A DNA stretch of 56,697 nucleotides. Source: a virus. A model generated the notes under the pieces. It saw only the letters and a list, made by a program, of their open reading frames with translations. It did no database searches and was not told the DNA's origin. The position numbers and the translations under genes were made by a program. The stretch is taken from the UHGV virus genome UHGV-0866312. One strand, given 5' to 3'. Below, one piece after another: positions 1 through 56,697 of this stretch (positions within the stretch are counted from its first letter, which is position 1; every line of letters starts with the position of its first letter).

Positions 1-33
1 TACCTATTGTAAGACCTAAAAAATATTTGAGGG

Positions 34-450
34 GTGAGGATAATGGCAAGACCTAAAAGAGATAAGCTGACAGCACAGCAAATGGAGTGCATACAATTAC
101 TGATAATGAAAGATATTAACAAGATGAATAACAAAGATATAGCAGAGCATCTAGGTATCAATGAGACTACATTATATAGATGGTATCAGAATGATATGTT
201 TATAGATGAGTTAAACAAAGCTACTGAACAGATGCAAAGAGCATATCTAAATGAAACCTACTTACAGCTTAGAAAGGTAATGAGGAATGGCAATGATACC
301 AGCAAACTAAAAGCCATTGAATTGTTCTTGAAAAACCAAGGCAAGCTAAAGGAACAGCAAGAGACAAAGGTAGAAGTAAAGGTAACTACAGTAGATGACC
401 TAGCAAAGAAATATAATGTAGATATAGACCTAGACAGTGAAGAGGAATAA
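34..450 (+). CDS. terS: putative terminase small subunit (HTH DNA-binding)
   Basis: 138 aa. The N-terminus MARPKRDKLTAQQ..C.Q is typical of TerS, and there is an HTH (NKDIAEHLGINETTLYRWYQ). A pac-like repeat region follows. It is separated from terL by cargo genes. Confidence 0.5.
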   Translation: MRIMARPKRDKLTAQQMECIQLLIMKDINKMNNKDIAEHLGINETTLYRWYQNDMFIDELNKATEQMQRAYLNETYLQLRKVMRNGNDTSKLKAIELFLKNQGKLKEQQETKVEVKVTTVDDLAKKYNVDIDLDSEEE

Positions 451-468
451 AAAGCCTCTTCTTTTTTT
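439..468 (+). terminator. rho-independent terminator (gaagagg-loop-cctcttc + T7)
   Basis: 7-bp perfect stem followed by TTTTTTT directly after the terS stop. Confidence 0.7.
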
Positions 469-531
469 GTCCATTATAATACCCCTTTTAGGAAACAGTA
501 TAATTATTCATGAATTTAAGCAAATATTCAC

Positions 532-726
532 AGCAAGGGTACAGGGTGGGGGCTAGGGGGTATCTGACCAAAAAAACCATGAATATAAAATATCTATGTC
601 AGAAATAACATCCAATAGCAGTGAGGTATCAGTGAGGGTACAGTGAGGTATCAGTGAGGTATCAGCAAGAGTGCTACATTATCTGTTATTACAGTAAGGG
701 TACTGGGGGTACTACTGGGATTGACC
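532..726. repeat. pac/cos-like non-coding structure: two related G-rich boxes (532-571, 691-726) flanking 4 tandem 11-bp repeats cagtgaggtat (619-662)
   Basis: Direct reading. AAGGGTACAGGGTGGGGGCTAGGGGGTATCTGACC and AAGGGTACTGGGGGTACTACTGGGATTGACC, plus cagtgaggtat/cagtgagggta/cagtgaggtat/cagtgaggtat. The G-runs are atypical for this AT-rich genome. Confidence 0.6.
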
Positions 727-1024
727 TTTTATTAAAAGTTAAAACAGCCCACAAAAAATTACATACTGAAAATATGCTGTGAAACAGTGTAACTCTTTTA
801 TAACTCTATAGCAGTCTATTATAGCTGTTTAAATTCAGAGTAAACAAATTATACCTAGAACACACAAAGTCTACTCACAGAGGCACACAGAGAGTTATAG
901 GGCTATTCTAGCAGTCATTAAATGCTGTGGCTGGTGCTGGGCTGGGGCATTCATATTATCTGCTATAACTTCTTTTATTTTATATTTTCTTTATACAAAA
1001 TATCTGTAGTTATATATCTAATAC

Positions 1025-1065
1025 AGGTAAAAATATTGACCTAAAGATAATAACTATATATAACT
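1025..1065 (+). promoter_or_regulatory. near-consensus sigma-A-type promoter (TTGACC-N17-TATAAC); copy 1 of a 41-bp exact repeat
   Basis: -35 TTGACC at 1036-1041, a 17-nt spacer, -10 TATAAC at 1059-1064, and an A-rich upstream stretch. The identical 41 bp recurs at 30464-30504. Confidence 0.65.
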
Positions 1066-1150
1066 TATATTTCTTTGAAATATCTTTATATAACAGTATA
1101 TATACAGAGAATATAAGAGTAATAATGTTATTAAAATTTTTGCTAGTCTT

Positions 1151-1200
1151 TTGTCACAATAATACCCCAGTAGGTATATATTATACTATAAAGATTAAGG
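1151..1200 (+). promoter_or_regulatory. TTGTCACA element + dyad ATACCCCagtaGGTAT + TATAAAGATTAAGG box (class 1 recurring intergenic cassette)
   Basis: Motif shared with 14 other intergenic sites (see findings). Confidence 0.55.
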
Positions 1201-1239
1201 CAGTTAAGATGACTGCTAGTAGTAAGGGGTGTTTGTTTA

Positions 1240-2133
1240 ATGGCAAAAATAATAAGAGGATTTAATTTCAGTGATATTGAGGCTTTTGTTGAGGGGTGCT
1301 ATTTCCTTTGTACTAGTGACTATGGCAACTTTGTTGAGGGCAATATATATGAGGGTGTTTTAGATTTAAACCCTAACACTATTTATCCTTTCTATGTTTT
1401 TGAGGATGATGATGTAGATGAGGCAATGTGGACTGATGCTAGATACTTTGAATTAATCCACAGACCTATTACAGAGGATGACTTAGTAGATGGAATGGTA
1501 TTTAAGGGTTATGGCTTATCTAATAAAGAGTATGTCTTAAATATTGTAGATGGCACTTATTTAATTACTGGTAAAGAGTATGGCACTACTTACTGTGACT
1601 ATAGCACAGTAGCAAGGACATTAAATGCTATGAATAATGTTACTGTATTACCACATCTAACAGTACCACAATATGGCTTTGTACCACTAGGAGTACCAGA
1701 GGCTACAGATGAGCCAGATGATTTAGAATTACCATTACCTAGTTTGTGGGCTGATGATGTTAATTTAGATTTAGGGGCTATTTTAGTCTTTGGTAAAGAT
1801 GGTGAGACATACAAAAATGCTGATTTAGAATTAACAATAACTGATAATGCTATTGTGCTTAATAAGGCTATAGCTGAAATACCTACAAAGGGCTGGCACT
1901 TAGTTACAAAAGAAAAGGTAACTTTAATTACTATTGAGCATAAGCCAAATGGTAAAGGCTATGTATTCAGATTAGCAGATAAGCTAAATAACAGCCCTAT
2001 AGCAGTAGGTAACATTGTAGTTAAAAATGATGTACAAGGTAGAGGCTATGCCAAAGTGCTAAAAGTAGAAGTAGTAGAAATGACAAAAGAAGAGAAAGCA
2101 GAATATAAAGAAATAATTGACATAGTAGATTAA
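1240..2133 (+). CDS. hypothetical protein (297 aa, acidic)
   Basis: Long ORF with an RBS-like AAGGGG upstream. No recognisable motifs. Confidence 0.55.
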   Translation: MAKIIRGFNFSDIEAFVEGCYFLCTSDYGNFVEGNIYEGVLDLNPNTIYPFYVFEDDDVDEAMWTDARYFELIHRPITEDDLVDGMVFKGYGLSNKEYVLNIVDGTYLITGKEYGTTYCDYSTVARTLNAMNNVTVLPHLTVPQYGFVPLGVPEATDEPDDLELPLPSLWADDVNLDLGAILVFGKDGETYKNADLELTITDNAIVLNKAIAEIPTKGWHLVTKEKVTLITIEHKPNGKGYVFRLADKLNNSPIAVGNIVVKNDVQGRGYAKVLKVEVVEMTKEEKAEYKEIIDIVD

Positions 2134-2173
2134 TAGCTGTGGGGCTGGCTGTAGCCCCTGTACATAAAATGGT

Positions 2174-2431
2174 GTGGCTACCATAAAAGCTGAAAGGGTT
2201 TATAGTATGAGTAAAAAATTAAAATTCTACCTAGTAGAGAGGAATGATAGATGCAGTTATGATGAGTTTGATAGCTGTGTAATAACTGCTGACAATGAAG
2301 AAACTGCAAAGGAATTAGCTTATACACTTAATAATAGGTGGCATAAATCTTTTACACCAGAGACAGTAAAAGTAACTGAAATAAAAGCAGTAGAAAATAA
2401 AATAATTCTAGCTAGTTATAATGCTGGTTAA
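2174..2431 (+). CDS. hypothetical small protein (probable start at 2207, MSKKLKF)
   Basis: ORF. Its leader ataaaagctgaaagggttta is identical to the leader of the gene at 55557. Confidence 0.45.
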   Translation: MATIKAERVYSMSKKLKFYLVERNDRCSYDEFDSCVITADNEETAKELAYTLNNRWHKSFTPETVKVTEIKAVENKIILASYNAG

Positions 2432-2445
2432 TAGGGGGTGGGGTT

Positions 2446-2640
2446 ATGGTTAAAGCTAGATATTTTTATGATGATACTTTTTGTTTTAATTTTGATGATG
2501 TTGAAACATTTCAAGATTACTATGACAATATTTTAGCTACTGATGATAATTTAATGGTGCTAGAGTTTGATGGTAACAAGAAACCTAGTGACCCTGTGCC
2601 AGTCAAATTAACAGTTATTAAGGGTGGTCAAAATGATTAA
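2446..2640 (+). CDS. hypothetical small acidic protein (64 aa)
   Basis: ORF with a GGGGTGGGG RBS. Confidence 0.4.
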   Translation: MVKARYFYDDTFCFNFDDVETFQDYYDNILATDDNLMVLEFDGNKKPSDPVPVKLTVIKGGQND

Positions 2641-3151
2641 TGAAATTTGGAAAGATATTGTAGGCTATGAGGGGCTTTATAAAATAAGCAACTTAGGTAA
2701 TATAAAAAGCCTTAACTATAAGAGGACTGGAAAAGCACAGAATTTGTCATTAAGCAAAAATAGGGCTGGTTACTACCATGTATTTCTATATAAAGATAGA
2801 AAAGGTGTAGACTTTGATATACACTGGCTGGTGGCATATCACTTTATAAGTTTTATTCCACAGGTAGGAATTAAATATCATGTAAACCATAAAGATGAAA
2901 ATAAACTTAATAATAGTTTAAGTAATTTAGAAATAATATTAATGCAAGAAAATTTTAATTATGGTACAGCTAGGCAAAGGTCAGCACTGGCACAGAGTAT
3001 ACCAGTGATTTGTATAGAGACTGGTGTGGTTTACTCATCAGCTAGTGAGGCTAGTAGGCAGACTGGTGCAAGGCAAGAAACTATAAATAGGTGCTGTAAG
3101 GGTAAAGCAAAAACATCTAATGGCTATCATTGGAGGTATGCAAATGAATGA
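2633..3151 (+). CDS. HNH homing endonuclease (NUMOD4-like N-terminus + HNH)
   Basis: N-terminal MINEIWKDIVGYEGLYKISNLGNIKS and the NHKDENKLNN motif. Clear paralog of 41896-42414. The ATG at 2633 overlaps the upstream stop. Confidence 0.8.
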   Translation: MINEIWKDIVGYEGLYKISNLGNIKSLNYKRTGKAQNLSLSKNRAGYYHVFLYKDRKGVDFDIHWLVAYHFISFIPQVGIKYHVNHKDENKLNNSLSNLEIILMQENFNYGTARQRSALAQSIPVICIETGVVYSSASEASRQTGARQETINRCCKGKAKTSNGYHWRYANE

Positions 3152-3503
3152 GGATATTGTAGCTAGAATGACCAATTTAGAGGGTAAAATTTGGCTTTAT
3201 AGTATCATCTATTATAGATTAGGTAGCAGTATTGTTACTGATAAAAAATATGATGATATTAGTAAGGAAATGAAGAGGCTAAAAGAGGAATACCCAGAGG
3301 AATTTAAAGCTAGTAAGCATTATGATGTATTTAAAGATTTTGAGTGGCAAAGTGGCTACTATCTACCTTTATATGATATACACATGACTGCTGTAGCAGA
3401 GTTTGTATTAATGGTTAATAATAAAGGTATGGAGGCTTACAAAGACCATGTAGGTAGAGAGCCTATTAAAATAAAAGGAAAAAGAAGAAGAAAGAGAGGG
3501 TAG
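3144..3503 (+). CDS. hypothetical protein, basic C-terminus (KGKRRRKRG)
   Basis: ORF whose start (ATGAATGA) overlaps the HNH stop, suggesting translational coupling. Confidence 0.45.
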   Translation: MNEDIVARMTNLEGKIWLYSIIYYRLGSSIVTDKKYDDISKEMKRLKEEYPEEFKASKHYDVFKDFEWQSGYYLPLYDIHMTAVAEFVLMVNNKGMEAYKDHVGREPIKIKGKRRRKRG

Positions 3504-3523
3504 TAGAAATACTACTCTTTTTT
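3500..3523 (+). terminator. rho-independent terminator
   Basis: ggtagtagaaatactactc followed by TTTTTT. Confidence 0.65.
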
Positions 3524-3594
3524 AATAGTTTTTTGTCACAGATATACCCCACTGGGCATATACTTATAGTATAAAACAAAAAGGGGTGTAATTT

Positions 3595-4479
3595 ATGATA
3601 GTTACAATAGGGAAAAGCAATAGAAAGAGTGATATAAAAGACTTAACAAAGAAAAGAAAGGCTGTGAATTTACCAAAGTCTACAAAGGAATTTGAAAAGC
3701 TAATAGGGCAAGCAGAATACAGCACAAAGAAATACTTAGATAGAAGTAAATTAACTGATAAAGAGTTAATGGCTGTAGATGCTTATGAGAATATCACCAG
3801 CTTTGGTAGTGATGTAGCTGACTGCTTTGAGGACTTATTAGAAGAGTTAGGCAGAATACCTACACAAGAGGAATATGTAAATAGAGGTGTGGAATTAACT
3901 AGCATGTGGTGGTGTGAGGCTATATTAAAGCATGATAATAGGGTACTGGGTATTAACTTTGAGGGTGCTGTAGTGGATGCCTGTAAAGATAGATTAGGCA
4001 GAGGCTACATTAGTATGGTCAATGAATTACACACAAAGCTATTGTTAAAAGAGATTTACCCAAAGGCTAAAGTAATATCACATGACTTACTAGATTTATT
4101 ACTAGGTGTAGATATTGTTTTAGAGTTAGATAAGAAAAGATATTATATTCACATCTTTAAAGATAGTCATTATGGTGTGCAAGCTTTTTACAATAAAGAG
4201 CAAAGAGGTGGCATTAATAAAGATGGTAAGTTTATCAAGTATCAAAGAGACTTTACAGGTGATGTAAGGCTACAATATTTAAGCAGAGATACTAACAGTG
4301 ATAAATGTAAATTCATAAATGGTATGCCAGTGTTTACAAGGGAATGGCTAGAGGGGTACTTATTTATGGTCACTAGGAGCAGTAAATTTGGTGAGAGATT
4401 AGATGCAGAGGATAGCAAGCTGGATAAGTTAAAGGCTTTTGTATTTGATAACTTTGGTCAAAGAGTAGAATTTAAGTAA
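3595..4479 (+). CDS. hypothetical protein (294 aa); possible PD-(D/E)XK-like nuclease motif GVDIVLELDKK
   Basis: ORF preceded by a class 1 GTCACA cassette. The motif assignment is weak. Confidence 0.45.
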   Translation: MIVTIGKSNRKSDIKDLTKKRKAVNLPKSTKEFEKLIGQAEYSTKKYLDRSKLTDKELMAVDAYENITSFGSDVADCFEDLLEELGRIPTQEEYVNRGVELTSMWWCEAILKHDNRVLGINFEGAVVDACKDRLGRGYISMVNELHTKLLLKEIYPKAKVISHDLLDLLLGVDIVLELDKKRYYIHIFKDSHYGVQAFYNKEQRGGINKDGKFIKYQRDFTGDVRLQYLSRDTNSDKCKFINGMPVFTREWLEGYLFMVTRSSKFGERLDAEDSKLDKLKAFVFDNFGQRVEFK

Positions 4480-4559
4480 TTAATTATATGATGGTGTCTA
4501 CTAAATGGTTATATTAGTGGACACTATCAGCATTATAGAGTATGATAGAGGTAGGATTT

Positions 4560-5438
4560 ATGAGTAAGAAAATATTACATTTATTCCAATGGAAATTAAC
4601 AGATATTATTACAGTATTACCAAAGGTAAAAGAGCAAGGCTTTGATGCTATACAAGTATCACCATTGCAAGGTACTAAAGATGCTGGATATGAGTGGTGG
4701 AAATTATACCAGCCCACAAATTTTAAAATAGGTAATTCACAGGTAGGCAGTAGGGATGACCTTATTAAACTTTGTGGCAAAGCACATAACTTAGGTATAG
4801 AGGTTTATGTAGATGTAGTATTAAGGCATGTAGCTGGTGATGATTACCACCATTTAGTACCACATGATACTGTAGATGCAGACATTAAGCCAGAATATTA
4901 TTACTGCTTTGATGAATGTAATGACTACAATAATAGATATGAATATACACATAAATGTACTGGGATGCCTATGCTAAATTATTTTAGTCATGATGTACAA
5001 GATATGTATATTAATTACTTAGATGACCTTGTTTGCTGTGGTGTGGATGGCTTTAGATTAGACCAGCTAAAACACTATGCCTTACCTGTAGAGGGCTGTG
5101 ATTTCCTACCTAGAGTATTTGGTAGATACACTGATAAATATATCTATGGTGAAATTATATTCAGTGATAAGGTGCTGTTAAATGCATATTCAAAATATAT
5201 GAATGTACTAACAGAGGGTAGCTGTGATAATAAAGATAGGCTGGTTACTTTTGTAGAAAGCCATGACAGCTATTTAGAGTTTGGATATACAAAGAATATG
5301 AGTAATGAAATGTTATTAATGGAATATGACCACCTAGTAAATGAATGTGATTTTAATACATTATTCTATGCTAGACCATTTAATAATTTATGGTTATCAA
5401 GTGAAATTAAAAAGATAAATTTGAAAGGATGTATTTAG
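4560..5438 (+). CDS. GH13 alpha-amylase family catalytic-domain protein
   Basis: Conserved GH13 regions: DVVLRH (region I), GFRLDQLKH (region II), GEII (region III), FVESHD (region IV). The N-terminus has the AIQVSPLQ barrel start. There is no domain C. Confidence 0.7.
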   Translation: MSKKILHLFQWKLTDIITVLPKVKEQGFDAIQVSPLQGTKDAGYEWWKLYQPTNFKIGNSQVGSRDDLIKLCGKAHNLGIEVYVDVVLRHVAGDDYHHLVPHDTVDADIKPEYYYCFDECNDYNNRYEYTHKCTGMPMLNYFSHDVQDMYINYLDDLVCCGVDGFRLDQLKHYALPVEGCDFLPRVFGRYTDKYIYGEIIFSDKVLLNAYSKYMNVLTEGSCDNKDRLVTFVESHDSYLEFGYTKNMSNEMLLMEYDHLVNECDFNTLFYARPFNNLWLSSEIKKINLKGCI

Positions 5439-5439
5439 A

Positions 5440-6030
5440 ATGAATAAGGCTTATATGAGATTATCACAAAAGGACAGCATTAAAAATGGCAATGGCTTTG
5501 ACAGGCAAAAGCATTTATTAAAGGATATAGAAATAGATACATGGTATCAAGATGTTATTAGTGGTGCTAAAAGAAATAGACCACAGCTAGATAAGATGCT
5601 GGAAGAGTTAGAGGCTGGGGATATTGTTTATATACCAGCTATTGACAGGTTATCAAGAAGTACAAAAGACCTTTTAGAAATTGTAGAGATAATTAAAAAT
5701 AAGGGTGCTTACTTAGTTAGCATTAATGATACATGGTTAGATACAAGGGCTAGTAACCCTATGTCAGATTTCCTTTTGACTGTTATGGGGGCTATGGCAC
5801 AGCTAGAGAGGGATATGATAGCTAAAAGAATTAAGCAAGGTGTAGAAAATGCTATAGAGCAAGGCAAGGTTATAGGCAGACCACCAGTAAACAGTGACAG
5901 AGTATTAGAGGCTGTCAAGATGTATAAAGAGACTGGTAAGAGCATGAGGGAAATAGAGGCTATTACAGGGGTCAGTAAATCAGCAATATCAAAAGCATTA
6001 AAGAAAAATAAGACAATTTCAGAGCAGTAA
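5440..6030 (+). CDS. small serine recombinase (resolvase/invertase family) with C-terminal HTH
   Basis: YMRLSQKDS with a catalytic Ser context, DRLSRS, and the C-terminal HTH SMREIEAITGVSKSAISKAL. 196 aa. Confidence 0.7.
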   Translation: MNKAYMRLSQKDSIKNGNGFDRQKHLLKDIEIDTWYQDVISGAKRNRPQLDKMLEELEAGDIVYIPAIDRLSRSTKDLLEIVEIIKNKGAYLVSINDTWLDTRASNPMSDFLLTVMGAMAQLERDMIAKRIKQGVENAIEQGKVIGRPPVNSDRVLEAVKMYKETGKSMREIEAITGVSKSAISKALKKNKTISEQ

Positions 6031-6035
6031 ATAAA

Positions 6036-6066
6036 GGGGGTAGCTTTAATAGCTACTCTTTTTTTG
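6036..6066 (+). terminator. rho-independent terminator followed by class 2 element TTGTGCCTATTAGG
   Basis: gggggtagctttaatagctactc followed by TTTTTTT. Confidence 0.65.
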
Positions 6067-6098
6067 TGCCTATTAGGTGTAAGCTAGGAGGTGCAAAA

Positions 6099-7826
6099 AT
6101 GAGCAGAAAACATGAGATTGAGAAAAAGTTAAAACAGATAGAAATGGTTAGGGATAGCATTTTAGCTGAAATAAATAAGGGTAGGACAAAGAAAGCCAGA
6201 AAGCAGAGACTACAGGATTATGCAGAGGACTTAAATGCTATTGAAAGAGAATACAGAAAGACTAGAAGTGAGATAGATGTATTATTCTTTGCTTATGAGT
6301 ATTTCAGTGATGAGAGAAACCCAGACAATGACAATAACTTAATACCACTGGGTGCTACCTTTGAAAATGCCCCAGCTATTCATAGAGAATTATGTACCAT
6401 GCTGGATGCTATTACCTTTGAAGAGCATGACAGTAAAATAGGCTGGTCAGTACCCAGAGGACATGCAAAGTCTACTTATGTATCTAATATCTATCCTATA
6501 CACTGCTGTATTTTTGAGGGTGATACACCACATGGTAGAAAGTATATATTAATCCTTTCAGAGACAGAGGATTTAAGTAAGAAATTTATTGAGTATATCA
6601 AAGACCAATTAAAGCATAATCAAAAGCTTAGAGAGGACTTTGGGGAATTATTAAGTACAAAGAAATTTGAAAATGAAAAGGATAATAGTGGTGAATTTAT
6701 CACTACAAAAGGTACTTTGGTTAGGGCTGGGTCAATTGGTAAAGCTTTAAGGGGTGCTAGAAATAAAGCATACAGACCAGACCTAGTAATATGTGATGAC
6801 CTTGAAAGTATGGAAAATACAAACACACCAGAGTTAAGAGAGAAAAATTTATTCTGGTTTAATTCAGTAGTATCACCAGTAGGTGAAAAAGGCAGAACAG
6901 CATTTCTTTATGTTGGTACTATGGTGCATGGTCAAGGGCTATTACCAGACATATTAAGCAGAATTGATTATAAGAGTAAGATTTATTCAGCTATTGTAGA
7001 GTACCCAGAGGAAACAGACTTATGGCAAAAATATGAGGATATTTTAAGTGATAAGACTGACCCAGATAGAGAGGATAAAGCAGATGCTTTTTACTTTGAG
7101 CATAAAGAGGAAATGGACAAAGGCTGTAAAACACTTTGGTCAGAAAGATGGACTTACAGAGAGTTAATTAAAGAGAAAGTAAAAATAGGTAGTAGGGCTT
7201 TCAGTAGTGAGTATTTAAATTTAGCTAGTGATAAGGAAAGTATGATTTTCCATGATGGTATTTTTACTTACTTTGATGAGCCAGATTTATATGACCAAAA
7301 TGGTAGACCTAGACCTATGGACATTTATGGCTTTTGGGATTTAGCTATTAAGGATAAGAAAAGAAGTGACTTTAATGCCATTGTAATTGTAGGTAGAGAT
7401 AGAATTACAGGGGTAATGTATGTGCTGGATGCATGGAGTGGTAAAGTGCCAGTACACAAAGCATTAGAGCATTGTATAAAAATGATTGAGCAATGGAAAC
7501 CAAAGATACTAGGTGTAGAAACAATACAGGCACAATATGAGTTATACAGACAGCTACAAGAAAAGTTATTCAAGCTGGGTATTTACTATACAAGATTAAA
7601 GCCAGTAAACCCAAAGGCTAAAAAAGAGGAAAGAATTGAGGTACTAGAGCCTTTATTTGAGACTGGTTTTTTAAGAATTAAAAGGACACAAAGAATGTTA
7701 ATAGAGCAGTTAGAACAATTCCCAAATGGTGACCATGATGACCTACCAGATGCTTTAGCATCAGCAGTAGACATAGCTGGGAAACAAAGAAAAAGAAGTC
7801 ACTACAATAAACCTAAAGGACTATAG
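6099..7826 (+). CDS. terL: terminase large subunit
   Basis: Walker A-like VPRGHAKST, a C-terminal nuclease-like acidic region, and a position before the portal gene. The start at ATG 6099 follows a TAGGAGGTG RBS. Confidence 0.85.
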   Translation: MSRKHEIEKKLKQIEMVRDSILAEINKGRTKKARKQRLQDYAEDLNAIEREYRKTRSEIDVLFFAYEYFSDERNPDNDNNLIPLGATFENAPAIHRELCTMLDAITFEEHDSKIGWSVPRGHAKSTYVSNIYPIHCCIFEGDTPHGRKYILILSETEDLSKKFIEYIKDQLKHNQKLREDFGELLSTKKFENEKDNSGEFITTKGTLVRAGSIGKALRGARNKAYRPDLVICDDLESMENTNTPELREKNLFWFNSVVSPVGEKGRTAFLYVGTMVHGQGLLPDILSRIDYKSKIYSAIVEYPEETDLWQKYEDILSDKTDPDREDKADAFYFEHKEEMDKGCKTLWSERWTYRELIKEKVKIGSRAFSSEYLNLASDKESMIFHDGIFTYFDEPDLYDQNGRPRPMDIYGFWDLAIKDKKRSDFNAIVIVGRDRITGVMYVLDAWSGKVPVHKALEHCIKMIEQWKPKILGVETIQAQYELYRQLQEKLFKLGIYYTRLKPVNPKAKKEERIEVLEPLFETGFLRIKRTQRMLIEQLEQFPNGDHDDLPDALASAVDIAGKQRKRSHYNKPKGL

Positions 7827-7841
7827 AAAGGGGGTAATTAT

Positions 7842-9386
7842 ATGTATTATTGTACACAAGGGATAAGCTTTAAAAAGGGTGAGCAATTCCCTTTTAAAAG
7901 TCACTATCCTAGAATTGAAAGATATAGGGAAAATATGAAACTATTCAAAGGTGAGCATTATGATATATTCAGAAAATATAATGTAAAAGCCTTTAATGAT
8001 ATTTACATTGCAGTCAATTTAGCTGGTTTAATTTGCAAAAAGAGTGCTGATTTATTACTAGGGGAAGAGCCTATAATTAGTGCTGGTAAAGAGGATAATA
8101 GTAATGAGCAATTAGCTATAGATAGATTTACAGATAGCAATTACATGGACATTGTAAATTATGAGAGTGCTTTGTTTAATGCTGTCAAGGGTGATAGCTT
8201 TTATAGAGTTAGATATGGTCAAGAAAATGGTGGCATCTTTACTGATGAGGAATATAGAGTATTTATTGAGGGCATAGCACCAGACCATGTATTTCCAGAG
8301 GTATCACCATTAAATAAAAAGCAGATTGTAGTATATCATTACTGTGTACCATCTTATGATGAGAATACAGAAAGCTGGTCATTAATTTGTGAAAGTCATG
8401 GGGCTGGATATGTGCTTTACCATAGCTATGATTTAAAGCCTATACAAGTAAATGTATTAGGTGAGGTAGAAAAGTTTACTATAGGTGATATGATTGATGA
8501 GCCTAAATATACCTTGACAGGGGTTAATAAACCATTAATTGTACACATTCCTAACATGGCTAGTGGTGATAACTGGGAGGGGCTAGATGACCTATCTGAA
8601 AATAAAGGGCTATTTGATGAATTAAATAACAGGCTATCACAAATAGCATCTATCTTAGATAAGCATAGTGACCCAGCACTAGCAGTACCTACAGGATTAT
8701 TACAAGAGGATGAGAATGGTAATACTAAATTTAGGGTAGCTGTAGATAAGGTTTTTGAGGTGCTAGGTAAAGATGATATTATACCACAATACATTACATG
8801 GAATGGTAACTTACAAGAGGCTATTACTGAAATGAAAGAGGTAGTAAATTTAATCTTAATGAATAGTGAAATACCAGCTATAGCACTAGGCTTATCAGAT
8901 ACAGGTACTAGTGGTAGTAGTGGATTATCCATTAAATTCAGAATGAATAGTTTACTATCTAAGATTAAGAGAAAAAGATTATATTACAAGAAAGGATTAA
9001 AACAGGTATACACTGTAGCACAAGAATTAGAGACAGCTTTGGGAATTGCTAATTATGATGTAGTAAACCCACACATTAAGTTTAATGATGGCTTACCTAC
9101 TGATGACTTACAAGATGCTAACATTATGAATGTAAGAACAGGTGGAGCAGTTACAATGTCTCAAAAGACTGCTATTATGAGACTTGACAATATGACAGAG
9201 GAACAAGCAGAGGCAGAATTAAAGAGAATTGAAGAGGAACAGAAAGCAACTGCTAACACCTTTGGTACACCAGATATATTTAACCTTGAAGATGAGGGGC
9301 AAGATGGTGAGGGTGTAGACCCTAGCTTAACTGCTGTTAATGAAGAGGCTAACCAAAATAGTAAAGTACAAGATGCTGAAAATTAA
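7842..9386 (+). CDS. portal protein
   Basis: 514 aa, immediately downstream of terL, with an acidic C-terminus. Confidence 0.7.
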   Translation: MYYCTQGISFKKGEQFPFKSHYPRIERYRENMKLFKGEHYDIFRKYNVKAFNDIYIAVNLAGLICKKSADLLLGEEPIISAGKEDNSNEQLAIDRFTDSNYMDIVNYESALFNAVKGDSFYRVRYGQENGGIFTDEEYRVFIEGIAPDHVFPEVSPLNKKQIVVYHYCVPSYDENTESWSLICESHGAGYVLYHSYDLKPIQVNVLGEVEKFTIGDMIDEPKYTLTGVNKPLIVHIPNMASGDNWEGLDDLSENKGLFDELNNRLSQIASILDKHSDPALAVPTGLLQEDENGNTKFRVAVDKVFEVLGKDDIIPQYITWNGNLQEAITEMKEVVNLILMNSEIPAIALGLSDTGTSGSSGLSIKFRMNSLLSKIKRKRLYYKKGLKQVYTVAQELETALGIANYDVVNPHIKFNDGLPTDDLQDANIMNVRTGGAVTMSQKTAIMRLDNMTEEQAEAELKRIEEEQKATANTFGTPDIFNLEDEGQDGEGVDPSLTAVNEEANQNSKVQDAEN

Positions 9387-9475
9387 TAGATAATTAGCTG
9401 TCACAATAATACCCCTATAGGTATATATTATATTATAAAGATAAATAAATAATAGATACTGAAAGGGGTATAAAT

Positions 9476-9637
9476 ATGAAAGTAGAATTTAAAGAACATG
9501 ATACAGTGAGAGTACAAGGGCAAGACCAATTATATAAGGTAGTCAGTGTTAATGGTAATGAGGTAATAATTGCTAACCATGATGACTACTACAAAGTAAA
9601 TGCTAGTCAGCTAGTGCTAGTAGCATGGCAAGAATAA
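9476..9637 (+). CDS. hypothetical small protein (53 aa)
   Basis: Unlisted small ORF with an AAAGGGG RBS, preceded by a class 1 GTCACA cassette. Confidence 0.4.
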   Translation: MKVEFKEHDTVRVQGQDQLYKVVSVNGNEVIIANHDDYYKVNASQLVLVAWQE

Positions 9638-9697
9638 ACCTAAAGGGGGCTTTAAATAGCCCTCTTTTTTTATTGCTTATAAATAGAGGTGATGAAT

Positions 9698-10615
9698 ATG
9701 AGCAACATACCAGAGCCTACTTATATAAGAAATAAAAAGAAGATAAGCAAATTATATGAGGTGGCATTAAAGGACTTATACAAACTATTGATAAATGCAC
9801 TGGCTTTAAATGGTGCTGGGGATATTAAAACAGTAAATCAAGCTAAATTAATTATACAAATAGAGCAGAGAGTAGCACAGTTACAAGGTGATATAAAGGG
9901 TGAGGTAATAAAGGCATTAAGAGAGGCTTTTACACAAGGTCAGCTAGATTATCTACTAGCAGTACATGAGGCTGACAGCCTAGAGGATGCTATGAAAAAG
10001 GCTGGATTTAATCAGCTACAAATGGATAGGATAGAGGCTATTTTTAGTGACACTTTCAAAGATTTATTAATAGCTACTGAAAATACAAAAGAGAATATTA
10101 AGAAAGTTATAAGACAGACTACCAGCAAATTAATGCAGTATGAAATAGCTGTCAATAACAGTAAACACCAAATGCAAAAGCTATTATATGACCAGCTTGT
10201 AAAGAAAGGATTAAGTAAGACTATTACAGGTGAGGGCTTTGTAGGTGTAATAGATAAGGCTGGTAGGAAGTGGAATTTAAAAACTTATTCAGACATGGTA
10301 GTAAACACTAAGCTACAGCAAGCACATGTAGAGGGTACTACTACAAAGGCACAAGAGTATGGAATGGATTTAGCTATAGTATCTAGTCATGGAGCAAAAG
10401 ACCCTTGTAGAGAATTTGAGGGCATGGTGATTAGTTTGACTGGTGCTACTAAGGGCTTTCCTACTTATAGAGAGTTGAAAGCTACTAAAAAGATTTTCCA
10501 CCCTAACTGTCAGCATAATGTTACACCTATCAGAAACTTTGACAAATTACATTCTAAGACCAGAGAAAAGCACCAAAAGCTGTATGAGGATTATGTAGCA
10601 AATAAAGAAAAGTAA
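9698..10615 (+). CDS. head morphogenesis protein (SPP1 gp7/Mu F-like, inferred from position)
   Basis: About 305 aa, after the portal gene, in the typical gene order. Confidence 0.5.
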   Translation: MSNIPEPTYIRNKKKISKLYEVALKDLYKLLINALALNGAGDIKTVNQAKLIIQIEQRVAQLQGDIKGEVIKALREAFTQGQLDYLLAVHEADSLEDAMKKAGFNQLQMDRIEAIFSDTFKDLLIATENTKENIKKVIRQTTSKLMQYEIAVNNSKHQMQKLLYDQLVKKGLSKTITGEGFVGVIDKAGRKWNLKTYSDMVVNTKLQQAHVEGTTTKAQEYGMDLAIVSSHGAKDPCREFEGMVISLTGATKGFPTYRELKATKKIFHPNCQHNVTPIRNFDKLHSKTREKHQKLYEDYVANKEK

Positions 10616-10693
10616 ATAATACTTTAATTTCATATGACTACTTGACATTTAAATATGTACAGCTATAAAGAGTAAATTTTAGGAGGTTTAACA

Positions 10694-11365
10694 ATGAATA
10701 AATTTTTAAGGATGACATTAGGTCATTTTAATCATATAAATTATGCACCAGATACAGGGGCTAATGGTGGTGCTGGAAATACTGACCCTGTAGACCCAAA
10801 TGCAGAGCCAGCAAAAGGAGCAGAGCCAAAAGCTGACCCAGAGCCAAAAGCTGACCCAGTTAAAGACCCAGAGCCAGCAAAGAAAACAGAGCCAAAGGCA
10901 GAGCCTAAAACAGAGCCAAAGAAAGCTACTAAAAAGACAAAGGCAGAATTAGAGGCAGAGATTAAAAAGCTACAAGAAGAGTATGACAATTACAACAATG
11001 ATGTAACTGAATATACAGCACAAATTGATACTTTAAATACTACTGTAGCAGATTTACAAGGACAAATTACTACTAAAGATACTAGAATTGCAGAATTAGA
11101 GGCAGTGATTATTGATGTAGTAGAGGCAAAGAAAAAGACTGTAGGTGAGGCAGTTACTTCACTTATTCCAGAGAATTTAAATGTACTAGATGTATTGAAA
11201 TTCTTAACTAAGGCAGAGGCACAACAAAGTCAAAGTAAAGAAAATAACCCTAAAGTACAAATAGGTAAAGTAATGAATGTACCTACTGCTGGTGCAAAGG
11301 CTGATGATGATATGTCAGCAGTACAAAAAATATCTAATATTTTTGGAAACTACTTTAAAAAATAA
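10694..11365 (+). CDS. scaffolding protein
   Basis: Low-complexity EPKADPEPKADP repeats, a coiled-coil-rich centre, and a position upstream of the capsid gene. Confidence 0.6.
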   Translation: MNKFLRMTLGHFNHINYAPDTGANGGAGNTDPVDPNAEPAKGAEPKADPEPKADPVKDPEPAKKTEPKAEPKTEPKKATKKTKAELEAEIKKLQEEYDNYNNDVTEYTAQIDTLNTTVADLQGQITTKDTRIAELEAVIIDVVEAKKKTVGEAVTSLIPENLNVLDVLKFLTKAEAQQSQSKENNPKVQIGKVMNVPTAGAKADDDMSAVQKISNIFGNYFKK

Positions 11366-11426
11366 ATAAAAGTAATGGATATATATAGGCAATAAAAATT
11401 TAGCCTAAATAAAGGAGGGGAATAAA

Positions 11427-12287
11427 ATGGCTGGAATTAGTTTAGCACAATCAGCAAAAATGACACAAAATGAGTTACAAGCTGGTGTAATTGAAATACT
11501 AGCAACTGAAAGTAAATTATTAAATATCTTACCATTTATGAATGTTGTGGGTAGTGGATATAGCTACAATGTAGAAAAGAATTTAGGGTCAGCACAATTC
11601 AGAAATGTTAATGAGGCTTATAATAGCAATGCTATTGAAACTGATTTAAGAACAGAGGCACTTGTTATCTTAGGTGATGAGGCTGTAGTAGATACATTCC
11701 AAATTGCTACACACTCTAATGTAAATGACTTAATGGCTATTGAAGTAGCTTTAAGGACAAAAGCAATAGCTAACCAATATGAAAAGTCTTTCATCAATGG
11801 TAAAGGTACTGCAAAAGACTTTAAGGGTATCTTATTTAGATATGAAGATGTATCAGCTAATGAAGTACAAAAAGCACAAGTATTTGAGGCTGGTGATAGC
11901 TTAGTAGATGATATTGATGTTTTATTAGATAGTGTATTAGGTGGAGCAGATGCCTTAATTATGAATAAGAAAACTAGAAGAGCATTAACATCAGTAGCTA
12001 GAACATCATGTGAATATAAACAATATGAATATGGTACACAATTTACATTATATGGTGGATTACCTATTATTGATGTTGAAACTGAAATTTTAGCAGATAA
12101 CTATGTTATTGCTGTTAAGTTTGGTGTTAAAGAGGCTGTATGTGGCTTACAAAATGGTAGTATTCAAGTTACACCATTAGGAGAAATGGAAAGTAGCCCA
12201 GCTTTAAAAACAAGAATTGAATGGTTCTGTGGTATGGCTATTTTCAATGATAAGAAAGTAGCTATCAGAAAACCAAAGGCTGTGTAG
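11427..12287 (+). CDS. major capsid protein
   Basis: 286 aa after the scaffold gene, with a strong RBS AAAGGAGGGG. Confidence 0.6.
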   Translation: MAGISLAQSAKMTQNELQAGVIEILATESKLLNILPFMNVVGSGYSYNVEKNLGSAQFRNVNEAYNSNAIETDLRTEALVILGDEAVVDTFQIATHSNVNDLMAIEVALRTKAIANQYEKSFINGKGTAKDFKGILFRYEDVSANEVQKAQVFEAGDSLVDDIDVLLDSVLGGADALIMNKKTRRALTSVARTSCEYKQYEYGTQFTLYGGLPIIDVETEILADNYVIAVKFGVKEAVCGLQNGSIQVTPLGEMESSPALKTRIEWFCGMAIFNDKKVAIRKPKAV

Positions 12288-12311
12288 GATAAAGTTAAAT
12301 ACTAGAATAAA

Positions 12312-12344
12312 GAGGGGGTAACTTTAAAGTTATCCTCTTTTTTG
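12312..12344 (+). terminator. rho-independent terminator + class 2 element TTGTTGCCTATTATTAGGGGG
   Basis: gagggggtaactttaaagttatcctc followed by TTTTTT. Confidence 0.6.
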
Positions 12345-12369
12345 TTGCCTATTATTAGGGGGTGAAAAT

Positions 12370-12870
12370 ATGAATTTAAGAACAACTTTAAACATGAAAG
12401 AAAACTCTTCACAAGTATTAGCAAGAGTGTCACAGTATTTTAATACTAATGTATTTAATAGTGGTAGCTGGGATAGTTTGACACCAGAATTACAGATTAA
12501 AGCTATTTACAATGCCTATAGGATTTTAACTAATTTGCTACCAGAAATATACTGCTGTGATGCTGATGAAATGACTATAGATATAGATGACCTATGTAGT
12601 GAAATACAATGGATTATACAAAAAGATGACAGTGTACAAAGAGCAGAGCAAGGGGCTACTAGTGTAAGTCTAGGTGATATGTCAATATCTTTTAACTTAG
12701 AAGAGGGGGCAAGATTAATAGCACCTTTCATCAAGCAAAGATATGGACTTAGTGAGACTGGACAGATAAGAAAAGTAGGGCAATATATTACACCTAGAGT
12801 AGATACCTATAGGACTGGTATGCATAGAGGTAATAGAAGATTTATAAGAGGTGGTATATATGGCAAATAA
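12370..12870 (+). CDS. head-tail connector protein (inferred from position)
   Basis: Gene order and size. Confidence 0.45.
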   Translation: MNLRTTLNMKENSSQVLARVSQYFNTNVFNSGSWDSLTPELQIKAIYNAYRILTNLLPEIYCCDADEMTIDIDDLCSEIQWIIQKDDSVQRAEQGATSVSLGDMSISFNLEEGARLIAPFIKQRYGLSETGQIRKVGQYITPRVDTYRTGMHRGNRRFIRGGIYGK

Positions 12871-13219
12871 TTATAGTAGCTTTATAGGCTTACTACCTTT
12901 TAATGATGATGTAACTATTATCAAGCAAGATGATAAACCATCTATAAATGAGTGGGGTGACCCTATATATAACAGTACAGAGACACCATGTAAAGCTAAC
13001 ATCTTTTATAACCATAAGCTAGAAAGCATAGGTACAGCAAATGGTACTACTTTAGTTTATACAGCTACTATCTACTTAAAGGGTGCATGTGCTGTAGAGG
13101 CTAATGACAAAGTTAAATTTACAGATGCTTTAGGTAATGAAGTAGAAAAAACAATAGAGTTAGTAGTGCCAGTACAAGATTTTAGTAGAAGAGTAATAGC
13201 AGTTAAGGTGGTGGTATAA
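12851..13219 (+). CDS. head-tail joining/head closure protein (inferred from position)
   Basis: Gene order. Confidence 0.4.
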   Translation: MVYMANNYSSFIGLLPFNDDVTIIKQDDKPSINEWGDPIYNSTETPCKANIFYNHKLESIGTANGTTLVYTATIYLKGACAVEANDKVKFTDALGNEVEKTIELVVPVQDFSRRVIAVKVVV

Positions 13220-13648
13220 ATGGCTAATGTAGAAATTAAATCCACTATTGATGTTACTAATATAGATGCAGATGCTACAGAGGCTATTAAAAATGCTGTA
13301 GTAGATGTAACTACTGACCTATTAGCAGTAGCCAGAGCCACAGCACCACACTGGCAAGGTGACTTAGAGAAAGGCATAGTAGATAATTATAGCTTTGGTG
13401 ATGAAATGCTAGGGATGGTAGGTGTAAGTGCTATAGGTGCTAATGGCTATGATTATGGTGTATTGAGGCATGACCATCCATTTAATTTAGGTGAAAAGTC
13501 AATAGCTAAAGGTAGTGGTAGTAGCCCTATGTTTGGTGGTGGCTTTGCTGTAGGTTATGAGTTTATTACTAGACCAGCAGAGACACTAGAGGATGACTAT
13601 TTAAAATATATAGAGGATGAGTTTTATAATGCTTTAGGTGGTGAGTAA
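13220..13648 (+). CDS. neck/tail-head adaptor protein (inferred from position)
   Basis: Gene order. Confidence 0.4.
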   Translation: MANVEIKSTIDVTNIDADATEAIKNAVVDVTTDLLAVARATAPHWQGDLEKGIVDNYSFGDEMLGMVGVSAIGANGYDYGVLRHDHPFNLGEKSIAKGSGSSPMFGGGFAVGYEFITRPAETLEDDYLKYIEDEFYNALGGE

Positions 13649-14030
13649 AAGAATGTTAGATATACAAGAATTTTTAAAGGTAATGAAAGAAATAGTACCA
13701 GCAGTATATTACCCTATGACCTTTCCAGCTACAGGTGAGGATAACTGTGTAGTAGCTACATTTTCACCTGTAATATCTAGTAAGGGTGATATTAAAACTA
13801 TTGATACTATTTTTTATATAAGAAATGCAAGCACACAGGAATGTGTGACCATAGGTAAAAATTTAATAGAGACTTTAGATTATAAGACAAACTTGTATGT
13901 TAAAGATGTACAGATAATATTGCTAACAGCAGTAGACACTATGCCTAACTTTCAAGGTAAAGATAGCAATGGTTTATATATTTATAAAGTACAAATAAGG
14001 ATGTTGGTAGATATACCACTAAAAAGATAG
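13638..14030 (+). CDS. tail completion protein (inferred from position)
   Basis: Gene order. Confidence 0.4.
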   Translation: MVSKRMLDIQEFLKVMKEIVPAVYYPMTFPATGEDNCVVATFSPVISSKGDIKTIDTIFYIRNASTQECVTIGKNLIETLDYKTNLYVKDVQIILLTAVDTMPNFQGKDSNGLYIYKVQIRMLVDIPLKR

Positions 14031-14048
14031 AGTTAAGGAGGGATTAGC

Positions 14049-14465
14049 ATGGCTAAAATAGCTGGTGTAGATGTACTAGTAATGGTAGACACAAGTGATG
14101 GAGTGGCAGAGGCTAAATATACACCTGTAGGTGGACAAAAAGGGGCAACATTAAATAGGTCAGCAGAGACTATTGATGTTACTGATAAAAATAGTAATGG
14201 ATGGTCAGAGAATATGGCTGGTATTAAATCATGGTCATTAGACTGTGATGGATTTGTAGTGTTAGATGATACAGCACTAGAAAAATTGGAGGATGCTTTT
14301 GAAAATAGAACACCTGTAAAAGTGCAAATGGCTATAGGTAAGAAACAATATTCTGGTGAGGGTTATATAGTAGATTTCCCACTTGAAGCCCCACTAGATG
14401 ATGCAGTAACTTACAGCTTATCTATTGTAAATGCAAGCCCACTAACATCAGCCCCAGTGGTTTAA
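14049..14465 (+). CDS. major tail (tube) protein
   Basis: 138 aa with the pattern typical of siphovirus tube proteins. It sits upstream of the chaperone pair. Confidence 0.65.
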   Translation: MAKIAGVDVLVMVDTSDGVAEAKYTPVGGQKGATLNRSAETIDVTDKNSNGWSENMAGIKSWSLDCDGFVVLDDTALEKLEDAFENRTPVKVQMAIGKKQYSGEGYIVDFPLEAPLDDAVTYSLSIVNASPLTSAPVV

Positions 14466-14475
14466 AAACATTAAG

Positions 14476-14504
14476 GAGTGTCAGAAATGGCACTCTTATT
14501 TTTT
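14476..14504 (+). terminator. rho-independent terminator
   Basis: gagtgtcagaaatggcactc + ttatttttt, immediately followed by GTCACA. Confidence 0.6.
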
Positions 14505-14581
14505 GTCACAGATTATACCTATTAGGGTATTTAATATCATAAGAAAACAGTTAATAGCTGTGATGATAAGGAGTGATTTAA

Positions 14582-14935
14582 ATGGCTAAAAAGGAAATGC
14601 CTAGAGCAAAAAAGAAAAGAGTTATAAATGTTGGTAAAAAGACATCAATTATTTTAAATGATGAGGAAATGTTTTTAGTATTCAATATGTATGCCCTTGA
14701 AAAATTAGAGGATATGGGTATAGATATAATGAAACTAGATACTGATAATGTCAAGATTAAAGATTTAGTAAGCATTATTTACTGTGGCTTACTTTGCTAT
14801 GATGAGGATATTGAGAGAATTGATGTAGCTAAAATGATTGACCTTAACAATATTGATTATGTATCAGAAAAGCTAACAGAGGCTTTAAATAAAGATACAA
14901 AAGGTGATATGGAAGTAGAAGAGGGAAAAAACTAG
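14582..14935 (+). CDS. tail assembly chaperone (gpG-like)
   Basis: 117 aa, acidic. It ends just after the slippery heptamer A_AAA_AAC (14926-14932). Confidence 0.7.
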   Translation: MAKKEMPRAKKKRVINVGKKTSIILNDEEMFLVFNMYALEKLEDMGIDIMKLDTDNVKIKDLVSIIYCGLLCYDEDIERIDVAKMIDLNNIDYVSEKLTEALNKDTKGDMEVEEGKN

Positions 14936-15312
14936 TAACCCTAGCTGGCATAGCTGGTAACAATAAATACAAGTTAGGATATGGACTATTAGGGCTGTCA
15001 GTAGATGAGTTTTATGGCATGAGAATTAAAGACTTTTTAAATATGGTTAATGGTAAATTGCTATATGAAACTAACTACAATGATACTAGGATGGACATTA
15101 ATTTAATGTGGTTAAGCCATTTCTTTGCTTGTAACATGTTAGCTAGTGGGAACATGAAAAAAGGAATGACCCCAGAAAAAATAAGAAAGAATTATCTATA
15201 TATGACAGAGGATGAAAGAGAGAAAGAGACACAACCAAAGGTACACAAAGTAGATAGGGAAAAACTAGAGGCTGAAAAAGAGGCATTAAGAAAACAATTT
15301 AATTTAGACTAA
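14582..15312 (+). CDS. tail assembly chaperone -1 frameshift product (gpGT-like)
   Basis: Frame 1 is open from 14908 through 15312 and overlaps the chaperone 3' end. The canonical X_XXY_YYZ heptamer AAAAAAC lies in the overlap. Confidence 0.65.
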
Positions 15313-15350
15313 CTGGGGGTGCTTAATGTACCCCTTTTATTATATGTGAG

Positions 15351-16010
15351 GTGAATGATATGTATGGAAAAATTAAAGATGATAAATTAATATATGCCCC
15401 AGTAAATTATCTAACATCAGAGGGTAAAATGATATTTAATTTTAATGAAAATGTTGAGGCTATGAAAGCCAATGGATTTAAAGAGGTAATAGATGATATA
15501 CCTAAATATGATGAGAATATTTATAAACTAAAGTTTGATGGCTACAATGAGACAGCTACAAACATTATAGTAGTGTATACTACAGAGCCTTTAGAATTAA
15601 CACCAGAGCAAAAGAAAGCTTATGAGCAAAAGTTAGCATTGACATTTTTAGGTGATATGCTTACTGATGAGCAAGCCTTACAAGTACCTAGCATTTTTAA
15701 TGAGTGGCAAGCTGGTGTAGGTTATAAGACTGGTACTAAGCTTTTATATAATGGTGTTTTGTATAAGGTATTACAAGACCATAGCAGTCAAGCAGACTGG
15801 ACACCAGACAAAGCACCTAGCTTATTTGCAAAAGTTATCAATGAGACATTAGAGGGTGATATACCAGACTGGGTACAGCCAGATAGCACTAACCCTTATA
15901 TGACAGGTGATAAGGTGAAATTTGAGGGTAAAGTATATGAGAGTTTAATAGATAATAATACATGGTCACCTACTGAATATCCTACAGGGTGGAAAGAATT
16001 AGCACAGTAA
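15351..16010 (+). CDS. protein with two CBM5/12 (chitin-binding type 3) domains
   Basis: YNGVLYKVLQDHSSQADWTPDKAPSLF and YMTGDKVKFEGKVYESLIDNNTWSPTEYPTGW match the ChiC-type CBM5/12 consensus. Confidence 0.7.
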   Translation: MNDMYGKIKDDKLIYAPVNYLTSEGKMIFNFNENVEAMKANGFKEVIDDIPKYDENIYKLKFDGYNETATNIIVVYTTEPLELTPEQKKAYEQKLALTFLGDMLTDEQALQVPSIFNEWQAGVGYKTGTKLLYNGVLYKVLQDHSSQADWTPDKAPSLFAKVINETLEGDIPDWVQPDSTNPYMTGDKVKFEGKVYESLIDNNTWSPTEYPTGWKELAQ

Positions 16011-16120
16011 AATAAACTGGCACTCACAGCAATGTGGGTGCTTTTTAGCTTTAAAAGAATATTCCTACATGGTAACTATTATAGGATAGAATACTACAAA
16101 TATTTACAGGAGGGAGTGAA

Positions 16121-16828
16121 ATGAATTTTAATCCTACAGACAGAGTATATAGCATCTACCTAGATGTAATGACTGGGTTAGGCAGTGGCAGTGGTAGTGC
16201 TACTTTTTACAATACTGATAACCTAACATGTTATATAGTGCTTTATTTAACTAATGGTAATACTGCTATTGATATGACTAGCTATAACTATATTTTAAGT
16301 ACAGAGAAACCAGATGGAACAGTATACAGAGACAACTACACTACTACTGATGCAGATAGCTTAGTAATACAGCTTACTACTGATATGTTATCAGCCATAG
16401 GTACTGTAAAATGTCAATTATATATTATGGATGATACAAAGAGGACAACTATTATACCTTTTACCTATAAGGTAAGTGCTGGTTTATATAATGAGTTAGC
16501 ACCAGAAAGTGAAAATCATGATAGCTTTTACACAGAGTTAAAGGCTACTATTGACCATATTATAGGTGAGGGTGGTGTACTAGATACAGCAAATGCATAC
16601 ACAGATACTAAGGTTAATGAGGCAAAGAAATATACAGATACAAAGATAATTGAGGCAAATAGTTATACTGATGAAAAAGTTAAGGTGGTATCAGATATTT
16701 TAGAAAATATGAATAAAAAAGAATTAGTTACACACTTTAATTATTCCACAGTAGCACTTACATTAGACCCTTACCAATATGTTAATATCACTAATGATAC
16801 TACCTTTACATTACCTACAGCCCCCTAA
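16121..16828 (+). CDS. tail structural protein (Ig/BppU-like, YTDTK repeats)
   Basis: 235 aa. Ends ...GCC CCC TAA. Confidence 0.5.
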   Translation: MNFNPTDRVYSIYLDVMTGLGSGSGSATFYNTDNLTCYIVLYLTNGNTAIDMTSYNYILSTEKPDGTVYRDNYTTTDADSLVIQLTTDMLSAIGTVKCQLYIMDDTKRTTIIPFTYKVSAGLYNELAPESENHDSFYTELKATIDHIIGEGGVLDTANAYTDTKVNEAKKYTDTKIIEANSYTDEKVKVVSDILENMNKKELVTHFNYSTVALTLDPYQYVNITNDTTFTLPTAP

Positions 16829-17678
16829 CCTTACTGAATTACACTTATATTGTAATATAAATAGCTTTGTACAAATGTTAGTATTTCCCCTAGATGTAAA
16901 ATGGATTAATCAGCCACCTATTTACACACATTCTCTTATAGAATACAAACTTACAAAGTTACCAGATACATGGATATGCAATGCTACAGCATACCCAGTC
17001 AGCCCAAAATTAGTTGAAAATGGTATAAAGTTTAATTACAATGCTGATGGTATATCTGGTGAAAATTGGTATGACACTGACAATAAATCTTATTGGTATA
17101 GCACTATAAGTGGTGTAACAATAGATGAATACCTAAATGGATTTAGGCTAATACAAAGGACTACAATATCAAATACATGGATAAGAATGCCTAAACAGCC
17201 TATCACATTAGAAATGTATTTACTTTTAGAAAGTGTAAAAGAGGGTGTAAAAGTACCTTTATTTACAAATTACAGCAGTGATACTTATTTATTTGTGATA
17301 AATATTTCTGGTGGCTTTGTTTATTTCTACTATAAAAATAATGCTGGTAGCACTACTTTTAGCTATGTTACCCTTTGCCCAGTTAGTAAGCTTACAGATG
17401 GTAATATGCATCACTTTGCATTAGTAGTGAATGAGAATAAAGAGATTAATTTTTACCTAGATGGTATATTGCAAGTCAGTGTAGTAGCAAGTGATTATAA
17501 TATTACTGATACTGCTACAGGAAATGGTCAATTTAAATTAGGAGCATCCACAGATAATGGCAATACCATCTATGATGTTGCTGGATGTATATATAATTTA
17601 AAATTATATTATAGGACATTATCACAAGAAGAAATACAAACAAACTATCTATATGAGGCATCAAAGGAATGGAGATAG
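16121..17678 (+). CDS. putative +1 frameshift fusion: tail protein + C-terminal LamG/ConA-like lectin domain
   Basis: The downstream ORF in the +1 frame has no RBS or plausible start; its in-frame first ATG gives a hydrophobic non-protein-like N-terminus. CCC_UAA lies at the overlap, and the C-terminal region has LamG-like features (FALVVNENKEINFYLDG). Confidence 0.45.
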
Positions 17679-17761
17679 TTAAAAACTATTAGAGGGCAGA
17701 AATGCCCTTTATTTTTATGCCTTTTACTGGGTCATTTATTGACTATGTAGGAGGTGAGTAC

Positions 17762-20671
17762 ATGGCTGGAATTGGAGAAATTAAAGCTAAGATTTCTATA
17801 GATTTAAGTGGCTTAAAGAAAGGACTACAAGAAGTAGGTAGCAGTATAGCTAGTGCTACAAACAATATTAAGGGTATGACTACTACACTTAATCAAGTAG
17901 AAACTAGAGCAGAGCATACAGGTACTAGCATTAGAGGTATTGGTGATGATGCTAATACAGGTGCTAATAATACTAGGTCAGCATTAAGTAGGATAGAAAC
18001 TGCTTTTGGTGGCATTAAGTCAGCTTGTAGCAATGCTGGTACAAAGATTAAAGAGACTTTTAAGAGCAGTCAAAAGTCTATTAAGGAATTTACTGATAAG
18101 CTGGATGAGACTGGTGATAAGCTTAGTGAGTTAGGTGATAGCATAACCCCTATAACTACTGCATTAGCTGGCTTTGCTATTGCTGGTGTAGGTGCTAGTG
18201 AGAATATAGATAATGCATTAAAGAATGTAAATACACAATTAGGGCTTACAGGTGATAATGCTGATGCATTAAAAGAGAATATCAGCAATGTAGCTAAGAC
18301 AGGTGTAGGTGGCTTTGATGAGGTAGCTGAAAGCCTAGTTATTGTTAAAAAGAATTTCAAGGACTTAGATGGTAAAGAGTTAGAAGATATGACCATTAAG
18401 GCTATGCATTTAGCTGATGTTACTGGGTCAGATGTAAATGAGACAATGAGAACAGCATCACAGTTAGCTAATAACTTTGGTATATCTGGTGATAAGGCAA
18501 TGGACTTAATCACTAAAGGCTTTCAAAATGGCTTAAATAATGCTGATGACTTTAATGACACCATTAAGGAATATTCACAGGATTTTAAGGGGCTAGGATT
18601 TACCAGTGAGGAATTTTTCAGCATCCTTGATAATGGCTTAAAAAATGGTGCTATGAATACTGATGTAGTAGCTGATGCATGGAGAGAATTTGGTATTAAA
18701 GTTAGAGAGGGAGAGGACACAGTAGGGGAGGCATTTAAGACTGCTGGTGTCAACTACAATGATTTTATTACTGAATTTAATAAGGGTGGAGAAAGTAGCC
18801 AGCAAGCAATACAAGGACTTGTAGAGAAAGTAATGGCTATTGAAGACCCTATTAAAAGACAGCAAACAGCAGTAGCTATCTGGGGTACTAAAGTTGAGGA
18901 TATGGGATTAGGTGTTATTGATGTATTTGATGGTGTAGGTAATAAATATGATGATGTTGCTGGTAGTGCTGAAAAGTTAGCTAAAGATAATGAAAGCTTT
19001 ACACAAAGGATGCAAGGTGCATGGAATACATTACAAGAGGCTATTAAGCCTGTAGGTGATGTAATTAAAAACATGATAGCTGGTGCTGTAGAGGCTATAG
19101 TACCAATAGTAGAAAAGCTGGGTACTGCTTTTGCTAACCTACCAGCACCTATACAAAATGCTATTGTAATTATTGGTGGTGTCATTGCTGGTATAGCCCC
19201 TGTATTACTGGGTGTAGCTGGTGGTGTTAAGTTATTTAGTGGTGTACTAAAAACATTATCACCTGTTATCAGTGGTATAAAGGCTGGCTTTACTGGATTA
19301 GCTACAGCTATAGGTGGAATTTCAGCACCAGTATTAGCAGTAGTAGCAGTCATAGCAGTATTAGTAGGTGCTTTTATATATGCATGGAATAATGTTGATG
19401 GCTTTAAAGAGGGTGTCATAAATGCATGGAATGTCATTAAGGATGCTGTCACAACTGCTGTACAGGCTGTGTGGTCAACTATTCAAGATGTTTGGTCAGC
19501 TATAAAGCCTTATGTAATGGACACTTTTAACTCTATAAAGGAAATAATATCATCAGTATTTACTACTGTGGTAACTGTAGTAACTACTGTAGTAACTGCT
19601 GTATGGAATGTAATACAAACTGTGTGGGGCTTAATTCAGCCTTATATAACAACTATCTTTACTGGTGTATTCACTGTAATTAGTGGTATCTGGCAAACTA
19701 TTTCTAGTTTTATTTCTGGGATAATGAATGTCATCAAAGATATTTTTACAGGTAACTGGGATGCTATTGGTGGTCACATTAAAGAGGCTTGTAGTGGTAT
19801 CTGGGAGGGCATACAAACTATCTGGGATGGTATTAAAACTTACTTATCTGGTATGATGGGTGCTTTAGGTGATTTAATAAAAGCTGGATGGCAAGTAGTT
19901 AAATCAGTTACAACAAGTATCTTAAATGTTGTTAAATCAGTAATTAGTAGTATTTGGAATAGTATTAAATCAGTAATTAGCAATGTCTTAAATGCTATTA
20001 AGTCAGTGATAAGCAGTGTGTGGAATGGTATTAAGTCTACTATCACAAGCATTTTAAATGGTATTAAGTCTACAGCATCTAGTATATGGAATGGTATTAA
20101 GTCTACTATTAGCAGTATAGTAAATGGTATCAGCAGTACAGTATCTAGTGTATTCAATGGCATTAAGTCTACTGCTACATCTATCTGGAATGGTATTAAA
20201 TCAGCTATTACCAGCCCTATAGAAAGTGCAAAAAGTACAGTATTAGGCATTGTAGATAATATTAAAAGTGCTTTTAATAACATGAAAATCAGCATACCAA
20301 AGCCTAAATTACCACATATCAGTGTAGGTAGTAAATCATTCTTAGGTGGTAAGGTGTCTATACCTACATTCTCTATTGACTGGTATAAAACTGGTGGTAT
20401 AGCTACTGGTGCTAGTGTAGTAGGTGTAGGTGAGAAAGGTGATGAGGCTATAGTACCTTTGAGTGATAAGCATAGAATGAAACCTTTTGCAAGTGCTGTA
20501 GCTGATATGATACAAGAGCATGATGGTGGTAATGATGGTGATGGTGGCAAAGTTGAAAATAACTTTAATATAAGCAGTTTGGTAGTAAGGGAAGAGGCTG
20601 ACATAGATAGAATAGCAGAAAAATTAGAAACCCTACAAAGGAGAGAAAAGAGAAAAAGGGGGTTAAAGTAA
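17762..20671 (+). CDS. tail tape measure protein
   Basis: About 970 aa, Gly/Ala/Ser-rich with TM-like stretches and about 9 tandem 11-aa repeats (WNGIKSxISSI). AGGAGGTG RBS before ATG 17762. Confidence 0.85.
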   Translation: MAGIGEIKAKISIDLSGLKKGLQEVGSSIASATNNIKGMTTTLNQVETRAEHTGTSIRGIGDDANTGANNTRSALSRIETAFGGIKSACSNAGTKIKETFKSSQKSIKEFTDKLDETGDKLSELGDSITPITTALAGFAIAGVGASENIDNALKNVNTQLGLTGDNADALKENISNVAKTGVGGFDEVAESLVIVKKNFKDLDGKELEDMTIKAMHLADVTGSDVNETMRTASQLANNFGISGDKAMDLITKGFQNGLNNADDFNDTIKEYSQDFKGLGFTSEEFFSILDNGLKNGAMNTDVVADAWREFGIKVREGEDTVGEAFKTAGVNYNDFITEFNKGGESSQQAIQGLVEKVMAIEDPIKRQQTAVAIWGTKVEDMGLGVIDVFDGVGNKYDDVAGSAEKLAKDNESFTQRMQGAWNTLQEAIKPVGDVIKNMIAGAVEAIVPIVEKLGTAFANLPAPIQNAIVIIGGVIAGIAPVLLGVAGGVKLFSGVLKTLSPVISGIKAGFTGLATAIGGISAPVLAVVAVIAVLVGAFIYAWNNVDGFKEGVINAWNVIKDAVTTAVQAVWSTIQDVWSAIKPYVMDTFNSIKEIISSVFTTVVTVVTTVVTAVWNVIQTVWGLIQPYITTIFTGVFTVISGIWQTISSFISGIMNVIKDIFTGNWDAIGGHIKEACSGIWEGIQTIWDGIKTYLSGMMGALGDLIKAGWQVVKSVTTSILNVVKSVISSIWNSIKSVISNVLNAIKSVISSVWNGIKSTITSILNGIKSTASSIWNGIKSTISSIVNGISSTVSSVFNGIKSTATSIWNGIKSAITSPIESAKSTVLGIVDNIKSAFNNMKISIPKPKLPHISVGSKSFLGGKVSIPTFSIDWYKTGGIATGASVVGVGEKGDEAIVPLSDKHRMKPFASAVADMIQEHDGGNDGDGGKVENNFNISSLVVREEADIDRIAEKLETLQRREKRKRGLK
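19900..20215 (+). repeat. 33-bp (11-aa) tandem repeats within the tape measure gene
   Basis: Repeating ...IKSVISSIWNSIKSVISNVLNAIKSVISSVWNGIKST... Confidence 0.7.
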
Positions 20672-20672
20672 T

Positions 20673-21467
20673 ATGAGTTTTTTATTAAAGTTTAACAATG
20701 TTGAGATACCTAGTTTTGTAAGGGTGCTTAGTGTAAATACTAGCATCCTACCAGCTATTACACATAGAAAGGCTGTAATACCTAACCATTTTGGTAATGT
20801 GGATGGTGGTGTAGAATTTGGGTCAAAAGCATTTAATATAAAAATATTGATAATAAAAGATAGCAAGAATGATGATGAATATTATACAAGAGAATTAGCA
20901 AAATGGTTAAGGGGTGACAATTTTAATATCAGTAAGCTAGAGTTAGATGATACTGGAAAATACTATAAGGCTAGATGTACTGATGCTGTAGATGTAGATG
21001 ACCTAGTAATGTATGGTACTGGTACTTTAGTATTTACAGCCAGTGACCCTAGAAGATATAACAATGTAGTTACTAAGCAAACTATATATTCAACTGGTCA
21101 GACTAATGGTAATACATCTATTGATGAGGTAGCAAATTCAATTACCTTTAAATACACTTATACTGGTGATATAAATGCATTACCTAAATATACTATTACT
21201 TTTGATAACACATGCACTAATGTTAAGATAGCTAATACTACACTAGGATTAACCAGCAATATTACAAATAGCTTTAAGGCTGGGGATGTATTAATAGTAG
21301 ATAACATTACTAAGAAAATAAGGCTAAATGATGCAGATGCTATGGAATTATTTAATATAGATGGTGACTTTACAAAGATACAAGAGGGTAAAAATGAAAT
21401 AGTCTTTACCTTTACTGGTAACTTACCAAAGTCAATAGTAATGGAATATATAGCAGTATACTTTTAA
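20673..21467 (+). CDS. distal tail protein (Dit)
   Basis: 264 aa immediately after the TMP gene, with the start overlapping the TMP stop. Confidence 0.6.
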   Translation: MSFLLKFNNVEIPSFVRVLSVNTSILPAITHRKAVIPNHFGNVDGGVEFGSKAFNIKILIIKDSKNDDEYYTRELAKWLRGDNFNISKLELDDTGKYYKARCTDAVDVDDLVMYGTGTLVFTASDPRRYNNVVTKQTIYSTGQTNGNTSIDEVANSITFKYTYTGDINALPKYTITFDNTCTNVKIANTTLGLTSNITNSFKAGDVLIVDNITKKIRLNDADAMELFNIDGDFTKIQEGKNEIVFTFTGNLPKSIVMEYIAVYF

Positions 21468-21573
21468 GTCACAGTTAAACACTGTGGCTTTTTTATTTAG
21501 TGACCTTAAAAATGCCAGTTTAAAAGAGTAATTAAAAGACTAAAAGGAGTGAAGAAATAAGGAGGGTATAAGT

Positions 21574-24500
21574 ATGTTTTATTTATATGAGGGTGGTGGA
21601 AATAAACCAAAATTATTAGGTGTCCTAGATACTGATGTAGATAGTACAGAAAGCTGTTTAGTATTGTCAGCAATAGCAAAGCACAAAGTAAATAGTATTT
21701 CTACTTTAGACATTGCTATACCAGCAGACCACAGCTTAAATAGCTTAATTACTGATACTACAGATATAGTATTCTTTGACACTTATGGTGAGCCACAAGA
21801 GTACCATATTACAGAGATTGAGGATATACATGATGATAGCCTAGACAGGTATTTATATTGTGAACATTCAGCAATAGAATTAAATGACAGTATCATTACA
21901 GAAACTATGAGCAATGCCAGCAGTGGTGACCCAGCAGACTATTTAGCATTTATCTTATCATTTACAAGATGGCAAGTAGGTACAGTGGATGAGGGTGTAT
22001 ATAACTCTAAGTGGAATGGTATAAATGACCTTGTAGGTAAAAATTGTATGGTAGCTTTGGGTGAGTTTATCAGCAAGTATAACTGTGAGGTATCTTATAG
22101 ATTTACTATTAAAGATAATGTTATTACTGGTAGATATGTTGATATTAAAAAGCAAGTAGGTAATGACTATGGTAAAAGATTTAGCTATGAAAAGGACATT
22201 AATTCATTAAAAAGGACTGTAGATGCTAGTGGTGTTAAAACTGCTATTTTCCCTAGAATTGCTGTAAATAATTCTAGTGAGGAAAGTGGAGAAAGTAGCA
22301 CATCATATATTACTATAGCTAATGTAACATGGAATACTGCAAATGGTAACCCAGTTAATAAGCCTTTAGGTGATGTTATCCTAGTTAATTCTGATATTTC
22401 CTATAAGTATCAAAGATTAGATAAAGCTACAGGTAAATTAATTCACAGGGTTATGTATGCAGAATGGACACAGGAAACTGCTACAGATGCAAATGATTTA
22501 ATTAATCAAGCATGGTTAATCCTAAGAGCAAACAGCACACCTAAAATAAACTATGAATGTAATGCCAGTGACTTATATTTATTGAGTGGTAAAGATGTTA
22601 ATTTATCACATGAGCATGTAAAGCTAGGTGACAGGGCTGTAATTCTTGATAAAGCTTTTAAACCAGAGATAAGAGTTAAGAGTAGAATAATGGAAATGAC
22701 AGAGGATTTATTAGACCCTACTGCTAATAATTTTGTTTTTGGTAATACAAAAGCTACTTTAAGTACATCTAGTGTAGACCAGCAACAAAGCTTAGAGGAA
22801 CAATTACACCAATTAGAGAACAAATTACCAGAGTACACATTACCTTTCCAAAATGGTAAGCCTTACTATGATGCTATCAAGCAAGAGTTAAAAGATGAAT
22901 TTGTTACATCTAGTGGCTATGTAATGATAGAGAATGATAATGGACTTTGGGTATTTGATAGACCAGCAGATTTACAACCTACAAAAGCTGTAATTGTTAA
23001 GGGTGGTAATATTGGTTTAGCTAAATGGAATACACAAACATCTAGCTGGGAATTAGGTACTTTTATTAATGGTACTAGTGTTAATGCTGACTTTATCACT
23101 ACAGGTCATTTAAGTGGTGATGTTATTGAGGGTCACAGCATCACAGCAGACCATTTAACTGTAGAGGCAATAGAATTTATTAAGACTGGTTTAGCTAGTG
23201 AGGATGACTTAAATAAGGCTGTAGAGGATATTACAAAGGTTAAGGATGATATTACTGGTATTAATAATGAAATTACTAATATTAATAAGACTATTGATGA
23301 GGCTATAAAAGGTACACTAGATGCTAGTAAATTGAATATCATTAATAATAACTTATTATTGTTAGATGCAGAGTATAACAATTTAATAGCTAGAGCAAAC
23401 AGTGTATATAATAATCAGTATTTAATAGGACAAAATAAGGTAGATTTAGACACAGCTAGAACAGCTTACAAAACTGCTTACACTGAATACACAACTTATG
23501 TAAATACTATTATTGCTGATAAGTTAGTAACTGATGCAGAATACACAGAATATGTACAAAAAACTACTACTTATAATACTGCTTTAGTGGCTATTAATAC
23601 TGCTATTGAAGATGCTAACACTGATATTATCAATAATGTATATGCACAAGCTAGACAGGGGCTAGTAACTACAGCAGATTTAGAGGTAAATAATCAAAGT
23701 GTAATTGCTAGTGCTAAGTTAGGTATGGTTAGTACAGGTGATATGACAGAGGCTATACAAATGGCTACAAAGGATTTAGTAGCTACTGGTGAATTACAAG
23801 AAATTATAGATAAGGCTACTAGTGATTTAACTACTACAGATGAATTAACAGCAGAAATTACAAAGGCTAAAATAGCATCAATACAAGAAACATTTAAGCC
23901 TATCACTACAGAGTATAAAGGGAATTTACAACAAGCAAATACCATTTATGCAAATGCTAATTTAACTGGTACAGCTAAGACAAATTTGAATACTGCTAAG
24001 ACTGATTACACAAGCAAGTATAATGCTTTAGCTACAGCTATCAAGAATATTGTAGATAATAATTCAATAGCAGAGACTTATATGACAGCTTATAATACTG
24101 CTTTAGCTAATTTACAAACAGCTACTACTACTTTAGGTCAAAGACTACAAGAGGCAATAGCAAGTATTAACAATGCTATTTACAGCAATGCTAAAAATTA
24201 TGCAGATGGATTAAAGACTACAATAGATGCCAGCATTAAAGATGTAGCAGATAGTGTAGGTGGATTAAGGGAAGAGGTTACCACTTCTTTTAAAGATGGT
24301 ATCATTTCACAAGCAGAGACAATAGCTTTACAAAAGCAAATAGATTTACTTACTAAGGAAAAGAATAGTATAGATACAGAGTTTACTACTGTTTATGAAA
24401 ATACTGACTTGACTGGTACACCTAAGACTGATTTAAATACTAAGAAAACTGCTTATAATACAGCACACACTAATTTAATAACAGCTATCAATACTGCTAT

Positions 24501-27500
24501 TAAAGATAATAGTATTACTAGTGATGAGAGCAATGATGTAAATGCTAAATTTACTGCATATTGTTCAGCTTTATGTGAGGTTAAATGTGCTTTACAAACT
24601 GCTATAGATGCCATTGCTGATGCTAAAAGTAATGGTGCTTATACTAATGCTAAAAAATATGCTGATGGATTAAAAACTACTACAGATAAAAGTATCAGTG
24701 ATGTTAATAGTGCTGTAGGTACTTTAAGAAAGGATGTAACTACTACTATTAAAGATGGCATAGTATCAGAGGCAGAGGCTTTAGCAATTAAGTCTAATAT
24801 TCAAGTATTAAACAGTGAGAAAGCTGATATTGATAAAGAATTTACTACTATCTATGCAAATGGTAATTTAACTGGTACAGCTAAAACAGACCTTAACAGT
24901 AAAAAGACAGCTTATAATACAGCACACACAAATTTAATAAATAGTATTAACAATGCTACTGCTGATGGTAAAGTAACTACTACTGAAAAGGCTGATATAG
25001 ATAGCAAGTTTACTGCTTATAGCACTGCTTTAGCTAACTATAAAGGTGCTTTACAAACTGCTATAGATAATATTGCTAGTAATAAAAGTAATACTGTTTA
25101 CACTAATGCTAAGAAGTATGCAGATGATTTAAAAACTGCTACAGACAAAAGCATAAGTGATGTTAATAGTGCTGTAGGTACTCTAAGGAAAGATGTTACT
25201 ACTAGTATTAAAGATGGTATTGTATCAAATGCAGAGGCATTGTCTATAAAGAGTAATATAGATGTTTTAAACATGGAGAAAGCTGATGTAGATAAGGAAT
25301 ACACTACTTTGTATGCTAATGCTAACTTGACTGGTACACCTAAAACAGAATTATCATCTAAGAAAACTGCTTATAATACAGCACATACAAATTTAATAAA
25401 TAGTATCAATAATGCTGTTAAAGATAATGTAGTTACTACTGCTGAAAAGACAGATATAAATAGTAAAATGACTGCTTATTCTACTGCTTTAGGTAACTAC
25501 AGGGTAGCTGTACAAAATGCTATTGATGCTATAGCTAGTAATAGGGCTAATAGTGCTGTAAATAATCTTATTGTAGGTGCAAGAAATTTAGCATTAAAGA
25601 CTAGTAATGACTGGGTATCATTTACTAACTTTACTGGTATAACTAATGACTGTAGAGGTGGTTATACTGTTTTAACTGATGGATTAAATGTAGGTGATAG
25701 CATCACTATTACCTTTGAGTATAAGTTAGAAAATATGACTTATTCTACTGCTGGTAATATAAGATTTTATCTACAAGGTAGTGGGGATGTTACAGCATGG
25801 AATAGTGGTAGTTTTCCATCATCACCAGTACCTAGTATGGTAGCTAATGCTACTGGTACAGTAAGCTACACAGCTAAAATAACTGCTGACCATTTAAAAA
25901 ATAGTAGCTGGGGTACAAACTTTAGAACAGATTACATTACTGGGGGTAAAATTTCAGTAAGAAGAGTAAGAGTTACAAAGGGTAATAAGCAAATTGACTG
26001 GACACCAGCACCAGAGGACACTACAAGTGCTATTAACAATGCTGTAAAAGATTTAGCTAGTCTAAATGATGTAACTACAGCCCAAAATAATGCAGTTATA
26101 AAAGCAAATATTGAGGCTATTAAACAGACTTATTCTGCTGTTAAGACTGAATATAACAATAACTTACAACAAGCCACAACAACTTACAATAACAGTTACC
26201 TAGCTGGTACTGCTAAAAGTTATCTTAATAGTGCTATTACTGGGTATAAAGAAAAATTTAGTGCTGTTACTACTGCTTACAATAATATTGTTACTGATAA
26301 TACACTATCATCTAGTGAGTTATCAGCATGGAATACAGCTATAACAAACTTACAAAGCTATACTACTACACTAGCTTTAAGATTATCAGAGGCTATAAAC
26401 TATATTAATACTGCTGTGTATAATGCTAGTAAAAAATATACTGATGAAACTATTCCAGATAAATTGACTGGATATGCTAAAACTAGCTATGTAGATGATG
26501 CAAAGGCACAAGCTATTAAAGATGCAAAAGCTGGCATGGTATCTACTAGTGATTTACAAGTAAATAATAGTGAGATACTAATGACTACATCTAAGATGGG
26601 TCAGTACAATATGCTTAAAAATACAGACTATAGAAATGGTACAGACCATTGGAGTAAATATAGTGTACCTAGTGGAGTAAACTGGGATATAGTAACTGAT
26701 ACTGATGCCTGTGTTATTGCTGGTGAAAAAGCTTTTAGAGTAGGCTTTACATCAAGCACAGCAAATAAATATGTAAGTTATGGTATGTCACAAACAGTAG
26801 CATTAAAGGCTGGTGTATCTTACACATTAAGCTACTGGTTAAATACTCTTAATGCTGAAGCAAGGGTTAGTATTTTTAACCCACCTTTTAGTAGTGAAAT
26901 AGCATCTAAGACATATGGTGCTACTAATGGTAACAACAAAAGGGAGACACACAAGTATGACAGCATAACATTTACACCTACTATATCTGGTAGCTATCAC
27001 ATTGTATTTACTATCAATAAGGCTATTAATGCTAGCTGGGCTGGTATATTTGTAACTAAGCCTATGCTATGTACTGGTATCAATGCACAAGCATGGACAG
27101 GTCACCCAGATGAGATATATGTAGGGGTAGTTAGTATTACAGAGGAACATGGTATTAAGGTAGAGCATAGTGATGCAAATACCTACAGTAGTTTAGATGC
27201 TACTGGCTTAAAGATTTGGGAATATAACAATGATAACCCTGTGGCATCTTTTGGTGATGGTAATACTGCTTATATAAGCACTGTTAATACAAAGAAATTA
27301 ATTGCTGATAATGTTACACCTACAATAACAGTAGATGGTAACTATTCTTATTACTTTAGCAATACTGGTAGTGGTGACTATTCTGGTAAAGATAGTAGTA
27401 ACTGCTGTGCTGGGTTTACAGGTGCTATGGCTAGAATGTGTGATGATTTTGGTATAGATAGGACACACACAAAGGGTAATTTTTTCATGCAAGGTAATGG

Positions 27501-28521
27501 TACTTTAAATTTCTTTTGTCATGGTAGTGTACATGATGAGGATTTTTATTTAGAAAATATCTATGGTACTGCTAAAATTACTTTTGGTTTTGTAAAAGAA
27601 TTAACTATGTCTGGCTCATTTAAAATGCTTAATATTCAATGTCCATTTAGAATGTTTGGTAATAGAAGTAGCAATAATGTTAATGAGGGTTGTTTATTCA
27701 AAAGAAATGGTAGTCAAGATGGTATTTATTTAAGGCACTGTAGTTCAGTAGAGATAGAGGGATTTAGATTTAATAGTACAAGTAATGCATCACAATCTGG
27801 TATAGCCTGTGTAGATGGTACTGTAGCATGGATAACAAACTGTGATGTATATAACTACAAGTGGGGTATATATATTGCTAGACAGGCTACTGTATATATG
27901 AAAGATAATAGAGGTACAAGTGGTTCTTGTGGGACTTATTTGCCAGATAGAGGTATATGTGTTTATGGTGGTACTATATGTGCTGGTAACATTAATAACA
28001 CTGTACCTTACAATATTTTTATTGCTAATAACAGTGCTGTTAGATTAACAGATACAGGAGGGTCACCAGCTTATTCATTACAAGGTGCAAAGCCTATAAC
28101 ATCACAAACAATTACTAACTCATTCTCACCTACTGCTTATAGATGTGTGGCTAATTACACTATTGATGGTGAGATAAGACAGGGTAGCTGGAATGGTGCT
28201 ACTAGTGACTGGACTGGGTATATTTACTTTGGGTCAGCACCACAAAGCTTTTTAAGTGGTGGGTCAAACTCATCAGCACAAATATACCTACAAAGAAGAG
28301 GTACAGCACATGGTTACTATTCAGCAGTACCAGTAATTATAGCTGGCACTAATGTAGGCTCATTGTCAATAGGTGAGGGTAAATGGTTTAGCTTACCATC
28401 ATCAGCACTATCAGCTATTGCTAGTGGTAACCCTGTGACATTAACAGGTAAAGGTAACTCACAATATATTAAATTTGAAAGTAATTCAAGTGTTAGAATA
28501 ACAACAACAAAAAGGGTATAG
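21574..28521 (+). CDS. giant tail fiber/Tal-like receptor-binding protein (2315 aa)
   Basis: Position after Dit. Central coiled-coil region with 3 tandem ~153-aa repeats. Two jelly-roll CBM-like modules (...IDWTPAPED). C-terminal right-handed beta-helix-like region with NxxG/Cys-rich repeats. Confidence 0.8.
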   Translation: MFYLYEGGGNKPKLLGVLDTDVDSTESCLVLSAIAKHKVNSISTLDIAIPADHSLNSLITDTTDIVFFDTYGEPQEYHITEIEDIHDDSLDRYLYCEHSAIELNDSIITETMSNASSGDPADYLAFILSFTRWQVGTVDEGVYNSKWNGINDLVGKNCMVALGEFISKYNCEVSYRFTIKDNVITGRYVDIKKQVGNDYGKRFSYEKDINSLKRTVDASGVKTAIFPRIAVNNSSEESGESSTSYITIANVTWNTANGNPVNKPLGDVILVNSDISYKYQRLDKATGKLIHRVMYAEWTQETATDANDLINQAWLILRANSTPKINYECNASDLYLLSGKDVNLSHEHVKLGDRAVILDKAFKPEIRVKSRIMEMTEDLLDPTANNFVFGNTKATLSTSSVDQQQSLEEQLHQLENKLPEYTLPFQNGKPYYDAIKQELKDEFVTSSGYVMIENDNGLWVFDRPADLQPTKAVIVKGGNIGLAKWNTQTSSWELGTFINGTSVNADFITTGHLSGDVIEGHSITADHLTVEAIEFIKTGLASEDDLNKAVEDITKVKDDITGINNEITNINKTIDEAIKGTLDASKLNIINNNLLLLDAEYNNLIARANSVYNNQYLIGQNKVDLDTARTAYKTAYTEYTTYVNTIIADKLVTDAEYTEYVQKTTTYNTALVAINTAIEDANTDIINNVYAQARQGLVTTADLEVNNQSVIASAKLGMVSTGDMTEAIQMATKDLVATGELQEIIDKATSDLTTTDELTAEITKAKIASIQETFKPITTEYKGNLQQANTIYANANLTGTAKTNLNTAKTDYTSKYNALATAIKNIVDNNSIAETYMTAYNTALANLQTATTTLGQRLQEAIASINNAIYSNAKNYADGLKTTIDASIKDVADSVGGLREEVTTSFKDGIISQAETIALQKQIDLLTKEKNSIDTEFTTVYENTDLTGTPKTDLNTKKTAYNTAHTNLITAINTAIKDNSITSDESNDVNAKFTAYCSALCEVKCALQTAIDAIADAKSNGAYTNAKKYADGLKTTTDKSISDVNSAVGTLRKDVTTTIKDGIVSEAEALAIKSNIQVLNSEKADIDKEFTTIYANGNLTGTAKTDLNSKKTAYNTAHTNLINSINNATADGKVTTTEKADIDSKFTAYSTALANYKGALQTAIDNIASNKSNTVYTNAKKYADDLKTATDKSISDVNSAVGTLRKDVTTSIKDGIVSNAEALSIKSNIDVLNMEKADVDKEYTTLYANANLTGTPKTELSSKKTAYNTAHTNLINSINNAVKDNVVTTAEKTDINSKMTAYSTALGNYRVAVQNAIDAIASNRANSAVNNLIVGARNLALKTSNDWVSFTNFTGITNDCRGGYTVLTDGLNVGDSITITFEYKLENMTYSTAGNIRFYLQGSGDVTAWNSGSFPSSPVPSMVANATGTVSYTAKITADHLKNSSWGTNFRTDYITGGKISVRRVRVTKGNKQIDWTPAPEDTTSAINNAVKDLASLNDVTTAQNNAVIKANIEAIKQTYSAVKTEYNNNLQQATTTYNNSYLAGTAKSYLNSAITGYKEKFSAVTTAYNNIVTDNTLSSSELSAWNTAITNLQSYTTTLALRLSEAINYINTAVYNASKKYTDETIPDKLTGYAKTSYVDDAKAQAIKDAKAGMVSTSDLQVNNSEILMTTSKMGQYNMLKNTDYRNGTDHWSKYSVPSGVNWDIVTDTDACVIAGEKAFRVGFTSSTANKYVSYGMSQTVALKAGVSYTLSYWLNTLNAEARVSIFNPPFSSEIASKTYGATNGNNKRETHKYDSITFTPTISGSYHIVFTINKAINASWAGIFVTKPMLCTGINAQAWTGHPDEIYVGVVSITEEHGIKVEHSDANTYSSLDATGLKIWEYNNDNPVASFGDGNTAYISTVNTKKLIADNVTPTITVDGNYSYYFSNTGSGDYSGKDSSNCCAGFTGAMARMCDDFGIDRTHTKGNFFMQGNGTLNFFCHGSVHDEDFYLENIYGTAKITFGFVKELTMSGSFKMLNIQCPFRMFGNRSSNNVNEGCLFKRNGSQDGIYLRHCSSVEIEGFRFNSTSNASQSGIACVDGTVAWITNCDVYNYKWGIYIARQATVYMKDNRGTSGSCGTYLPDRGICVYGGTICAGNINNTVPYNIFIANNSAVRLTDTGGSPAYSLQGAKPITSQTITNSFSPTAYRCVANYTIDGEIRQGSWNGATSDWTGYIYFGSAPQSFLSGGSNSSAQIYLQRRGTAHGYYSAVPVIIAGTNVGSLSIGEGKWFSLPSSALSAIASGNPVTLTGKGNSQYIKFESNSSVRITTTKRV
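24187..25565 (+). repeat. three tandem ~459-bp repeats inside the tail fiber gene
   Basis: Repeat starts at 24187, 24646 and 25106 (aatgctaaaaaWtatgcWgatg...). Partial additional copies lie at about 23880-24180 and 26100-26440. Confidence 0.75.
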
Positions 28522-28528
28522 GACATTT

Positions 28529-28556
28529 AGGGGGCTTTAAAACAGCCCTCTTTTTT
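28529..28556 (+). terminator. rho-independent terminator + class 2 element TTGTGCCTCTTTATAGAGG
   Basis: agggggctttaaaacagccctc followed by TTTTTT. Confidence 0.6.
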
Positions 28557-28581
28557 GTGCCTCTTTATAGAGGTGATGTAG

Positions 28582-28833
28582 ATGATAGAAGTTATAGACA
28601 ATAAAAACTTTGTTGCTACTAAAACAATTACAGTTACTAATGAGGATGGCACTGTAATAGAAATAGCTACTTTATATGGTGGTGTGGAATTAGAAAGGAG
28701 TACATCATATAATTTTACTATTTTAAATAAGGAATTATATTTAGCAAACAAAGAGGCAATACAGCTACAAGTAGATGCCTTTGTAGCAGAAATACAAGCA
28801 AAGATTGAAGAGTTAGGGGGCTTGAAATTTTAA
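28582..28833 (+). CDS. hypothetical protein (XkdX-like position before the holins)
   Basis: 83-aa ORF. Confidence 0.4.
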   Translation: MIEVIDNKNFVATKTITVTNEDGTVIEIATLYGGVELERSTSYNFTILNKELYLANKEAIQLQVDAFVAEIQAKIEELGGLKF

Positions 28834-28845
28834 GGGGGGTTAGAA

Positions 28846-29094
28846 GTGGATGGCAATTTAGTAGATTACAAAATACAAGAGCATGATAAGAGATTAGATG
28901 AGCATGATGTGAAATTCAAAGAGCAAGATGAAAAAATTGTAATGCAAGATAAAAGTATCATTAAGCTTGCATCTAGTATAGATAATTTGACTAATAAATT
29001 GAGCAGTGGATTTGGTTTAATTAAATGGTTTACTGGGATATTCCTAGTAGAGTTAGTGGGATTTTTCTTTTTTATGATTAAATCATTATTTTAG
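28846..29094 (+). CDS. XhlA-like hemolysin/holin accessory protein (coiled coil + C-terminal TM)
   Basis: Charged coiled-coil N-terminus and a single C-terminal TM helix (FTGIFLVELVGFFFFMI). Confidence 0.55.
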   Translation: MDGNLVDYKIQEHDKRLDEHDVKFKEQDEKIVMQDKSIIKLASSIDNLTNKLSSGFGLIKWFTGIFLVELVGFFFFMIKSLF

Positions 29095-29105
29095 GAGGGG
29101 GTTAC

Positions 29106-29390
29106 ATGAATAATTACAAAGATGATTTATTAGACCTGTTAAAAAGGTTAAGACACCCTAGCACTATCATAGCTTTAGTAAGTGCTGTGTTATTTGTTTT
29201 AAATAACTTTGGTGTGATTACTAATAATGAGCAAGTTATTAATATAGCTACTGGGCTTTGTTCTATAGGTGTGCTATTAGGTATTTTAAATAATCCTACA
29301 GGTGATGGCTTATATTTACCTTTTGTACCTAAGAAACCTACAGATAATACAGAAAATACAGAAAGTGAGGAAGATAACAAGGAGGAATAA
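29106..29390 (+). CDS. holin
   Basis: 94 aa with two predicted TM helices and a charged C-terminus, immediately upstream of the endolysin. Confidence 0.6.
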   Translation: MNNYKDDLLDLLKRLRHPSTIIALVSAVLFVLNNFGVITNNEQVINIATGLCSIGVLLGILNNPTGDGLYLPFVPKKPTDNTENTESEEDNKEE

Positions 29391-29392
29391 AA

Positions 29393-30085
29393 ATGGCTTA
29401 TAATCAAGTTAATATTTCAAGTGGTCATAGCATTAATTGTCAAGGTGCTAGTGATATTGTAAATGAGGTAACAGAGGCTAGAAAGGTGGTAGATACAGTT
29501 TATCAAATGGTTAAGGAATGTGGTAAGGGTGCTTATAAGTACCATGATACAGCATCATCATCTAGTCAAAATTTAGCTAATATAGTAAACTGGCATAATG
29601 CTTTTAAGGATGGTATAGATGTATCAGTGCATTTTAATGCCTATCAACATACTAGCAATGGTATGGGTGTAGAGGTGCTTTATTATGGTGGTAGCACACA
29701 AGCTTTAGCAAGTCAAATGGCTACAGCTATATCTAATGCAAGTGGCTTAAAAAACAGAGGTGCAAAGCAAAGGACTGGATTATACTTTTTGAGAAACACT
29801 GTTAAACCAGCTATCTTAATTGAGGTATGTTTCTGTGATAGTGTCAAAGATGTTGAATTATATAGAGCAAAATACAATGAAATTTGTAAGGCTATATGTA
29901 AGACATTAATAGGTGTAGCACCAGCAGATAAAACACCTACACAACCATCTAAGCCAGTAACACCACAAGGAGATACATTATATAGGGTAGTAGCTGGAAG
30001 TTATAAAAATAAAGCTAATGCAGAGGAACAAGTAAAGAAACTGAAAGCAAAGGGCTTTGATGCTTTTATAATGGCAGTTAAATAG
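29393..30085 (+). CDS. endolysin: N-acetylmuramoyl-L-alanine amidase (amidase_2/PGRP-like) + C-terminal SPOR domain
   Basis: The SPOR-like C-terminus YRVVAGSYKNKANAEEQVKKLKAKGFDAFI, plus position after the holin. Confidence 0.65.
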   Translation: MAYNQVNISSGHSINCQGASDIVNEVTEARKVVDTVYQMVKECGKGAYKYHDTASSSSQNLANIVNWHNAFKDGIDVSVHFNAYQHTSNGMGVEVLYYGGSTQALASQMATAISNASGLKNRGAKQRTGLYFLRNTVKPAILIEVCFCDSVKDVELYRAKYNEICKAICKTLIGVAPADKTPTQPSKPVTPQGDTLYRVVAGSYKNKANAEEQVKKLKAKGFDAFIMAVK

Positions 30086-30094
30086 TGATATAAG

Positions 30095-30121
30095 AGGGTA
30101 GCAGAAATGCTACTCTTTTTG
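30095..30121 (+). terminator. rho-independent terminator gggtagcagaaatgctactc+T (sequence reused at 41209 and 45026)
   Basis: Stem-loop followed by a T-run after the endolysin. Confidence 0.7.
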
Positions 30122-30463
30122 TTTGCCCCTACAATGCCCCTAGAGGCTTTTATAACAGCTTTTATTATAGAGTAGACTTACTAGACCTTTAAATTAAAGT
30201 CTATTCCTAGAGGCTGTTAGGGCTATTTATAAAGGTGGTTTACAATATTTTTCTAGTAAAACAAGAATGGCACTATCACTGGCTTATAAAAAATAGAGTT
30301 ACATATTAATTCAGCAAAGAGGCTGATAGGTTAAAAGGCTATTGTTATGTATACCATATGTCACAGAAAATAGGACAGGTGCATATATTAATAGGTGAGG
30401 ATATAACTGCTATAACTTCTTATATCTTTTATATATAACAACAAAGTAACTGTTAAATAATAG

Positions 30464-30504
30464 GTAAAAATATTGACCTAAAGATAATAACTATATATAA
30501 CTAT
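30464..30504 (+). promoter_or_regulatory. near-consensus sigma-A-type promoter (TTGACC-N17-TATAAC); copy 2 of the 41-bp exact repeat
   Basis: Identical to 1025-1065. Its upstream ~60 bp (ctgctataacttctt...) is also similar to 961-1024. Confidence 0.65.
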
Positions 30505-30608
30505 TTATTTTGTATTATCTTACAGTAAAATATTTTACCTTTATTAAAAATGTCACAGTATCAAATAAAATGCTTATTTAATAGTAAAGAATGATTGAGG
30601 TGATATTT

Positions 30609-30950
30609 ATGAATAAACTTAATTTATTTTCTTACTATAAGAATGTTGATAATACAGAGGTAAATGGTGTGCTAGTAAATAGTAAACTTTTTGAAAGTGG
30701 TGCTTTAGGTGAGATAGGTGTTAATAATTTTATAGTGCTTTGTTGTATCTATTCATACAAAGATAATTCTAACATTAGCCATATTAGTATTAGGAATATA
30801 GCTAGTTTAACAGGATTTTCAACAACTACAGTACAAAAATGTATTAAAGAGTTAAAAAATTATGGCTATTTCACAGTTAAACAAGTTAAAGAAAAAGGGT
30901 CAAACTTCATACAAAATGTATATGACTTTACTGAATGTAAGGGGGCTTAA
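30609..30950 (+). CDS. winged-helix protein, paralog of the replisome organizer N-terminal domain
   Basis: NSKLFESGALGEIGVNNFIVLCCIYSY...TTTVQKCIKELKNYGYF aligns with 30953 (KDLFESGAIKELGINKFTVLSCIY...PTVIKCIKELENDGYF). Confidence 0.55.
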   Translation: MNKLNLFSYYKNVDNTEVNGVLVNSKLFESGALGEIGVNNFIVLCCIYSYKDNSNISHISIRNIASLTGFSTTTVQKCIKELKNYGYFTVKQVKEKGSNFIQNVYDFTECKGA

Positions 30951-30952
30951 AT

Positions 30953-31678
30953 ATGCAAGAGTTAAACAGATATATAGAGTTTAATAGTGTAGGTAATATT
31001 ATTGGTGCTGGTGTGAAACTTAATAAAGACTTATTTGAAAGTGGGGCTATTAAGGAATTAGGTATTAATAAATTCACTGTATTAAGCTGTATCTACTGCT
31101 TTATCAATAGTGATTATGAAAGTTACCCTAGTATTAGGACAATAGTAAAACTTACAGGTATTTCAAAGCCTACAGTAATAAAGTGCATCAAGGAATTAGA
31201 GAATGATGGTTATTTCAAAGTTAAAAACATCAAGGAAAATGGTGCTATATATATTCACAATGTTTATGAATTTCCAGCACCTAGTAAAGTTGATACAAAG
31301 GGATATGATGAGCCAGATAATGAAAAGGCTTTGACAGCTAGAGACTACATTAGCTTATGGTGTAGCAAATATAGTGAGGCTTTTGGACACAGCTATACAC
31401 CTAACTATAGGAAAGATTGTAGTATGTTTAAAAATAAGATAATGGCTAATTATGAGCAAGCTGACATTATTAAAATGTTAGATATTCTATTCACTCAATA
31501 CAGTAGAAAGTGGAGCAAGAAAGGATATGAGTACCCCACTATAGGTGCTTTTTGTTCATGGTTATATCAAGAATGTTATAGAGAAATTCAGCTAAACAAA
31601 GATAAAGAGGAAAGAATGAAAGAAGTAGCAAGAAAGGCAGAGGATAATGATACCTTTGATAAATTTATGAATATGTAG
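30953..31678 (+). CDS. phage replisome organizer/replication initiator (N-terminal winged helix)
   Basis: Phage_rep_org_N-like N-domain and position before the helicase loader. Confidence 0.55.
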   Translation: MQELNRYIEFNSVGNIIGAGVKLNKDLFESGAIKELGINKFTVLSCIYCFINSDYESYPSIRTIVKLTGISKPTVIKCIKELENDGYFKVKNIKENGAIYIHNVYEFPAPSKVDTKGYDEPDNEKALTARDYISLWCSKYSEAFGHSYTPNYRKDCSMFKNKIMANYEQADIIKMLDILFTQYSRKWSKKGYEYPTIGAFCSWLYQECYREIQLNKDKEERMKEVARKAEDNDTFDKFMNM

Positions 31679-31690
31679 GAGGTGTAGCCT

Positions 31691-32458
31691 ATGGCAGTAG
31701 AATGTAAGGAATGTTGCTTTTATGATACCTGTAAAAAGAGAGATAACAGCACTGGCACATGTTATCCAAATGTGCTGATGTATGGTGCAAAAGGTAATAC
31801 AGGAATATGGAAAGCAGTAGGAGTACCAAAAAGGTATAAAAAGTGTAGATTAGATAATTTACCAATTAAAGCAGAAAACCCAAAAGTATATAAGATGGTA
31901 GAAAAGTATATAGGTAATGTCATTGCTAATGTACTAGATAAAAATATTAGCTTGTATTTATATTCAATACCTGTGCCAGACAATAAATTAGGTGTAGGTA
32001 ATGGAAAGACCACCACAGCAGTAACTATATTAAATCATTTCACTATTGAGATATGTAGGGCTTATTTAAAAGGTCAATATAAAGACTTGTTTAATCAAAC
32101 TAACCCTAGCTTATTTGTAAAATGTAGTGAATTTCAAAATGTATATAATGCACAATTTAGAGGTAATGAAATGCAAAAGGAAGATGCCAGCATTAGGTAT
32201 TATTCATTAAAAAACAGTATGAAAAAAATACCCCTACTGGTATTAGATGATATTGCTATAAGAAATAGTACAGAGGCTTTTTTAAATGAATTATATGAGG
32301 TTATAGATGCCAGAGTAAATGAGGAATTAACTACTATCTACACTAGTAATGTCACACTAGAAGAGGTTAGCAGTATCTTAGATGATAGAGTGAGCAGTAG
32401 GATTAGTAGCAACTGTGTCATTATTGGTATGACTGGTAAAGACCACAGAGGACTATAG
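31691..32458 (+). CDS. DnaC/IstB-like helicase loader ATPase with N-terminal Cys cluster
   Basis: Walker A GVGNGKTTTAV and Walker B LLVLDDIA. Confidence 0.65.
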   Translation: MAVECKECCFYDTCKKRDNSTGTCYPNVLMYGAKGNTGIWKAVGVPKRYKKCRLDNLPIKAENPKVYKMVEKYIGNVIANVLDKNISLYLYSIPVPDNKLGVGNGKTTTAVTILNHFTIEICRAYLKGQYKDLFNQTNPSLFVKCSEFQNVYNAQFRGNEMQKEDASIRYYSLKNSMKKIPLLVLDDIAIRNSTEAFLNELYEVIDARVNEELTTIYTSNVTLEEVSSILDDRVSSRISSNCVIIGMTGKDHRGL

Positions 32459-32469
32459 GGGGTGAATGA

Positions 32470-33723
32470 ATGTTAGAATGTAAATTATTATCAAAAGTAA
32501 TTACAGAGCATTGCTACTTTGAATTGAATAGATACAATGTAGGCTATGGTGATTTTTACACTCAAAAGAAAGCATACAAATTTATAAAGGAATATGTAGC
32601 AGAGTTTAAGCAAGTACCCTCTTATGAGACTGTGGTAGCAGAGTGTGAGGACTTTGACTATATACCAGAGGTAGCAGATAGTATAGGTTATTTATGTAAG
32701 ACCTTAAAGAGTAACAGGGCTAGGAGAGAGGCTTTTGATTTACTACAAAATAAAGCCAGTGACCAATTTAATAAGCTAAAAGGTAATGACTTCATTAACT
32801 GGCTATGTGAGGAAACCCAAAAGATAAAAGATGTAACAGAGGCTACCAGCTATACAGGTAGTAACTGGGCTAAAAATGGTGAGGAAAGAAAGAATAGATA
32901 TGAAGAGGCTAAAAGAGGTGAAAGCATCATAATACCTACACCTTATAACAAGCTAAATAAGGGCTTTGCTGGTGGTATGTATGGTGGTGACTATTTAATG
33001 CTTTTTGCTTTTACTAACAAAGGTAAGTCATGGATATGTTGCCAATTTGGTGTAACTGCATGGACTAATAATTTTGATGTATTACACTACAGCCCAGAGG
33101 AAAACAGGGCAAAGGTAGAAAGTAGATTAGATACAGTATTAGGACATTTCAGTAATACTCATATCAAGAAAGCTGACCTATATAATGAGGATGAATATTT
33201 TGGATATTTAAGTGCTTTCAATGAAAATACACAGCATGACTATTTAATAAAGACAATGGAAGATTTACCAAAAGGGTTAAGCTGTGATGTTATAGAGGCT
33301 GACTTATTAGCACACCCAAATACTAAAATGGTTATAGTGGATGGATTAAACCTTATGAGAGGAATAAGCAATAATAACAGGGATAACATCACATATAACA
33401 GTAGAAGAATAAGACAAATGGCAAATAGGTACAATGTAGTATTTGTAGTATCACATCAAGTCAGTAAGCAAGGAATGAAAGAAAGTGAGTTTACTGATGA
33501 AAGTGGATTAAGAATAGTAAGCCCACCAAAGCTAGACAGCTACAGTGAGGGCATAGCTACAATACAAGACCCTACAGCAGTATTAAGCTATGACTATAGT
33601 GATGGTATTGGTAAATTCCTTGTAGCTAAAAGTAGGGATAACAATAAAGATGATGAGATAGAGTTACAAGTACAGTATGATACTGGATATATTACAGAGG
33701 TAGAGGAATGTGATTTTATCTAA
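32470..33723 (+). CDS. DnaB-like replicative helicase
   Basis: RecA-like domain with TNKGKS Walker A, 417 aa, positioned after the loader. Confidence 0.55.
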   Translation: MLECKLLSKVITEHCYFELNRYNVGYGDFYTQKKAYKFIKEYVAEFKQVPSYETVVAECEDFDYIPEVADSIGYLCKTLKSNRARREAFDLLQNKASDQFNKLKGNDFINWLCEETQKIKDVTEATSYTGSNWAKNGEERKNRYEEAKRGESIIIPTPYNKLNKGFAGGMYGGDYLMLFAFTNKGKSWICCQFGVTAWTNNFDVLHYSPEENRAKVESRLDTVLGHFSNTHIKKADLYNEDEYFGYLSAFNENTQHDYLIKTMEDLPKGLSCDVIEADLLAHPNTKMVIVDGLNLMRGISNNNRDNITYNSRRIRQMANRYNVVFVVSHQVSKQGMKESEFTDESGLRIVSPPKLDSYSEGIATIQDPTAVLSYDYSDGIGKFLVAKSRDNNKDDEIELQVQYDTGYITEVEECDFI

Positions 33724-33852
33724 TAGTAAGGGTGACACAATATTGTCACTCTTTTTCTATGTTTGGGTGTTTGAATATTCAAAAATGTCACAGCATGTAT
33801 GTTACTGAATATAATTATATTAGAAAATTGAAAATAGAAGTGGGGTGGTAAT

Positions 33853-34254
33853 ATGTTAAAGAGTAGCATGTATTTAAGGGCTACAGAGGATATAGAAAAT
33901 TACTATATTGCTAAAACATTTAAAAAGGTTTATGTATCACATCCTTTTCAAAATAAAGTAGAAAATGTGATAGCAATTAAACAAATAATTAAGGATTTAA
34001 CAGTAGGGCATTTAAAGGCTAATGTAAATGACCTTTTATTTATAAGCCCTGTATTACTATTTGGTCATATGTACAATGATACAGATTATGACTATGGCTT
34101 ATGGATGTGCTTAGATATTCTTAAAGACTGTGATTATATCATCATGGCTGGGGAGTGGAGAAAGTCAAGGGGCTGTATGGCTGAATACTATTACTGCAAA
34201 GCAAATAATATACCAATATATTTGCTGGGGGATGTAATTAATGAAAGTGAATAA
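33853..34254 (+). CDS. hypothetical protein, nucleoside 2-deoxyribosyltransferase-like fold (weak)
   Basis: Pattern VYVSHPF...ISPVLLFG...DYIIMAGEW..SRGCMAEYYYC...NIPIY resembles Rossmann-like deoxyribosyltransferase/DUF4406. Confidence 0.3.
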   Translation: MLKSSMYLRATEDIENYYIAKTFKKVYVSHPFQNKVENVIAIKQIIKDLTVGHLKANVNDLLFISPVLLFGHMYNDTDYDYGLWMCLDILKDCDYIIMAGEWRKSRGCMAEYYYCKANNIPIYLLGDVINESE

Positions 34255-35203
34255 TATGGATATTCCAGTAAATGTGCTGGAAGAGTTAGAGCCATATTTT
34301 GACCAGTTACAAAAGTATGTTGTAAGAGGTAATAAACTACAAGCCTGTAGCCCTTTTAGAATTGATAAAAAGCCTAGCTTTGCAGTCAACCTAGATAATG
34401 GCACATTTATTGATAGTGGTAATGATAATCCAGAATACTACAAAGGCAACTTTGTTAAACTACTGGCTTATTTAAGGCAAGAAAGTTATGAGGATGCTTT
34501 ACAGTATTTAATGGATAAATATAATTTAGTGCTACAAGATGTGGATGCATTACACTTACAACTTAATTTACAAGATGATGAAAAGTCTTATAACACTTTT
34601 AACTGGACTACTGACCTAAAGTATTTGCATTTTAGGTCAAAGTATTTAGGTACTAGGGGCATTACAGAAAAAGTGCAAAGGCTTTTTTTTGTGGGCTTTG
34701 ATAGAGAAAAGAAAGCAGTAGCTATGTGCTGGCATGATGTTAATGGACAGATTATTAATGTCAAATTTAGGTCAACTACTGGCAAGCAATTTGCTTATAT
34801 GCCAGATGGTCAGCTAGTTAGAAACCATATATATGGACTATATCAATGTATTAAATATGGCTATAAGGATGTGGCATTAGTTGAGGCTGAAATAGACTGC
34901 ATGTACTTATGGTCAAATGGTATACCAGCCATTGCAGTAGGTCACAGTGGTATCACATCCATACAGTTAAAACTATTACAAAGGTATGTAACAAGTATAA
35001 CCATAGCTAGTGATAATGATGGTGCTGGTAATAGATTTAGAAAACAGCTAAAAGAAATACTACCAAAACACTTTACTACCTATGATATTGACATACCAAA
35101 GGGGTGCAAAGATGTTAATGAGGTATCACCAGAGCAAATAAAGCTAACATTTTCTCAAAGAAAACCAGTGTTATTTGATAATTTAATAAAACTATCATTG
35201 TAA
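34241..35203 (+). CDS. DNA primase (DnaG-like zinc finger + Toprim)
   Basis: CSPFRIDKKPSFAV zinc-finger motif. Toprim motifs VEAEIDCMY and IASDNDGAGN. Confidence 0.75.
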   Translation: MKVNNMDIPVNVLEELEPYFDQLQKYVVRGNKLQACSPFRIDKKPSFAVNLDNGTFIDSGNDNPEYYKGNFVKLLAYLRQESYEDALQYLMDKYNLVLQDVDALHLQLNLQDDEKSYNTFNWTTDLKYLHFRSKYLGTRGITEKVQRLFFVGFDREKKAVAMCWHDVNGQIINVKFRSTTGKQFAYMPDGQLVRNHIYGLYQCIKYGYKDVALVEAEIDCMYLWSNGIPAIAVGHSGITSIQLKLLQRYVTSITIASDNDGAGNRFRKQLKEILPKHFTTYDIDIPKGCKDVNEVSPEQIKLTFSQRKPVLFDNLIKLSL

Positions 35204-35235
35204 TATTACTAAACTACTAAACTTTTCCAAAAGTA

Positions 35236-35264
35236 TTAACATTTAGAAACTATTCTAATATAAT
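35236..35264 (+). promoter_or_regulatory. sigma-A-type promoter TTAACA-N17-TATAAT
   Basis: Direct reading, upstream of 35333. Confidence 0.5.
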
Positions 35265-35332
35265 AATAGTGTAAACAGAATTTACAGAAAATACAAATAA
35301 AATAAAAATATTATGAAAGGATAGAGAGTGTT

Positions 35333-36025
35333 ATGGTAGAAAAATTTACAGAGAGGGTTAATAATATTGCTTATGCATTAGCAACTATGGAGGATAAAGA
35401 AAGCTACTTATATCAAATAAAATGGTCAGACCTTTATGACTTAATTCATGAAAGGGTTTGTAATAGATGTGAGAGGCTTTATAGACACTATTCAATTGAA
35501 TGTAGACTAAATATAGAAAAAGAGGCTTTTGAGGAAATAGGTTTAACAGCAAAAATTAAAGCTGTAAATGGTTATGATATTACAAAAGGTGACTTTATGG
35601 CTAGATTGAATTTAATCATAGACCAACAAGCTAAAACATTAGTAAGGGATGCACAAAGTAATAAGAGGCTTGCAATGACTTATTGTAGCACTTCACTGGA
35701 TGCACCTACCATCCATGCTAAAGATGATGACCTATGCTTAATGGACACTTTACAAGATGAAAGTGCTGATACAGAGGTGTTAGTAATTAGCAAACAAAAT
35801 AACTTATTAAAAGCATTAAAGAATTGGTCATTAATCAATAAAAAGACTTTGAGAGATAGCAGACTAATTTATATCAATATGATAGTAGTAGATAAGGATG
35901 CTAAAAGGGATGCTTTATGTAAGATAACTGCTAAAAACTGGGTGACTACAAGAAAAGCATTATCAAGGGCTAACCAAAACTTTGTAAAGTATTTAAATGA
36001 AAATCAAATAGAAATAGCTGGTTAA
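35333..36025 (+). CDS. hypothetical protein, possible transcription regulator (weak sigma-like features)
   Basis: ORF with its own consensus-like promoter. Similarity is weak. Confidence 0.3.
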   Translation: MVEKFTERVNNIAYALATMEDKESYLYQIKWSDLYDLIHERVCNRCERLYRHYSIECRLNIEKEAFEEIGLTAKIKAVNGYDITKGDFMARLNLIIDQQAKTLVRDAQSNKRLAMTYCSTSLDAPTIHAKDDDLCLMDTLQDESADTEVLVISKQNNLLKALKNWSLINKKTLRDSRLIYINMIVVDKDAKRDALCKITAKNWVTTRKALSRANQNFVKYLNENQIEIAG

Positions 36026-36155
36026 TAAAAATGAGGGTGCTACTTTAAAGCATCCTCTTTTTTTGTCTTTTATATATGTCACAGTAGAAATTAAGTGAGT
36101 ATTTAATACTATGAAAGAGATTTCTGAATTATTAGAAAATAAGGAGTGAATGAAT

Positions 36156-36920
36156 ATGAGTTTAATTCAAAAGAAAGGAAATGAAGTAGCTGAAAGTGTA
36201 AATAAAAAGGATATTGATTTTAAAACAGTCTTTATCAGATTAAAAGATGGTGAGGCTATCAAAGTTAGATTTTTAGGTGTTAGTGATTATGTGGAATATA
36301 AAGCACATTCTAATGGATTTGCTTACAAAGTATATACACAGCCTTGCAGTGAGCCTATTGGTCAAGAATGTCCATTATGCAAAGCTTATAAATATGGATT
36401 ATCAAAATTAGAAAAAGGGCAACCAGCTAAAGAAAGTGAATACTATGATTTAAGACCTAGCAAAAGATATTTAGTAGCTATGGTAGATTTGGAAATGGAT
36501 AGTATCAGAGTGTGGGATTGCAGTAAAACACAATTAAAGAATTTTATTTCTCAATTAGAAGAATATAAGGAAATGATAGAAGAGGGTGAGGAATGTTATT
36601 TCACTTTCAAAAGAACAGGTACAGCCACTAGTACCACTTATACTTTATCACCTATCATGCCTACTGGTAAAAAGAATTTAGCTATCATTGATAAGATTAA
36701 GCCAGTATATGAAAAGTGGGAAGATGAGGTAATAAATGATGATTTCTATGAGGATGTATTACAAGTAAGAAAACCAGAGTTGTTAATTGAAACACTTAAA
36801 ACTGCTGGTTTACCAACAGAAGAAATATTCCCAGAGTATGAGGCTACTTTTGTAAATGAGGATGCTGATGCTGATACTGATGAGGGTGAGCCTATTGATG
36901 ATGGTGATATGCCATTTTAA
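36156..36920 (+). CDS. putative ssDNA-binding protein (Zn-ribbon; acidic C-terminal tail ...DDGDMPF)
   Basis: The C-terminal acidic tail ending in MPF resembles the SSB DDDIPF tail. A CxxxxxxCPLC zinc motif is present. Confidence 0.4.
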   Translation: MSLIQKKGNEVAESVNKKDIDFKTVFIRLKDGEAIKVRFLGVSDYVEYKAHSNGFAYKVYTQPCSEPIGQECPLCKAYKYGLSKLEKGQPAKESEYYDLRPSKRYLVAMVDLEMDSIRVWDCSKTQLKNFISQLEEYKEMIEEGEECYFTFKRTGTATSTTYTLSPIMPTGKKNLAIIDKIKPVYEKWEDEVINDDFYEDVLQVRKPELLIETLKTAGLPTEEIFPEYEATFVNEDADADTDEGEPIDDGDMPF

Positions 36921-37000
36921 TAAAATAAAACATTAAAGGGTGGCTTAAAAAAGTCACTCTTTTTTGTACTTATAAATAGGAAAGAAAGGAGGTAAGGAAT

Positions 37001-37969
37001 ATGGCAAGATTGACCAGTAAAGCAAAAGCACAAAAGGTAGTTAAAGAGGAATTACATGGAATTGAGGACAATAAATATTCTATTGAAATTATAGAGGCAT
37101 TTAATAAATTTCATGCTATGAATATCTATGATGATTATAGTATAGAGCAAGATATTTTATCACAAGATGCCTTAGATATTGAATTGATTAAGACCAGAGA
37201 GCCTAAAGACCCTAACTTAATTTTGTTTAATCCTAGTGGTGCTAGTAAATGCCCTAGAGAGTTATTTTATAAGCTGACAAAAATGGAAGAGGACAAAAGT
37301 GGTAATGTACCATTTCAGAAAAGATGGACTAGAAACAGTACAGCAGTGCATAAAGCAATACAAAGAGATTTACTTTATATGGACAAATATTTAAGTAATT
37401 ATCATTTTAGAGTAGCTAGAGCAGAGGAATTACCTAGCATAGAAATTGACCCTAGCAGATTTACATTACCAGCATGGGAAAACAATATATTGACTACTAA
37501 AATGTTTAGCTATGGTGGCTATACCTTTGCTATTAGGGGCATGATGGATGGTAATTTAATATATAAACCAGAGAAAAAATTAATAGGATTTGAGATTAAA
37601 ACAAAAAGCACTACTATTGCTAGTGTAGGTGATTACAAGTTAAGGACACCTATGGATAGTCATATAGAGCAATGTGTGTGCTATAGCTTGCTATTTAGAG
37701 GTGACCCACTAGATATTAACAGAGTAGATACATTCATTATCTTTTATGAAAGTGTAGCTAAAGACCAGTGGAGCAAGGGCAAGGATGCTAGACCAGACTT
37801 AAAAGCCTTTGAGGTAAATGTAACTTATGAGGATAGAATTAGATTGTTAGACAAATTTGCCACAGTTTGTGAGTATGTAGCAAATGGTGAGATACCTGTA
37901 GGTAACTTTGATAAATGCTTATTCTGTGGATTTAAAAATATTTGTCAAGGAGAGGGGGCAAATGGCTGA
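37001..37969 (+). CDS. PD-(D/E)XK exonuclease, Cas4/RecB-like with Cys cluster
   Basis: D...EIK motif (MMDGNLIYKPEKKLIGFEIKTK). Cys at CPRE plus C-terminal CLFCGFKNIC. Confidence 0.6.
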   Translation: MARLTSKAKAQKVVKEELHGIEDNKYSIEIIEAFNKFHAMNIYDDYSIEQDILSQDALDIELIKTREPKDPNLILFNPSGASKCPRELFYKLTKMEEDKSGNVPFQKRWTRNSTAVHKAIQRDLLYMDKYLSNYHFRVARAEELPSIEIDPSRFTLPAWENNILTTKMFSYGGYTFAIRGMMDGNLIYKPEKKLIGFEIKTKSTTIASVGDYKLRTPMDSHIEQCVCYSLLFRGDPLDINRVDTFIIFYESVAKDQWSKGKDARPDLKAFEVNVTYEDRIRLLDKFATVCEYVANGEIPVGNFDKCLFCGFKNICQGEGANG

Positions 37970-38477
37970 TTATGATTTTTGTATTTTAGCACTGGACTTA
38001 TCTTTAAATTGTAGTGGCTATGCAGTATTACATTATGAGCATGGCTTTGTAGAGATAGTAGAGAAAGGTGTTATTAATAATAAGAAAATACCATCTAGTG
38101 AATGTCCAAAGAAATTGAATGTCATTAGAGATAAAATAGATGATTTATTAAAGACTTACAATACTAAGGCAGTAGCCAAAGAAAGGGGCTTTAGTAATGG
38201 TAATGCTAGGGCTGGACAACAGCTTTACAAAGTGCATGGTGTAGCTGATGAGGTCAGCTTTACACATGGATTTATAGTAGATGAAATAGCTACTACAAGT
38301 ATTAAAAAGAATGTAGGTGGTAATGGTAAGTGTACTAAAGAGGATGTAGAGAATAATTTACCTTACTATGTAGGGAAACAAAAATATAAGACCAATGATG
38401 AAAGTGATGCAGTAGCAGTAGGTTTAACATGGCTAATGCTGAATGGCTTTCATGTGGATATTAGGGAAGTGGCTTAA
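37962..38477 (+). CDS. RuvC-like Holliday junction resolvase
   Basis: N-terminal ILALDLSLNCSGYAVL (RuvC motif I) and an acidic D/E near the C-terminus. GAGGGGG RBS before ATG 37962. Confidence 0.6.
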   Translation: MADYDFCILALDLSLNCSGYAVLHYEHGFVEIVEKGVINNKKIPSSECPKKLNVIRDKIDDLLKTYNTKAVAKERGFSNGNARAGQQLYKVHGVADEVSFTHGFIVDEIATTSIKKNVGGNGKCTKEDVENNLPYYVGKQKYKTNDESDAVAVGLTWLMLNGFHVDIREVA

Positions 38478-38564
38478 TTGCTACTTTCCTTTTTTGCCCT
38501 GTAATGTCACAGCTACTATAACAGTGAATATATGAAACTATAAGGATAATTTGAGGTGATAGAT

Positions 38565-38804
38565 ATGGAAAAAGGATTAAAAGTATTTGGTACTAATAAC
38601 TGTCCACAATGTAAAATATGCAAAAAGTTATTTGATAATAAGGGCATCAATTATGAATATGTAGATTTAAATACTTTACCAGAGGATGAATATACAGACT
38701 TGATTGAAACAGCAACTAAGCAAGGCTTTCATGGCTTACCTTTGGTATATGACTATCTTAGTGATAGCTTTGTAGACTGGCATGAGGTAATAAAACAATG
38801 TTAA
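38565..38804 (+). CDS. nrdH: glutaredoxin-like protein NrdH
   Basis: CPQC active site in thioredoxin-fold context, upstream of nrdG/nrdD. Confidence 0.65.
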   Translation: MEKGLKVFGTNNCPQCKICKKLFDNKGINYEYVDLNTLPEDEYTDLIETATKQGFHGLPLVYDYLSDSFVDWHEVIKQC

Positions 38805-39253
38805 GGGTGCATGATATAGATAGTTTAGACTGCATTAATACAGATAGTGTAGCTTTGACTATCTATTTTAAAGGATGTTGCTTTAATTGTAAGGGATGCC
38901 ACAATAAGGACTTACAAACATTCACAGGTGGTACATTGTATACACCACAAGACCTGTATGAGTATTTAATAAATCACTATGACCTACAGGAATATGACAC
39001 TGTATGCTTTTTAGGTGGTGAGCCTACATTACAGCATAAAGAGGATATGATTGACCTTACTTATTTGCTGTATGAGGCTGGCTACAAAGTATGGCTATAT
39101 ACTGGGCTAGACTATGATGCTGTACCACAGTTTTATAAAGACTGGTGCTATTGTATCAAGGCTGGAAAATATGACACTAGCTATCCTAAAGTGGGTAAGC
39201 TGGCTACAGGTAACCAAAGCTATTATTTTAAAGATGGAAGAATTGAGAAATAA
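38798..39253 (+). CDS. nrdG: anaerobic ribonucleotide reductase activating protein
   Basis: Cysteine cluster CCFNCKGC (CxxxCxxC), about 150 aa, adjacent to nrdD. Confidence 0.7.
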   Translation: MLRVHDIDSLDCINTDSVALTIYFKGCCFNCKGCHNKDLQTFTGGTLYTPQDLYEYLINHYDLQEYDTVCFLGGEPTLQHKEDMIDLTYLLYEAGYKVWLYTGLDYDAVPQFYKDWCYCIKAGKYDTSYPKVGKLATGNQSYYFKDGRIEK

Positions 39254-39265
39254 GGGGGTATAAAT

Positions 39266-41203
39266 ATGAAAATAGATTTAACATTCAGTGATAATTTTGA
39301 TAAATTATATGACAGCTTTTTAAAAGATGAAAAGGGTGAGAAACTATTAAAACTAGAGGGCATCCACCCTACACAATTAGATATAGGGCATATGTCACAT
39401 GAATACTTTATTAAAGAGGTATGTGATATGTCAGTAGATGCAAATGCTAACTCTAATGAGGATAACTGTTATAACAATTATCAAGCTGAAATTACAAAGG
39501 GTGTACACAAGCTAGAGGGCTACTATTTACTATATAGGTATGCAGAAAAGAAATATAATACAGCTACAGCAGATGCCTTGCTAACAGCTATTATAAATGG
39601 TGATTTATATTTCCATGACCCTACAAAAATACAAATACCTTATTGCTTTGCTTACAGCACTGCTTTTGTAATGAATGAGGGTAGACCATATGGACAATTA
39701 AAGAGTGTAGCACCTAAAAGAAGTGATAGCTTTGTAGCAGAGGTAATAGAGACTACTATGGATTTATCACAGGAATTTGCTGGGGCTATTGCTATGGGTG
39801 ACTTTATTGTAAATCTATGCTGGTATTTAAAGAATGAGGGTTATGGTAGAAAAGATAGCTATAATAATGTATCTTTTAATACTTTAGAAAAAGCTTATAT
39901 AGTAAACCAATTCCAAAAGCTAGTACATGTTATGAATAACAAATTTAGGCTAGGTGGGGAAAGCCCTTTTAGTAACATCAGTATTTTTGATAGAAGTAAC
40001 TTAGAAAAGCTGTTTACTGACTATTATTATCCAGATGCTACACAGCCAGACTTTGACTATATATTAGCTGTACAGGATTTATTTATGGAATTTTTTAGTA
40101 AGGGGCAACCAGATACAAACTTACCTTATAGATTTCCTGTAGTAACTGTTAATATGGCTGTAGATGACAATAGAAAGCCTTTAGATATGAATTTTGCAGT
40201 AAGAGTAGCAAAATATAACAGACCACTAGGATGCTTTAATATTTATGCTAATAAGGGTAGTAAAATTGCTATGTGCTGTAGGTTTGTTAATGATGCTGAA
40301 AGAATGGACTTTAAGCAAGATAGCTTTGGTAATGGTGGTATGAATATAGGGTCACACAGGGTAGTAACAATTAACCTACCTAGATTAGCTTTATTATCAG
40401 TTAATAATATGCTAGATATGGATGCAAAAGATGTATTCTTTATGCTATTAGGTGAGCAACTAGAAAACTGTAAAAAGCTATTATTAGTGCATAGAGAGGA
40501 AATATTAGAAAGAAGAGTAAAGAAAGGCTTTTTAAAATTCTTTGACCCAAAACAAGTAGGCTGGTTTAGCTTAGATATGATGTTTAGCACTATTGGTATT
40601 GTAGGTGTACATGAAATGTGTCATTTCTTTGGGTATGAGATTACAAGCAAAGAGGGTACAGAGTTTGTAGCAAAGGTGTTAAAGTATATTGATGATAAGG
40701 CTGTAGAGTATAGCAAAGAGACTGGACACAGCTTTAATACAGAGGAAATACCAGCAGAAAATACAGGGGTTAAGTTAGCTAAAAAGGACAGTTTGACTTT
40801 TGAAAATAATTGTGCTATGTATTCTAACCAATATATACCACTAGCTGTAGATGTACCATATATGACTAGAATTAAGCTTACTGGTAAATTCATGAGCCTA
40901 GTAAGTGGTGGTGGCATCATGCATCTAAACATTAAAGAGAAAATAGATACTGATGAGAAAATGTTAAAACTAATGCTTACAGCTTTAAAATATGGTATAG
41001 AACATTTTGCAATTAACTACAGCTTTTGTGAGTGCATTAATGGTCATGTAACTGTAGGTGGTAACAATATGAAAATATGTCCACATTGTGGTGAGCCTAT
41101 CACAGATTACATTACTAGAGTAGTAGGATTTTTTACAAGAGTTAGTAACTGGTCAGAGACTAGAAAAGAGGAATTTAAAAACAGAGATTTTAAAGAGGTG
41201 TAA
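39266..41203 (+). CDS. nrdD: anaerobic ribonucleoside-triphosphate reductase (class III)
   Basis: C-terminal Zn ribbon CxxC...CPHCG and glycyl-radical motif TRVVGFFTR. 645 aa. Confidence 0.85.
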   Translation: MKIDLTFSDNFDKLYDSFLKDEKGEKLLKLEGIHPTQLDIGHMSHEYFIKEVCDMSVDANANSNEDNCYNNYQAEITKGVHKLEGYYLLYRYAEKKYNTATADALLTAIINGDLYFHDPTKIQIPYCFAYSTAFVMNEGRPYGQLKSVAPKRSDSFVAEVIETTMDLSQEFAGAIAMGDFIVNLCWYLKNEGYGRKDSYNNVSFNTLEKAYIVNQFQKLVHVMNNKFRLGGESPFSNISIFDRSNLEKLFTDYYYPDATQPDFDYILAVQDLFMEFFSKGQPDTNLPYRFPVVTVNMAVDDNRKPLDMNFAVRVAKYNRPLGCFNIYANKGSKIAMCCRFVNDAERMDFKQDSFGNGGMNIGSHRVVTINLPRLALLSVNNMLDMDAKDVFFMLLGEQLENCKKLLLVHREEILERRVKKGFLKFFDPKQVGWFSLDMMFSTIGIVGVHEMCHFFGYEITSKEGTEFVAKVLKYIDDKAVEYSKETGHSFNTEEIPAENTGVKLAKKDSLTFENNCAMYSNQYIPLAVDVPYMTRIKLTGKFMSLVSGGGIMHLNIKEKIDTDEKMLKLMLTALKYGIEHFAINYSFCECINGHVTVGGNNMKICPHCGEPITDYITRVVGFFTRVSNWSETRKEEFKNRDFKEV

Positions 41204-41208
41204 AAGTA

Positions 41209-41238
41209 AGGGTAGCAGAAATGCTACCTTTTCTTTTT
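41209..41238 (+). terminator. rho-independent terminator (gggtagcagaaatgctacc + T-run) directly abutting GTCACA
   Basis: Direct reading. Confidence 0.65.
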
Positions 41239-41303
41239 GTCACAATACATACTGGTGTGGGTATTTATAACTATAAAGATTAAGACAAAGGGGAATTAAG
41301 ATT

Positions 41304-41903
41304 ATGGCAAATGTGATTAATAACAAAGATAGATTAGCAATATTTGAAAAGGAATTAGGCTTTTACCACAGTAATAATATCAGAGAATTTGCAAAGCTAT
41401 TAGTAGCTGAATTACCTAACTATTTCTTTTTTGTAGCCAGCAGTGCTACAGGTAAATATCACCCAGAATATGCAAATGGTGAGGGTGGCTTAGTAAGACA
41501 TACACAGGCTGGTATGAGAATAGCTAAAAGCTTATTTACTATTAGTGACTTTACTATAGAGGAAGAGGATTTAATTTTATTGGCTTTACAATTTCATGAC
41601 AGCATTAAAAGGGGTAGAGGCATTGACAGTGGACATACAGTGTATTTGCATCCTATCTATGCTAGTAGATTTATTATGCAGTATTACTATGACCATATTG
41701 AAATAACAAAGACACTTATTACTGGTGAGGATTTAGAAATAGTTTGTAGAGCAATACAGAGCCATATGGGGCAATTCAATAAGGATGGTGAGGGTTACCC
41801 TATTCTACCTGTACCAGTTACACCACTACAAAAATTTGTACATGAATGTGATTATTTAGCATCAAGGGCATTTTTAGAGGTGAATTTTAATAAAAATGTG
41901 TAA
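41304..41903 (+). CDS. HD-domain phosphohydrolase
   Basis: H...HD motif (KYHPEY...LQFHDSIKRG). Confidence 0.6.
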   Translation: MANVINNKDRLAIFEKELGFYHSNNIREFAKLLVAELPNYFFFVASSATGKYHPEYANGEGGLVRHTQAGMRIAKSLFTISDFTIEEEDLILLALQFHDSIKRGRGIDSGHTVYLHPIYASRFIMQYYYDHIEITKTLITGEDLEIVCRAIQSHMGQFNKDGEGYPILPVPVTPLQKFVHECDYLASRAFLEVNFNKNV

Positions 41904-42414
41904 TGAAGTGTGGAAAGATATTCCTAACTATGGTGGAGTATATCAAATTAGCAATTTAGGAAGAGTTAGGAGTTTTAAGTATGGTAGAGAGCATATATTA
42001 AAATCTTATATAAATAGTACTGGTTATCTATATGTAACATTAATGAAAGATAATAATAGGCATCAAGTAGCTATACATTATCTATTAGCATATTGTTTTA
42101 TTGTCTTTGTGCCACAAAAAGGTGTTAGATATGCTGTAAACCATAAAGATGAAGTTAAGACAAATAACATTTTGAGTAATTTAGAAATTATAACAGAGGT
42201 AGCAAATTTGAATTATGGAACAGCTAGAGAAAGACAGAGATTATCTGTTAGTAAACCAGTTAAATGTATTGAAACTGGTATTTCTTATAAATCAGCTAAA
42301 GAGGCAGAGAGGCAAACAGGAATATATCAAGGTAATATAAATCAATGTTGTAATGGTAGCCATAGGAGAAAAACTGCTGGTGGTTATCATTGGATATTTA
42401 TAAGTGAGGTGTAG
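41896..42414 (+). CDS. HNH homing endonuclease (paralog of 2633-3151)
   Basis: MCNEVWKDIPNYGGVYQISNLGRVRS; NHKDEVKTNN; a C-terminus about 60% identical to the first HNH. Confidence 0.8.
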   Translation: MCNEVWKDIPNYGGVYQISNLGRVRSFKYGREHILKSYINSTGYLYVTLMKDNNRHQVAIHYLLAYCFIVFVPQKGVRYAVNHKDEVKTNNILSNLEIITEVANLNYGTARERQRLSVSKPVKCIETGISYKSAKEAERQTGIYQGNINQCCNGSHRRKTAGGYHWIFISEV

Positions 42415-42616
42415 AGATATGGAAGAGTTATCAAGAATTGAAGAGGCTGTTTATTCAATAGAAAATATCATAAATCAAAGTGATATGAAAGCTACAGATA
42501 GATTAAGTCTTATATATACAGCATCACAGATTATTAAGGATGCTTTAAAGAATTATGTAGATGCATTACCAGAGGAAAATGACCATGTAGCTGGATTTAG
42601 GCAAGGGGGTAGATAA
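42404..42616 (+). CDS. hypothetical small protein
   Basis: 70-aa ORF. Confidence 0.35.
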   Translation: MRCRDMEELSRIEEAVYSIENIINQSDMKATDRLSLIYTASQIIKDALKNYVDALPEENDHVAGFRQGGR

Positions 42617-42618
42617 TT

Positions 42619-43296
42619 ATGTTTATGAATGAGGGTAAAATTAAATTTGAAAATGTAGAGATAGCTGGATTTAAGACAGCAATAAGGGGGATGAGAAACC
42701 CTTTAGATAGCTGGCATAAGGCTGATAGTCATTCCATTGTATCAATAGATGAAAATGGTAATTTAGCTGAAAAGTTTATTATAGGTGAAAATGATATGAA
42801 TTTAGCACAAAGGCTTATTAAAGGTGGGGATGAACATGCTAAATTTATTAGGCAAATTTATGTAGGTGTAGACATTACACTACCTAGATATGTATGGTCA
42901 GAATTTGACACCTACCACTTTAATACAAAGAATAGCTGTAGCACCATGCATACTTTATTAAGCAGTAAGAAACCATTAACACTAGATATGTTTGTGTACT
43001 GCATGGATGATGTTAATAAAATACAAAAAGCAATAGATGACATTAATTATATAGCTAAAAAATATAGAGGTGAGTGTGAAACAACTTACACAAAGCCAGA
43101 ATTAAAAAGAAGAGCAAAACAGTTACTACCAGAGGGCTTTTTACAAATGAGAACAGTAAGCACTAATTATGGTGAGTTAAGAAATATGTATTTTCAAAGA
43201 AAAAACCATCAGCTACCAGAATGGTCAAAGTATTTTGTAGACTGGATAAATACACTACCATATGCAGATGAATTAATTAAATATACAGGCAAATAA
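42619..43296 (+). CDS. divergent ThyX-like (flavin-dependent thymidylate synthase-like) protein
   Basis: The C-terminal N..ELRNMYFQRKNHQLPEW resembles the ThyX N.RSL.NF..LR....AQ.E block. The canonical RHR motif is replaced by PRY, so it may be non-canonical. Confidence 0.4.
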   Translation: MFMNEGKIKFENVEIAGFKTAIRGMRNPLDSWHKADSHSIVSIDENGNLAEKFIIGENDMNLAQRLIKGGDEHAKFIRQIYVGVDITLPRYVWSEFDTYHFNTKNSCSTMHTLLSSKKPLTLDMFVYCMDDVNKIQKAIDDINYIAKKYRGECETTYTKPELKRRAKQLLPEGFLQMRTVSTNYGELRNMYFQRKNHQLPEWSKYFVDWINTLPYADELIKYTGK

Positions 43297-43396
43297 AAGT
43301 TAAGGACAGCTAAAAATGCTGTCCTATTTTTATGTCACAAATACCTACAAGGGGTATATATAATATTATCAAATATTTAAGGAGTGATTAGGTAGT

Positions 43397-44080
43397 ATGA
43401 ATAAAATAGAATGTATCAGAGAATTTAGAGAGTGCTTTACTGTAGGTAAAAGCTATGAGGTAAAAGTTAATCATTACTGGGGTGGTGTAACTGTAAAAGA
43501 TGATGATGAGGATTTATATTATATCTGTAATGCTGATTTAGATAAGTATTTCTGTAGTAAGGATAGCTGTAAAGACTGTGATAATTCAACCTGTGACCAT
43601 TACCATGAGCCAGTAAATAACAGCATCCATATGAGAATTAAGTATTTTGATGGTGCTACAAAGTTAAAAAAGATTAGTAAAGGTAATTGGATAGATGTGT
43701 ATGCTAACAAAGATATGATTATCTATGAGGGTGAGAGGGCTATGATACCTTTGGGCTTTGCACTTGAATTACCAGAGGGCTATGAGGGGCATTTAGCACC
43801 TAGAAGTAGCACATTCAAAAGCTGGGGTATTATTCAGACTAATTCAGTAGGTGTGGTAGATGATAGCTATATAGGTGATAATGATGAGTGGCACATGCCT
43901 GTATATTGTTTAGAGGGCAAGGATGCTACAGAGGATGGCTTAATATTCACTGAAATTAAAAAGGGTGACAAAATAGGTCAATTTAGAATTATAGAAGTTA
44001 TGCCAGAGATTACATTAGAAGAGGTGGAGGTGTTTGGTAATGAGGACAGAGGTTCTTTTGGAAGTACTGGAACAAGATAG
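43397..44080 (+). CDS. dut: dUTPase with N-terminal Cys-rich extension
   Basis: dUTPase motifs PRSSTFKSWGI and VGVVDDSYIGDNDEW. The N-terminal ~75 aa carry CxxC...CxDC...C.H.H. Confidence 0.75.
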   Translation: MNKIECIREFRECFTVGKSYEVKVNHYWGGVTVKDDDEDLYYICNADLDKYFCSKDSCKDCDNSTCDHYHEPVNNSIHMRIKYFDGATKLKKISKGNWIDVYANKDMIIYEGERAMIPLGFALELPEGYEGHLAPRSSTFKSWGIIQTNSVGVVDDSYIGDNDEWHMPVYCLEGKDATEDGLIFTEIKKGDKIGQFRIIEVMPEITLEEVEVFGNEDRGSFGSTGTR

Positions 44081-44468
44081 AGGATGCTTTATTCCTCTTG
44101 ATTGCTTAGATGTTAAAGGTGACATCTATTTGATAAATGAATTTGGTGATATTTATTCATTAGTAAGGAATAGGCTGTTATCTAAATGTAGTGACAAAGA
44201 TGGTTATAAATATACCACCTTACAAAATAGTAAAGGAGATAGATGGTGCTATAGAGTGGCTACTCTTGTAGCATTAACATTCATAGGTAAGCCACCAGAT
44301 GATATGATTGACCCTACAATAGACCATATAGACAGTAATAAAGTTAATAACTATTACAAAAATTTAAGATGGATGGAAAGGGGCAAAAATTCATCTATTA
44401 GAAAGAAATTTCCACCTAGAGATAATTTGGGTAGATTTTGCAAAAAGAAAAAGCAATTAATTGAGTAA
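44040..44468 (+). CDS. HNH endonuclease
   Basis: IDHIDSNKVNNYYKNLRWMERGKN HNH motif. GGAGGTG RBS before ATG 44040. Confidence 0.7.
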   Translation: MRTEVLLEVLEQDRGCFIPLDCLDVKGDIYLINEFGDIYSLVRNRLLSKCSDKDGYKYTTLQNSKGDRWCYRVATLVALTFIGKPPDDMIDPTIDHIDSNKVNNYYKNLRWMERGKNSSIRKKFPPRDNLGRFCKKKKQLIE

Positions 44469-44513
44469 ATAGAATTATGGTAATATAATGATATTAAAAG
44501 GGGGATATAAAAA

Positions 44514-45023
44514 GTGAAAAAGAGTAAAGGAAAGAAAATATTAATAGGTGTAGCCATATTATTTGTATTAGGGATTATAGGTGCTGTATTTGGTGAGGAT
44601 GCCCCAGCACCAGAGGAAAGCAAGCCAGCAGTGGCAGAGCAACAAGAGGAAACAAAATACACTAGTGAGTATGGCTTTAAAGATACTAAACACTATACAG
44701 CAGAGGAACAGGATAAAATCTATAAGACTGGTTTACTGTATATTGATTTGCATAAGGAAGATATAACAGATGCAGAGAAAGAGGATATACAAAAGCAATT
44801 AGCTGATATTAGGACAGGAATAGAGCAAGAAACATTAAACCTATTAAATGTAGCTGGTAGCACTTTCAATAAAGTTAATTGGTCATTACAGCCTAGCACT
44901 GGTAGCAGTGAGGAAAAAATGAAAGATAAGCTACATGATGTAGTTAAGAATGGTGCTAAATATGATGAGTTAAATGATAGATTACAGCAGTATAAAGAAA
45001 CAATAGAAATATATTTAGACTAA
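44514..45023 (+). CDS. membrane-anchored protein (N-terminal TM, exported acidic domain); GTG start
   Basis: N-terminal KKILIGVAILFVLGIIGAVFG TM/signal. AAAGGGGGA RBS before GTG. Confidence 0.5.
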   Translation: MKKSKGKKILIGVAILFVLGIIGAVFGEDAPAPEESKPAVAEQQEETKYTSEYGFKDTKHYTAEEQDKIYKTGLLYIDLHKEDITDAEKEDIQKQLADIRTGIEQETLNLLNVAGSTFNKVNWSLQPSTGSSEEKMKDKLHDVVKNGAKYDELNDRLQQYKETIEIYLD

Positions 45024-45103
45024 CAGGGTAGCAGAAATGCTACTCTTTTTTTGTCACAAAAATAAACTATTTCCATATATTGATAGTATAAGGAGGTGGT
45101 TAG

Positions 45104-45727
45104 ATGCTAGGTAAGAAAACTAGAAAGCTACTAGCTAGTATATTGCTGGGGCTTACTGTAGGTGGCTTATTTGGTGGGCTATTTGTAAAGGCTAATAACC
45201 CAGAGCCACAGCAGTACCACACAGTACCTATAGAGCAACAAGTACAGGTAGACTACACTGATACAGTGCTATCAGAATTAACATCTATCAATAAGCTAGA
45301 AATATATCAAGCTTACTTAAAGAATACTGTGACCATTAAGAAAGGCTTTGATAATAAATTCTTTAGGAATAATAAAAGCATAGATATGTATGCCACAGGT
45401 ATCTATAAGCTAGATTTAAATAACATTGATAAAGATTTAGTTATGAGTGGTAACAGTGTGGTAGTAATAGCATCTATTGAGCATGATGTAATTGTACATG
45501 AGAATAAGTTTAAATTTACAGAGGAAAAAGGCTGGCTTACCTTTGGTGATGTAGAAGTAACACCAGAGGAAATGACTGCTATAACCCAGCAGACTAAAGA
45601 CCAGATGACCAGTAAGATGCTATCAGATGAATACTTAGAAACTGTTAAGGAAAAAGCAACATACATTATTGTAGATAGATTAAGAGATATTAACCCAGAA
45701 TTTAATATAAAGGTGGTATGGAAATGA
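45104..45727 (+). CDS. membrane-anchored DUF4230-like protein
   Basis: N-terminal TM LLASILLGLTVGGLFGGLF, about 200 aa. Confidence 0.45.
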   Translation: MLGKKTRKLLASILLGLTVGGLFGGLFVKANNPEPQQYHTVPIEQQVQVDYTDTVLSELTSINKLEIYQAYLKNTVTIKKGFDNKFFRNNKSIDMYATGIYKLDLNNIDKDLVMSGNSVVVIASIEHDVIVHENKFKFTEEKGWLTFGDVEVTPEEMTAITQQTKDQMTSKMLSDEYLETVKEKATYIIVDRLRDINPEFNIKVVWK

Positions 45728-46347
45728 TTAAAAGGACTTTAGCAATTATGTTATTAACAGGGGCTATAGCAAGCTGTGTACCAGCTAATATTACTGCTGT
45801 AGCAGATTATAGACAGCCTACAATTATAATGGATATGGCACACAGAGATACTATTAATGACTGTGGGGCATCCTATCAGATATGGAATGAGAGGGATATA
45901 GTAAACCCTATTACAGAGAGGGTGGCAAATATATTAGTCAATAAAGGCTTTAATGTACTGCTTACTAGGGAATATGATAAGCCTATCAGTATTAATGAGA
46001 GAATAGCATTAGCTAATAGGACTGATTATGACTACTATATATCTATTCATGCTAATTCATGTGAAGAGGCTAACAAAGGTACTGGTATTGAGGCTTTTTA
46101 TAATGGTAAAGGGGCAGAGTTATTAGGTGAGACTATGTTAAATGCCTATAATGAGGAATTTGGGTCAGTGATTAGAAGAAATGAAGAGACACCCTATTAT
46201 ACAAGGCATATAGATAATAGTGTTTTATTAGAAATAGGCTTTATAAATAATGACAATGATAGAAAGATAATGTTAGAAAATCAAGAGGAAATAGCACAGC
46301 TAATGGCTGATACAATCATACAGCATTATGCTGAACAAACTAAATAG
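45718..46347 (+). CDS. lipoprotein N-acetylmuramoyl-L-alanine amidase (amidase_3, CwlD/AmiC-like)
   Basis: Signal peptide with lipobox-like IASC. Amidase_3 motifs MDMAHRD...ERVANIL...YISIHANS...GIEAFY. Confidence 0.65.
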   Translation: MEMIKRTLAIMLLTGAIASCVPANITAVADYRQPTIIMDMAHRDTINDCGASYQIWNERDIVNPITERVANILVNKGFNVLLTREYDKPISINERIALANRTDYDYYISIHANSCEEANKGTGIEAFYNGKGAELLGETMLNAYNEEFGSVIRRNEETPYYTRHIDNSVLLEIGFINNDNDRKIMLENQEEIAQLMADTIIQHYAEQTK

Positions 46348-46424
46348 AAATTTTTGAGAGGGGAAATGTCACCCCTCTTTTTTATTTGTGTATAAATTAC
46401 TAACAGTAGAAAGGATGTGATTAT

Positions 46425-48749
46425 ATGACAGCATTGAAATTAAATTTAAGTATGGATGCTGATAAGAAGAAAGAGGCTAGAGTAAAAGAGGCTGTAAAAA
46501 AGGTAAAGGCATCAGATTATGAGCCTACATGGTCAGAGGTGTGGAATGGCTACACTAACCCTATTAGTGGCACTGCTAAAAAAGGTATATTCCAGCTTAA
46601 AAATACTGCTAATGATTTAAAGAAATTAAAAGCAGTAAAGAAAGCTATTGAAAGTGAAGAATTAGGCACTAATGTTACTAGCTTAAAGAAATTCAGTAAA
46701 ACACATGCACTAGGCTTATATGCAGTTTTAGTAGAGCAACAAAAAGAGGCTACTATAAAAGAAATGATAGAGAATAAGCCAGATAATTACCACCTAGTAG
46801 ATAATACTGTATCTTTATTTGATATGTGCCAAAAGCTAAATGATGAGGAAATAATAGCACTAGATACAGAGACTACAGGGGTAGAGCATAAAGATGTAAC
46901 AGTAGGTATGTCCTTAACATTACCAAAGGCTGACCAACACTATTATATTCCATATAGACATACTACAGGTGAGAAACAATTAGCACCAGAGATAGTATTT
47001 AAAGCAGTTAAGCCACATTTAGAGAGGCTAGACCTAGTATTACACAATGCTAAATTTGACTATAAAATGTTAATTAAAGATGGCATTGAGTTAAAGAATA
47101 TCAAGGCAGATACTATGGTATTAATGCACATTTTAAATGAGAATGAAATGTCATTAAAATTAAAAGATTTGGCTAATAAATATGGTCACAAATTTGGTTA
47201 TGAGCATCCTAGTATGACTTATGAGGAATTGTTTGGTAATGGTGGCTTTGAGGCTACACCACTTGAAATAGGGCATATCTATGCATGTAAAGATACACAT
47301 TTAACATGGCTATTATATCAATGGCAATTAAGTTATTTAGATAAGATGCCAAAAGTAAAAAGTGTATTCTTTGATATAGAAATGAAACTAATGCCAGTAT
47401 TATTAAAAACTGAATTAAGGGGCTTTGATGTAGACCTAGATTATTCAGAGCAATATAAAAAGCAGTTATCTGGTGAGATAGCTGAAATGGAAAAGAAACT
47501 AGATGAATTTTTCCCAGATATAAACCTAAATAGTAATCAGCAATTAGCTTATTATTTATTTGAGGTAATAGGGCTGGATAGAGTAAAAGGTGACAGTGTA
47601 GATAAAGAGGTATTAAATGTACTAGCTGATGACTATGAGGGTATCAAAGTATTATTAGAGTACAGAAAATTAACAAAATTATTAAGCACCTACATTGAGC
47701 CACTACCTAAAATGGTGTGGGAGGATGGCTTTTTACATGGTGAGTTAAATCAGATAGGTACTAAAACAGGTAGATTAGCAAGTAATAACCCTAACCTACA
47801 AAATATACCCCCACAGGCTAGAAAGATATTTGTAGCACCAAAAGGTAAATTATATATGTCATGTGACTTTAGTAAGATGGAGGTATTTTTAGCATGTGAG
47901 TTAAGTGATGACCCTAACTTATATGAGGCTTTACATGGTGGTCATGATGTGTATAGTGTGCTGGCATCAAAGTCATATCACTTACCTATAGAGCAATGTG
48001 GTGATGGTACTATTTACAGAAAGCACAGTAAAACAGCATTACTAGGATGTATGTATGGTGCTTTACCTTTTACTATAGCTAAACAAGTAAATGTATCTGT
48101 AGAAGAGGGAGAGGAAATTTTAAATAGCTTTTTTGATGGTAACCCAGTCTTAACACAGTCTATCCATAATTGTCATGACCTTGTAGCTAAACAAGGATAT
48201 GTAGAGACTATTACAGGTAGAAAAAGAAGATTTCCAGAGATACCAAAGCTATGCAAGCTGTTAGATAAAATCAATAGAGAAATTAAGAGAATGACAGGTA
48301 AGACTGGTGATGAGTGGTGTAAGGAATATAACAGCATATTCCAGATACCTAAAAAGCTACCTTATGAGGTTAAGCAACAATATCACAGCACTAATAAAAC
48401 TATCCAGAAAGCCTTTAGACAGTCATTTAATGCTACTGTACAAGGCAGTGGTGGTGATATATGCAAGATTGCTTTAATAAACTTGCAAAACTACTTTGAT
48501 GAGTTAAATAAGGACTTACCAGAGTGGAAACACTATCATATTATTTCATCTATTCATGATGAGCAGTTAATGGAAGTACCAGAGGATATACCAGCAGAGG
48601 TAATAAAGCAAATTGATTACATCATGTGTAACACTATGCCTTTAAAGGTGCATATGAAAACAGATATAGAGTTTTATAAAAGATACTACCATGATGGTAA
48701 ATCTATAGCACAGGTATTAGCTGGTGACCTACCAAAAGCTGACCTTTAA
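46425..48749 (+). CDS. family A DNA polymerase with 3'-5' exonuclease domain
   Basis: Exo I ALDTETTG. Motif A CDFSKMEV, motif B RKHSKTALLGCMYG, motif C SIHDE. Confidence 0.9.
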   Translation: MTALKLNLSMDADKKKEARVKEAVKKVKASDYEPTWSEVWNGYTNPISGTAKKGIFQLKNTANDLKKLKAVKKAIESEELGTNVTSLKKFSKTHALGLYAVLVEQQKEATIKEMIENKPDNYHLVDNTVSLFDMCQKLNDEEIIALDTETTGVEHKDVTVGMSLTLPKADQHYYIPYRHTTGEKQLAPEIVFKAVKPHLERLDLVLHNAKFDYKMLIKDGIELKNIKADTMVLMHILNENEMSLKLKDLANKYGHKFGYEHPSMTYEELFGNGGFEATPLEIGHIYACKDTHLTWLLYQWQLSYLDKMPKVKSVFFDIEMKLMPVLLKTELRGFDVDLDYSEQYKKQLSGEIAEMEKKLDEFFPDINLNSNQQLAYYLFEVIGLDRVKGDSVDKEVLNVLADDYEGIKVLLEYRKLTKLLSTYIEPLPKMVWEDGFLHGELNQIGTKTGRLASNNPNLQNIPPQARKIFVAPKGKLYMSCDFSKMEVFLACELSDDPNLYEALHGGHDVYSVLASKSYHLPIEQCGDGTIYRKHSKTALLGCMYGALPFTIAKQVNVSVEEGEEILNSFFDGNPVLTQSIHNCHDLVAKQGYVETITGRKRRFPEIPKLCKLLDKINREIKRMTGKTGDEWCKEYNSIFQIPKKLPYEVKQQYHSTNKTIQKAFRQSFNATVQGSGGDICKIALINLQNYFDELNKDLPEWKHYHIISSIHDEQLMEVPEDIPAEVIKQIDYIMCNTMPLKVHMKTDIEFYKRYYHDGKSIAQVLAGDLPKADL

Positions 48750-48799
48750 TGTCACAAATAATACCCCCTAGAGTATTTATTACCACAGGGGGTGTGCAT

Positions 48800-49141
48800 G
48801 TGAGTTATGAAAAAGTAATGTCAATGACAATTTATCAAGGGATTAAACAAAATATAGCTAGTGGATGCTGGTATATAGATATAGATAAAGGCATTGTAAT
48901 GAACAGTAAAAGAATGAAACCAATAACAGCAGTAAATAGCAGTGGCTACTATGTCATAAGGGGTGCTGATAAGGTGCTGTATTATATGCACCAGATTATA
49001 GCTGTAGCTGGTGGCTTAAATCCAGTAGGGTATCAAGTAGACCACAAGAATAGAAATAGGCTAGATAACAGATTTGATAATTTAAGATGTGCCACACCAG
49101 CAGAGAATTTAGCTAATAGAGGTGGTATGTATGAAATGTGA
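48800..49141 (+). CDS. HNH endonuclease (probable GTG start; listed ORF starts inside the GTCACA element)
   Basis: VDHKNRNRLDNRFDNLRCATPAENLANRG HNH motif. Confidence 0.65.
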   Translation: MSYEKVMSMTIYQGIKQNIASGCWYIDIDKGIVMNSKRMKPITAVNSSGYYVIRGADKVLYYMHQIIAVAGGLNPVGYQVDHKNRNRLDNRFDNLRCATPAENLANRGGMYEM

Positions 49142-49322
49142 ATATTGTAACAGCAAAATACCCAAAGGTGCTGATATGCATGTAATGAGTGAGGCTTACT
49201 TTAAATCATACTTTTGCTGTGATGAGTGCCTACAGGAATACATGAGAGAAAATTATGGCTGGGATGAGTGGGAATATATTGACACTTATATAGAAGAGAA
49301 TGACCCAGAAAATTTTATATAG
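49122..49322 (+). CDS. small zinc-ribbon protein (CxxC...CxxC)
   Basis: CEYCNSK...CCDEC. Confidence 0.45.
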   Translation: MVCMKCEYCNSKIPKGADMHVMSEAYFKSYFCCDECLQEYMRENYGWDEWEYIDTYIEENDPENFI

Positions 49323-49641
49323 AGGTGATGGAATGTTAGAGATGATTATTTTTATTGTATTAATTAATTTAGCTATTGGACTATTAAATTTTTCATTAGT
49401 GAATATCAAAGCCAAAAAGACAGAAAACATTAACCAGATGGTATTAGATACAGCCAGAGAGGTAGAGAATGATGATAATGAGGATGCTGGCTTTTTTGCA
49501 AAGATATTCAAATGTTATTTTAAGCTTTGCTTTACACATCCTTACCTAGCTTTATTACTATTAATCTTATTTTACTCAATACCTATATTTAATGCTTGTT
49601 TATTAGGAATATTAGCAAGAGATTTAAGGGGGAATAATTAG
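49300..49641 (+). CDS. small membrane protein
   Basis: Two hydrophobic helices. Confidence 0.4.
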   Translation: MTQKILYRGDGMLEMIIFIVLINLAIGLLNFSLVNIKAKKTENINQMVLDTAREVENDDNEDAGFFAKIFKCYFKLCFTHPYLALLLLILFYSIPIFNACLLGILARDLRGNN

Positions 49642-49642
49642 T

Positions 49643-49813
49643 ATGTTTGGATTATCAATATTAGAAATAGTTTTATGTTTAGTAGGTGCATTACTCTTTA
49701 TATATTTAATACCTTATTTAATAGGCTTAGTGCTTATTGTAGGTGGTTTATTAGTCACTTTAATATGTGCATTAGTTGAGGGAATAAAAGTGTTATTAGG
49801 AGGTAGAAAGTAA
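49643..49813 (+). CDS. small membrane protein (56 aa, 2 TM), unlisted ORF
   Basis: ATG after a GGGGGAA RBS-like stretch. Entirely hydrophobic helices. Confidence 0.35.
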   Translation: MFGLSILEIVLCLVGALLFIYLIPYLIGLVLIVGGLLVTLICALVEGIKVLLGGRK

Positions 49814-50407
49814 ATGAAATTAAATATAAATTTTGATGAATGTAGCTTAAACAATAGATGTAGATTAGGAATGTTATTAGTAAAAGCTTTTAACAGTGCT
49901 ATGCTGGAATTAGAAGAATATAACCCAGAATTATCAGAGGCTATAGAGGAAAAATGTAAGGGTGTATTAGTTAAGAGTGCCAGCCTAGAGTTACAATTTG
50001 ATATAGAGGGCTATGATGACAAAGTAGTATTAACAGCTAATCATAATGGTGTAGAGGAATTATTAGTATATACAGTGGATATGGATGCCAGTGGTAATAT
50101 AGTTAAAACAGATAATAATGATGAGGCACAAGGTAAAGATAGCCTATTTAGTGATATGGACAGAATTATATACAATGGTGCTACTGGCTTACACTTTGAG
50201 CCTATAGAAAGTGAGTATATTGATTTACCAGACTTTGAATATGCTGACCATGTATTAATAGGAGATATGGAAATAGCCTCTTATGATGTTATTACTGATA
50301 AGGGTGATATGGCATTAGTAAGGGTATTCAGTGATAGTAAGCTAGTGCAAGAGTTTGAATGTAGCAGAGAGGATGCAAAAGCAATACTAGATAAATATAG
50401 AATGTAA
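49814..50407 (+). CDS. hypothetical acidic protein
   Basis: 197-aa ORF. Confidence 0.45.
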   Translation: MKLNINFDECSLNNRCRLGMLLVKAFNSAMLELEEYNPELSEAIEEKCKGVLVKSASLELQFDIEGYDDKVVLTANHNGVEELLVYTVDMDASGNIVKTDNNDEAQGKDSLFSDMDRIIYNGATGLHFEPIESEYIDLPDFEYADHVLIGDMEIASYDVITDKGDMALVRVFSDSKLVQEFECSREDAKAILDKYRM

Positions 50408-50409
50408 GC

Positions 50410-50441
50410 AAGGGGCTGATTATTTCAGCCTCTTCTTTTTT
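50410..50441 (+). terminator. rho-independent terminator abutting GTCACA
   Basis: aggggctgattatttcagcctctt followed by cttttttt. Confidence 0.6.
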
Positions 50442-50501
50442 GTCACAATGTATACCTACTAGGGTATTTATAACTATAAAGATTTAAAGGGGATGCAGTA
50501 A

Positions 50502-50837
50502 ATGAAAATTAGTGATGAGTACAGCATAGAGGCTATTGATTATGACAATGTAACACTATTACAGGCTTATACAGATAAGAAAGGTAAACCAGCTACTAAG
50601 ATAATTGGTTACTTTCCTAGTATTGGTAAAGCACTTAACTACATGATAATTCACAGCATCAATGGTACAGGGCTTAAAGATGTGAATGAGGTAGTTAAAA
50701 AGATTATGACCCTAAAGGAAATGATAAACCTTTTAGATACTGATGGACTACAAAAGGCACTTAATGAAAATAGAGATTTAAAAAAGAGAATTTCAGAATT
50801 AGAGAGTAAGGGGGATATGAAAAATGGAAGTAAATAA
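50502..50837 (+). CDS. hypothetical protein
   Basis: ORF after a class 1 cassette. Confidence 0.45.
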   Translation: MKISDEYSIEAIDYDNVTLLQAYTDKKGKPATKIIGYFPSIGKALNYMIIHSINGTGLKDVNEVVKKIMTLKEMINLLDTDGLQKALNENRDLKKRISELESKGDMKNGSK

Positions 50838-51384
50838 GATTTGTTTATGTGGTCAATTAAGAAGTGGTAAGGACACTTTAGGCAAGCTTTTAGTTAATAA
50901 TTGTGGATTTACTAGGGTAGCTTTTGCTGACCCTATTAGAGCCATTGTTAAAGAGTATTTCCCAGACTTACCAGAGAATGAAAAGCCTAGAGAATTACTT
51001 CAATTTATAGGTGAGGGCTTTAGAAAGTATGACCCTTATGTATGGATAAAAGCAATGGAAAGACAAATAAGAGAGCATCAGCAGTATGACCCTCTAAGCA
51101 GTTATAGAAATAGTAAATTTGTTATTACTGACTGTAGATATATGAATGAATTGGAATGGTGCAAGGCTAATGGCTTTATTACTATCAAAATAGAGGCTGA
51201 TGACAGTATAAGACTTGAAAGAGCCTTAAAGGATAATCCTAGTTTTGACTGGCACTTAATGTATGACCCTAGTGAGTTAGAAGTACCCCACATGGTAACA
51301 GATTACACCATAACTAATAATGGTAGCTTTGACAGCTATTTAGATGACACTACTGAATTGCTTAAATATTTAGGTTTGATGTAG
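50824..51384 (+). CDS. deoxynucleoside monophosphate kinase
   Basis: P-loop CGQLRSGKDT and DCRYMNE, typical of the phage dNMP kinase family. Confidence 0.6.
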   Translation: MEVNKICLCGQLRSGKDTLGKLLVNNCGFTRVAFADPIRAIVKEYFPDLPENEKPRELLQFIGEGFRKYDPYVWIKAMERQIREHQQYDPLSSYRNSKFVITDCRYMNELEWCKANGFITIKIEADDSIRLERALKDNPSFDWHLMYDPSELEVPHMVTDYTITNNGSFDSYLDDTTELLKYLGLM

Positions 51385-51395
51385 GGGGTGGGCTT

Positions 51396-51719
51396 ATGTT
51401 TATGGATTATAACAGCTATGACATTAATGATATATACAGAGCCTTAAAGTGCAAAGATGCTTATAAGGGTATAGCTGGTGCTACTGGTGATTATACTTTC
51501 AGTGATATTGTCATGGATGCAGAAACCATTATAAAAGAGGCTAACTTAACTGAAAGACAAAGACTAGTAATTAAGCTTTACCATGAGGATGATTTAACAT
51601 TAGCTACTATTGGTGAAATGCTAGGCATCACACATCAAGCAGTTAAAGACTGTTTAAATCAAGCTAGTAAAAAGATTAATAAAGTATTGGAGGGGTGGAA
51701 AGATGGCAGTACAATATAG
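51396..51719 (+). CDS. sigma-70 region 4-containing transcription regulator (ArpU/RinA-like late activator candidate)
   Basis: ERQRLVIKLYHEDDLTLATIGEMLGITHQAVKDCLNQASKKI is a classic sigma70 r4 HTH. Confidence 0.55.
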   Translation: MFMDYNSYDINDIYRALKCKDAYKGIAGATGDYTFSDIVMDAETIIKEANLTERQRLVIKLYHEDDLTLATIGEMLGITHQAVKDCLNQASKKINKVLEGWKDGSTI

Positions 51720-52152
51720 ACTTTATTCTATTGAAGATGTACAAAGTGCTTTATGTGGTATCTCACATTTAGGAATGGATGACTATAAGAAAGAGGTACA
51801 AGATTTAGTATATGGACTACAGCAAACAGCACTAAGCCTTTTACCCTCTTTAGATGAAAGAAAAGAGATATGTAATTATATTACTGACCATTATATATGC
51901 AAGATGAATAGCCAGCCTACAAACTACATTTTATATGGCTTAGGTAGTTATTTGTTACTGGACTATATCAAAGAGAAATACAAGGATAGAAATGCTGATA
52001 ATCAATTCTTAACTACAAAGCAAACAAGTAGAAGAATGGCAAGAGAGTTGATTACTGGTGAGGATAATTTAAATTACTTTAATGCCTTATATAACTACTC
52101 TATAGATAGCTTGCACAAGAAAGGTAGTGAGATAAATGACTATAATAAGTAG
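51703..52152 (+). CDS. hypothetical protein
   Basis: ORF. Confidence 0.4.
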   Translation: MAVQYRLYSIEDVQSALCGISHLGMDDYKKEVQDLVYGLQQTALSLLPSLDERKEICNYITDHYICKMNSQPTNYILYGLGSYLLLDYIKEKYKDRNADNQFLTTKQTSRRMARELITGEDNLNYFNALYNYSIDSLHKKGSEINDYNK

Positions 52153-52450
52153 GATTATAAGCCATATTAAAGCCCACCTAGTGTATAAGAGGTTACTAGA
52201 TAGCCTCTTTACCTATGAGGGTGCTACTGCTACCTATATGTATTATGTAGTGAATATAGAGAACATCAAAGGCAATAGTAGCTTAGAAAAGCTGTATAAG
52301 ATATTAAATTATCTAATGGATTTATCTATAAGATGTAGTGATAACAAAAATAGTAGAGAGGCTATTTTAATGATAAATGATGTGCTTTCCAAAGAATGTG
52401 CTAGATACAGATTTTACTTTATTGAAAAGGAATTAGAAAAATTTAAATAG
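52136..52450 (+). CDS. hypothetical protein
   Basis: ORF. Confidence 0.4.
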   Translation: MTIISRIISHIKAHLVYKRLLDSLFTYEGATATYMYYVVNIENIKGNSSLEKLYKILNYLMDLSIRCSDNKNSREAILMINDVLSKECARYRFYFIEKELEKFK

Positions 52451-52532
52451 TAGAATGTCACAGCAATTAATTATATGAATATAACTTATTATAAGAAATT
52501 TTTAATTAATAATTTAAAAGAGAGGTATTAGA

Positions 52533-52919
52533 ATGTTTAATGAATTATTTAATGTATTAGGACTAGGATTAAATCAAAGGATTACTTTAGCAATGTCATT
52601 GTATATGGATATTGAAAGAAAGATTATTGAAAAGATGGAAGAGGATAAACCAATGGTAGCAGAGGCAACAAAGTATATGGCATCACAAGCATATGACTGC
52701 AATAGCTTAAAAGATATTGAAGAAATGACACCACCTATCATGCTAGAAAAATTAATAAGATTTTATGGTAAACCTACTAAAGAATTTATTAATGACTATA
52801 CTAAAGAATATGAAAAAGCTAGTAGCAATGGTGATGCTATTAAGTTACTAATGAAATATAATCTAGGAAAAGCCTTAGAGCAAACAGGTACATTAGATTA
52901 TGTGGAAAAACATTTCTAA
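52533..52919 (+). CDS. hypothetical protein
   Basis: ORF after a GTCACAGC-type element. Confidence 0.4.
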   Translation: MFNELFNVLGLGLNQRITLAMSLYMDIERKIIEKMEEDKPMVAEATKYMASQAYDCNSLKDIEEMTPPIMLEKLIRFYGKPTKEFINDYTKEYEKASSNGDAIKLLMKYNLGKALEQTGTLDYVEKHF

Positions 52920-53141
52920 TACAGAGGTACATGAGGTAGGTAAGCCAAATGTAAAAGAGTTAATTAAAAGGGTGCTAGAATTAATCTAGTGCCTTTTTTG
53001 TTGCCTATTTATCAAGGTTAGAGTAGTATACTAATAGATACCCCTACTTTATAAGGTGTTATGAATAGCATCTTATTTAGTGGGAGTGTCACAGAAACCT
53101 ATTACTGTGGGTATTTCCCTACTAGAAAGGATGTTTTTTGT

Positions 53142-54602
53142 ATGAGAAAAAAGTTATTACTTTATGCCAGAAAATCTAGGATTAAAAAGAATGAAATGTC
53201 ACTAGAGGCACAAGTAGAATTACTAATTAAATACTGTAATGACCATGACTATGACTATGTTATTTACAGTGAAGAGGGTAGTAGTGAAAACTGGGAAAGA
53301 CCAGAATTTCAGAAAATGATGGAAGAGGGTAAAAAAGGTATTTATGATGGTGTACTGGTAACAGTCACAGACAGAATAAGCAGAAAAGGACTAGTATGGT
53401 ATAGCTTTGTTGAGTATTGTTTAGACTATGGCTTATTATTATTCACACTAGATAAGATTTATGACTTTACTAATGATGATGATATTTTAGTTACTGGTAT
53501 TCAGTCAGAAATGAATAGTTTGTTTATGAGGGTCACAAAGAAGAAATTAAAAAGAGGGGTAGAGTTAGCTGTACAAAAAGGTATCTATATGGGTACTGTA
53601 CCTTTTGGATATACCAAAGATAAAAGCAAGCATCTTATACCAGACCCAGAGACAGCACCAGCAGTAAATATTATATTCAAAAAGTTTTTAGAGGGTTATA
53701 ATCAAGTACAGATAGCAGAATATTTGAATAACAGAGGTTATAAAACAATTGATGGTAATATCTTTACTAATGTAGCTGTAAGAGATATTTTAATGAATAT
53801 CACATATACTGGTAGCATCCTATGGAATGGCATTTTTGTTGCTGATGCACACCCAGCCTTAATAGATACAGAAACCTATAATAAGGTTAAAGCTATCAAG
53901 GATAAACAGAAAGCACCAGCAGAGTATAAAAAAGCTAAATACCCTTTGACTGGGCTTTTAAAATGCCATGAATGTGGTCAGACATTATCACTTAAAAGAG
54001 ATACTAAGAATAAGAAAGTATATGTTTCTAACTGTCTTAGGAGTGCTGTGTCTAGGAGTGAGGCAAAATTAAATAAAATCAAATGCACTACTAAGGGCTG
54101 TGATATGGCTAGATTATTACCTATAGTTTATGATGCCCTTAGAAAGCATATGATTAGTATAGATGAACAGATAGAGGCTGTATTATCAGATACTAACATG
54201 CTAATTGATGAAATAGCAACAGAAATGGAACAGCTAGAGCATAGAAAGGCTGAATTAATTAAACAAAAGCAAAGAATACAAAAGGGCTTTATTGCTGGCA
54301 TCTTATCAGAGGATGAGGCAAAGGAAGAAAAGAAAGACTGTGAAATACAGATAAATTCTGTAGATAATGAAATATTAATCTTAAAGAATAAAGATGTAAA
54401 AGGTGAGGTAAGCAAGCTAGAAAAAGTTAAACTGACAATAGAACAGCTTTTAACAGGGAATTTAAAGAATGAGGACAGCAATAGACTGTTAAAGAGTATT
54501 ATAGACCACATAGACTTTAAAAAGACTGAAAGAGACATTTACAACCATAAAGACCCAGATAAAAGGTATGCACCTGTAAAATTAACAATTCACTATAAGT
54601 AA
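53142..54602 (+). CDS. large serine recombinase (integrase family)
   Basis: N-terminal LLYARKSR...SLEAQ catalytic Ser region, recombinase domain, Cys-rich zinc module CHECGQ...C and a coiled-coil C-terminus. A GTCACA element at 53088 suggests the start at ATG 53142. Confidence 0.75.
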   Translation: MRKKLLLYARKSRIKKNEMSLEAQVELLIKYCNDHDYDYVIYSEEGSSENWERPEFQKMMEEGKKGIYDGVLVTVTDRISRKGLVWYSFVEYCLDYGLLLFTLDKIYDFTNDDDILVTGIQSEMNSLFMRVTKKKLKRGVELAVQKGIYMGTVPFGYTKDKSKHLIPDPETAPAVNIIFKKFLEGYNQVQIAEYLNNRGYKTIDGNIFTNVAVRDILMNITYTGSILWNGIFVADAHPALIDTETYNKVKAIKDKQKAPAEYKKAKYPLTGLLKCHECGQTLSLKRDTKNKKVYVSNCLRSAVSRSEAKLNKIKCTTKGCDMARLLPIVYDALRKHMISIDEQIEAVLSDTNMLIDEIATEMEQLEHRKAELIKQKQRIQKGFIAGILSEDEAKEEKKDCEIQINSVDNEILILKNKDVKGEVSKLEKVKLTIEQLLTGNLKNEDSNRLLKSIIDHIDFKKTERDIYNHKDPDKRYAPVKLTIHYK

Positions 54603-54654
54603 GAGTAATAGAGGTTATCAGCTATTAAGCTGGTAGCCTCTTCTTTTTATTATT

Positions 54655-54790
54655 TTGTCCACTTTATTTTAATACCTTTTAGTGGACAGAAACATAAATA
54701 AGGTGTATACTATAAATATAGTAAGAAATAAATTTTTTTCCTACTTTGTCCACTAAACTAGTCACACTTTAGTAGACAGATGCATATAAT
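54655..54790 (+). promoter_or_regulatory. operator/promoter region 1: dyads GTCCACT-N17-AGTGGAC and GTCCACTAAA-cta-GTCACA-c-TTTAGTAGAC; GTCACA-N18-TATAAT
   Basis: Direct reading. The 10-bp dyad arms flank GTCACA, with a perfect TATAAT at 54785-54790. Confidence 0.6.
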
Positions 54791-54824
54791 AAAGTATAAA
54801 GATTAAGAGAAAGGAATGATTTAA

Positions 54825-55076
54825 ATGACAATCACAATGACAAAGGAAAGCTACAAAAAAGAGGGTAAGAAATGGATGCTAACAGCTACAGAAACTAAGG
54901 AGATAACAGAAACACAATATCACAGCATTATAGATGCTAAACACTTCTTTACTAACTTAGGAGGATATGAAAGACACACTAAAAGCTATACAAGTGCTGG
55001 CTACCTAGTAACTAAGATAAACAGCATATCACCAGATAAGGAAAATAAATCAGTTTATCAATTTAATATCAAATAA
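54825..55076 (+). CDS. hypothetical small protein
   Basis: ORF with an AAAGGAATG RBS, downstream of operator/promoter 1. Confidence 0.45.
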   Translation: MTITMTKESYKKEGKKWMLTATETKEITETQYHSIIDAKHFFTNLGGYERHTKSYTSAGYLVTKINSISPDKENKSVYQFNIK

Positions 55077-55081
55077 TACAA

Positions 55082-55106
55082 GGGGGCTGATTTTTTAGCC
55101 CCTTTT
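55082..55106 (+). terminator. rho-independent terminator
   Basis: gggggctgattttttagcccc followed by tttt. Confidence 0.6.
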
Positions 55107-55198
55107 GTCCACTAAATTATTTTTAGGGATTTAGGAAACATTTAATAGATTACTGCATATAATATAGTATAAAGACAAAGAGGAAAGGAATGGTAAAT

Positions 55199-55414
55199 AT
55201 GAAAACAACAAAGAAAGAATACAAAGAGGAAATAAGGACAATGACAAAGATGATATTTAATAGTAAGAATACAGAGGCAGTAGAGCAACTAAATAAAGCA
55301 TATAGCAGTAATTTAGATGGTAGATTATTCATTCATAGCAAAGCTACATTAGGACAGCTAGAAAGCTTATATGAGGCTGTAGTAAATCTAGTAAGTGATT
55401 ACAGAATAGCATAA
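55199..55414 (+). CDS. hypothetical small protein
   Basis: ORF downstream of a TTGTCCACTAAA half-operator and a TATAAT. Confidence 0.4.
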   Translation: MKTTKKEYKEEIRTMTKMIFNSKNTEAVEQLNKAYSSNLDGRLFIHSKATLGQLESLYEAVVNLVSDYRIA

Positions 55415-55456
55415 CAGAAAGGGGCTGATAAAAGCCCCAGTACATATTTTATAAAA

Positions 55457-55501
55457 TTGTCCACTAAAATAGTCACAATTTAGTAGACACCTACATATAA
55501 T
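55457..55501 (+). promoter_or_regulatory. operator/promoter region 3: GTCCACTAAA-ata-GTCACA-a-TTTAGTAGAC; GTCACA-N18-TATAAT
   Basis: Direct reading. The dyad has one mismatch. Confidence 0.6.
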
Positions 55502-55556
55502 ATATTATAAAGATTAAAAAGTCATGGCAGACTATAAAAGCTGAAAGGGTTTAAAT

Positions 55557-55922
55557 ATGGCAGTAAAGGTAAGTGATAATTTTAAGGGCATTATAGAAAA
55601 GACATATAATATTCTAGTTAATTATTGTGGTGTACAAAGAGTACCAGTTAAATACAGTAGGGCATTAAGCTACTGTGGATGCTGTGACCTAGAGGCAGAT
55701 GATGAAAATGGAGAAAGCTACCATCCTTTATGTATCAGAATAAGCTACAAGATACATGACAAAGGTGATGACCTTAATAGATGGTCACAGAATGATATAG
55801 ATGACCTTATAGACACTGTATGTCATGAGGTAGCACATTTTTATTACTGGAAACACAATTCAGCACATAAAGAATTAACAGAGGAATATAAGGACATAGT
55901 TAAAAACTGCTGGGCTGATTAA
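55557..55922 (+). CDS. putative Zn-metallopeptidase (HExxH; SprT/ImmA-like)
   Basis: Motif CHEVAHFYYWKH plus an upstream Cys cluster YCGCCD. Confidence 0.4.
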   Translation: MAVKVSDNFKGIIEKTYNILVNYCGVQRVPVKYSRALSYCGCCDLEADDENGESYHPLCIRISYKIHDKGDDLNRWSQNDIDDLIDTVCHEVAHFYYWKHNSAHKELTEEYKDIVKNCWAD

Positions 55923-55962
55923 CAGCCCTTTACATACACATAAAAACTAAAGGGGTGATAAG

Positions 55963-56208
55963 GTGAGTAAAAAGAAAAAGACAGCACCAGCAGTCATAGC
56001 AGATAATGAGCCACCATTAATAGTAAAGACTAAATGCAGAATGATGTATATAGATGTTAAAAGTGATATTCTTTTTGCTGATGACCATGTATATTATTAC
56101 AGCTATATAAATGGTAAATATAGAGTGTATGAGCATAAGCCAGACAGCAATAATAACAGCAAGTATGCAGAATTAGACTATAAGCATTTTCTAATATATT
56201 TCAAGTAA
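55963..56208 (+). CDS. small basic protein (GTG start)
   Basis: AAAGGGG RBS then GTG. Lysine-rich N-terminus. Confidence 0.4.
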   Translation: MSKKKKTAPAVIADNEPPLIVKTKCRMMYIDVKSDILFADDHVYYYSYINGKYRVYEHKPDSNNNSKYAELDYKHFLIYFK

Positions 56209-56223
56209 ATAAGAGATAGAGAG

Positions 56224-56260
56224 AGGTAATTACAGCTAACTAACTGTAGTTACCTTTTTT
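56224..56260 (+). terminator. rho-independent terminator
   Basis: aggtaattacagctaactaactgtagttacc followed by tttttt. Confidence 0.6.
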
Positions 56261-56261
56261 G

Positions 56262-56690
56262 CTGTTATTTCAGATAATGGCTACTGGTAATTAATGATTA
56301 ATGACAGTAAGACTTGCATTAATAAATAGGCTTTAAGCTATTAAGTAGCAAGGTAAATTTAAAGGTATTTGCAGTAGGTAATAAAAGGCTGTAAAGGCTG
56401 ATATATCAATGCTTTGGGGCAGTCTCATTAACAGATAATAATGTCAGATAATTAGCTTATATTTGTCTTTTAATAACTGGTAATAGGGCATAATTAATGC
56501 TATAAATAGCTGATAATTTACAGATAATTAAGCAGTTAAAATAGAATAATGTTACTGATAATTAAGCAGATATTGTAGCAGATAATGTATAGATAATAGG
56601 CTGTAATAGCAGATAATGTAGCCTATAGATAGCTTATAATAAGCTGATAGATAACTGATAATAAGCTGATAATTAACTGTAAATATTCCC
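56262..56690. repeat. iteron-like array: at least 13 copies of C(A/T)GATAAT in about 430 bp
   Basis: Copies include cagataatgg, cagataataatg, cagataattag, ctgataattta, cagataattaag, ctgataattaag, cagataatgtat, agataatagg, cagataatgtag, ctgatagataa, ctgataataag, ctgataattaac. Confidence 0.65.
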
Positions 56691-56697
56691 TTGCACC

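Follow-up and report, generated by a model that had tools for sequence, protein, structure and literature searches.

Small genes carried as autonomous promoter-gene-terminator units, so-called morons, are known from lambdoid and HK97-like phages, with the host-takeover module of SPO1 being comparable. Regulation from dispersed sites is known from the C1 operators of phage P1 and the stoperators of mycobacteriophages L5 and Bxb1, which are asymmetric and number 14-30 or more. With regards to serine recombinases, Tn3 resolvase binds outer motifs around a central segment (PMC3084882) and, when bound to res, autoregulates the promoters located inside res (PMC7157771). Here we analyzed a viral genome of 56,697 nucleotides (the window, i.e. 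the whole stretch of DNA studied), in which short dyads recur at the promoters of small genes that follow a large serine recombinase gene. With a probability of roughly 0.55, we propose that these sites form a dispersed operator regulon of promoter cassettes, having a small serine recombinase as the likeliest ligand. The features of the cassette region were as follows.

53142-54602, plus strand: large serine recombinase gene (likely start Met at 53142, within a longer open reading frame from 53061)
54610-54641, plus strand: intrinsic terminator after the large recombinase gene, with a 14-bp stem and then a T-tract (-21.8 kcal/mol, z -6.1)
54657-54687: dyad D0, GTCCACT-N17-AGTGGAC or, written with longer arms, GTCCACTTTA-N11-TTTAGTGGAC
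54748-54777: dyad P1, GTCCACTAAA-CTA-GTCACA-C-TTTAGTAGAC, arms separated by N10
54825-55076, plus strand: first cassette gene, 83 aa (PHROG 16226, E 7e-17)
55080-55105, plus strand: terminator after the 83-aa gene (-17 kcal/mol, z -3.9), followed by TTTTGT
55107-55139: degenerate dyad P2, GTCCACTAAA-N13-TTTAGGAAAC, with the degenerate partner TTTAGGAAAC at 55130-55139
55199-55414, plus strand: second cassette gene, 71 aa (74 aa if the start is 55190)
55421-55438, plus strand: hairpin after the 71-aa gene (-13 kcal/mol), lacking a U-tract and at best a weak terminator
55459-55488: dyad P3, GTCCACTAAA-ATA-GTCACA-A-TTTAGTAGAC, arms separated by N10, GTCACA central
55557-55922, plus strand: third cassette gene, encoding a 121-aa zincin with the motif HExxH-x5-H-x3-H
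55963-56208, plus strand: 81-aa gene, conserved in the relative L008
56215-56266, plus strand: terminator after the 81-aa gene, closing the array (-21.9 kcal/mol, T-tract)

Two further sites of the same family were located at the other end of the window.

4496-4522: dyad GTCTACTAAA-N7-ATTAGTGGAC, ahead of an operon with amylase-like, small serine recombinase and terL genes
469-496: degenerate site GTCCATTATA-N8-TTTTAGGAAAC, directly 3' of a terS-like gene

The 10-mer of the dyads occurred in five exact copies, all of them inside 54678-55468. When inverted pairs were counted with up to 3 mismatches tolerated over 20 nt and arms 3-16 nt apart, we found four in the window, as compared to a mean of 0.02 and a maximum of 1 in 200 Markov-1 simulations, with the fourth pair being the 4496-4522 site outside the cassette region. 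A prior reading of the letters alone (the sequence-only reading) had given the positions of D0, P1 and P3 correctly, whereas its half-site at 55108 starts at 55107. D0 could be extended to an imperfect palindrome of 53 bp (54646-54698); its distance to P1 is 91 bp, and the remaining sites are about 350 bp apart. The spacing between arms varied from N6 to N13, giving total site lengths of 26-33 bp, and the dyad centres showed no conservation from site to site. Such variable spacing would fit a protein having its DNA-binding domains on flexible tethers. Judging from the letters of the sites, the operator is most likely a lineage-specific dyad of 27-33 bp with the half-site TTGTC(C/T)ACTAAA. This half-site fits what we take to be the resolvase half-site consensus, TGTCYNNTA, for which a literature search gave no support. 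Two other interpretations were set aside. A role as RNA structures was rejected because the predicted hairpins are weak, at -7 to -12 kcal/mol, lack a U-tract and are situated ahead of the -10 boxes; Rfam gave zero matches across the window. As for D0 (54646-54698) being the attP of the large recombinase, the junction of integrated homologs lies upstream of the recombinase gene, and D0 moves together with the 83-aa cassette in L008.

The dyads were found to coincide with the following candidate promoters.

54683-54711, plus strand: candidate promoter P0, TGGACA-N17-TATACT, with its -35 hexamer being the proximal arm of D0
54761-54800, plus strand: interleaved promoter candidates at P1, GTCACA-N18-TATAAT (54761-54790) and TAGACA-N16-TATAAA (54773-54800)
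55135-55163, plus strand: promoter candidate at P2, GAAACA-N17-TATAAT
55472-55511, plus strand: interleaved promoter candidates at P3, GTCACA-N18-TATAAT (55472-55501) and TAGACA-N16-TATAAA (55484-55511)
4518-4546, plus strand: candidate promoter at the 4496 dyad, TGGACA-N17-TATGAT

These candidates agree with the sigma-A (sigma-70) consensus, having -35 and -10 hexamers 16-18 nt apart, in a scan that overall showed no enrichment (24 hits versus 24.5 expected in shuffles). The sequence-only reading was right in seeing GTCACA-N18-TATAAT within two of the dyads, but not in treating it as a local feature: GTCACA was present in 32 copies on the plus strand versus 7 on the minus strand, with about 18 of these occupying intergenic promoter positions, and GTCACA-N18-TATAAT (about 18 copies) is a scaffold that promoters of this phage use across the genome and no local switch element. 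The promoter-proximal arm, in turn, is a near-consensus -35 hexamer, T[A/G]GACA, located 16-17 nt ahead of a -10 hexamer matching at 5-6 of 6 positions. This geometry was found at D0, P1, P2, P3 and 4496, at an N7 site of L008, and in L020, L022 and L025, whereas the distal arm has no -10 partner. Because the proximal arm is itself a -35 hexamer, the dyad amounts to a -35 element plus an inverted copy thereof, which is an operator geometry. The proposal that the dyads overlap promoters as operators would is thereby borne out at the level of predicted promoters. Dyad symmetry overlapping the putative -35 element was commoner than chance, and the conservation exceeded the needs of a promoter, with the distal arm kept in L008, L021, L020 and L022/L023 at differing spacers.

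The sequence-only reading had named dyads not conserved in related phages as a refuting result; sites were found in L008, L021, L020 and L022-L025, so that the reading passes this check. L008 and L021 carried identical sites, as exemplified by the copy of P1 in L008 and that of the 4496 dyad in L021, with arms being kept while spacer length changes. In L008, D0 was conserved with a spacer one base shorter, and P2 was conserved at 1375-1407, there driving the HExxH gene. Among relatives with 62-98% identical recombinases, no other non-coding block upstream of the recombinase gene was as well conserved as the half-site; for the proximal arm, kept in L020 and L022-L025, this was seen in phages with recombinases 62-78% identical. 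A single arm only was seen in L024 and L025, where the distal arm is absent, and at 7504 in L022, with the left arm only; such one-arm relatives could simply be explained by conservation of a -35 element. The degenerate site at 469-496 had a counterpart in L020, also located after terS (GTCTTGAAAT...AAAGTGGAC), with left-arm sites after terS in L024 and L025; that of L022 is more distal, at the end of the following gene. In L022 and L023 the half-site TTCAGTAGAC was moreover repeated as direct iterons at 22-bp spacing directly upstream of terS, an arrangement that would suit a TerS-type binder. The distant relatives L003, L011, L012 and L013 had a palindrome of different sequence, TTACAGTATACTGTAA, at the two corresponding locations, i.e. 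at the cassettes after the large recombinase gene (HicA/HicB in L013) and directly before the small recombinase gene. With its 16 bp, this palindrome is too short to be a typical site for a resolvase dimer.

The cassettes themselves were rearranged between relatives. Their order in L008 differs from that of the window, the homolog of the 71-aa gene there immediately following that of the recombinase and being preceded by another dyad. The zincin promoter of L008 is a chimera, taking its upstream half from P2 and its downstream half from P3 of the window, joined in the shared -10 sequence CATATAATATA and not at the dyad centre. As the order differs in so close a relative, the cassettes behave like morons. 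Beyond these relatives, an exact-pattern scan for the full dyad found none in IMG/VR or GTDB genomes, and a lone JGI metagenome match was rejected as a chance match inside a DnaE-like open reading frame. The locus gave no blastn match among GenBank phages, no close relatives of the large recombinase or the zincin were found in IMG/VR, and the closest phages by terL (Clostridium phage FA70 and Paenibacillus phage Halcyone) do not share the locus.

With regards to the genes, the large recombinase matched the Pfam families Resolvase, Recombinase and Zn_ribbon_recom as well as PHROG 95 integrase (E 7e-90), and had a 93% identical homolog, P0001, likewise of 486 aa. All genes were on the plus strand and small open reading frames lay downstream of the sites (54825, 55190/55199 and 55557), as noted earlier. 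The 83-aa protein had 46% identity with ORF18 of Vibrio phage ICP1, while neither the 71-aa nor the 81-aa protein gave any family match in Pfam or PHROG. The claim that each small gene is insulated by a terminator survived in part: strong hairpins with U-tracts follow the large recombinase, 83-aa and 81-aa genes, but a U-tract is missing both from the hairpin that follows the 71-aa gene and from the one at 55912-55928, in or after the HExxH gene, and the 81-aa gene is probably co-transcribed with that of the zincin. The units would thus, like morons, have their own predicted promoters and terminators, the latter being weak after the 71-aa and zincin genes, and their position varies among close relatives.

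The third cassette protein had been read as an HExxH metallopeptidase, possibly of ImmA/IrrE type; the former assignment was upheld and the latter was not. Its match to Pfam SprT-like (E 2.4e-4) scored 21.4 bits, under the curated cut-off of 25.6. Among 25 homolog sequences H90, E91, H94 and H100 were invariant, the third His coming six residues after HExxH, and 13 of the 25 matched the WLM profile, 12 SprT-like and 6 YgjP-like (E down to 2e-5 for WLM, SprT and YgjP). Peptidase_M78 matched 0/25, and an IrrE-like fold was absent from the PDB matches. An AlphaFold2 model (pLDDT 92.9) gave Foldseek matches to selecase, abylysin, jannalysin and Wss1 at probabilities of 0.87-0.99, with TM scores of only 0.43-0.53. 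On model and profiles, the 121-aa protein is a predicted minimal zincin of SprT/WLM/minigluzincin type and not ImmA/IrrE. Like SprT, Wss1 (WLM) and the minigluzincins, it has the HExxH-x5-H motif and is of similar length (about 110-120 aa), and it resembles them in predicted fold, but it differs in a profile match below the Pfam cut-off and a TM score of about 0.5. An exact-sequence look-up found no record of it, and no XRE-type partner was found beside its gene, where the neighbours are the 71-aa and 81-aa proteins.

For the protein that would bind the dyads, four candidates are encoded in the window.

5440-6030, plus strand: small serine recombinase of resolvase/invertase type with a C-terminal helix-turn-helix (Pfam Resolvase, E 1e-34)
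51396-51719, plus strand: sigma-70 region 4-only protein, 107 aa (Pfam Sigma70_r4, E 3e-11; PHROG sigma factor)
34-450: terS-like helix-turn-helix protein
53142-54602, plus strand: large serine recombinase

The small serine recombinase appears to be the best of these, at somewhat less than even odds. It carries the catalytic YxRxS and DRLSRS motifs, and its PDB matches were Gin and the gamma-delta and Tn3 resolvases. Across relatives, its recognition helix went together with the type of half-site: S[KR]S[AST]ISK with GTCYAC, SKATL[YF]RK with TTACAG, and SRTVLYERAK with GTCC[TG]-type sites laid out like a res site. However, the terS-like helix covaries with half-site type equally well, so this covariation may reflect phylogeny only and does not discriminate between the two proteins. 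The dyads resemble res-type sites in that they are inverted motifs around a central segment, with totals of 26-33 bp as against about 25-34 bp for such sites, and in that a site would overlap the promoter upstream of the recombinase gene, directly so in L020 and L022-L025. In the window and in L021 an amylase-like gene lies between dyad and recombinase gene, and three subsites (I, II and III) were not found, there being a single site at 4496; both of these observations speak against the recombinase. The protein is widespread, with 841 homologs at E<=1e-20 and one variant found in 392 contigs, some of them from gut metagenomes of human and pig; tblastn against GenBank (INPHARED) phages found no homolog in a comparable genome. 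The sigma-70 region 4-only protein is an alternative candidate ligand or a candidate late regulator, encoded in a gene order (dNMP kinase, sigma, 150-aa gene) common to Paenibacillus phage Halcyone.

Taking these results together, we suggest that the region is an array of autonomous, moron-like promoter-gene-terminator cassettes, bounded by the large serine recombinase gene on one side and the pac/terS region on the other, in what would be a circularly permuted genome of about 57 kb. The cassette promoters would combine the generic phage scaffold with a lineage-specific operator, the proximal arm of which doubles as the -35 hexamer while the distal arm, an inverted copy, would have no promoter role. 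A phage-encoded protein on both arms would cover -20 to -49 and thereby block RNA polymerase, for which reason the dyad is most likely a repressor operator. With the operator also being on the putative promoter of the amylase-like, small serine recombinase and terminase operon, and a degenerate copy after terS, a small dispersed regulon would result, and the recombinase could act like Tn3 or gamma-delta resolvase in repressing promoters embedded in its own binding sites. A more far-reaching version, which we hold to be doubtful, is that the recombinase has been co-opted as master regulator of this regulon, the half-site doubling as -35 element in a portable promoter-operator module that captures accessory genes. 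Such a module would capture morons, toxin-antitoxin pairs and the mini-zincin, tying their expression to the packaging operon, and cassettes would shuffle by recombination between shared promoter sequences.

Other explanations were weighed against this regulon. A control element for late genes or packaging, read by the region-4 protein or the terS-like protein, seems rather unlikely. The half-site ends in T[AG]GACA, a type of sequence read by sigma region 4, and with a -35-like hexamer inside it could be the target of a free region-4 domain, which would recruit polymerase or compete with it; the sigma-like gene furthermore stands in conserved order just ahead of the late region. TerS could alternatively bind for pac recognition and autoregulation, agreeing with every site being in the pac or terS-to-terL neighbourhood, with the covarying helix and with the TTCAGTAGAC iterons of L022/L023. 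Yet the dyad centre at about -34 to -46, over the -35 hexamer, would be unusual for an activator, and the repeats beside terS in the window are CAGATAAT/CTGATAAT, not GTCCAC. That the dyads are primarily substrates of a serine recombinase, which would circularise the terminally redundant genome, resolve multimers or invert and shuffle the segment from 55488 to 4496, we find distinctly unlikely. Two serine recombinases are encoded, the presumed pac region is no more than a few kb away from the sites, comparable to loxP in P1, the 4496 site has the arm asymmetry of P1 and P3 in inverted orientation, and cassette order varies between close relatives. Inverted half-sites of 26-33 bp in total also resemble serine recombinase sites (PMC3084882). 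Against this, the sole mapped junction, that in the zincin promoter of L008, falls in the -10 sequence, the centres are not conserved among sites, and every site is precisely placed in relation to a -10 box, which recombination would not need.

The lysogeny or immunity switch of the sequence-only reading, with a CI-like prophage repressor acting on three operators beside an integrase gene, is left with a slim chance. The large serine recombinase is present, the operators overlap promoters, their sequence depends on lineage as immunity specificities do, and in L004-L006, within a small integrated element, recombinase homologs have an XRE repressor as neighbour. However, the approximately 50 open reading frames scanned, which cover the terS-terL, regulatory and replication regions and at most a minority of the structural genes at about 9.7-29 kb, included no CI/XRE/Cro-type gene, nor was an adjacent or divergent repressor gene seen near the dyads. 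All genes are co-directional, and the genome is otherwise lytic-looking with its own PolA, primase, helicase and NrdDG. The suggested association with the integrase likewise did not hold, as, in relatives keeping the half-sites, no large serine recombinase is encoded at a distance of up to 10 kb, making that link incidental. Since the operator is also found before the recombinase and packaging operon and is conserved in related gut phages, a small dedicated circuit is indicated rather than a classical lysogeny switch. Very unlikely, finally, is that no dedicated ligand exists and that the symmetry is a by-product of duplication and recombination of promoter modules, with the conserved arm being the -35 element. 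This would agree with the near-consensus -35 hexamer, with relatives that retain the proximal arm alone and with cassettes clearly derived by duplication. It does not account for a distal arm that retains 9-10 of its 10 positions across independent sites having spacers of N6, N7, N10, N11 and N12 and differing promoter contexts, nor for the unrelated palindrome of the distant clade, equally symmetric and at the same locations.

Should the proposed regulon be correct, it would set out how genes are regulated in a large, widespread and uncharacterised phage family of 50-60 kb with anaerobic or gut Firmicutes hosts and a recombinase gene just upstream of the large terminase gene. It would present a serine recombinase as a transcription factor for accessory cassettes and a packaging operon, and supply a promoter-operator part, compact and transferable, to be used in low-GC anaerobes. 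Even with the model disproved, the locus would still be a clean and testable example of moron cassettes bearing putative operators.

Compared to known systems, the closest likeness is to the res sites of Tn3 and gamma-delta. Their resolvases and Gin are clear homologs of the small recombinase, and res and the dyads alike have inverted half-sites around a variable central segment and overlap promoters, including that of the recombinase's own operon; neighbouring passenger genes may also share the control (PMC7157771, PMC3084882). The differences are that the host element is a phage and not a transposon, that at least five dispersed promoters replace one compact three-subsite res, that one arm of the phage site doubles as a -35 hexamer, and that the phage site is a putative binding site. 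As in lambda CI/Cro, palindromic operators lie over the -35 region of promoters, but the divergent repressor and cro genes and the clustered tripartite OR are lacking, with genes all in one direction. The P1 C1 and L5/Bxb1 regulons similarly reuse a short recognition sequence at separated promoters; here there are instead 5-6 dyads of variable spacing, and the repressor gene is a candidate. With morons and the SPO1 module the cassettes have in common that the genes are small and have their own promoter and, in most cases, a terminator of their own, that content and order vary between close relatives, and that they are located at a genome or prophage end; the cassettes of L013 are HicAB. Unlike morons, they share one operator with the packaging operon, and would hence be co-regulated rather than independent.

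The region downstream of the large serine recombinase gene is best accounted for, judging from its sites and gene order, as part of a dispersed operator regulon carried on portable promoter cassettes, with the small serine recombinase encoded ahead of terL as its most likely regulator. Every gene of the phage genome lies on the + strand, as the sequence-only reading had noted. The window has 33% G+C, and the coding-strand asymmetry is extreme over its whole length (+ strand A 37.7%, T 29.5%, G 20.5%, C 12.3%).

Genes of the window referred to in the text
34-450, + strand, terS-like HTH protein
2624-3151, + strand, HNH endonuclease
4542-5438, + strand, alpha-amylase-like protein
5440-6030, + strand, small serine recombinase
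from 6066, + strand, terL
from 7842, + strand, portal, with structural genes next
30591-38000, + strand, DnaD-like, DnaC, DnaB, primase, SSB
3' of the replication genes, + strand, NrdG/NrdD
46425, + strand, PolA
50824, + strand, dNMP kinase
51396, + strand, sigma-70 region-4-only protein
53142-54602, + strand, large serine recombinase
54825-55076, + strand, 83-aa cassette protein
55199-55414, + strand, 71-aa cassette protein
55557-55922, + strand, HExxH protein (zincin)
55963-56208, + strand, 81-aa cassette protein

All three dyads proposed for this region were present on direct reading of the sequence, and the additional lone half-site exists but starts at 55107 rather than 55108, being paired with a degenerate partner, TTTAGGAAAC, at 55130-55139. 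Exact copies of GTCCACTAAA number five in the 56.7-kb window, all of them inside 54678-55468. A search for inverted pairs (≤3 mismatches per 20 nt, gap 3-16 nt) gave four, compared with a mean of 0.02 and a maximum of 1 in 200 Markov-1 simulations; the fourth pair, at 4496-4522, lies beyond the region originally singled out.

Dyads and their associated promoter hexamers in the window and in relatives (L numbers)
54657-54687, D0: GTCCACT-N17-AGTGGAC, as 10-mers GTCCACTTTA-N11-TTTAGTGGAC; -35-like TGGACA, spacer 17, -10 TATACT
54748-54777, P1: GTCCACTAAA-N10-TTTAGTAGAC, GTCACA central; -35-like TAGACA, spacer 16, -10 TATAAA
55459-55488, P3: GTCCACTAAA-N10-TTTAGTAGAC, GTCACA central; -35-like TAGACA, spacer 16, -10 TATAAA
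P2, ahead of the 71-aa gene: -35-like GAAACA, spacer 17, -10 TATAAT
4496-4522: GTCTACTAAA-N7-ATTAGTGGAC; -35-like TGGACA, spacer 17, -10 TATGAT
L008, site with a 7-nt spacer: -35-like GAGACA, spacer 17, -10 TATAAA
L022 and L025: -35-like TAGACA, spacer 16, -10 TATAAT

The sequence GTCACA-N18-TATAAT, remarked on in the sequence-only reading, is found at 54761-54790 and 55472-55501. Counts of GTCACA over the window are 32 for the + strand against 7 for the - strand. Some 18 of the former are intergenic, typically directly 3' of a terminator T-tract and 18 nt 5' of a TATAWT box (family members at 1153, 3535, 9400, 14505, 30360, 30552, 33787, 36078, 38506, 41239, 43334, 45053, 48751, 50442, 52457 and 53088). 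GTCACA-N18-TATAAT is therefore the standard promoter scaffold of the phage, and locus specificity resides in the flanking GTCCAC arms alone. The GTCACA box is invariant across this promoter family, which is odd for plain sigma-A promoters. In 8 of the ~18 intergenic copies a second dyad of 16 bp, ATACC-N6-GGTAT, lies in the promoter spacer 3 nt after GTCACA, suggesting a second regulator or the specificity of a phage-specific polymerase. The large recombinase gene has a GTCACA promoter of its own, and just 5' of this promoter, at 53076-53093, there is a single arm-like TTTAGTGGGA matching 8 of 10 proximal-arm positions, oriented opposite to the arm occupying the equivalent position in P1 and P3. 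We also noted a ~120-nt repeat (953-1086 and 30401-30521) with a 40-nt identical core, AGGTAAAAATATTGACCTAAAGATAATAACTATATATAAC, containing TTGACC-N17-TATAAC; its copies precede the two major blocks of genes (from 1240, and the replication module from 30591) and may serve as an origin element or as the actual early promoters of host type.

At promoter-associated sites the proximal, promoter-side arm ends in T[A/G]GACA, a 5/6 match to TTGACA with the tabulated variants, and this hexamer lies 16-17 nt 5' of a -10 hexamer that matches at 5-6 of 6 positions; in P1 and P3 the resulting TAGACA-16-TATAAA promoter is interleaved with GTCACA-18-TATAAT. Neither strand offers a -10 partner for the distal arm. 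Because the proximal arm is a -35-like hexamer with a -10 partner, the dyad consists of a -35 element and an inverted copy further upstream. A putative protein bound to both arms would cover about -20 to -49, including the -35 hexamer(s), and the arrangement has the geometry of repression.

Loss of the dyads from related phages, which the sequence-only reading had named as grounds for dropping its proposal, was not what we found. In L008 and L021, with recombinases 93-98% identical, the P1 and 4496 sites are identical to those of the window and D0 keeps its arms with a spacer one base shorter, and L008 has an extra site, GTCCACTAAA-N7-TTTAGGAGAC, ahead of its 71-aa gene. More divergent relatives carry sites 5' of the small recombinase gene, namely GTCCACCAAA-N6-TATAATGGAC in L020 (78% identical) and GTCTACTAGA-N12-ATTAGTAGAC with central TTGTCACA in L022/L023 (69%; human and pig gut metagenomes), while L024 and L025 (62-63%) retain the proximal arm alone. 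When these upstream regions are aligned, no other non-coding block is as well conserved as the proximal arm. GTCYAC sites are absent from the distant relatives L003, L011, L012 and L013 (terS 41-46% identical), which instead have a 16-bp palindrome (TTACAGTATACTGTAA; TTACAYATATGTGTAA in L013) at exactly the two corresponding kinds of location, namely directly 5' of the small serine recombinase gene preceding terL and in promoters of the small cassettes that come next after the large recombinase gene, encoding HicA and HicB in L013. A third clade of prophages of isolates (L035-L060) shows several GTCC[TG]-type half-sites making up, within 160 nt 5' of the recombinase gene, three dyad-like sites in a res-like arrangement that overlap its promoter TTTACA-N17-TATTAT (e.g. 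L035 5840-5990). The regulon layout thus appears conserved while site specificity changes among clades. Immediately 5' of terS, L022 (6474-6520) and L023 (6664-6720) have 3-4 direct repeats of a 22-bp unit, AGTTACCATTCAGTAGACAC, which reuse the operator half-site as an iteron.

As to the protein that would bind these sites, the small recombinase is a bona fide resolvase/invertase homolog with catalytic motifs and a C-terminal HTH. Its recognition helix and the site type differ in parallel across the three groups (S[KR]S[AST]ISK with GTCYAC, SKATL[YF]RK with TTACAG, SRTVLYERAK with GTCC[TG]), the arm spacing, which varies from N6 to N13, fits a protein with flexibly tethered DNA-binding domains, and the half-site TGTCCACTA presumably fits the gamma-delta/Tn3 consensus TGTCYNNTA. 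Resolvases bind outer motifs flanking a central segment (PMC3084882) and, by binding res, autoregulate promoters inside it (PMC7157771). We give the small recombinase a probability of roughly 0.35-0.4 as ligand. However, covariation with site type is just as good for the helix of the terS-like HTH protein, direct TTCAGTAGAC iterons adjoin terS in L022/L023, the distant clade's 16-bp palindrome is too compact for a resolvase dimer, and -35-like hexamers are what the sigma region-4-only protein (51396) would naturally read; these two proteins, taken together, are somewhat less likely ligands, and what is left falls to some other protein or to none.

Homologs of the small recombinase numbered 841 at E≤1e-20, and a single variant was seen in 392 contigs, with human and pig gut metagenomes among their sources; across the family (window; L020-L026, L027-L067) the gene lies immediately 5' of terL and portal. 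In the GenBank phage collection tblastn gave no homolog in a comparable genome, its only two matches (43% identical) being in short Listeria phage records. The ~290-aa alpha-amylase-like protein (catalytic-domain match, Pfam E 2e-11) is an unexpected member of the packaging operon, and its gene is conserved at this place, after the operator-promoter and before the recombinase gene, in many relatives (L021, L022, L023, L025).

The cassettes differ in order between the window ([D0+P1] 83-aa, [P2] 71-aa, [P3] zincin and 81-aa) and L008 ([N7 site] 71-aa, [D0+P1] 83-aa, [P2 upstream half and P3 downstream half] zincin and 81-aa). The chimeric zincin promoter of L008 has its junction inside the shared sequence CATATAATATA, and the block of D0, P1 and gene is nearly identical in the two from the terminator T-tract onward. 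The cassettes are moron-like units, mobile via recombination between common promoter sequences. The large recombinase, 83-aa and 81-aa genes are each followed by a strong hairpin and U-tract, whereas no U-tract accompanies the hairpin 3' of the 71-aa gene or the one closing the HExxH gene, so the terminator insulation ascribed to each small gene is only partly true. Vibrio phage ICP1 and its relatives (69 Vibrio phage records) encode an ORF18 with 46% identity to the 83-aa protein, a host jump over a very great distance for so small a protein.

The HExxH protein had been considered a possible ImmA/IrrE-type anti-repressor. That identity is ruled out by the absence of Peptidase_M78 matches among 25 family members (WLM 13, SprT-like 12, YgjP-like 6) and by the fold, as an AlphaFold2 model (pLDDT 92.9) retrieved minigluzincins (selecase, abylysin, jannalysin) and Wss1 in Foldseek (probability 0.87-0.99, TM 0.43-0.53). 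With H90, E91, H94, H100 and H104 invariant in all 25, it is predicted to be a minimal SprT/WLM-type zincin.

A 3.3-kb contig of L008, whose zincin is 88% identical to that of the window, links the end of the large recombinase gene to terS by way of the cassettes and a repeat-rich non-coding region; the window's end hence joins its start, and on a circular or permuted map the cassette array has the large recombinase gene on one side and the pac/terS region on the other. The non-coding region just 5' of terS (56260-56697, continuing into 1-33) is crowded with C(A/T)GATAAT repeats, GATAAT, the Fur-box hexamer, having 11 copies in 438 nt, all on the + strand, with 11-bp spacing within 56641-56684; it is conserved in L008 and is a candidate pac site or origin. 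The 790 nt of non-coding sequence 3' of terS contain a G-rich tract, GGGTGGGGGCTAGGGGG, and then tandem GTGAGGTATCA-type repeats (540-700), iterons being one possibility; L020 matches this layout with a different unit (CAGAGGGCTAACA, 5 copies). The window also has four HNH homing-endonuclease genes (2624-3151, 41896-42414, 44034-44468 and 48749-49141) and a free-standing DNA-ligase N-terminal domain (Nlig-Ia) gene at 3120-3503. In L004-L006 a large-recombinase homolog (39% identical) and a divergent XRE-type HTH gene are the sole contents of a 2.7-kb element that splits a radical-SAM (YfkAB-like) gene in Bacillales-like contigs; the element is a prophage remnant or else a minimal integrative one.

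Of the lysogeny switch envisaged next to the integrase, the operator logic holds, but no CI/XRE-type repressor was found among the ORFs scanned (regulatory, replication and terS-terL regions). The switch reading is only partly supported: the scaffold promoter is genome-wide, the packaging operon belongs to the regulon, and the sites persist in relatives that have no large recombinase nearby. The regulon, which sits in a phage family abundant in metagenomes, would be a variant of resolvase autoregulation combined with moron cassettes.

Follow-up and report, generated by a model that had tools for sequence, protein, structure and literature searches.

The right-hand end of the viral genome UHGV-0866312 carries an array of about 24 short direct repeats that, on the circular map, lies immediately upstream of a gene for a putative small terminase subunit (TerS). 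We refer to the genome as the window, by which we mean the whole 56,697-bp stretch of DNA that was analysed. The array is real and occurs far above chance. The reading that we favor over a plasmid origin or a partition site is that of a track on which TerS recognizes the phage DNA and packaging is initiated, similar to a pac or cosB site, and we give this reading a little less than an even chance.

An initial inspection of the sequence (the first-pass annotation) had noticed the array at 56262–56690, and our analysis found it at that location with a density far beyond chance. The region from 56262 to 56697 contains 10 exact copies of the core CWGATAAT, all on the plus strand. When one mismatch is allowed the number rises to 15 (10 exact cores plus 5 that match at 7 of 8 positions), again on the plus strand only. 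The original count of at least 13 copies is therefore correct if one-mismatch cores are included and too high for exact cores. The permutation test that had been set beforehand was passed, with 10 exact copies observed and 0.05–0.15 expected. When the 436-bp region was shuffled 5000 times with its dinucleotide content preserved, CWGATAAT appeared 0.05 times on average (maximum 2), and the shorter GATAAT, observed 11 times, appeared 0.5 times on average (maximum 4). The density of CWGATAAT in the remainder of the window predicts 0.155 copies per 436 bp (Poisson P = 2e-15), and every other 436-bp stretch of the window holds two copies at most. Across the whole window there are 30 exact copies, compared with 8.2 ± 2.8 in dinucleotide-preserving shuffles. 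An unbiased detector of single-strand 6-mer clusters ranked the array as the top cluster of the window genome-wide and as the only dense cluster of short repeats in its non-coding DNA. When the array was compared with 50,697 phage records in a distant-mode DNA search, no match was obtained. Neither an Rfam family nor a tRNA was detected in the whole window, and an RNA gene was rejected on this basis. The conclusion that the array is genuine, and of the kind bound by proteins, holds up.

The true repeat unit is 11 bp long and reads TARCWGATAAT, with units arranged head to tail. The array is preceded by an 81-aa ORF (55963–56208), whose product has a pI of 9.1 and an N-terminal KKKK, and by a terminator-like hairpin that ends the early region after this ORF (56219–56260, plus strand; a 17-pair stem followed by a T run). 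These features agree with the earlier description of a small, basic, lysine-rich protein and a terminator ahead of the repeats. A distal mini-cluster on the plus strand (56268–56291) consists of CAGATAAT (56271–56278) and CTGGTAAT (56284–56291) and is separated from the main array by a repeat-free spacer of 137 bp (56292–56428). The main array (56429–56687, plus strand) comprises 22 head-to-tail TARCWGATAAT units of about 11 bp that point in one direction throughout; together with the mini-cluster, the phase-defined units number about 24. Cores in the main block include 9 exact copies, 4 that match at 7 of 8 positions and 4 that match at 6 of 8. The last 19 units are consecutive and have a mean spacing of 11.1 bp. 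Autocorrelation of the array peaks at lags of 11, 22, and 34 (z ~4), and Fourier power is maximal at 11.0–11.2 bp. Core-to-core spacing is mostly 10–13 bp, from which the variable 3–6 bp first reported between the 8-bp cores is about right.

Directly downstream of the array, the sequence reads TTGCAC (56691–56697, plus strand), which resembles a –35 element. Combined with TAAAAA at positions 17–22 of the window and a 17-nt spacer, it could form a weak promoter-like site that spans the circular junction. This site fell below the threshold of the scanning tool when the corresponding contig L003 (see below) was scanned. A scan for sigma-70 promoters gave no more matches than were obtained in shuffles, and several of its –10 matches were the GATAAT cores themselves.

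The ends of the window are joined in a related sequence. Logan contig L003 (ERR13984608, 3311 bp) aligns across the window end into its start with 92% identity and encodes a protein identical to the product of the ORF at 43–450. At the junction, L003 proceeds from ...CCCTTGCACC, the end of the window, directly into TACCTA..., its start, with zero extra bases. Because L003 reads from the end into the start, the window represents a complete circular or circularly permuted phage genome. To judge from the sequence, it is opened just before the first gene; shifting genomes so that they start at terS is a convention used previously (PMC8026635). The concern that the array might be truncated at the window edge can be set aside, as its last unit ends at 56687 and L003 continues past this point without an extra base. 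Once the genome is closed into a circle, 52 bp separate the last unit from the ATG of the ORF at 43–450. The spacer is nearly identical in the alignment of the window and L003. Within the array, indels of one unit (11 and 10 bp) distinguish the two, as do point changes through which cores are gained or lost, and the mini-cluster of L003 has one 11-bp unit more than that of the window. All long ORFs in the window lie on the plus strand. Contig ends were also considered as physical ends of the DNA and were rejected, since the breakpoints differ among six assemblies of one relative and the record of a second relative, pCPC216_2, ends inside a gene. The record of PK2 ends in a G run 190 bp past its terS, which is only a hint of a DNA end or cut near this gene.

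Sequence and predicted fold both place the gene adjoining the array (43–450, plus strand) in the phBC6A51/2AO9 family of small terminases. Its product matched Pfam family PF13022 at 7e-25 (87.9 bits; cut-off 27.9) and three PHROG families annotated as terminase small subunit (best 6e-14). A profile built from the protein and its homologues retrieved PDB entry 2AO9 (E = 1.3e-7), the phBC6A51 'phage protein', which contains 9 chains and has been taken as a nonameric small terminase (PMC7672466). The AlphaFold model (AF2), of moderate confidence (pLDDT 67.5), predicts a helix-turn-helix (HTH) at residues 10–50 followed by a long helical hairpin. The recognition helix of the HTH carries an invariant TLYRW. 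When this model was compared with the PDB by Foldseek, the best 8 matches were all chains of 2AO9 (probability 1.0, TM 0.5–0.59); Sf6 gp1 came next, weakly. Indeed, the same TerS family occurs in Bacillus mycoides pBWB403 directly upstream of terL, the canonical position of terS. In the window, terL (6066–7826), whose product has weak matches to T7-type terminase, lies 5.6 kb downstream of terS. A second terminator-like hairpin (GAAGAGG...CCTCTTC followed by T7; 439–468, plus strand), detected in L003 and read in the window, overlaps the terS stop codon. The hairpins at 56219–56260 and 439–468 bracket terS, which thus forms a self-contained cassette with the order terminator, array, weak promoter-like site, RBS and gene, terminator.

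TerS homologues with 32–55% identity were obtained from Logan/ENA (L004–L011), IMG/VR (L012–L014), and metagenomes (L015–L017), and from FA67/FA70, PK2, and pCPC216_2. A terL match (37% identity) led to pBWB403, whose annotated TerS is also a member of the 2AO9/PF13022 family. Single-protein searches of IMG/VR with TerS and the 81-aa protein, as well as a search of GTDB genomes with the TerS alignment, returned no relatives. Dense unidirectional arrays with about one copy per helical turn and other cores were present within ~2.3 kb of terS in four further lineages, which brings the total to five (window/L003, the L017 group, L014, pBWB403, and FA67). The L017 array is built from ATACTGY (9 copies on the plus strand and 0 on the minus strand; spacings of 10, 12, 22, 24, and 34 bp), and an array of this type is also seen at the edges of L015, L005, and L011. 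L014 contains AACWG (7 plus, 1 minus) at spacings of 11–13 bp. The Bacillus element pBWB403 has TAAAT[GA] (10 plus, 0 minus; spacings of 11, 11, 11, 10, 12, and 12 bp) at a site ~2.1 kb upstream of terS, from which it is separated by an integrase gene of opposite orientation. In Clostridium phage FA67, ACTGT (10 plus, 1 minus) recurs with a period of ~9.5 bp downstream of terS. The orientation of the array matches that of terS in all five lineages. The unbiased 6-mer detector placed the terS-proximal array first at the L017, L014, pBWB403, and FA67 loci, and first in the entire genome for the window and FA67, the two complete genomes to which it was applied. Four relatives with conserved TerS, L012, L013, pCPC216_2, and PK2, have loose repeats only and no dense array.

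Among the relatives, the 81-aa ORF is found only in L003, and the other neighbours of the array differ from one relative to the next; terS is the sole constant one. The proposal that the 81-aa protein binds the array was abandoned for this reason: it is not conserved beside the arrays of relatives, whereas terS is. The array thus co-occurs with TerS independently of its other neighbours and adjoins terS at the junction of the early and late modules, as would be expected of a packaging signal. In the literature that we searched, no dense array phased with the DNA helix was described in association with the 2AO9 TerS family.

Additional copies of the motif surround terS. A 14-bp matrix derived from the array was used to scan the window, and among the five extra matches with the highest scores, four fell within 1 kb of the array (P = 8e-6), at 55997(+), 97(+), 675(–), and 952(–), and these four strong copies are located on both sides of terS. 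The copy at 97–110 (plus strand, TTACTGATAATGAA) lies within the 5' part of terS and encodes a conserved LLIMK peptide. TerS homologues use other codons at this position, and the copy may be a codon coincidence. Downstream of terS, the matrix scan identified two inverted high-scoring copies on the minus strand, TAACAGATAATGTA (675–688) and TAGCAGATAATATG (952–965), the latter a member of repeat family D12. The same region contains G-rich GGGTAC/GGGGG boxes (530–720, plus strand), which have equivalents near terS in relatives, and a second 11-bp tandem array in which CAGTGAGGTAT is repeated 4.3 times (616–672, plus strand). In a scan of the window, the array motif was not seen again ahead of other late genes, and a general late-promoter element is therefore disfavored. 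A late promoter for the sigma-r4-like protein encoded at 51396–51719 was rejected on the same observation.

It is tempting to speculate that the repeat unit matches the geometry of a TerS ring. In the model that we propose, TerS (43–450) would assemble as a nonameric ring like that of 2AO9, and its HTH domains would line the rim. Neighbouring HTHs would lie about one DNA turn apart, and each could engage one TARCWGATAAT unit. A single ring would be wrapped by about 9 units (~100 bp), and there would be room for about two rings on the 22 units. A rough estimate of the geometry is consistent with this arrangement: DNA running ~10 Å outside a ring of 90 Å diameter would travel ~345 Å, or 38 Å and ~11 bp per subunit of the nonamer, in near agreement with the 11.1 bp observed. 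The complex of TerS and the array would mark phage DNA and recruit TerL (6066–7826). A cut would then be made nearby, possibly at the G-rich boxes downstream of terS, with the inverted copies at 675 and 952 beyond the boxes. As the array abuts the weak promoter-like site of terS, transcription of terS would probably also be dampened when the array is occupied, in the manner reported for gp1 of SPP1. TerS as the binder, the wrapping, the stoichiometry of the ring, the position of cleavage, and the autoregulation are all features that we infer. More tentatively, the array may be a sequence-coded wrapping track with one 8-bp motif for each HTH of a nonameric 2AO9-type TerS and sites for about two rings, in which the motif (CWGATAAT, ATACTGY, CGNTAAATG, or ACTGT) co-diversified with TerS across a Bacillota family of phages and phage-plasmids. 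This extended version is possible, and we hold it to be rather doubtful.

Several observations favor a role in packaging. The array lies 52 bp upstream of the start of a protein assigned to a TerS family and has an 11.1-bp unit; unidirectional arrays recur near TerS in four other lineages in which terS is the sole constant neighbour; extra copies of the motif cluster on both sides of terS; and the pac site of SPP1 provides a precedent. Other observations count against it. The array is not at a constant distance from terS (52 bp in the window, ~2.1 kb in pBWB403); that of FA67 follows the gene instead of preceding it and has a period of ~9.5 rather than 11 bp. Four lineages with conserved TerS have loose repeats only, and the motif copy inside terS may reflect codon usage alone. 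Moreover, terS is separated from terL by 5.6 kb and ends in a terminator of its own, an uncommon arrangement for a terminase operon. The isolated DNA-binding domain (DBD) of SF6/SPP1 TerS binds pac DNA weakly and without sequence specificity (PMC4737164), and DNA has been described as threaded through the channel of HK97 TerS, not wrapped around it (PMC11331095); both findings weigh against the packaging reading as well.

An origin of replication would be another use for such a site. The first-pass annotation had suggested either an iteron origin or a centromere-like partition site, and the former is retained here as an unlikely reading in which an iteron-type origin at the end of the early region is bound by an initiator, for example one of the HTH_36 proteins encoded at 30591–31678. 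Origins typically contain direct repeats in phase with the helical turn, and the origins of SPP1 combine direct repeats with an AT-rich element (PMC6316719). The array, as the sole dense cluster of short non-coding repeats genome-wide, has no counterpart in or beside the replication-initiator genes, the replication module having only scattered two-copy repeats as candidate iterons. It is also kept in the lytic-looking FA67, as expected of a core function. However, the genes for the initiator, helicase loader, and helicase lie 25 kb from the array, DnaA boxes form no cluster and are not enriched anywhere in the window, and the DNA adjacent to the array (itself 29% GC compared with 33% genome-wide) is not distinctly AT-rich. 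The array thus lacks the initiator adjacency, the AT-rich unwinding element, and the DnaA boxes by which iteron origins are recognized. Iterons are usually 17–22 bp in length, and both the 11-bp unit and its 8-bp core are shorter. GC skew gave no signal; because all genes lie on one strand, it is positive throughout the window and is uninformative as a test for an origin. In relatives, moreover, the arrays track terS and not the initiator gene. The array might also serve only as a transcriptional operator or upstream element of the terS cassette, under the control of TerS itself (autorepression) or of another regulator, and take no direct part in packaging. The array does abut the weak promoter-like site and the RBS of terS, terminators bracket the gene, and terminase represses its own synthesis in SPP1 according to the title of Chai et al. 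1997, as cited in PMC6316719. On the other hand, the positions of the arrays in pBWB403 (~2.1 kb from terS, beyond the opposed integrase gene) and in FA67 (downstream of terS) indicate that proximity to a promoter is not conserved. Twenty-two sites go far beyond the needs of an operator, and the promoter-like matches do not exceed those in shuffles. An operator-only role is therefore improbable in our judgement. Replication slippage in an AT-rich intergenic region could leave a similar array as a non-functional by-product, and the unit-sized indels between the window and L003 indicate that slippage does occur. Slippage as the sole explanation is nonetheless very unlikely, given that the core is maintained although the intervening bases vary, that polarity is strictly confined to one strand, that extra inverted copies lie nearby, and that analogous arrays with different motifs are found in five lineages spanning Clostridium and Bacillus.

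The partition site (parC/parS) that had been offered alongside the origin would belong to a plasmid prophage. The idea of such maintenance has some basis in the wider family, which includes plasmid prophages with ParM. Clostridium perfringens pCPC216_2 (55 kb) is syntenic with the window and has a terL that is 57.5% identical. Both it and B. mycoides pBWB403, a 'Group 2' putative plasmid prophage (PMC8026635), encode ParM/StbA just after the replication-initiator gene. The array, with its 11-bp unidirectional repeats in two clusters, looks like a type II parC and resembles the 11-bp array upstream of parM in pCPC216_2. The window, however, encodes no ParM, ParA, TubZ, or ParB by Pfam scans of 30 early ORFs, and no ParR-like protein. 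Searches with tblastn and the ParM proteins of both relatives gave nothing credible in the window, the syntenic position included. Sequence searches found no relatives of known structure for the 294-aa, 297-aa, and 81-aa proteins and thus gave no support for a partition ATPase hidden among them. In pCPC216_2, the parC-like array has 9 copies of TATAGA and is made up of TATAGAAAA units, which repeat every 11 bp and form two clusters on either side of a hairpin. It sits directly upstream of parM and uses another motif, and the loose repeats on the terS side of the same genome are separate; the two are therefore distinct elements. FA67, an isolated phage, keeps its array with no partition gene and with no detectable ParM or serine/tyrosine recombinase. 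A large serine recombinase of 513 aa in the window suggests integration rather than a plasmid state. The small resolvase (5440–6030), initially cited as evidence for a plasmid, loses this meaning. Homologues are located directly upstream of terL in L016 and L017 (70–76% identity), weaker ones upstream of terL in L012–L014, and pCPC216_2 has a 'recombinase family protein' ~0.5 kb upstream of terL; a gene that adjoins terL in relatives is no marker of plasmid multimer resolution. Taken together, these findings make a centromere at the array highly improbable.

If the packaging reading is correct, the array would resemble in function the pacL and pacR of SPP1, the cosB of lambda, and the pac of P1; in form it is similar to the type II parC. 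The cosB site of lambda contains the sites R1–R3 for gpNu1, and lambda requires IHF. Phage P1 pac has seven hexamer repeats on both sides of the cut and makes use of Dam methylation. Both would share with the array the presence of repeated short TerS motifs by the cut site, near terS, but they have three to seven sites that are not arranged head to tail at one per helical turn, compared with 22 here. The type II centromere of plasmid R1 (ParR/parC) contains 11-bp direct repeats, and its DNA is wrapped on an oligomeric protein scaffold. Clustered 11-bp direct repeats in one direction are thus common to parC (of R1 and of pCPC216_2) and to the array; unlike these sites, the array has a different motif and lies by terS rather than in a partition operon, and the window lacks parM and parR. 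Phage T7 carries at SRL and SRR, which flank its terminal repeat, about 12 short imperfect repeats of 7-bp units with no assigned binder. These short-repeat arrays in non-coding DNA at the concatemer junction are a further parallel in form, and the TerL of the window has weak T7-type matches, but the units are 7 bp in T7 and 11 bp here.

The closest likeness in arrangement is to the pac region (pacL-pacC-pacR) of SPP1/SF6, in which repeats lie upstream of terS and reach into the gene (PMC6316719). SPP1 pac overlaps the promoters of gene 1, its RBS, and the part that codes for the DBD, and gp1 binds both pacL and pacR (PMC6316719). The overlap with the terS promoter and RBS, a TerS that forms an HTH ring, the proposed wrap of ~100 bp, and autoregulation would be further points of similarity (PMC6316719; PMC4737164). 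SPP1 differs in having a few box a/b/c repeats and in its reliance on intrinsic bending, whereas here there are ~22 explicit 8-bp cores, one per turn. In addition, terS of the window is apart from terL, and its TerS belongs to a different family (2AO9/PF13022) from that of SPP1/SF6.

How TerS selects viral DNA is a matter of debate: wrapping and threading have both been proposed, and the HTH-ring TerS proteins studied so far show little binding specificity in vitro (PMC4737164, PMC7672466, PMC11331095). If TerS does bind the array, nature would have supplied an explicit substrate on which the disputed wrapping model could be tested directly, with ~22 motifs at one per turn and a TerS family for which a nonamer crystal structure exists. 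Should the array prove to be a wrapping track, it would be the first natural case in which a 'nucleosome-like' recognition of DNA by TerS is spelled out in the DNA itself. For annotation, the family of Clostridium and Bacillus phages and phage-plasmids has 11-bp arrays of two kinds, those on the terS side and the parC-like ones by parM, and the two should be kept apart when plasmid prophages are called.

The region downstream of terS, the small-terminase-like gene, contains a second 11-bp tandem array (CAGTGAGGTAT, 4.3 copies) at window positions 616–672 and G-rich GGGTAC/GGGGG boxes at 530–720. Equivalent G-rich boxes and CAG-type repeats lie downstream of terS in the related loci L012 and L013, the C. 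perfringens plasmid pCPC216_2, Clostridium phage FA67, and Bacillus phage PK2; in the L017 group they precede terS. A B. altitudinis plasmid (L026, 1060–1260) carries at least eight copies of GCCCCTATA in an array. The deposited PK2 record (OM112210.1) opens and closes with more than 40 consecutive G residues (L023 3880–3900 and L024 1–52), ~190 bp past the terS-like gene, which is annotated in this phage as a TetR regulator. This G tract has one of two explanations: an artefact of sequencing where the DNA physically ends, or expansion of a G-rich box.

Two genes, encoding a 294-aa ORF (3595–4479) and a 298-aa protein with an above-threshold match to the alpha-amylase catalytic domain (4542–5438), are both retained shortly downstream of terS in L004, L016, and L017. 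They are followed by a 196-aa serine recombinase of the resolvase/invertase type (5440–6030). Homologs of this recombinase are found directly upstream of terL, the large terminase gene, in L016 and L017 (70–76% identity), and weaker ones (24–30%) lie upstream of terL in L012–L014. In pCPC216_2, a “recombinase family protein” is encoded ~0.5 kb before terL, again placing such a gene close to the packaging genes.

Homing-endonuclease-like genes of the HNH/NUMOD type occur at four dispersed positions in the window (2624–3151, 41896–42414, 44034–44468, and 48749–49141), and the first of these genes is similar in DNA sequence (~76%) to HNH genes of Enterococcus phages. A DNA-ligase N-terminal (Nlig-Ia) domain is encoded as a protein of its own at 3120–3503. 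Of two N-acetylmuramoyl-L-alanine amidase genes, one encodes a SPOR domain (29393–30085) and the other (45718–46347) lies midway through the region devoted to replication and nucleotide metabolism. Internal repeats mark two long ORFs: in the 2315-aa ORF (21574–28521), a 459-bp (153-aa) unit is repeated in tandem 2.6 times at 24369–25543, and the 989-aa ORF upstream of it (17702–20671) has periodic repeats of 33 and 66 bp at 19899–20196.

A near-identical element of ~45 bp that resembles a strong promoter (TTGACC...TATATAAC) occurs twice, ahead of genes starting at 1240 (1024–1070) and ahead of the replication module (30463–30510). An analogous duplicated element is present in pCPC216_2 (L021 ~2640–2700 and L022 ~1–110). 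Two tandem, paralogous HTH_36 initiator-like genes (30591–30950 and 30953–31678) share 50% identity over their first 108 residues, and the pair contains a 145-nt direct repeat with 71% identity.

In pCPC216_2, a parC-like centromere of textbook form (L022 930–1075; record positions 28929–29074) adjoins the parM promoter on its upstream side and consists of TATAGAAAA-type units with an 11-bp period, arranged in two clusters that flank a hairpin. ParM and a small RHH-like protein follow the initiator gene in the syntenic plasmid relatives (L022 1148–2348; L027 27750–29065). A large serine recombinase was not observed in these relatives. The window lacks ParM and encodes a 513-aa large serine recombinase (53061–54602). 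The lysogeny module has apparently been swapped between the window and its syntenic plasmid relatives.
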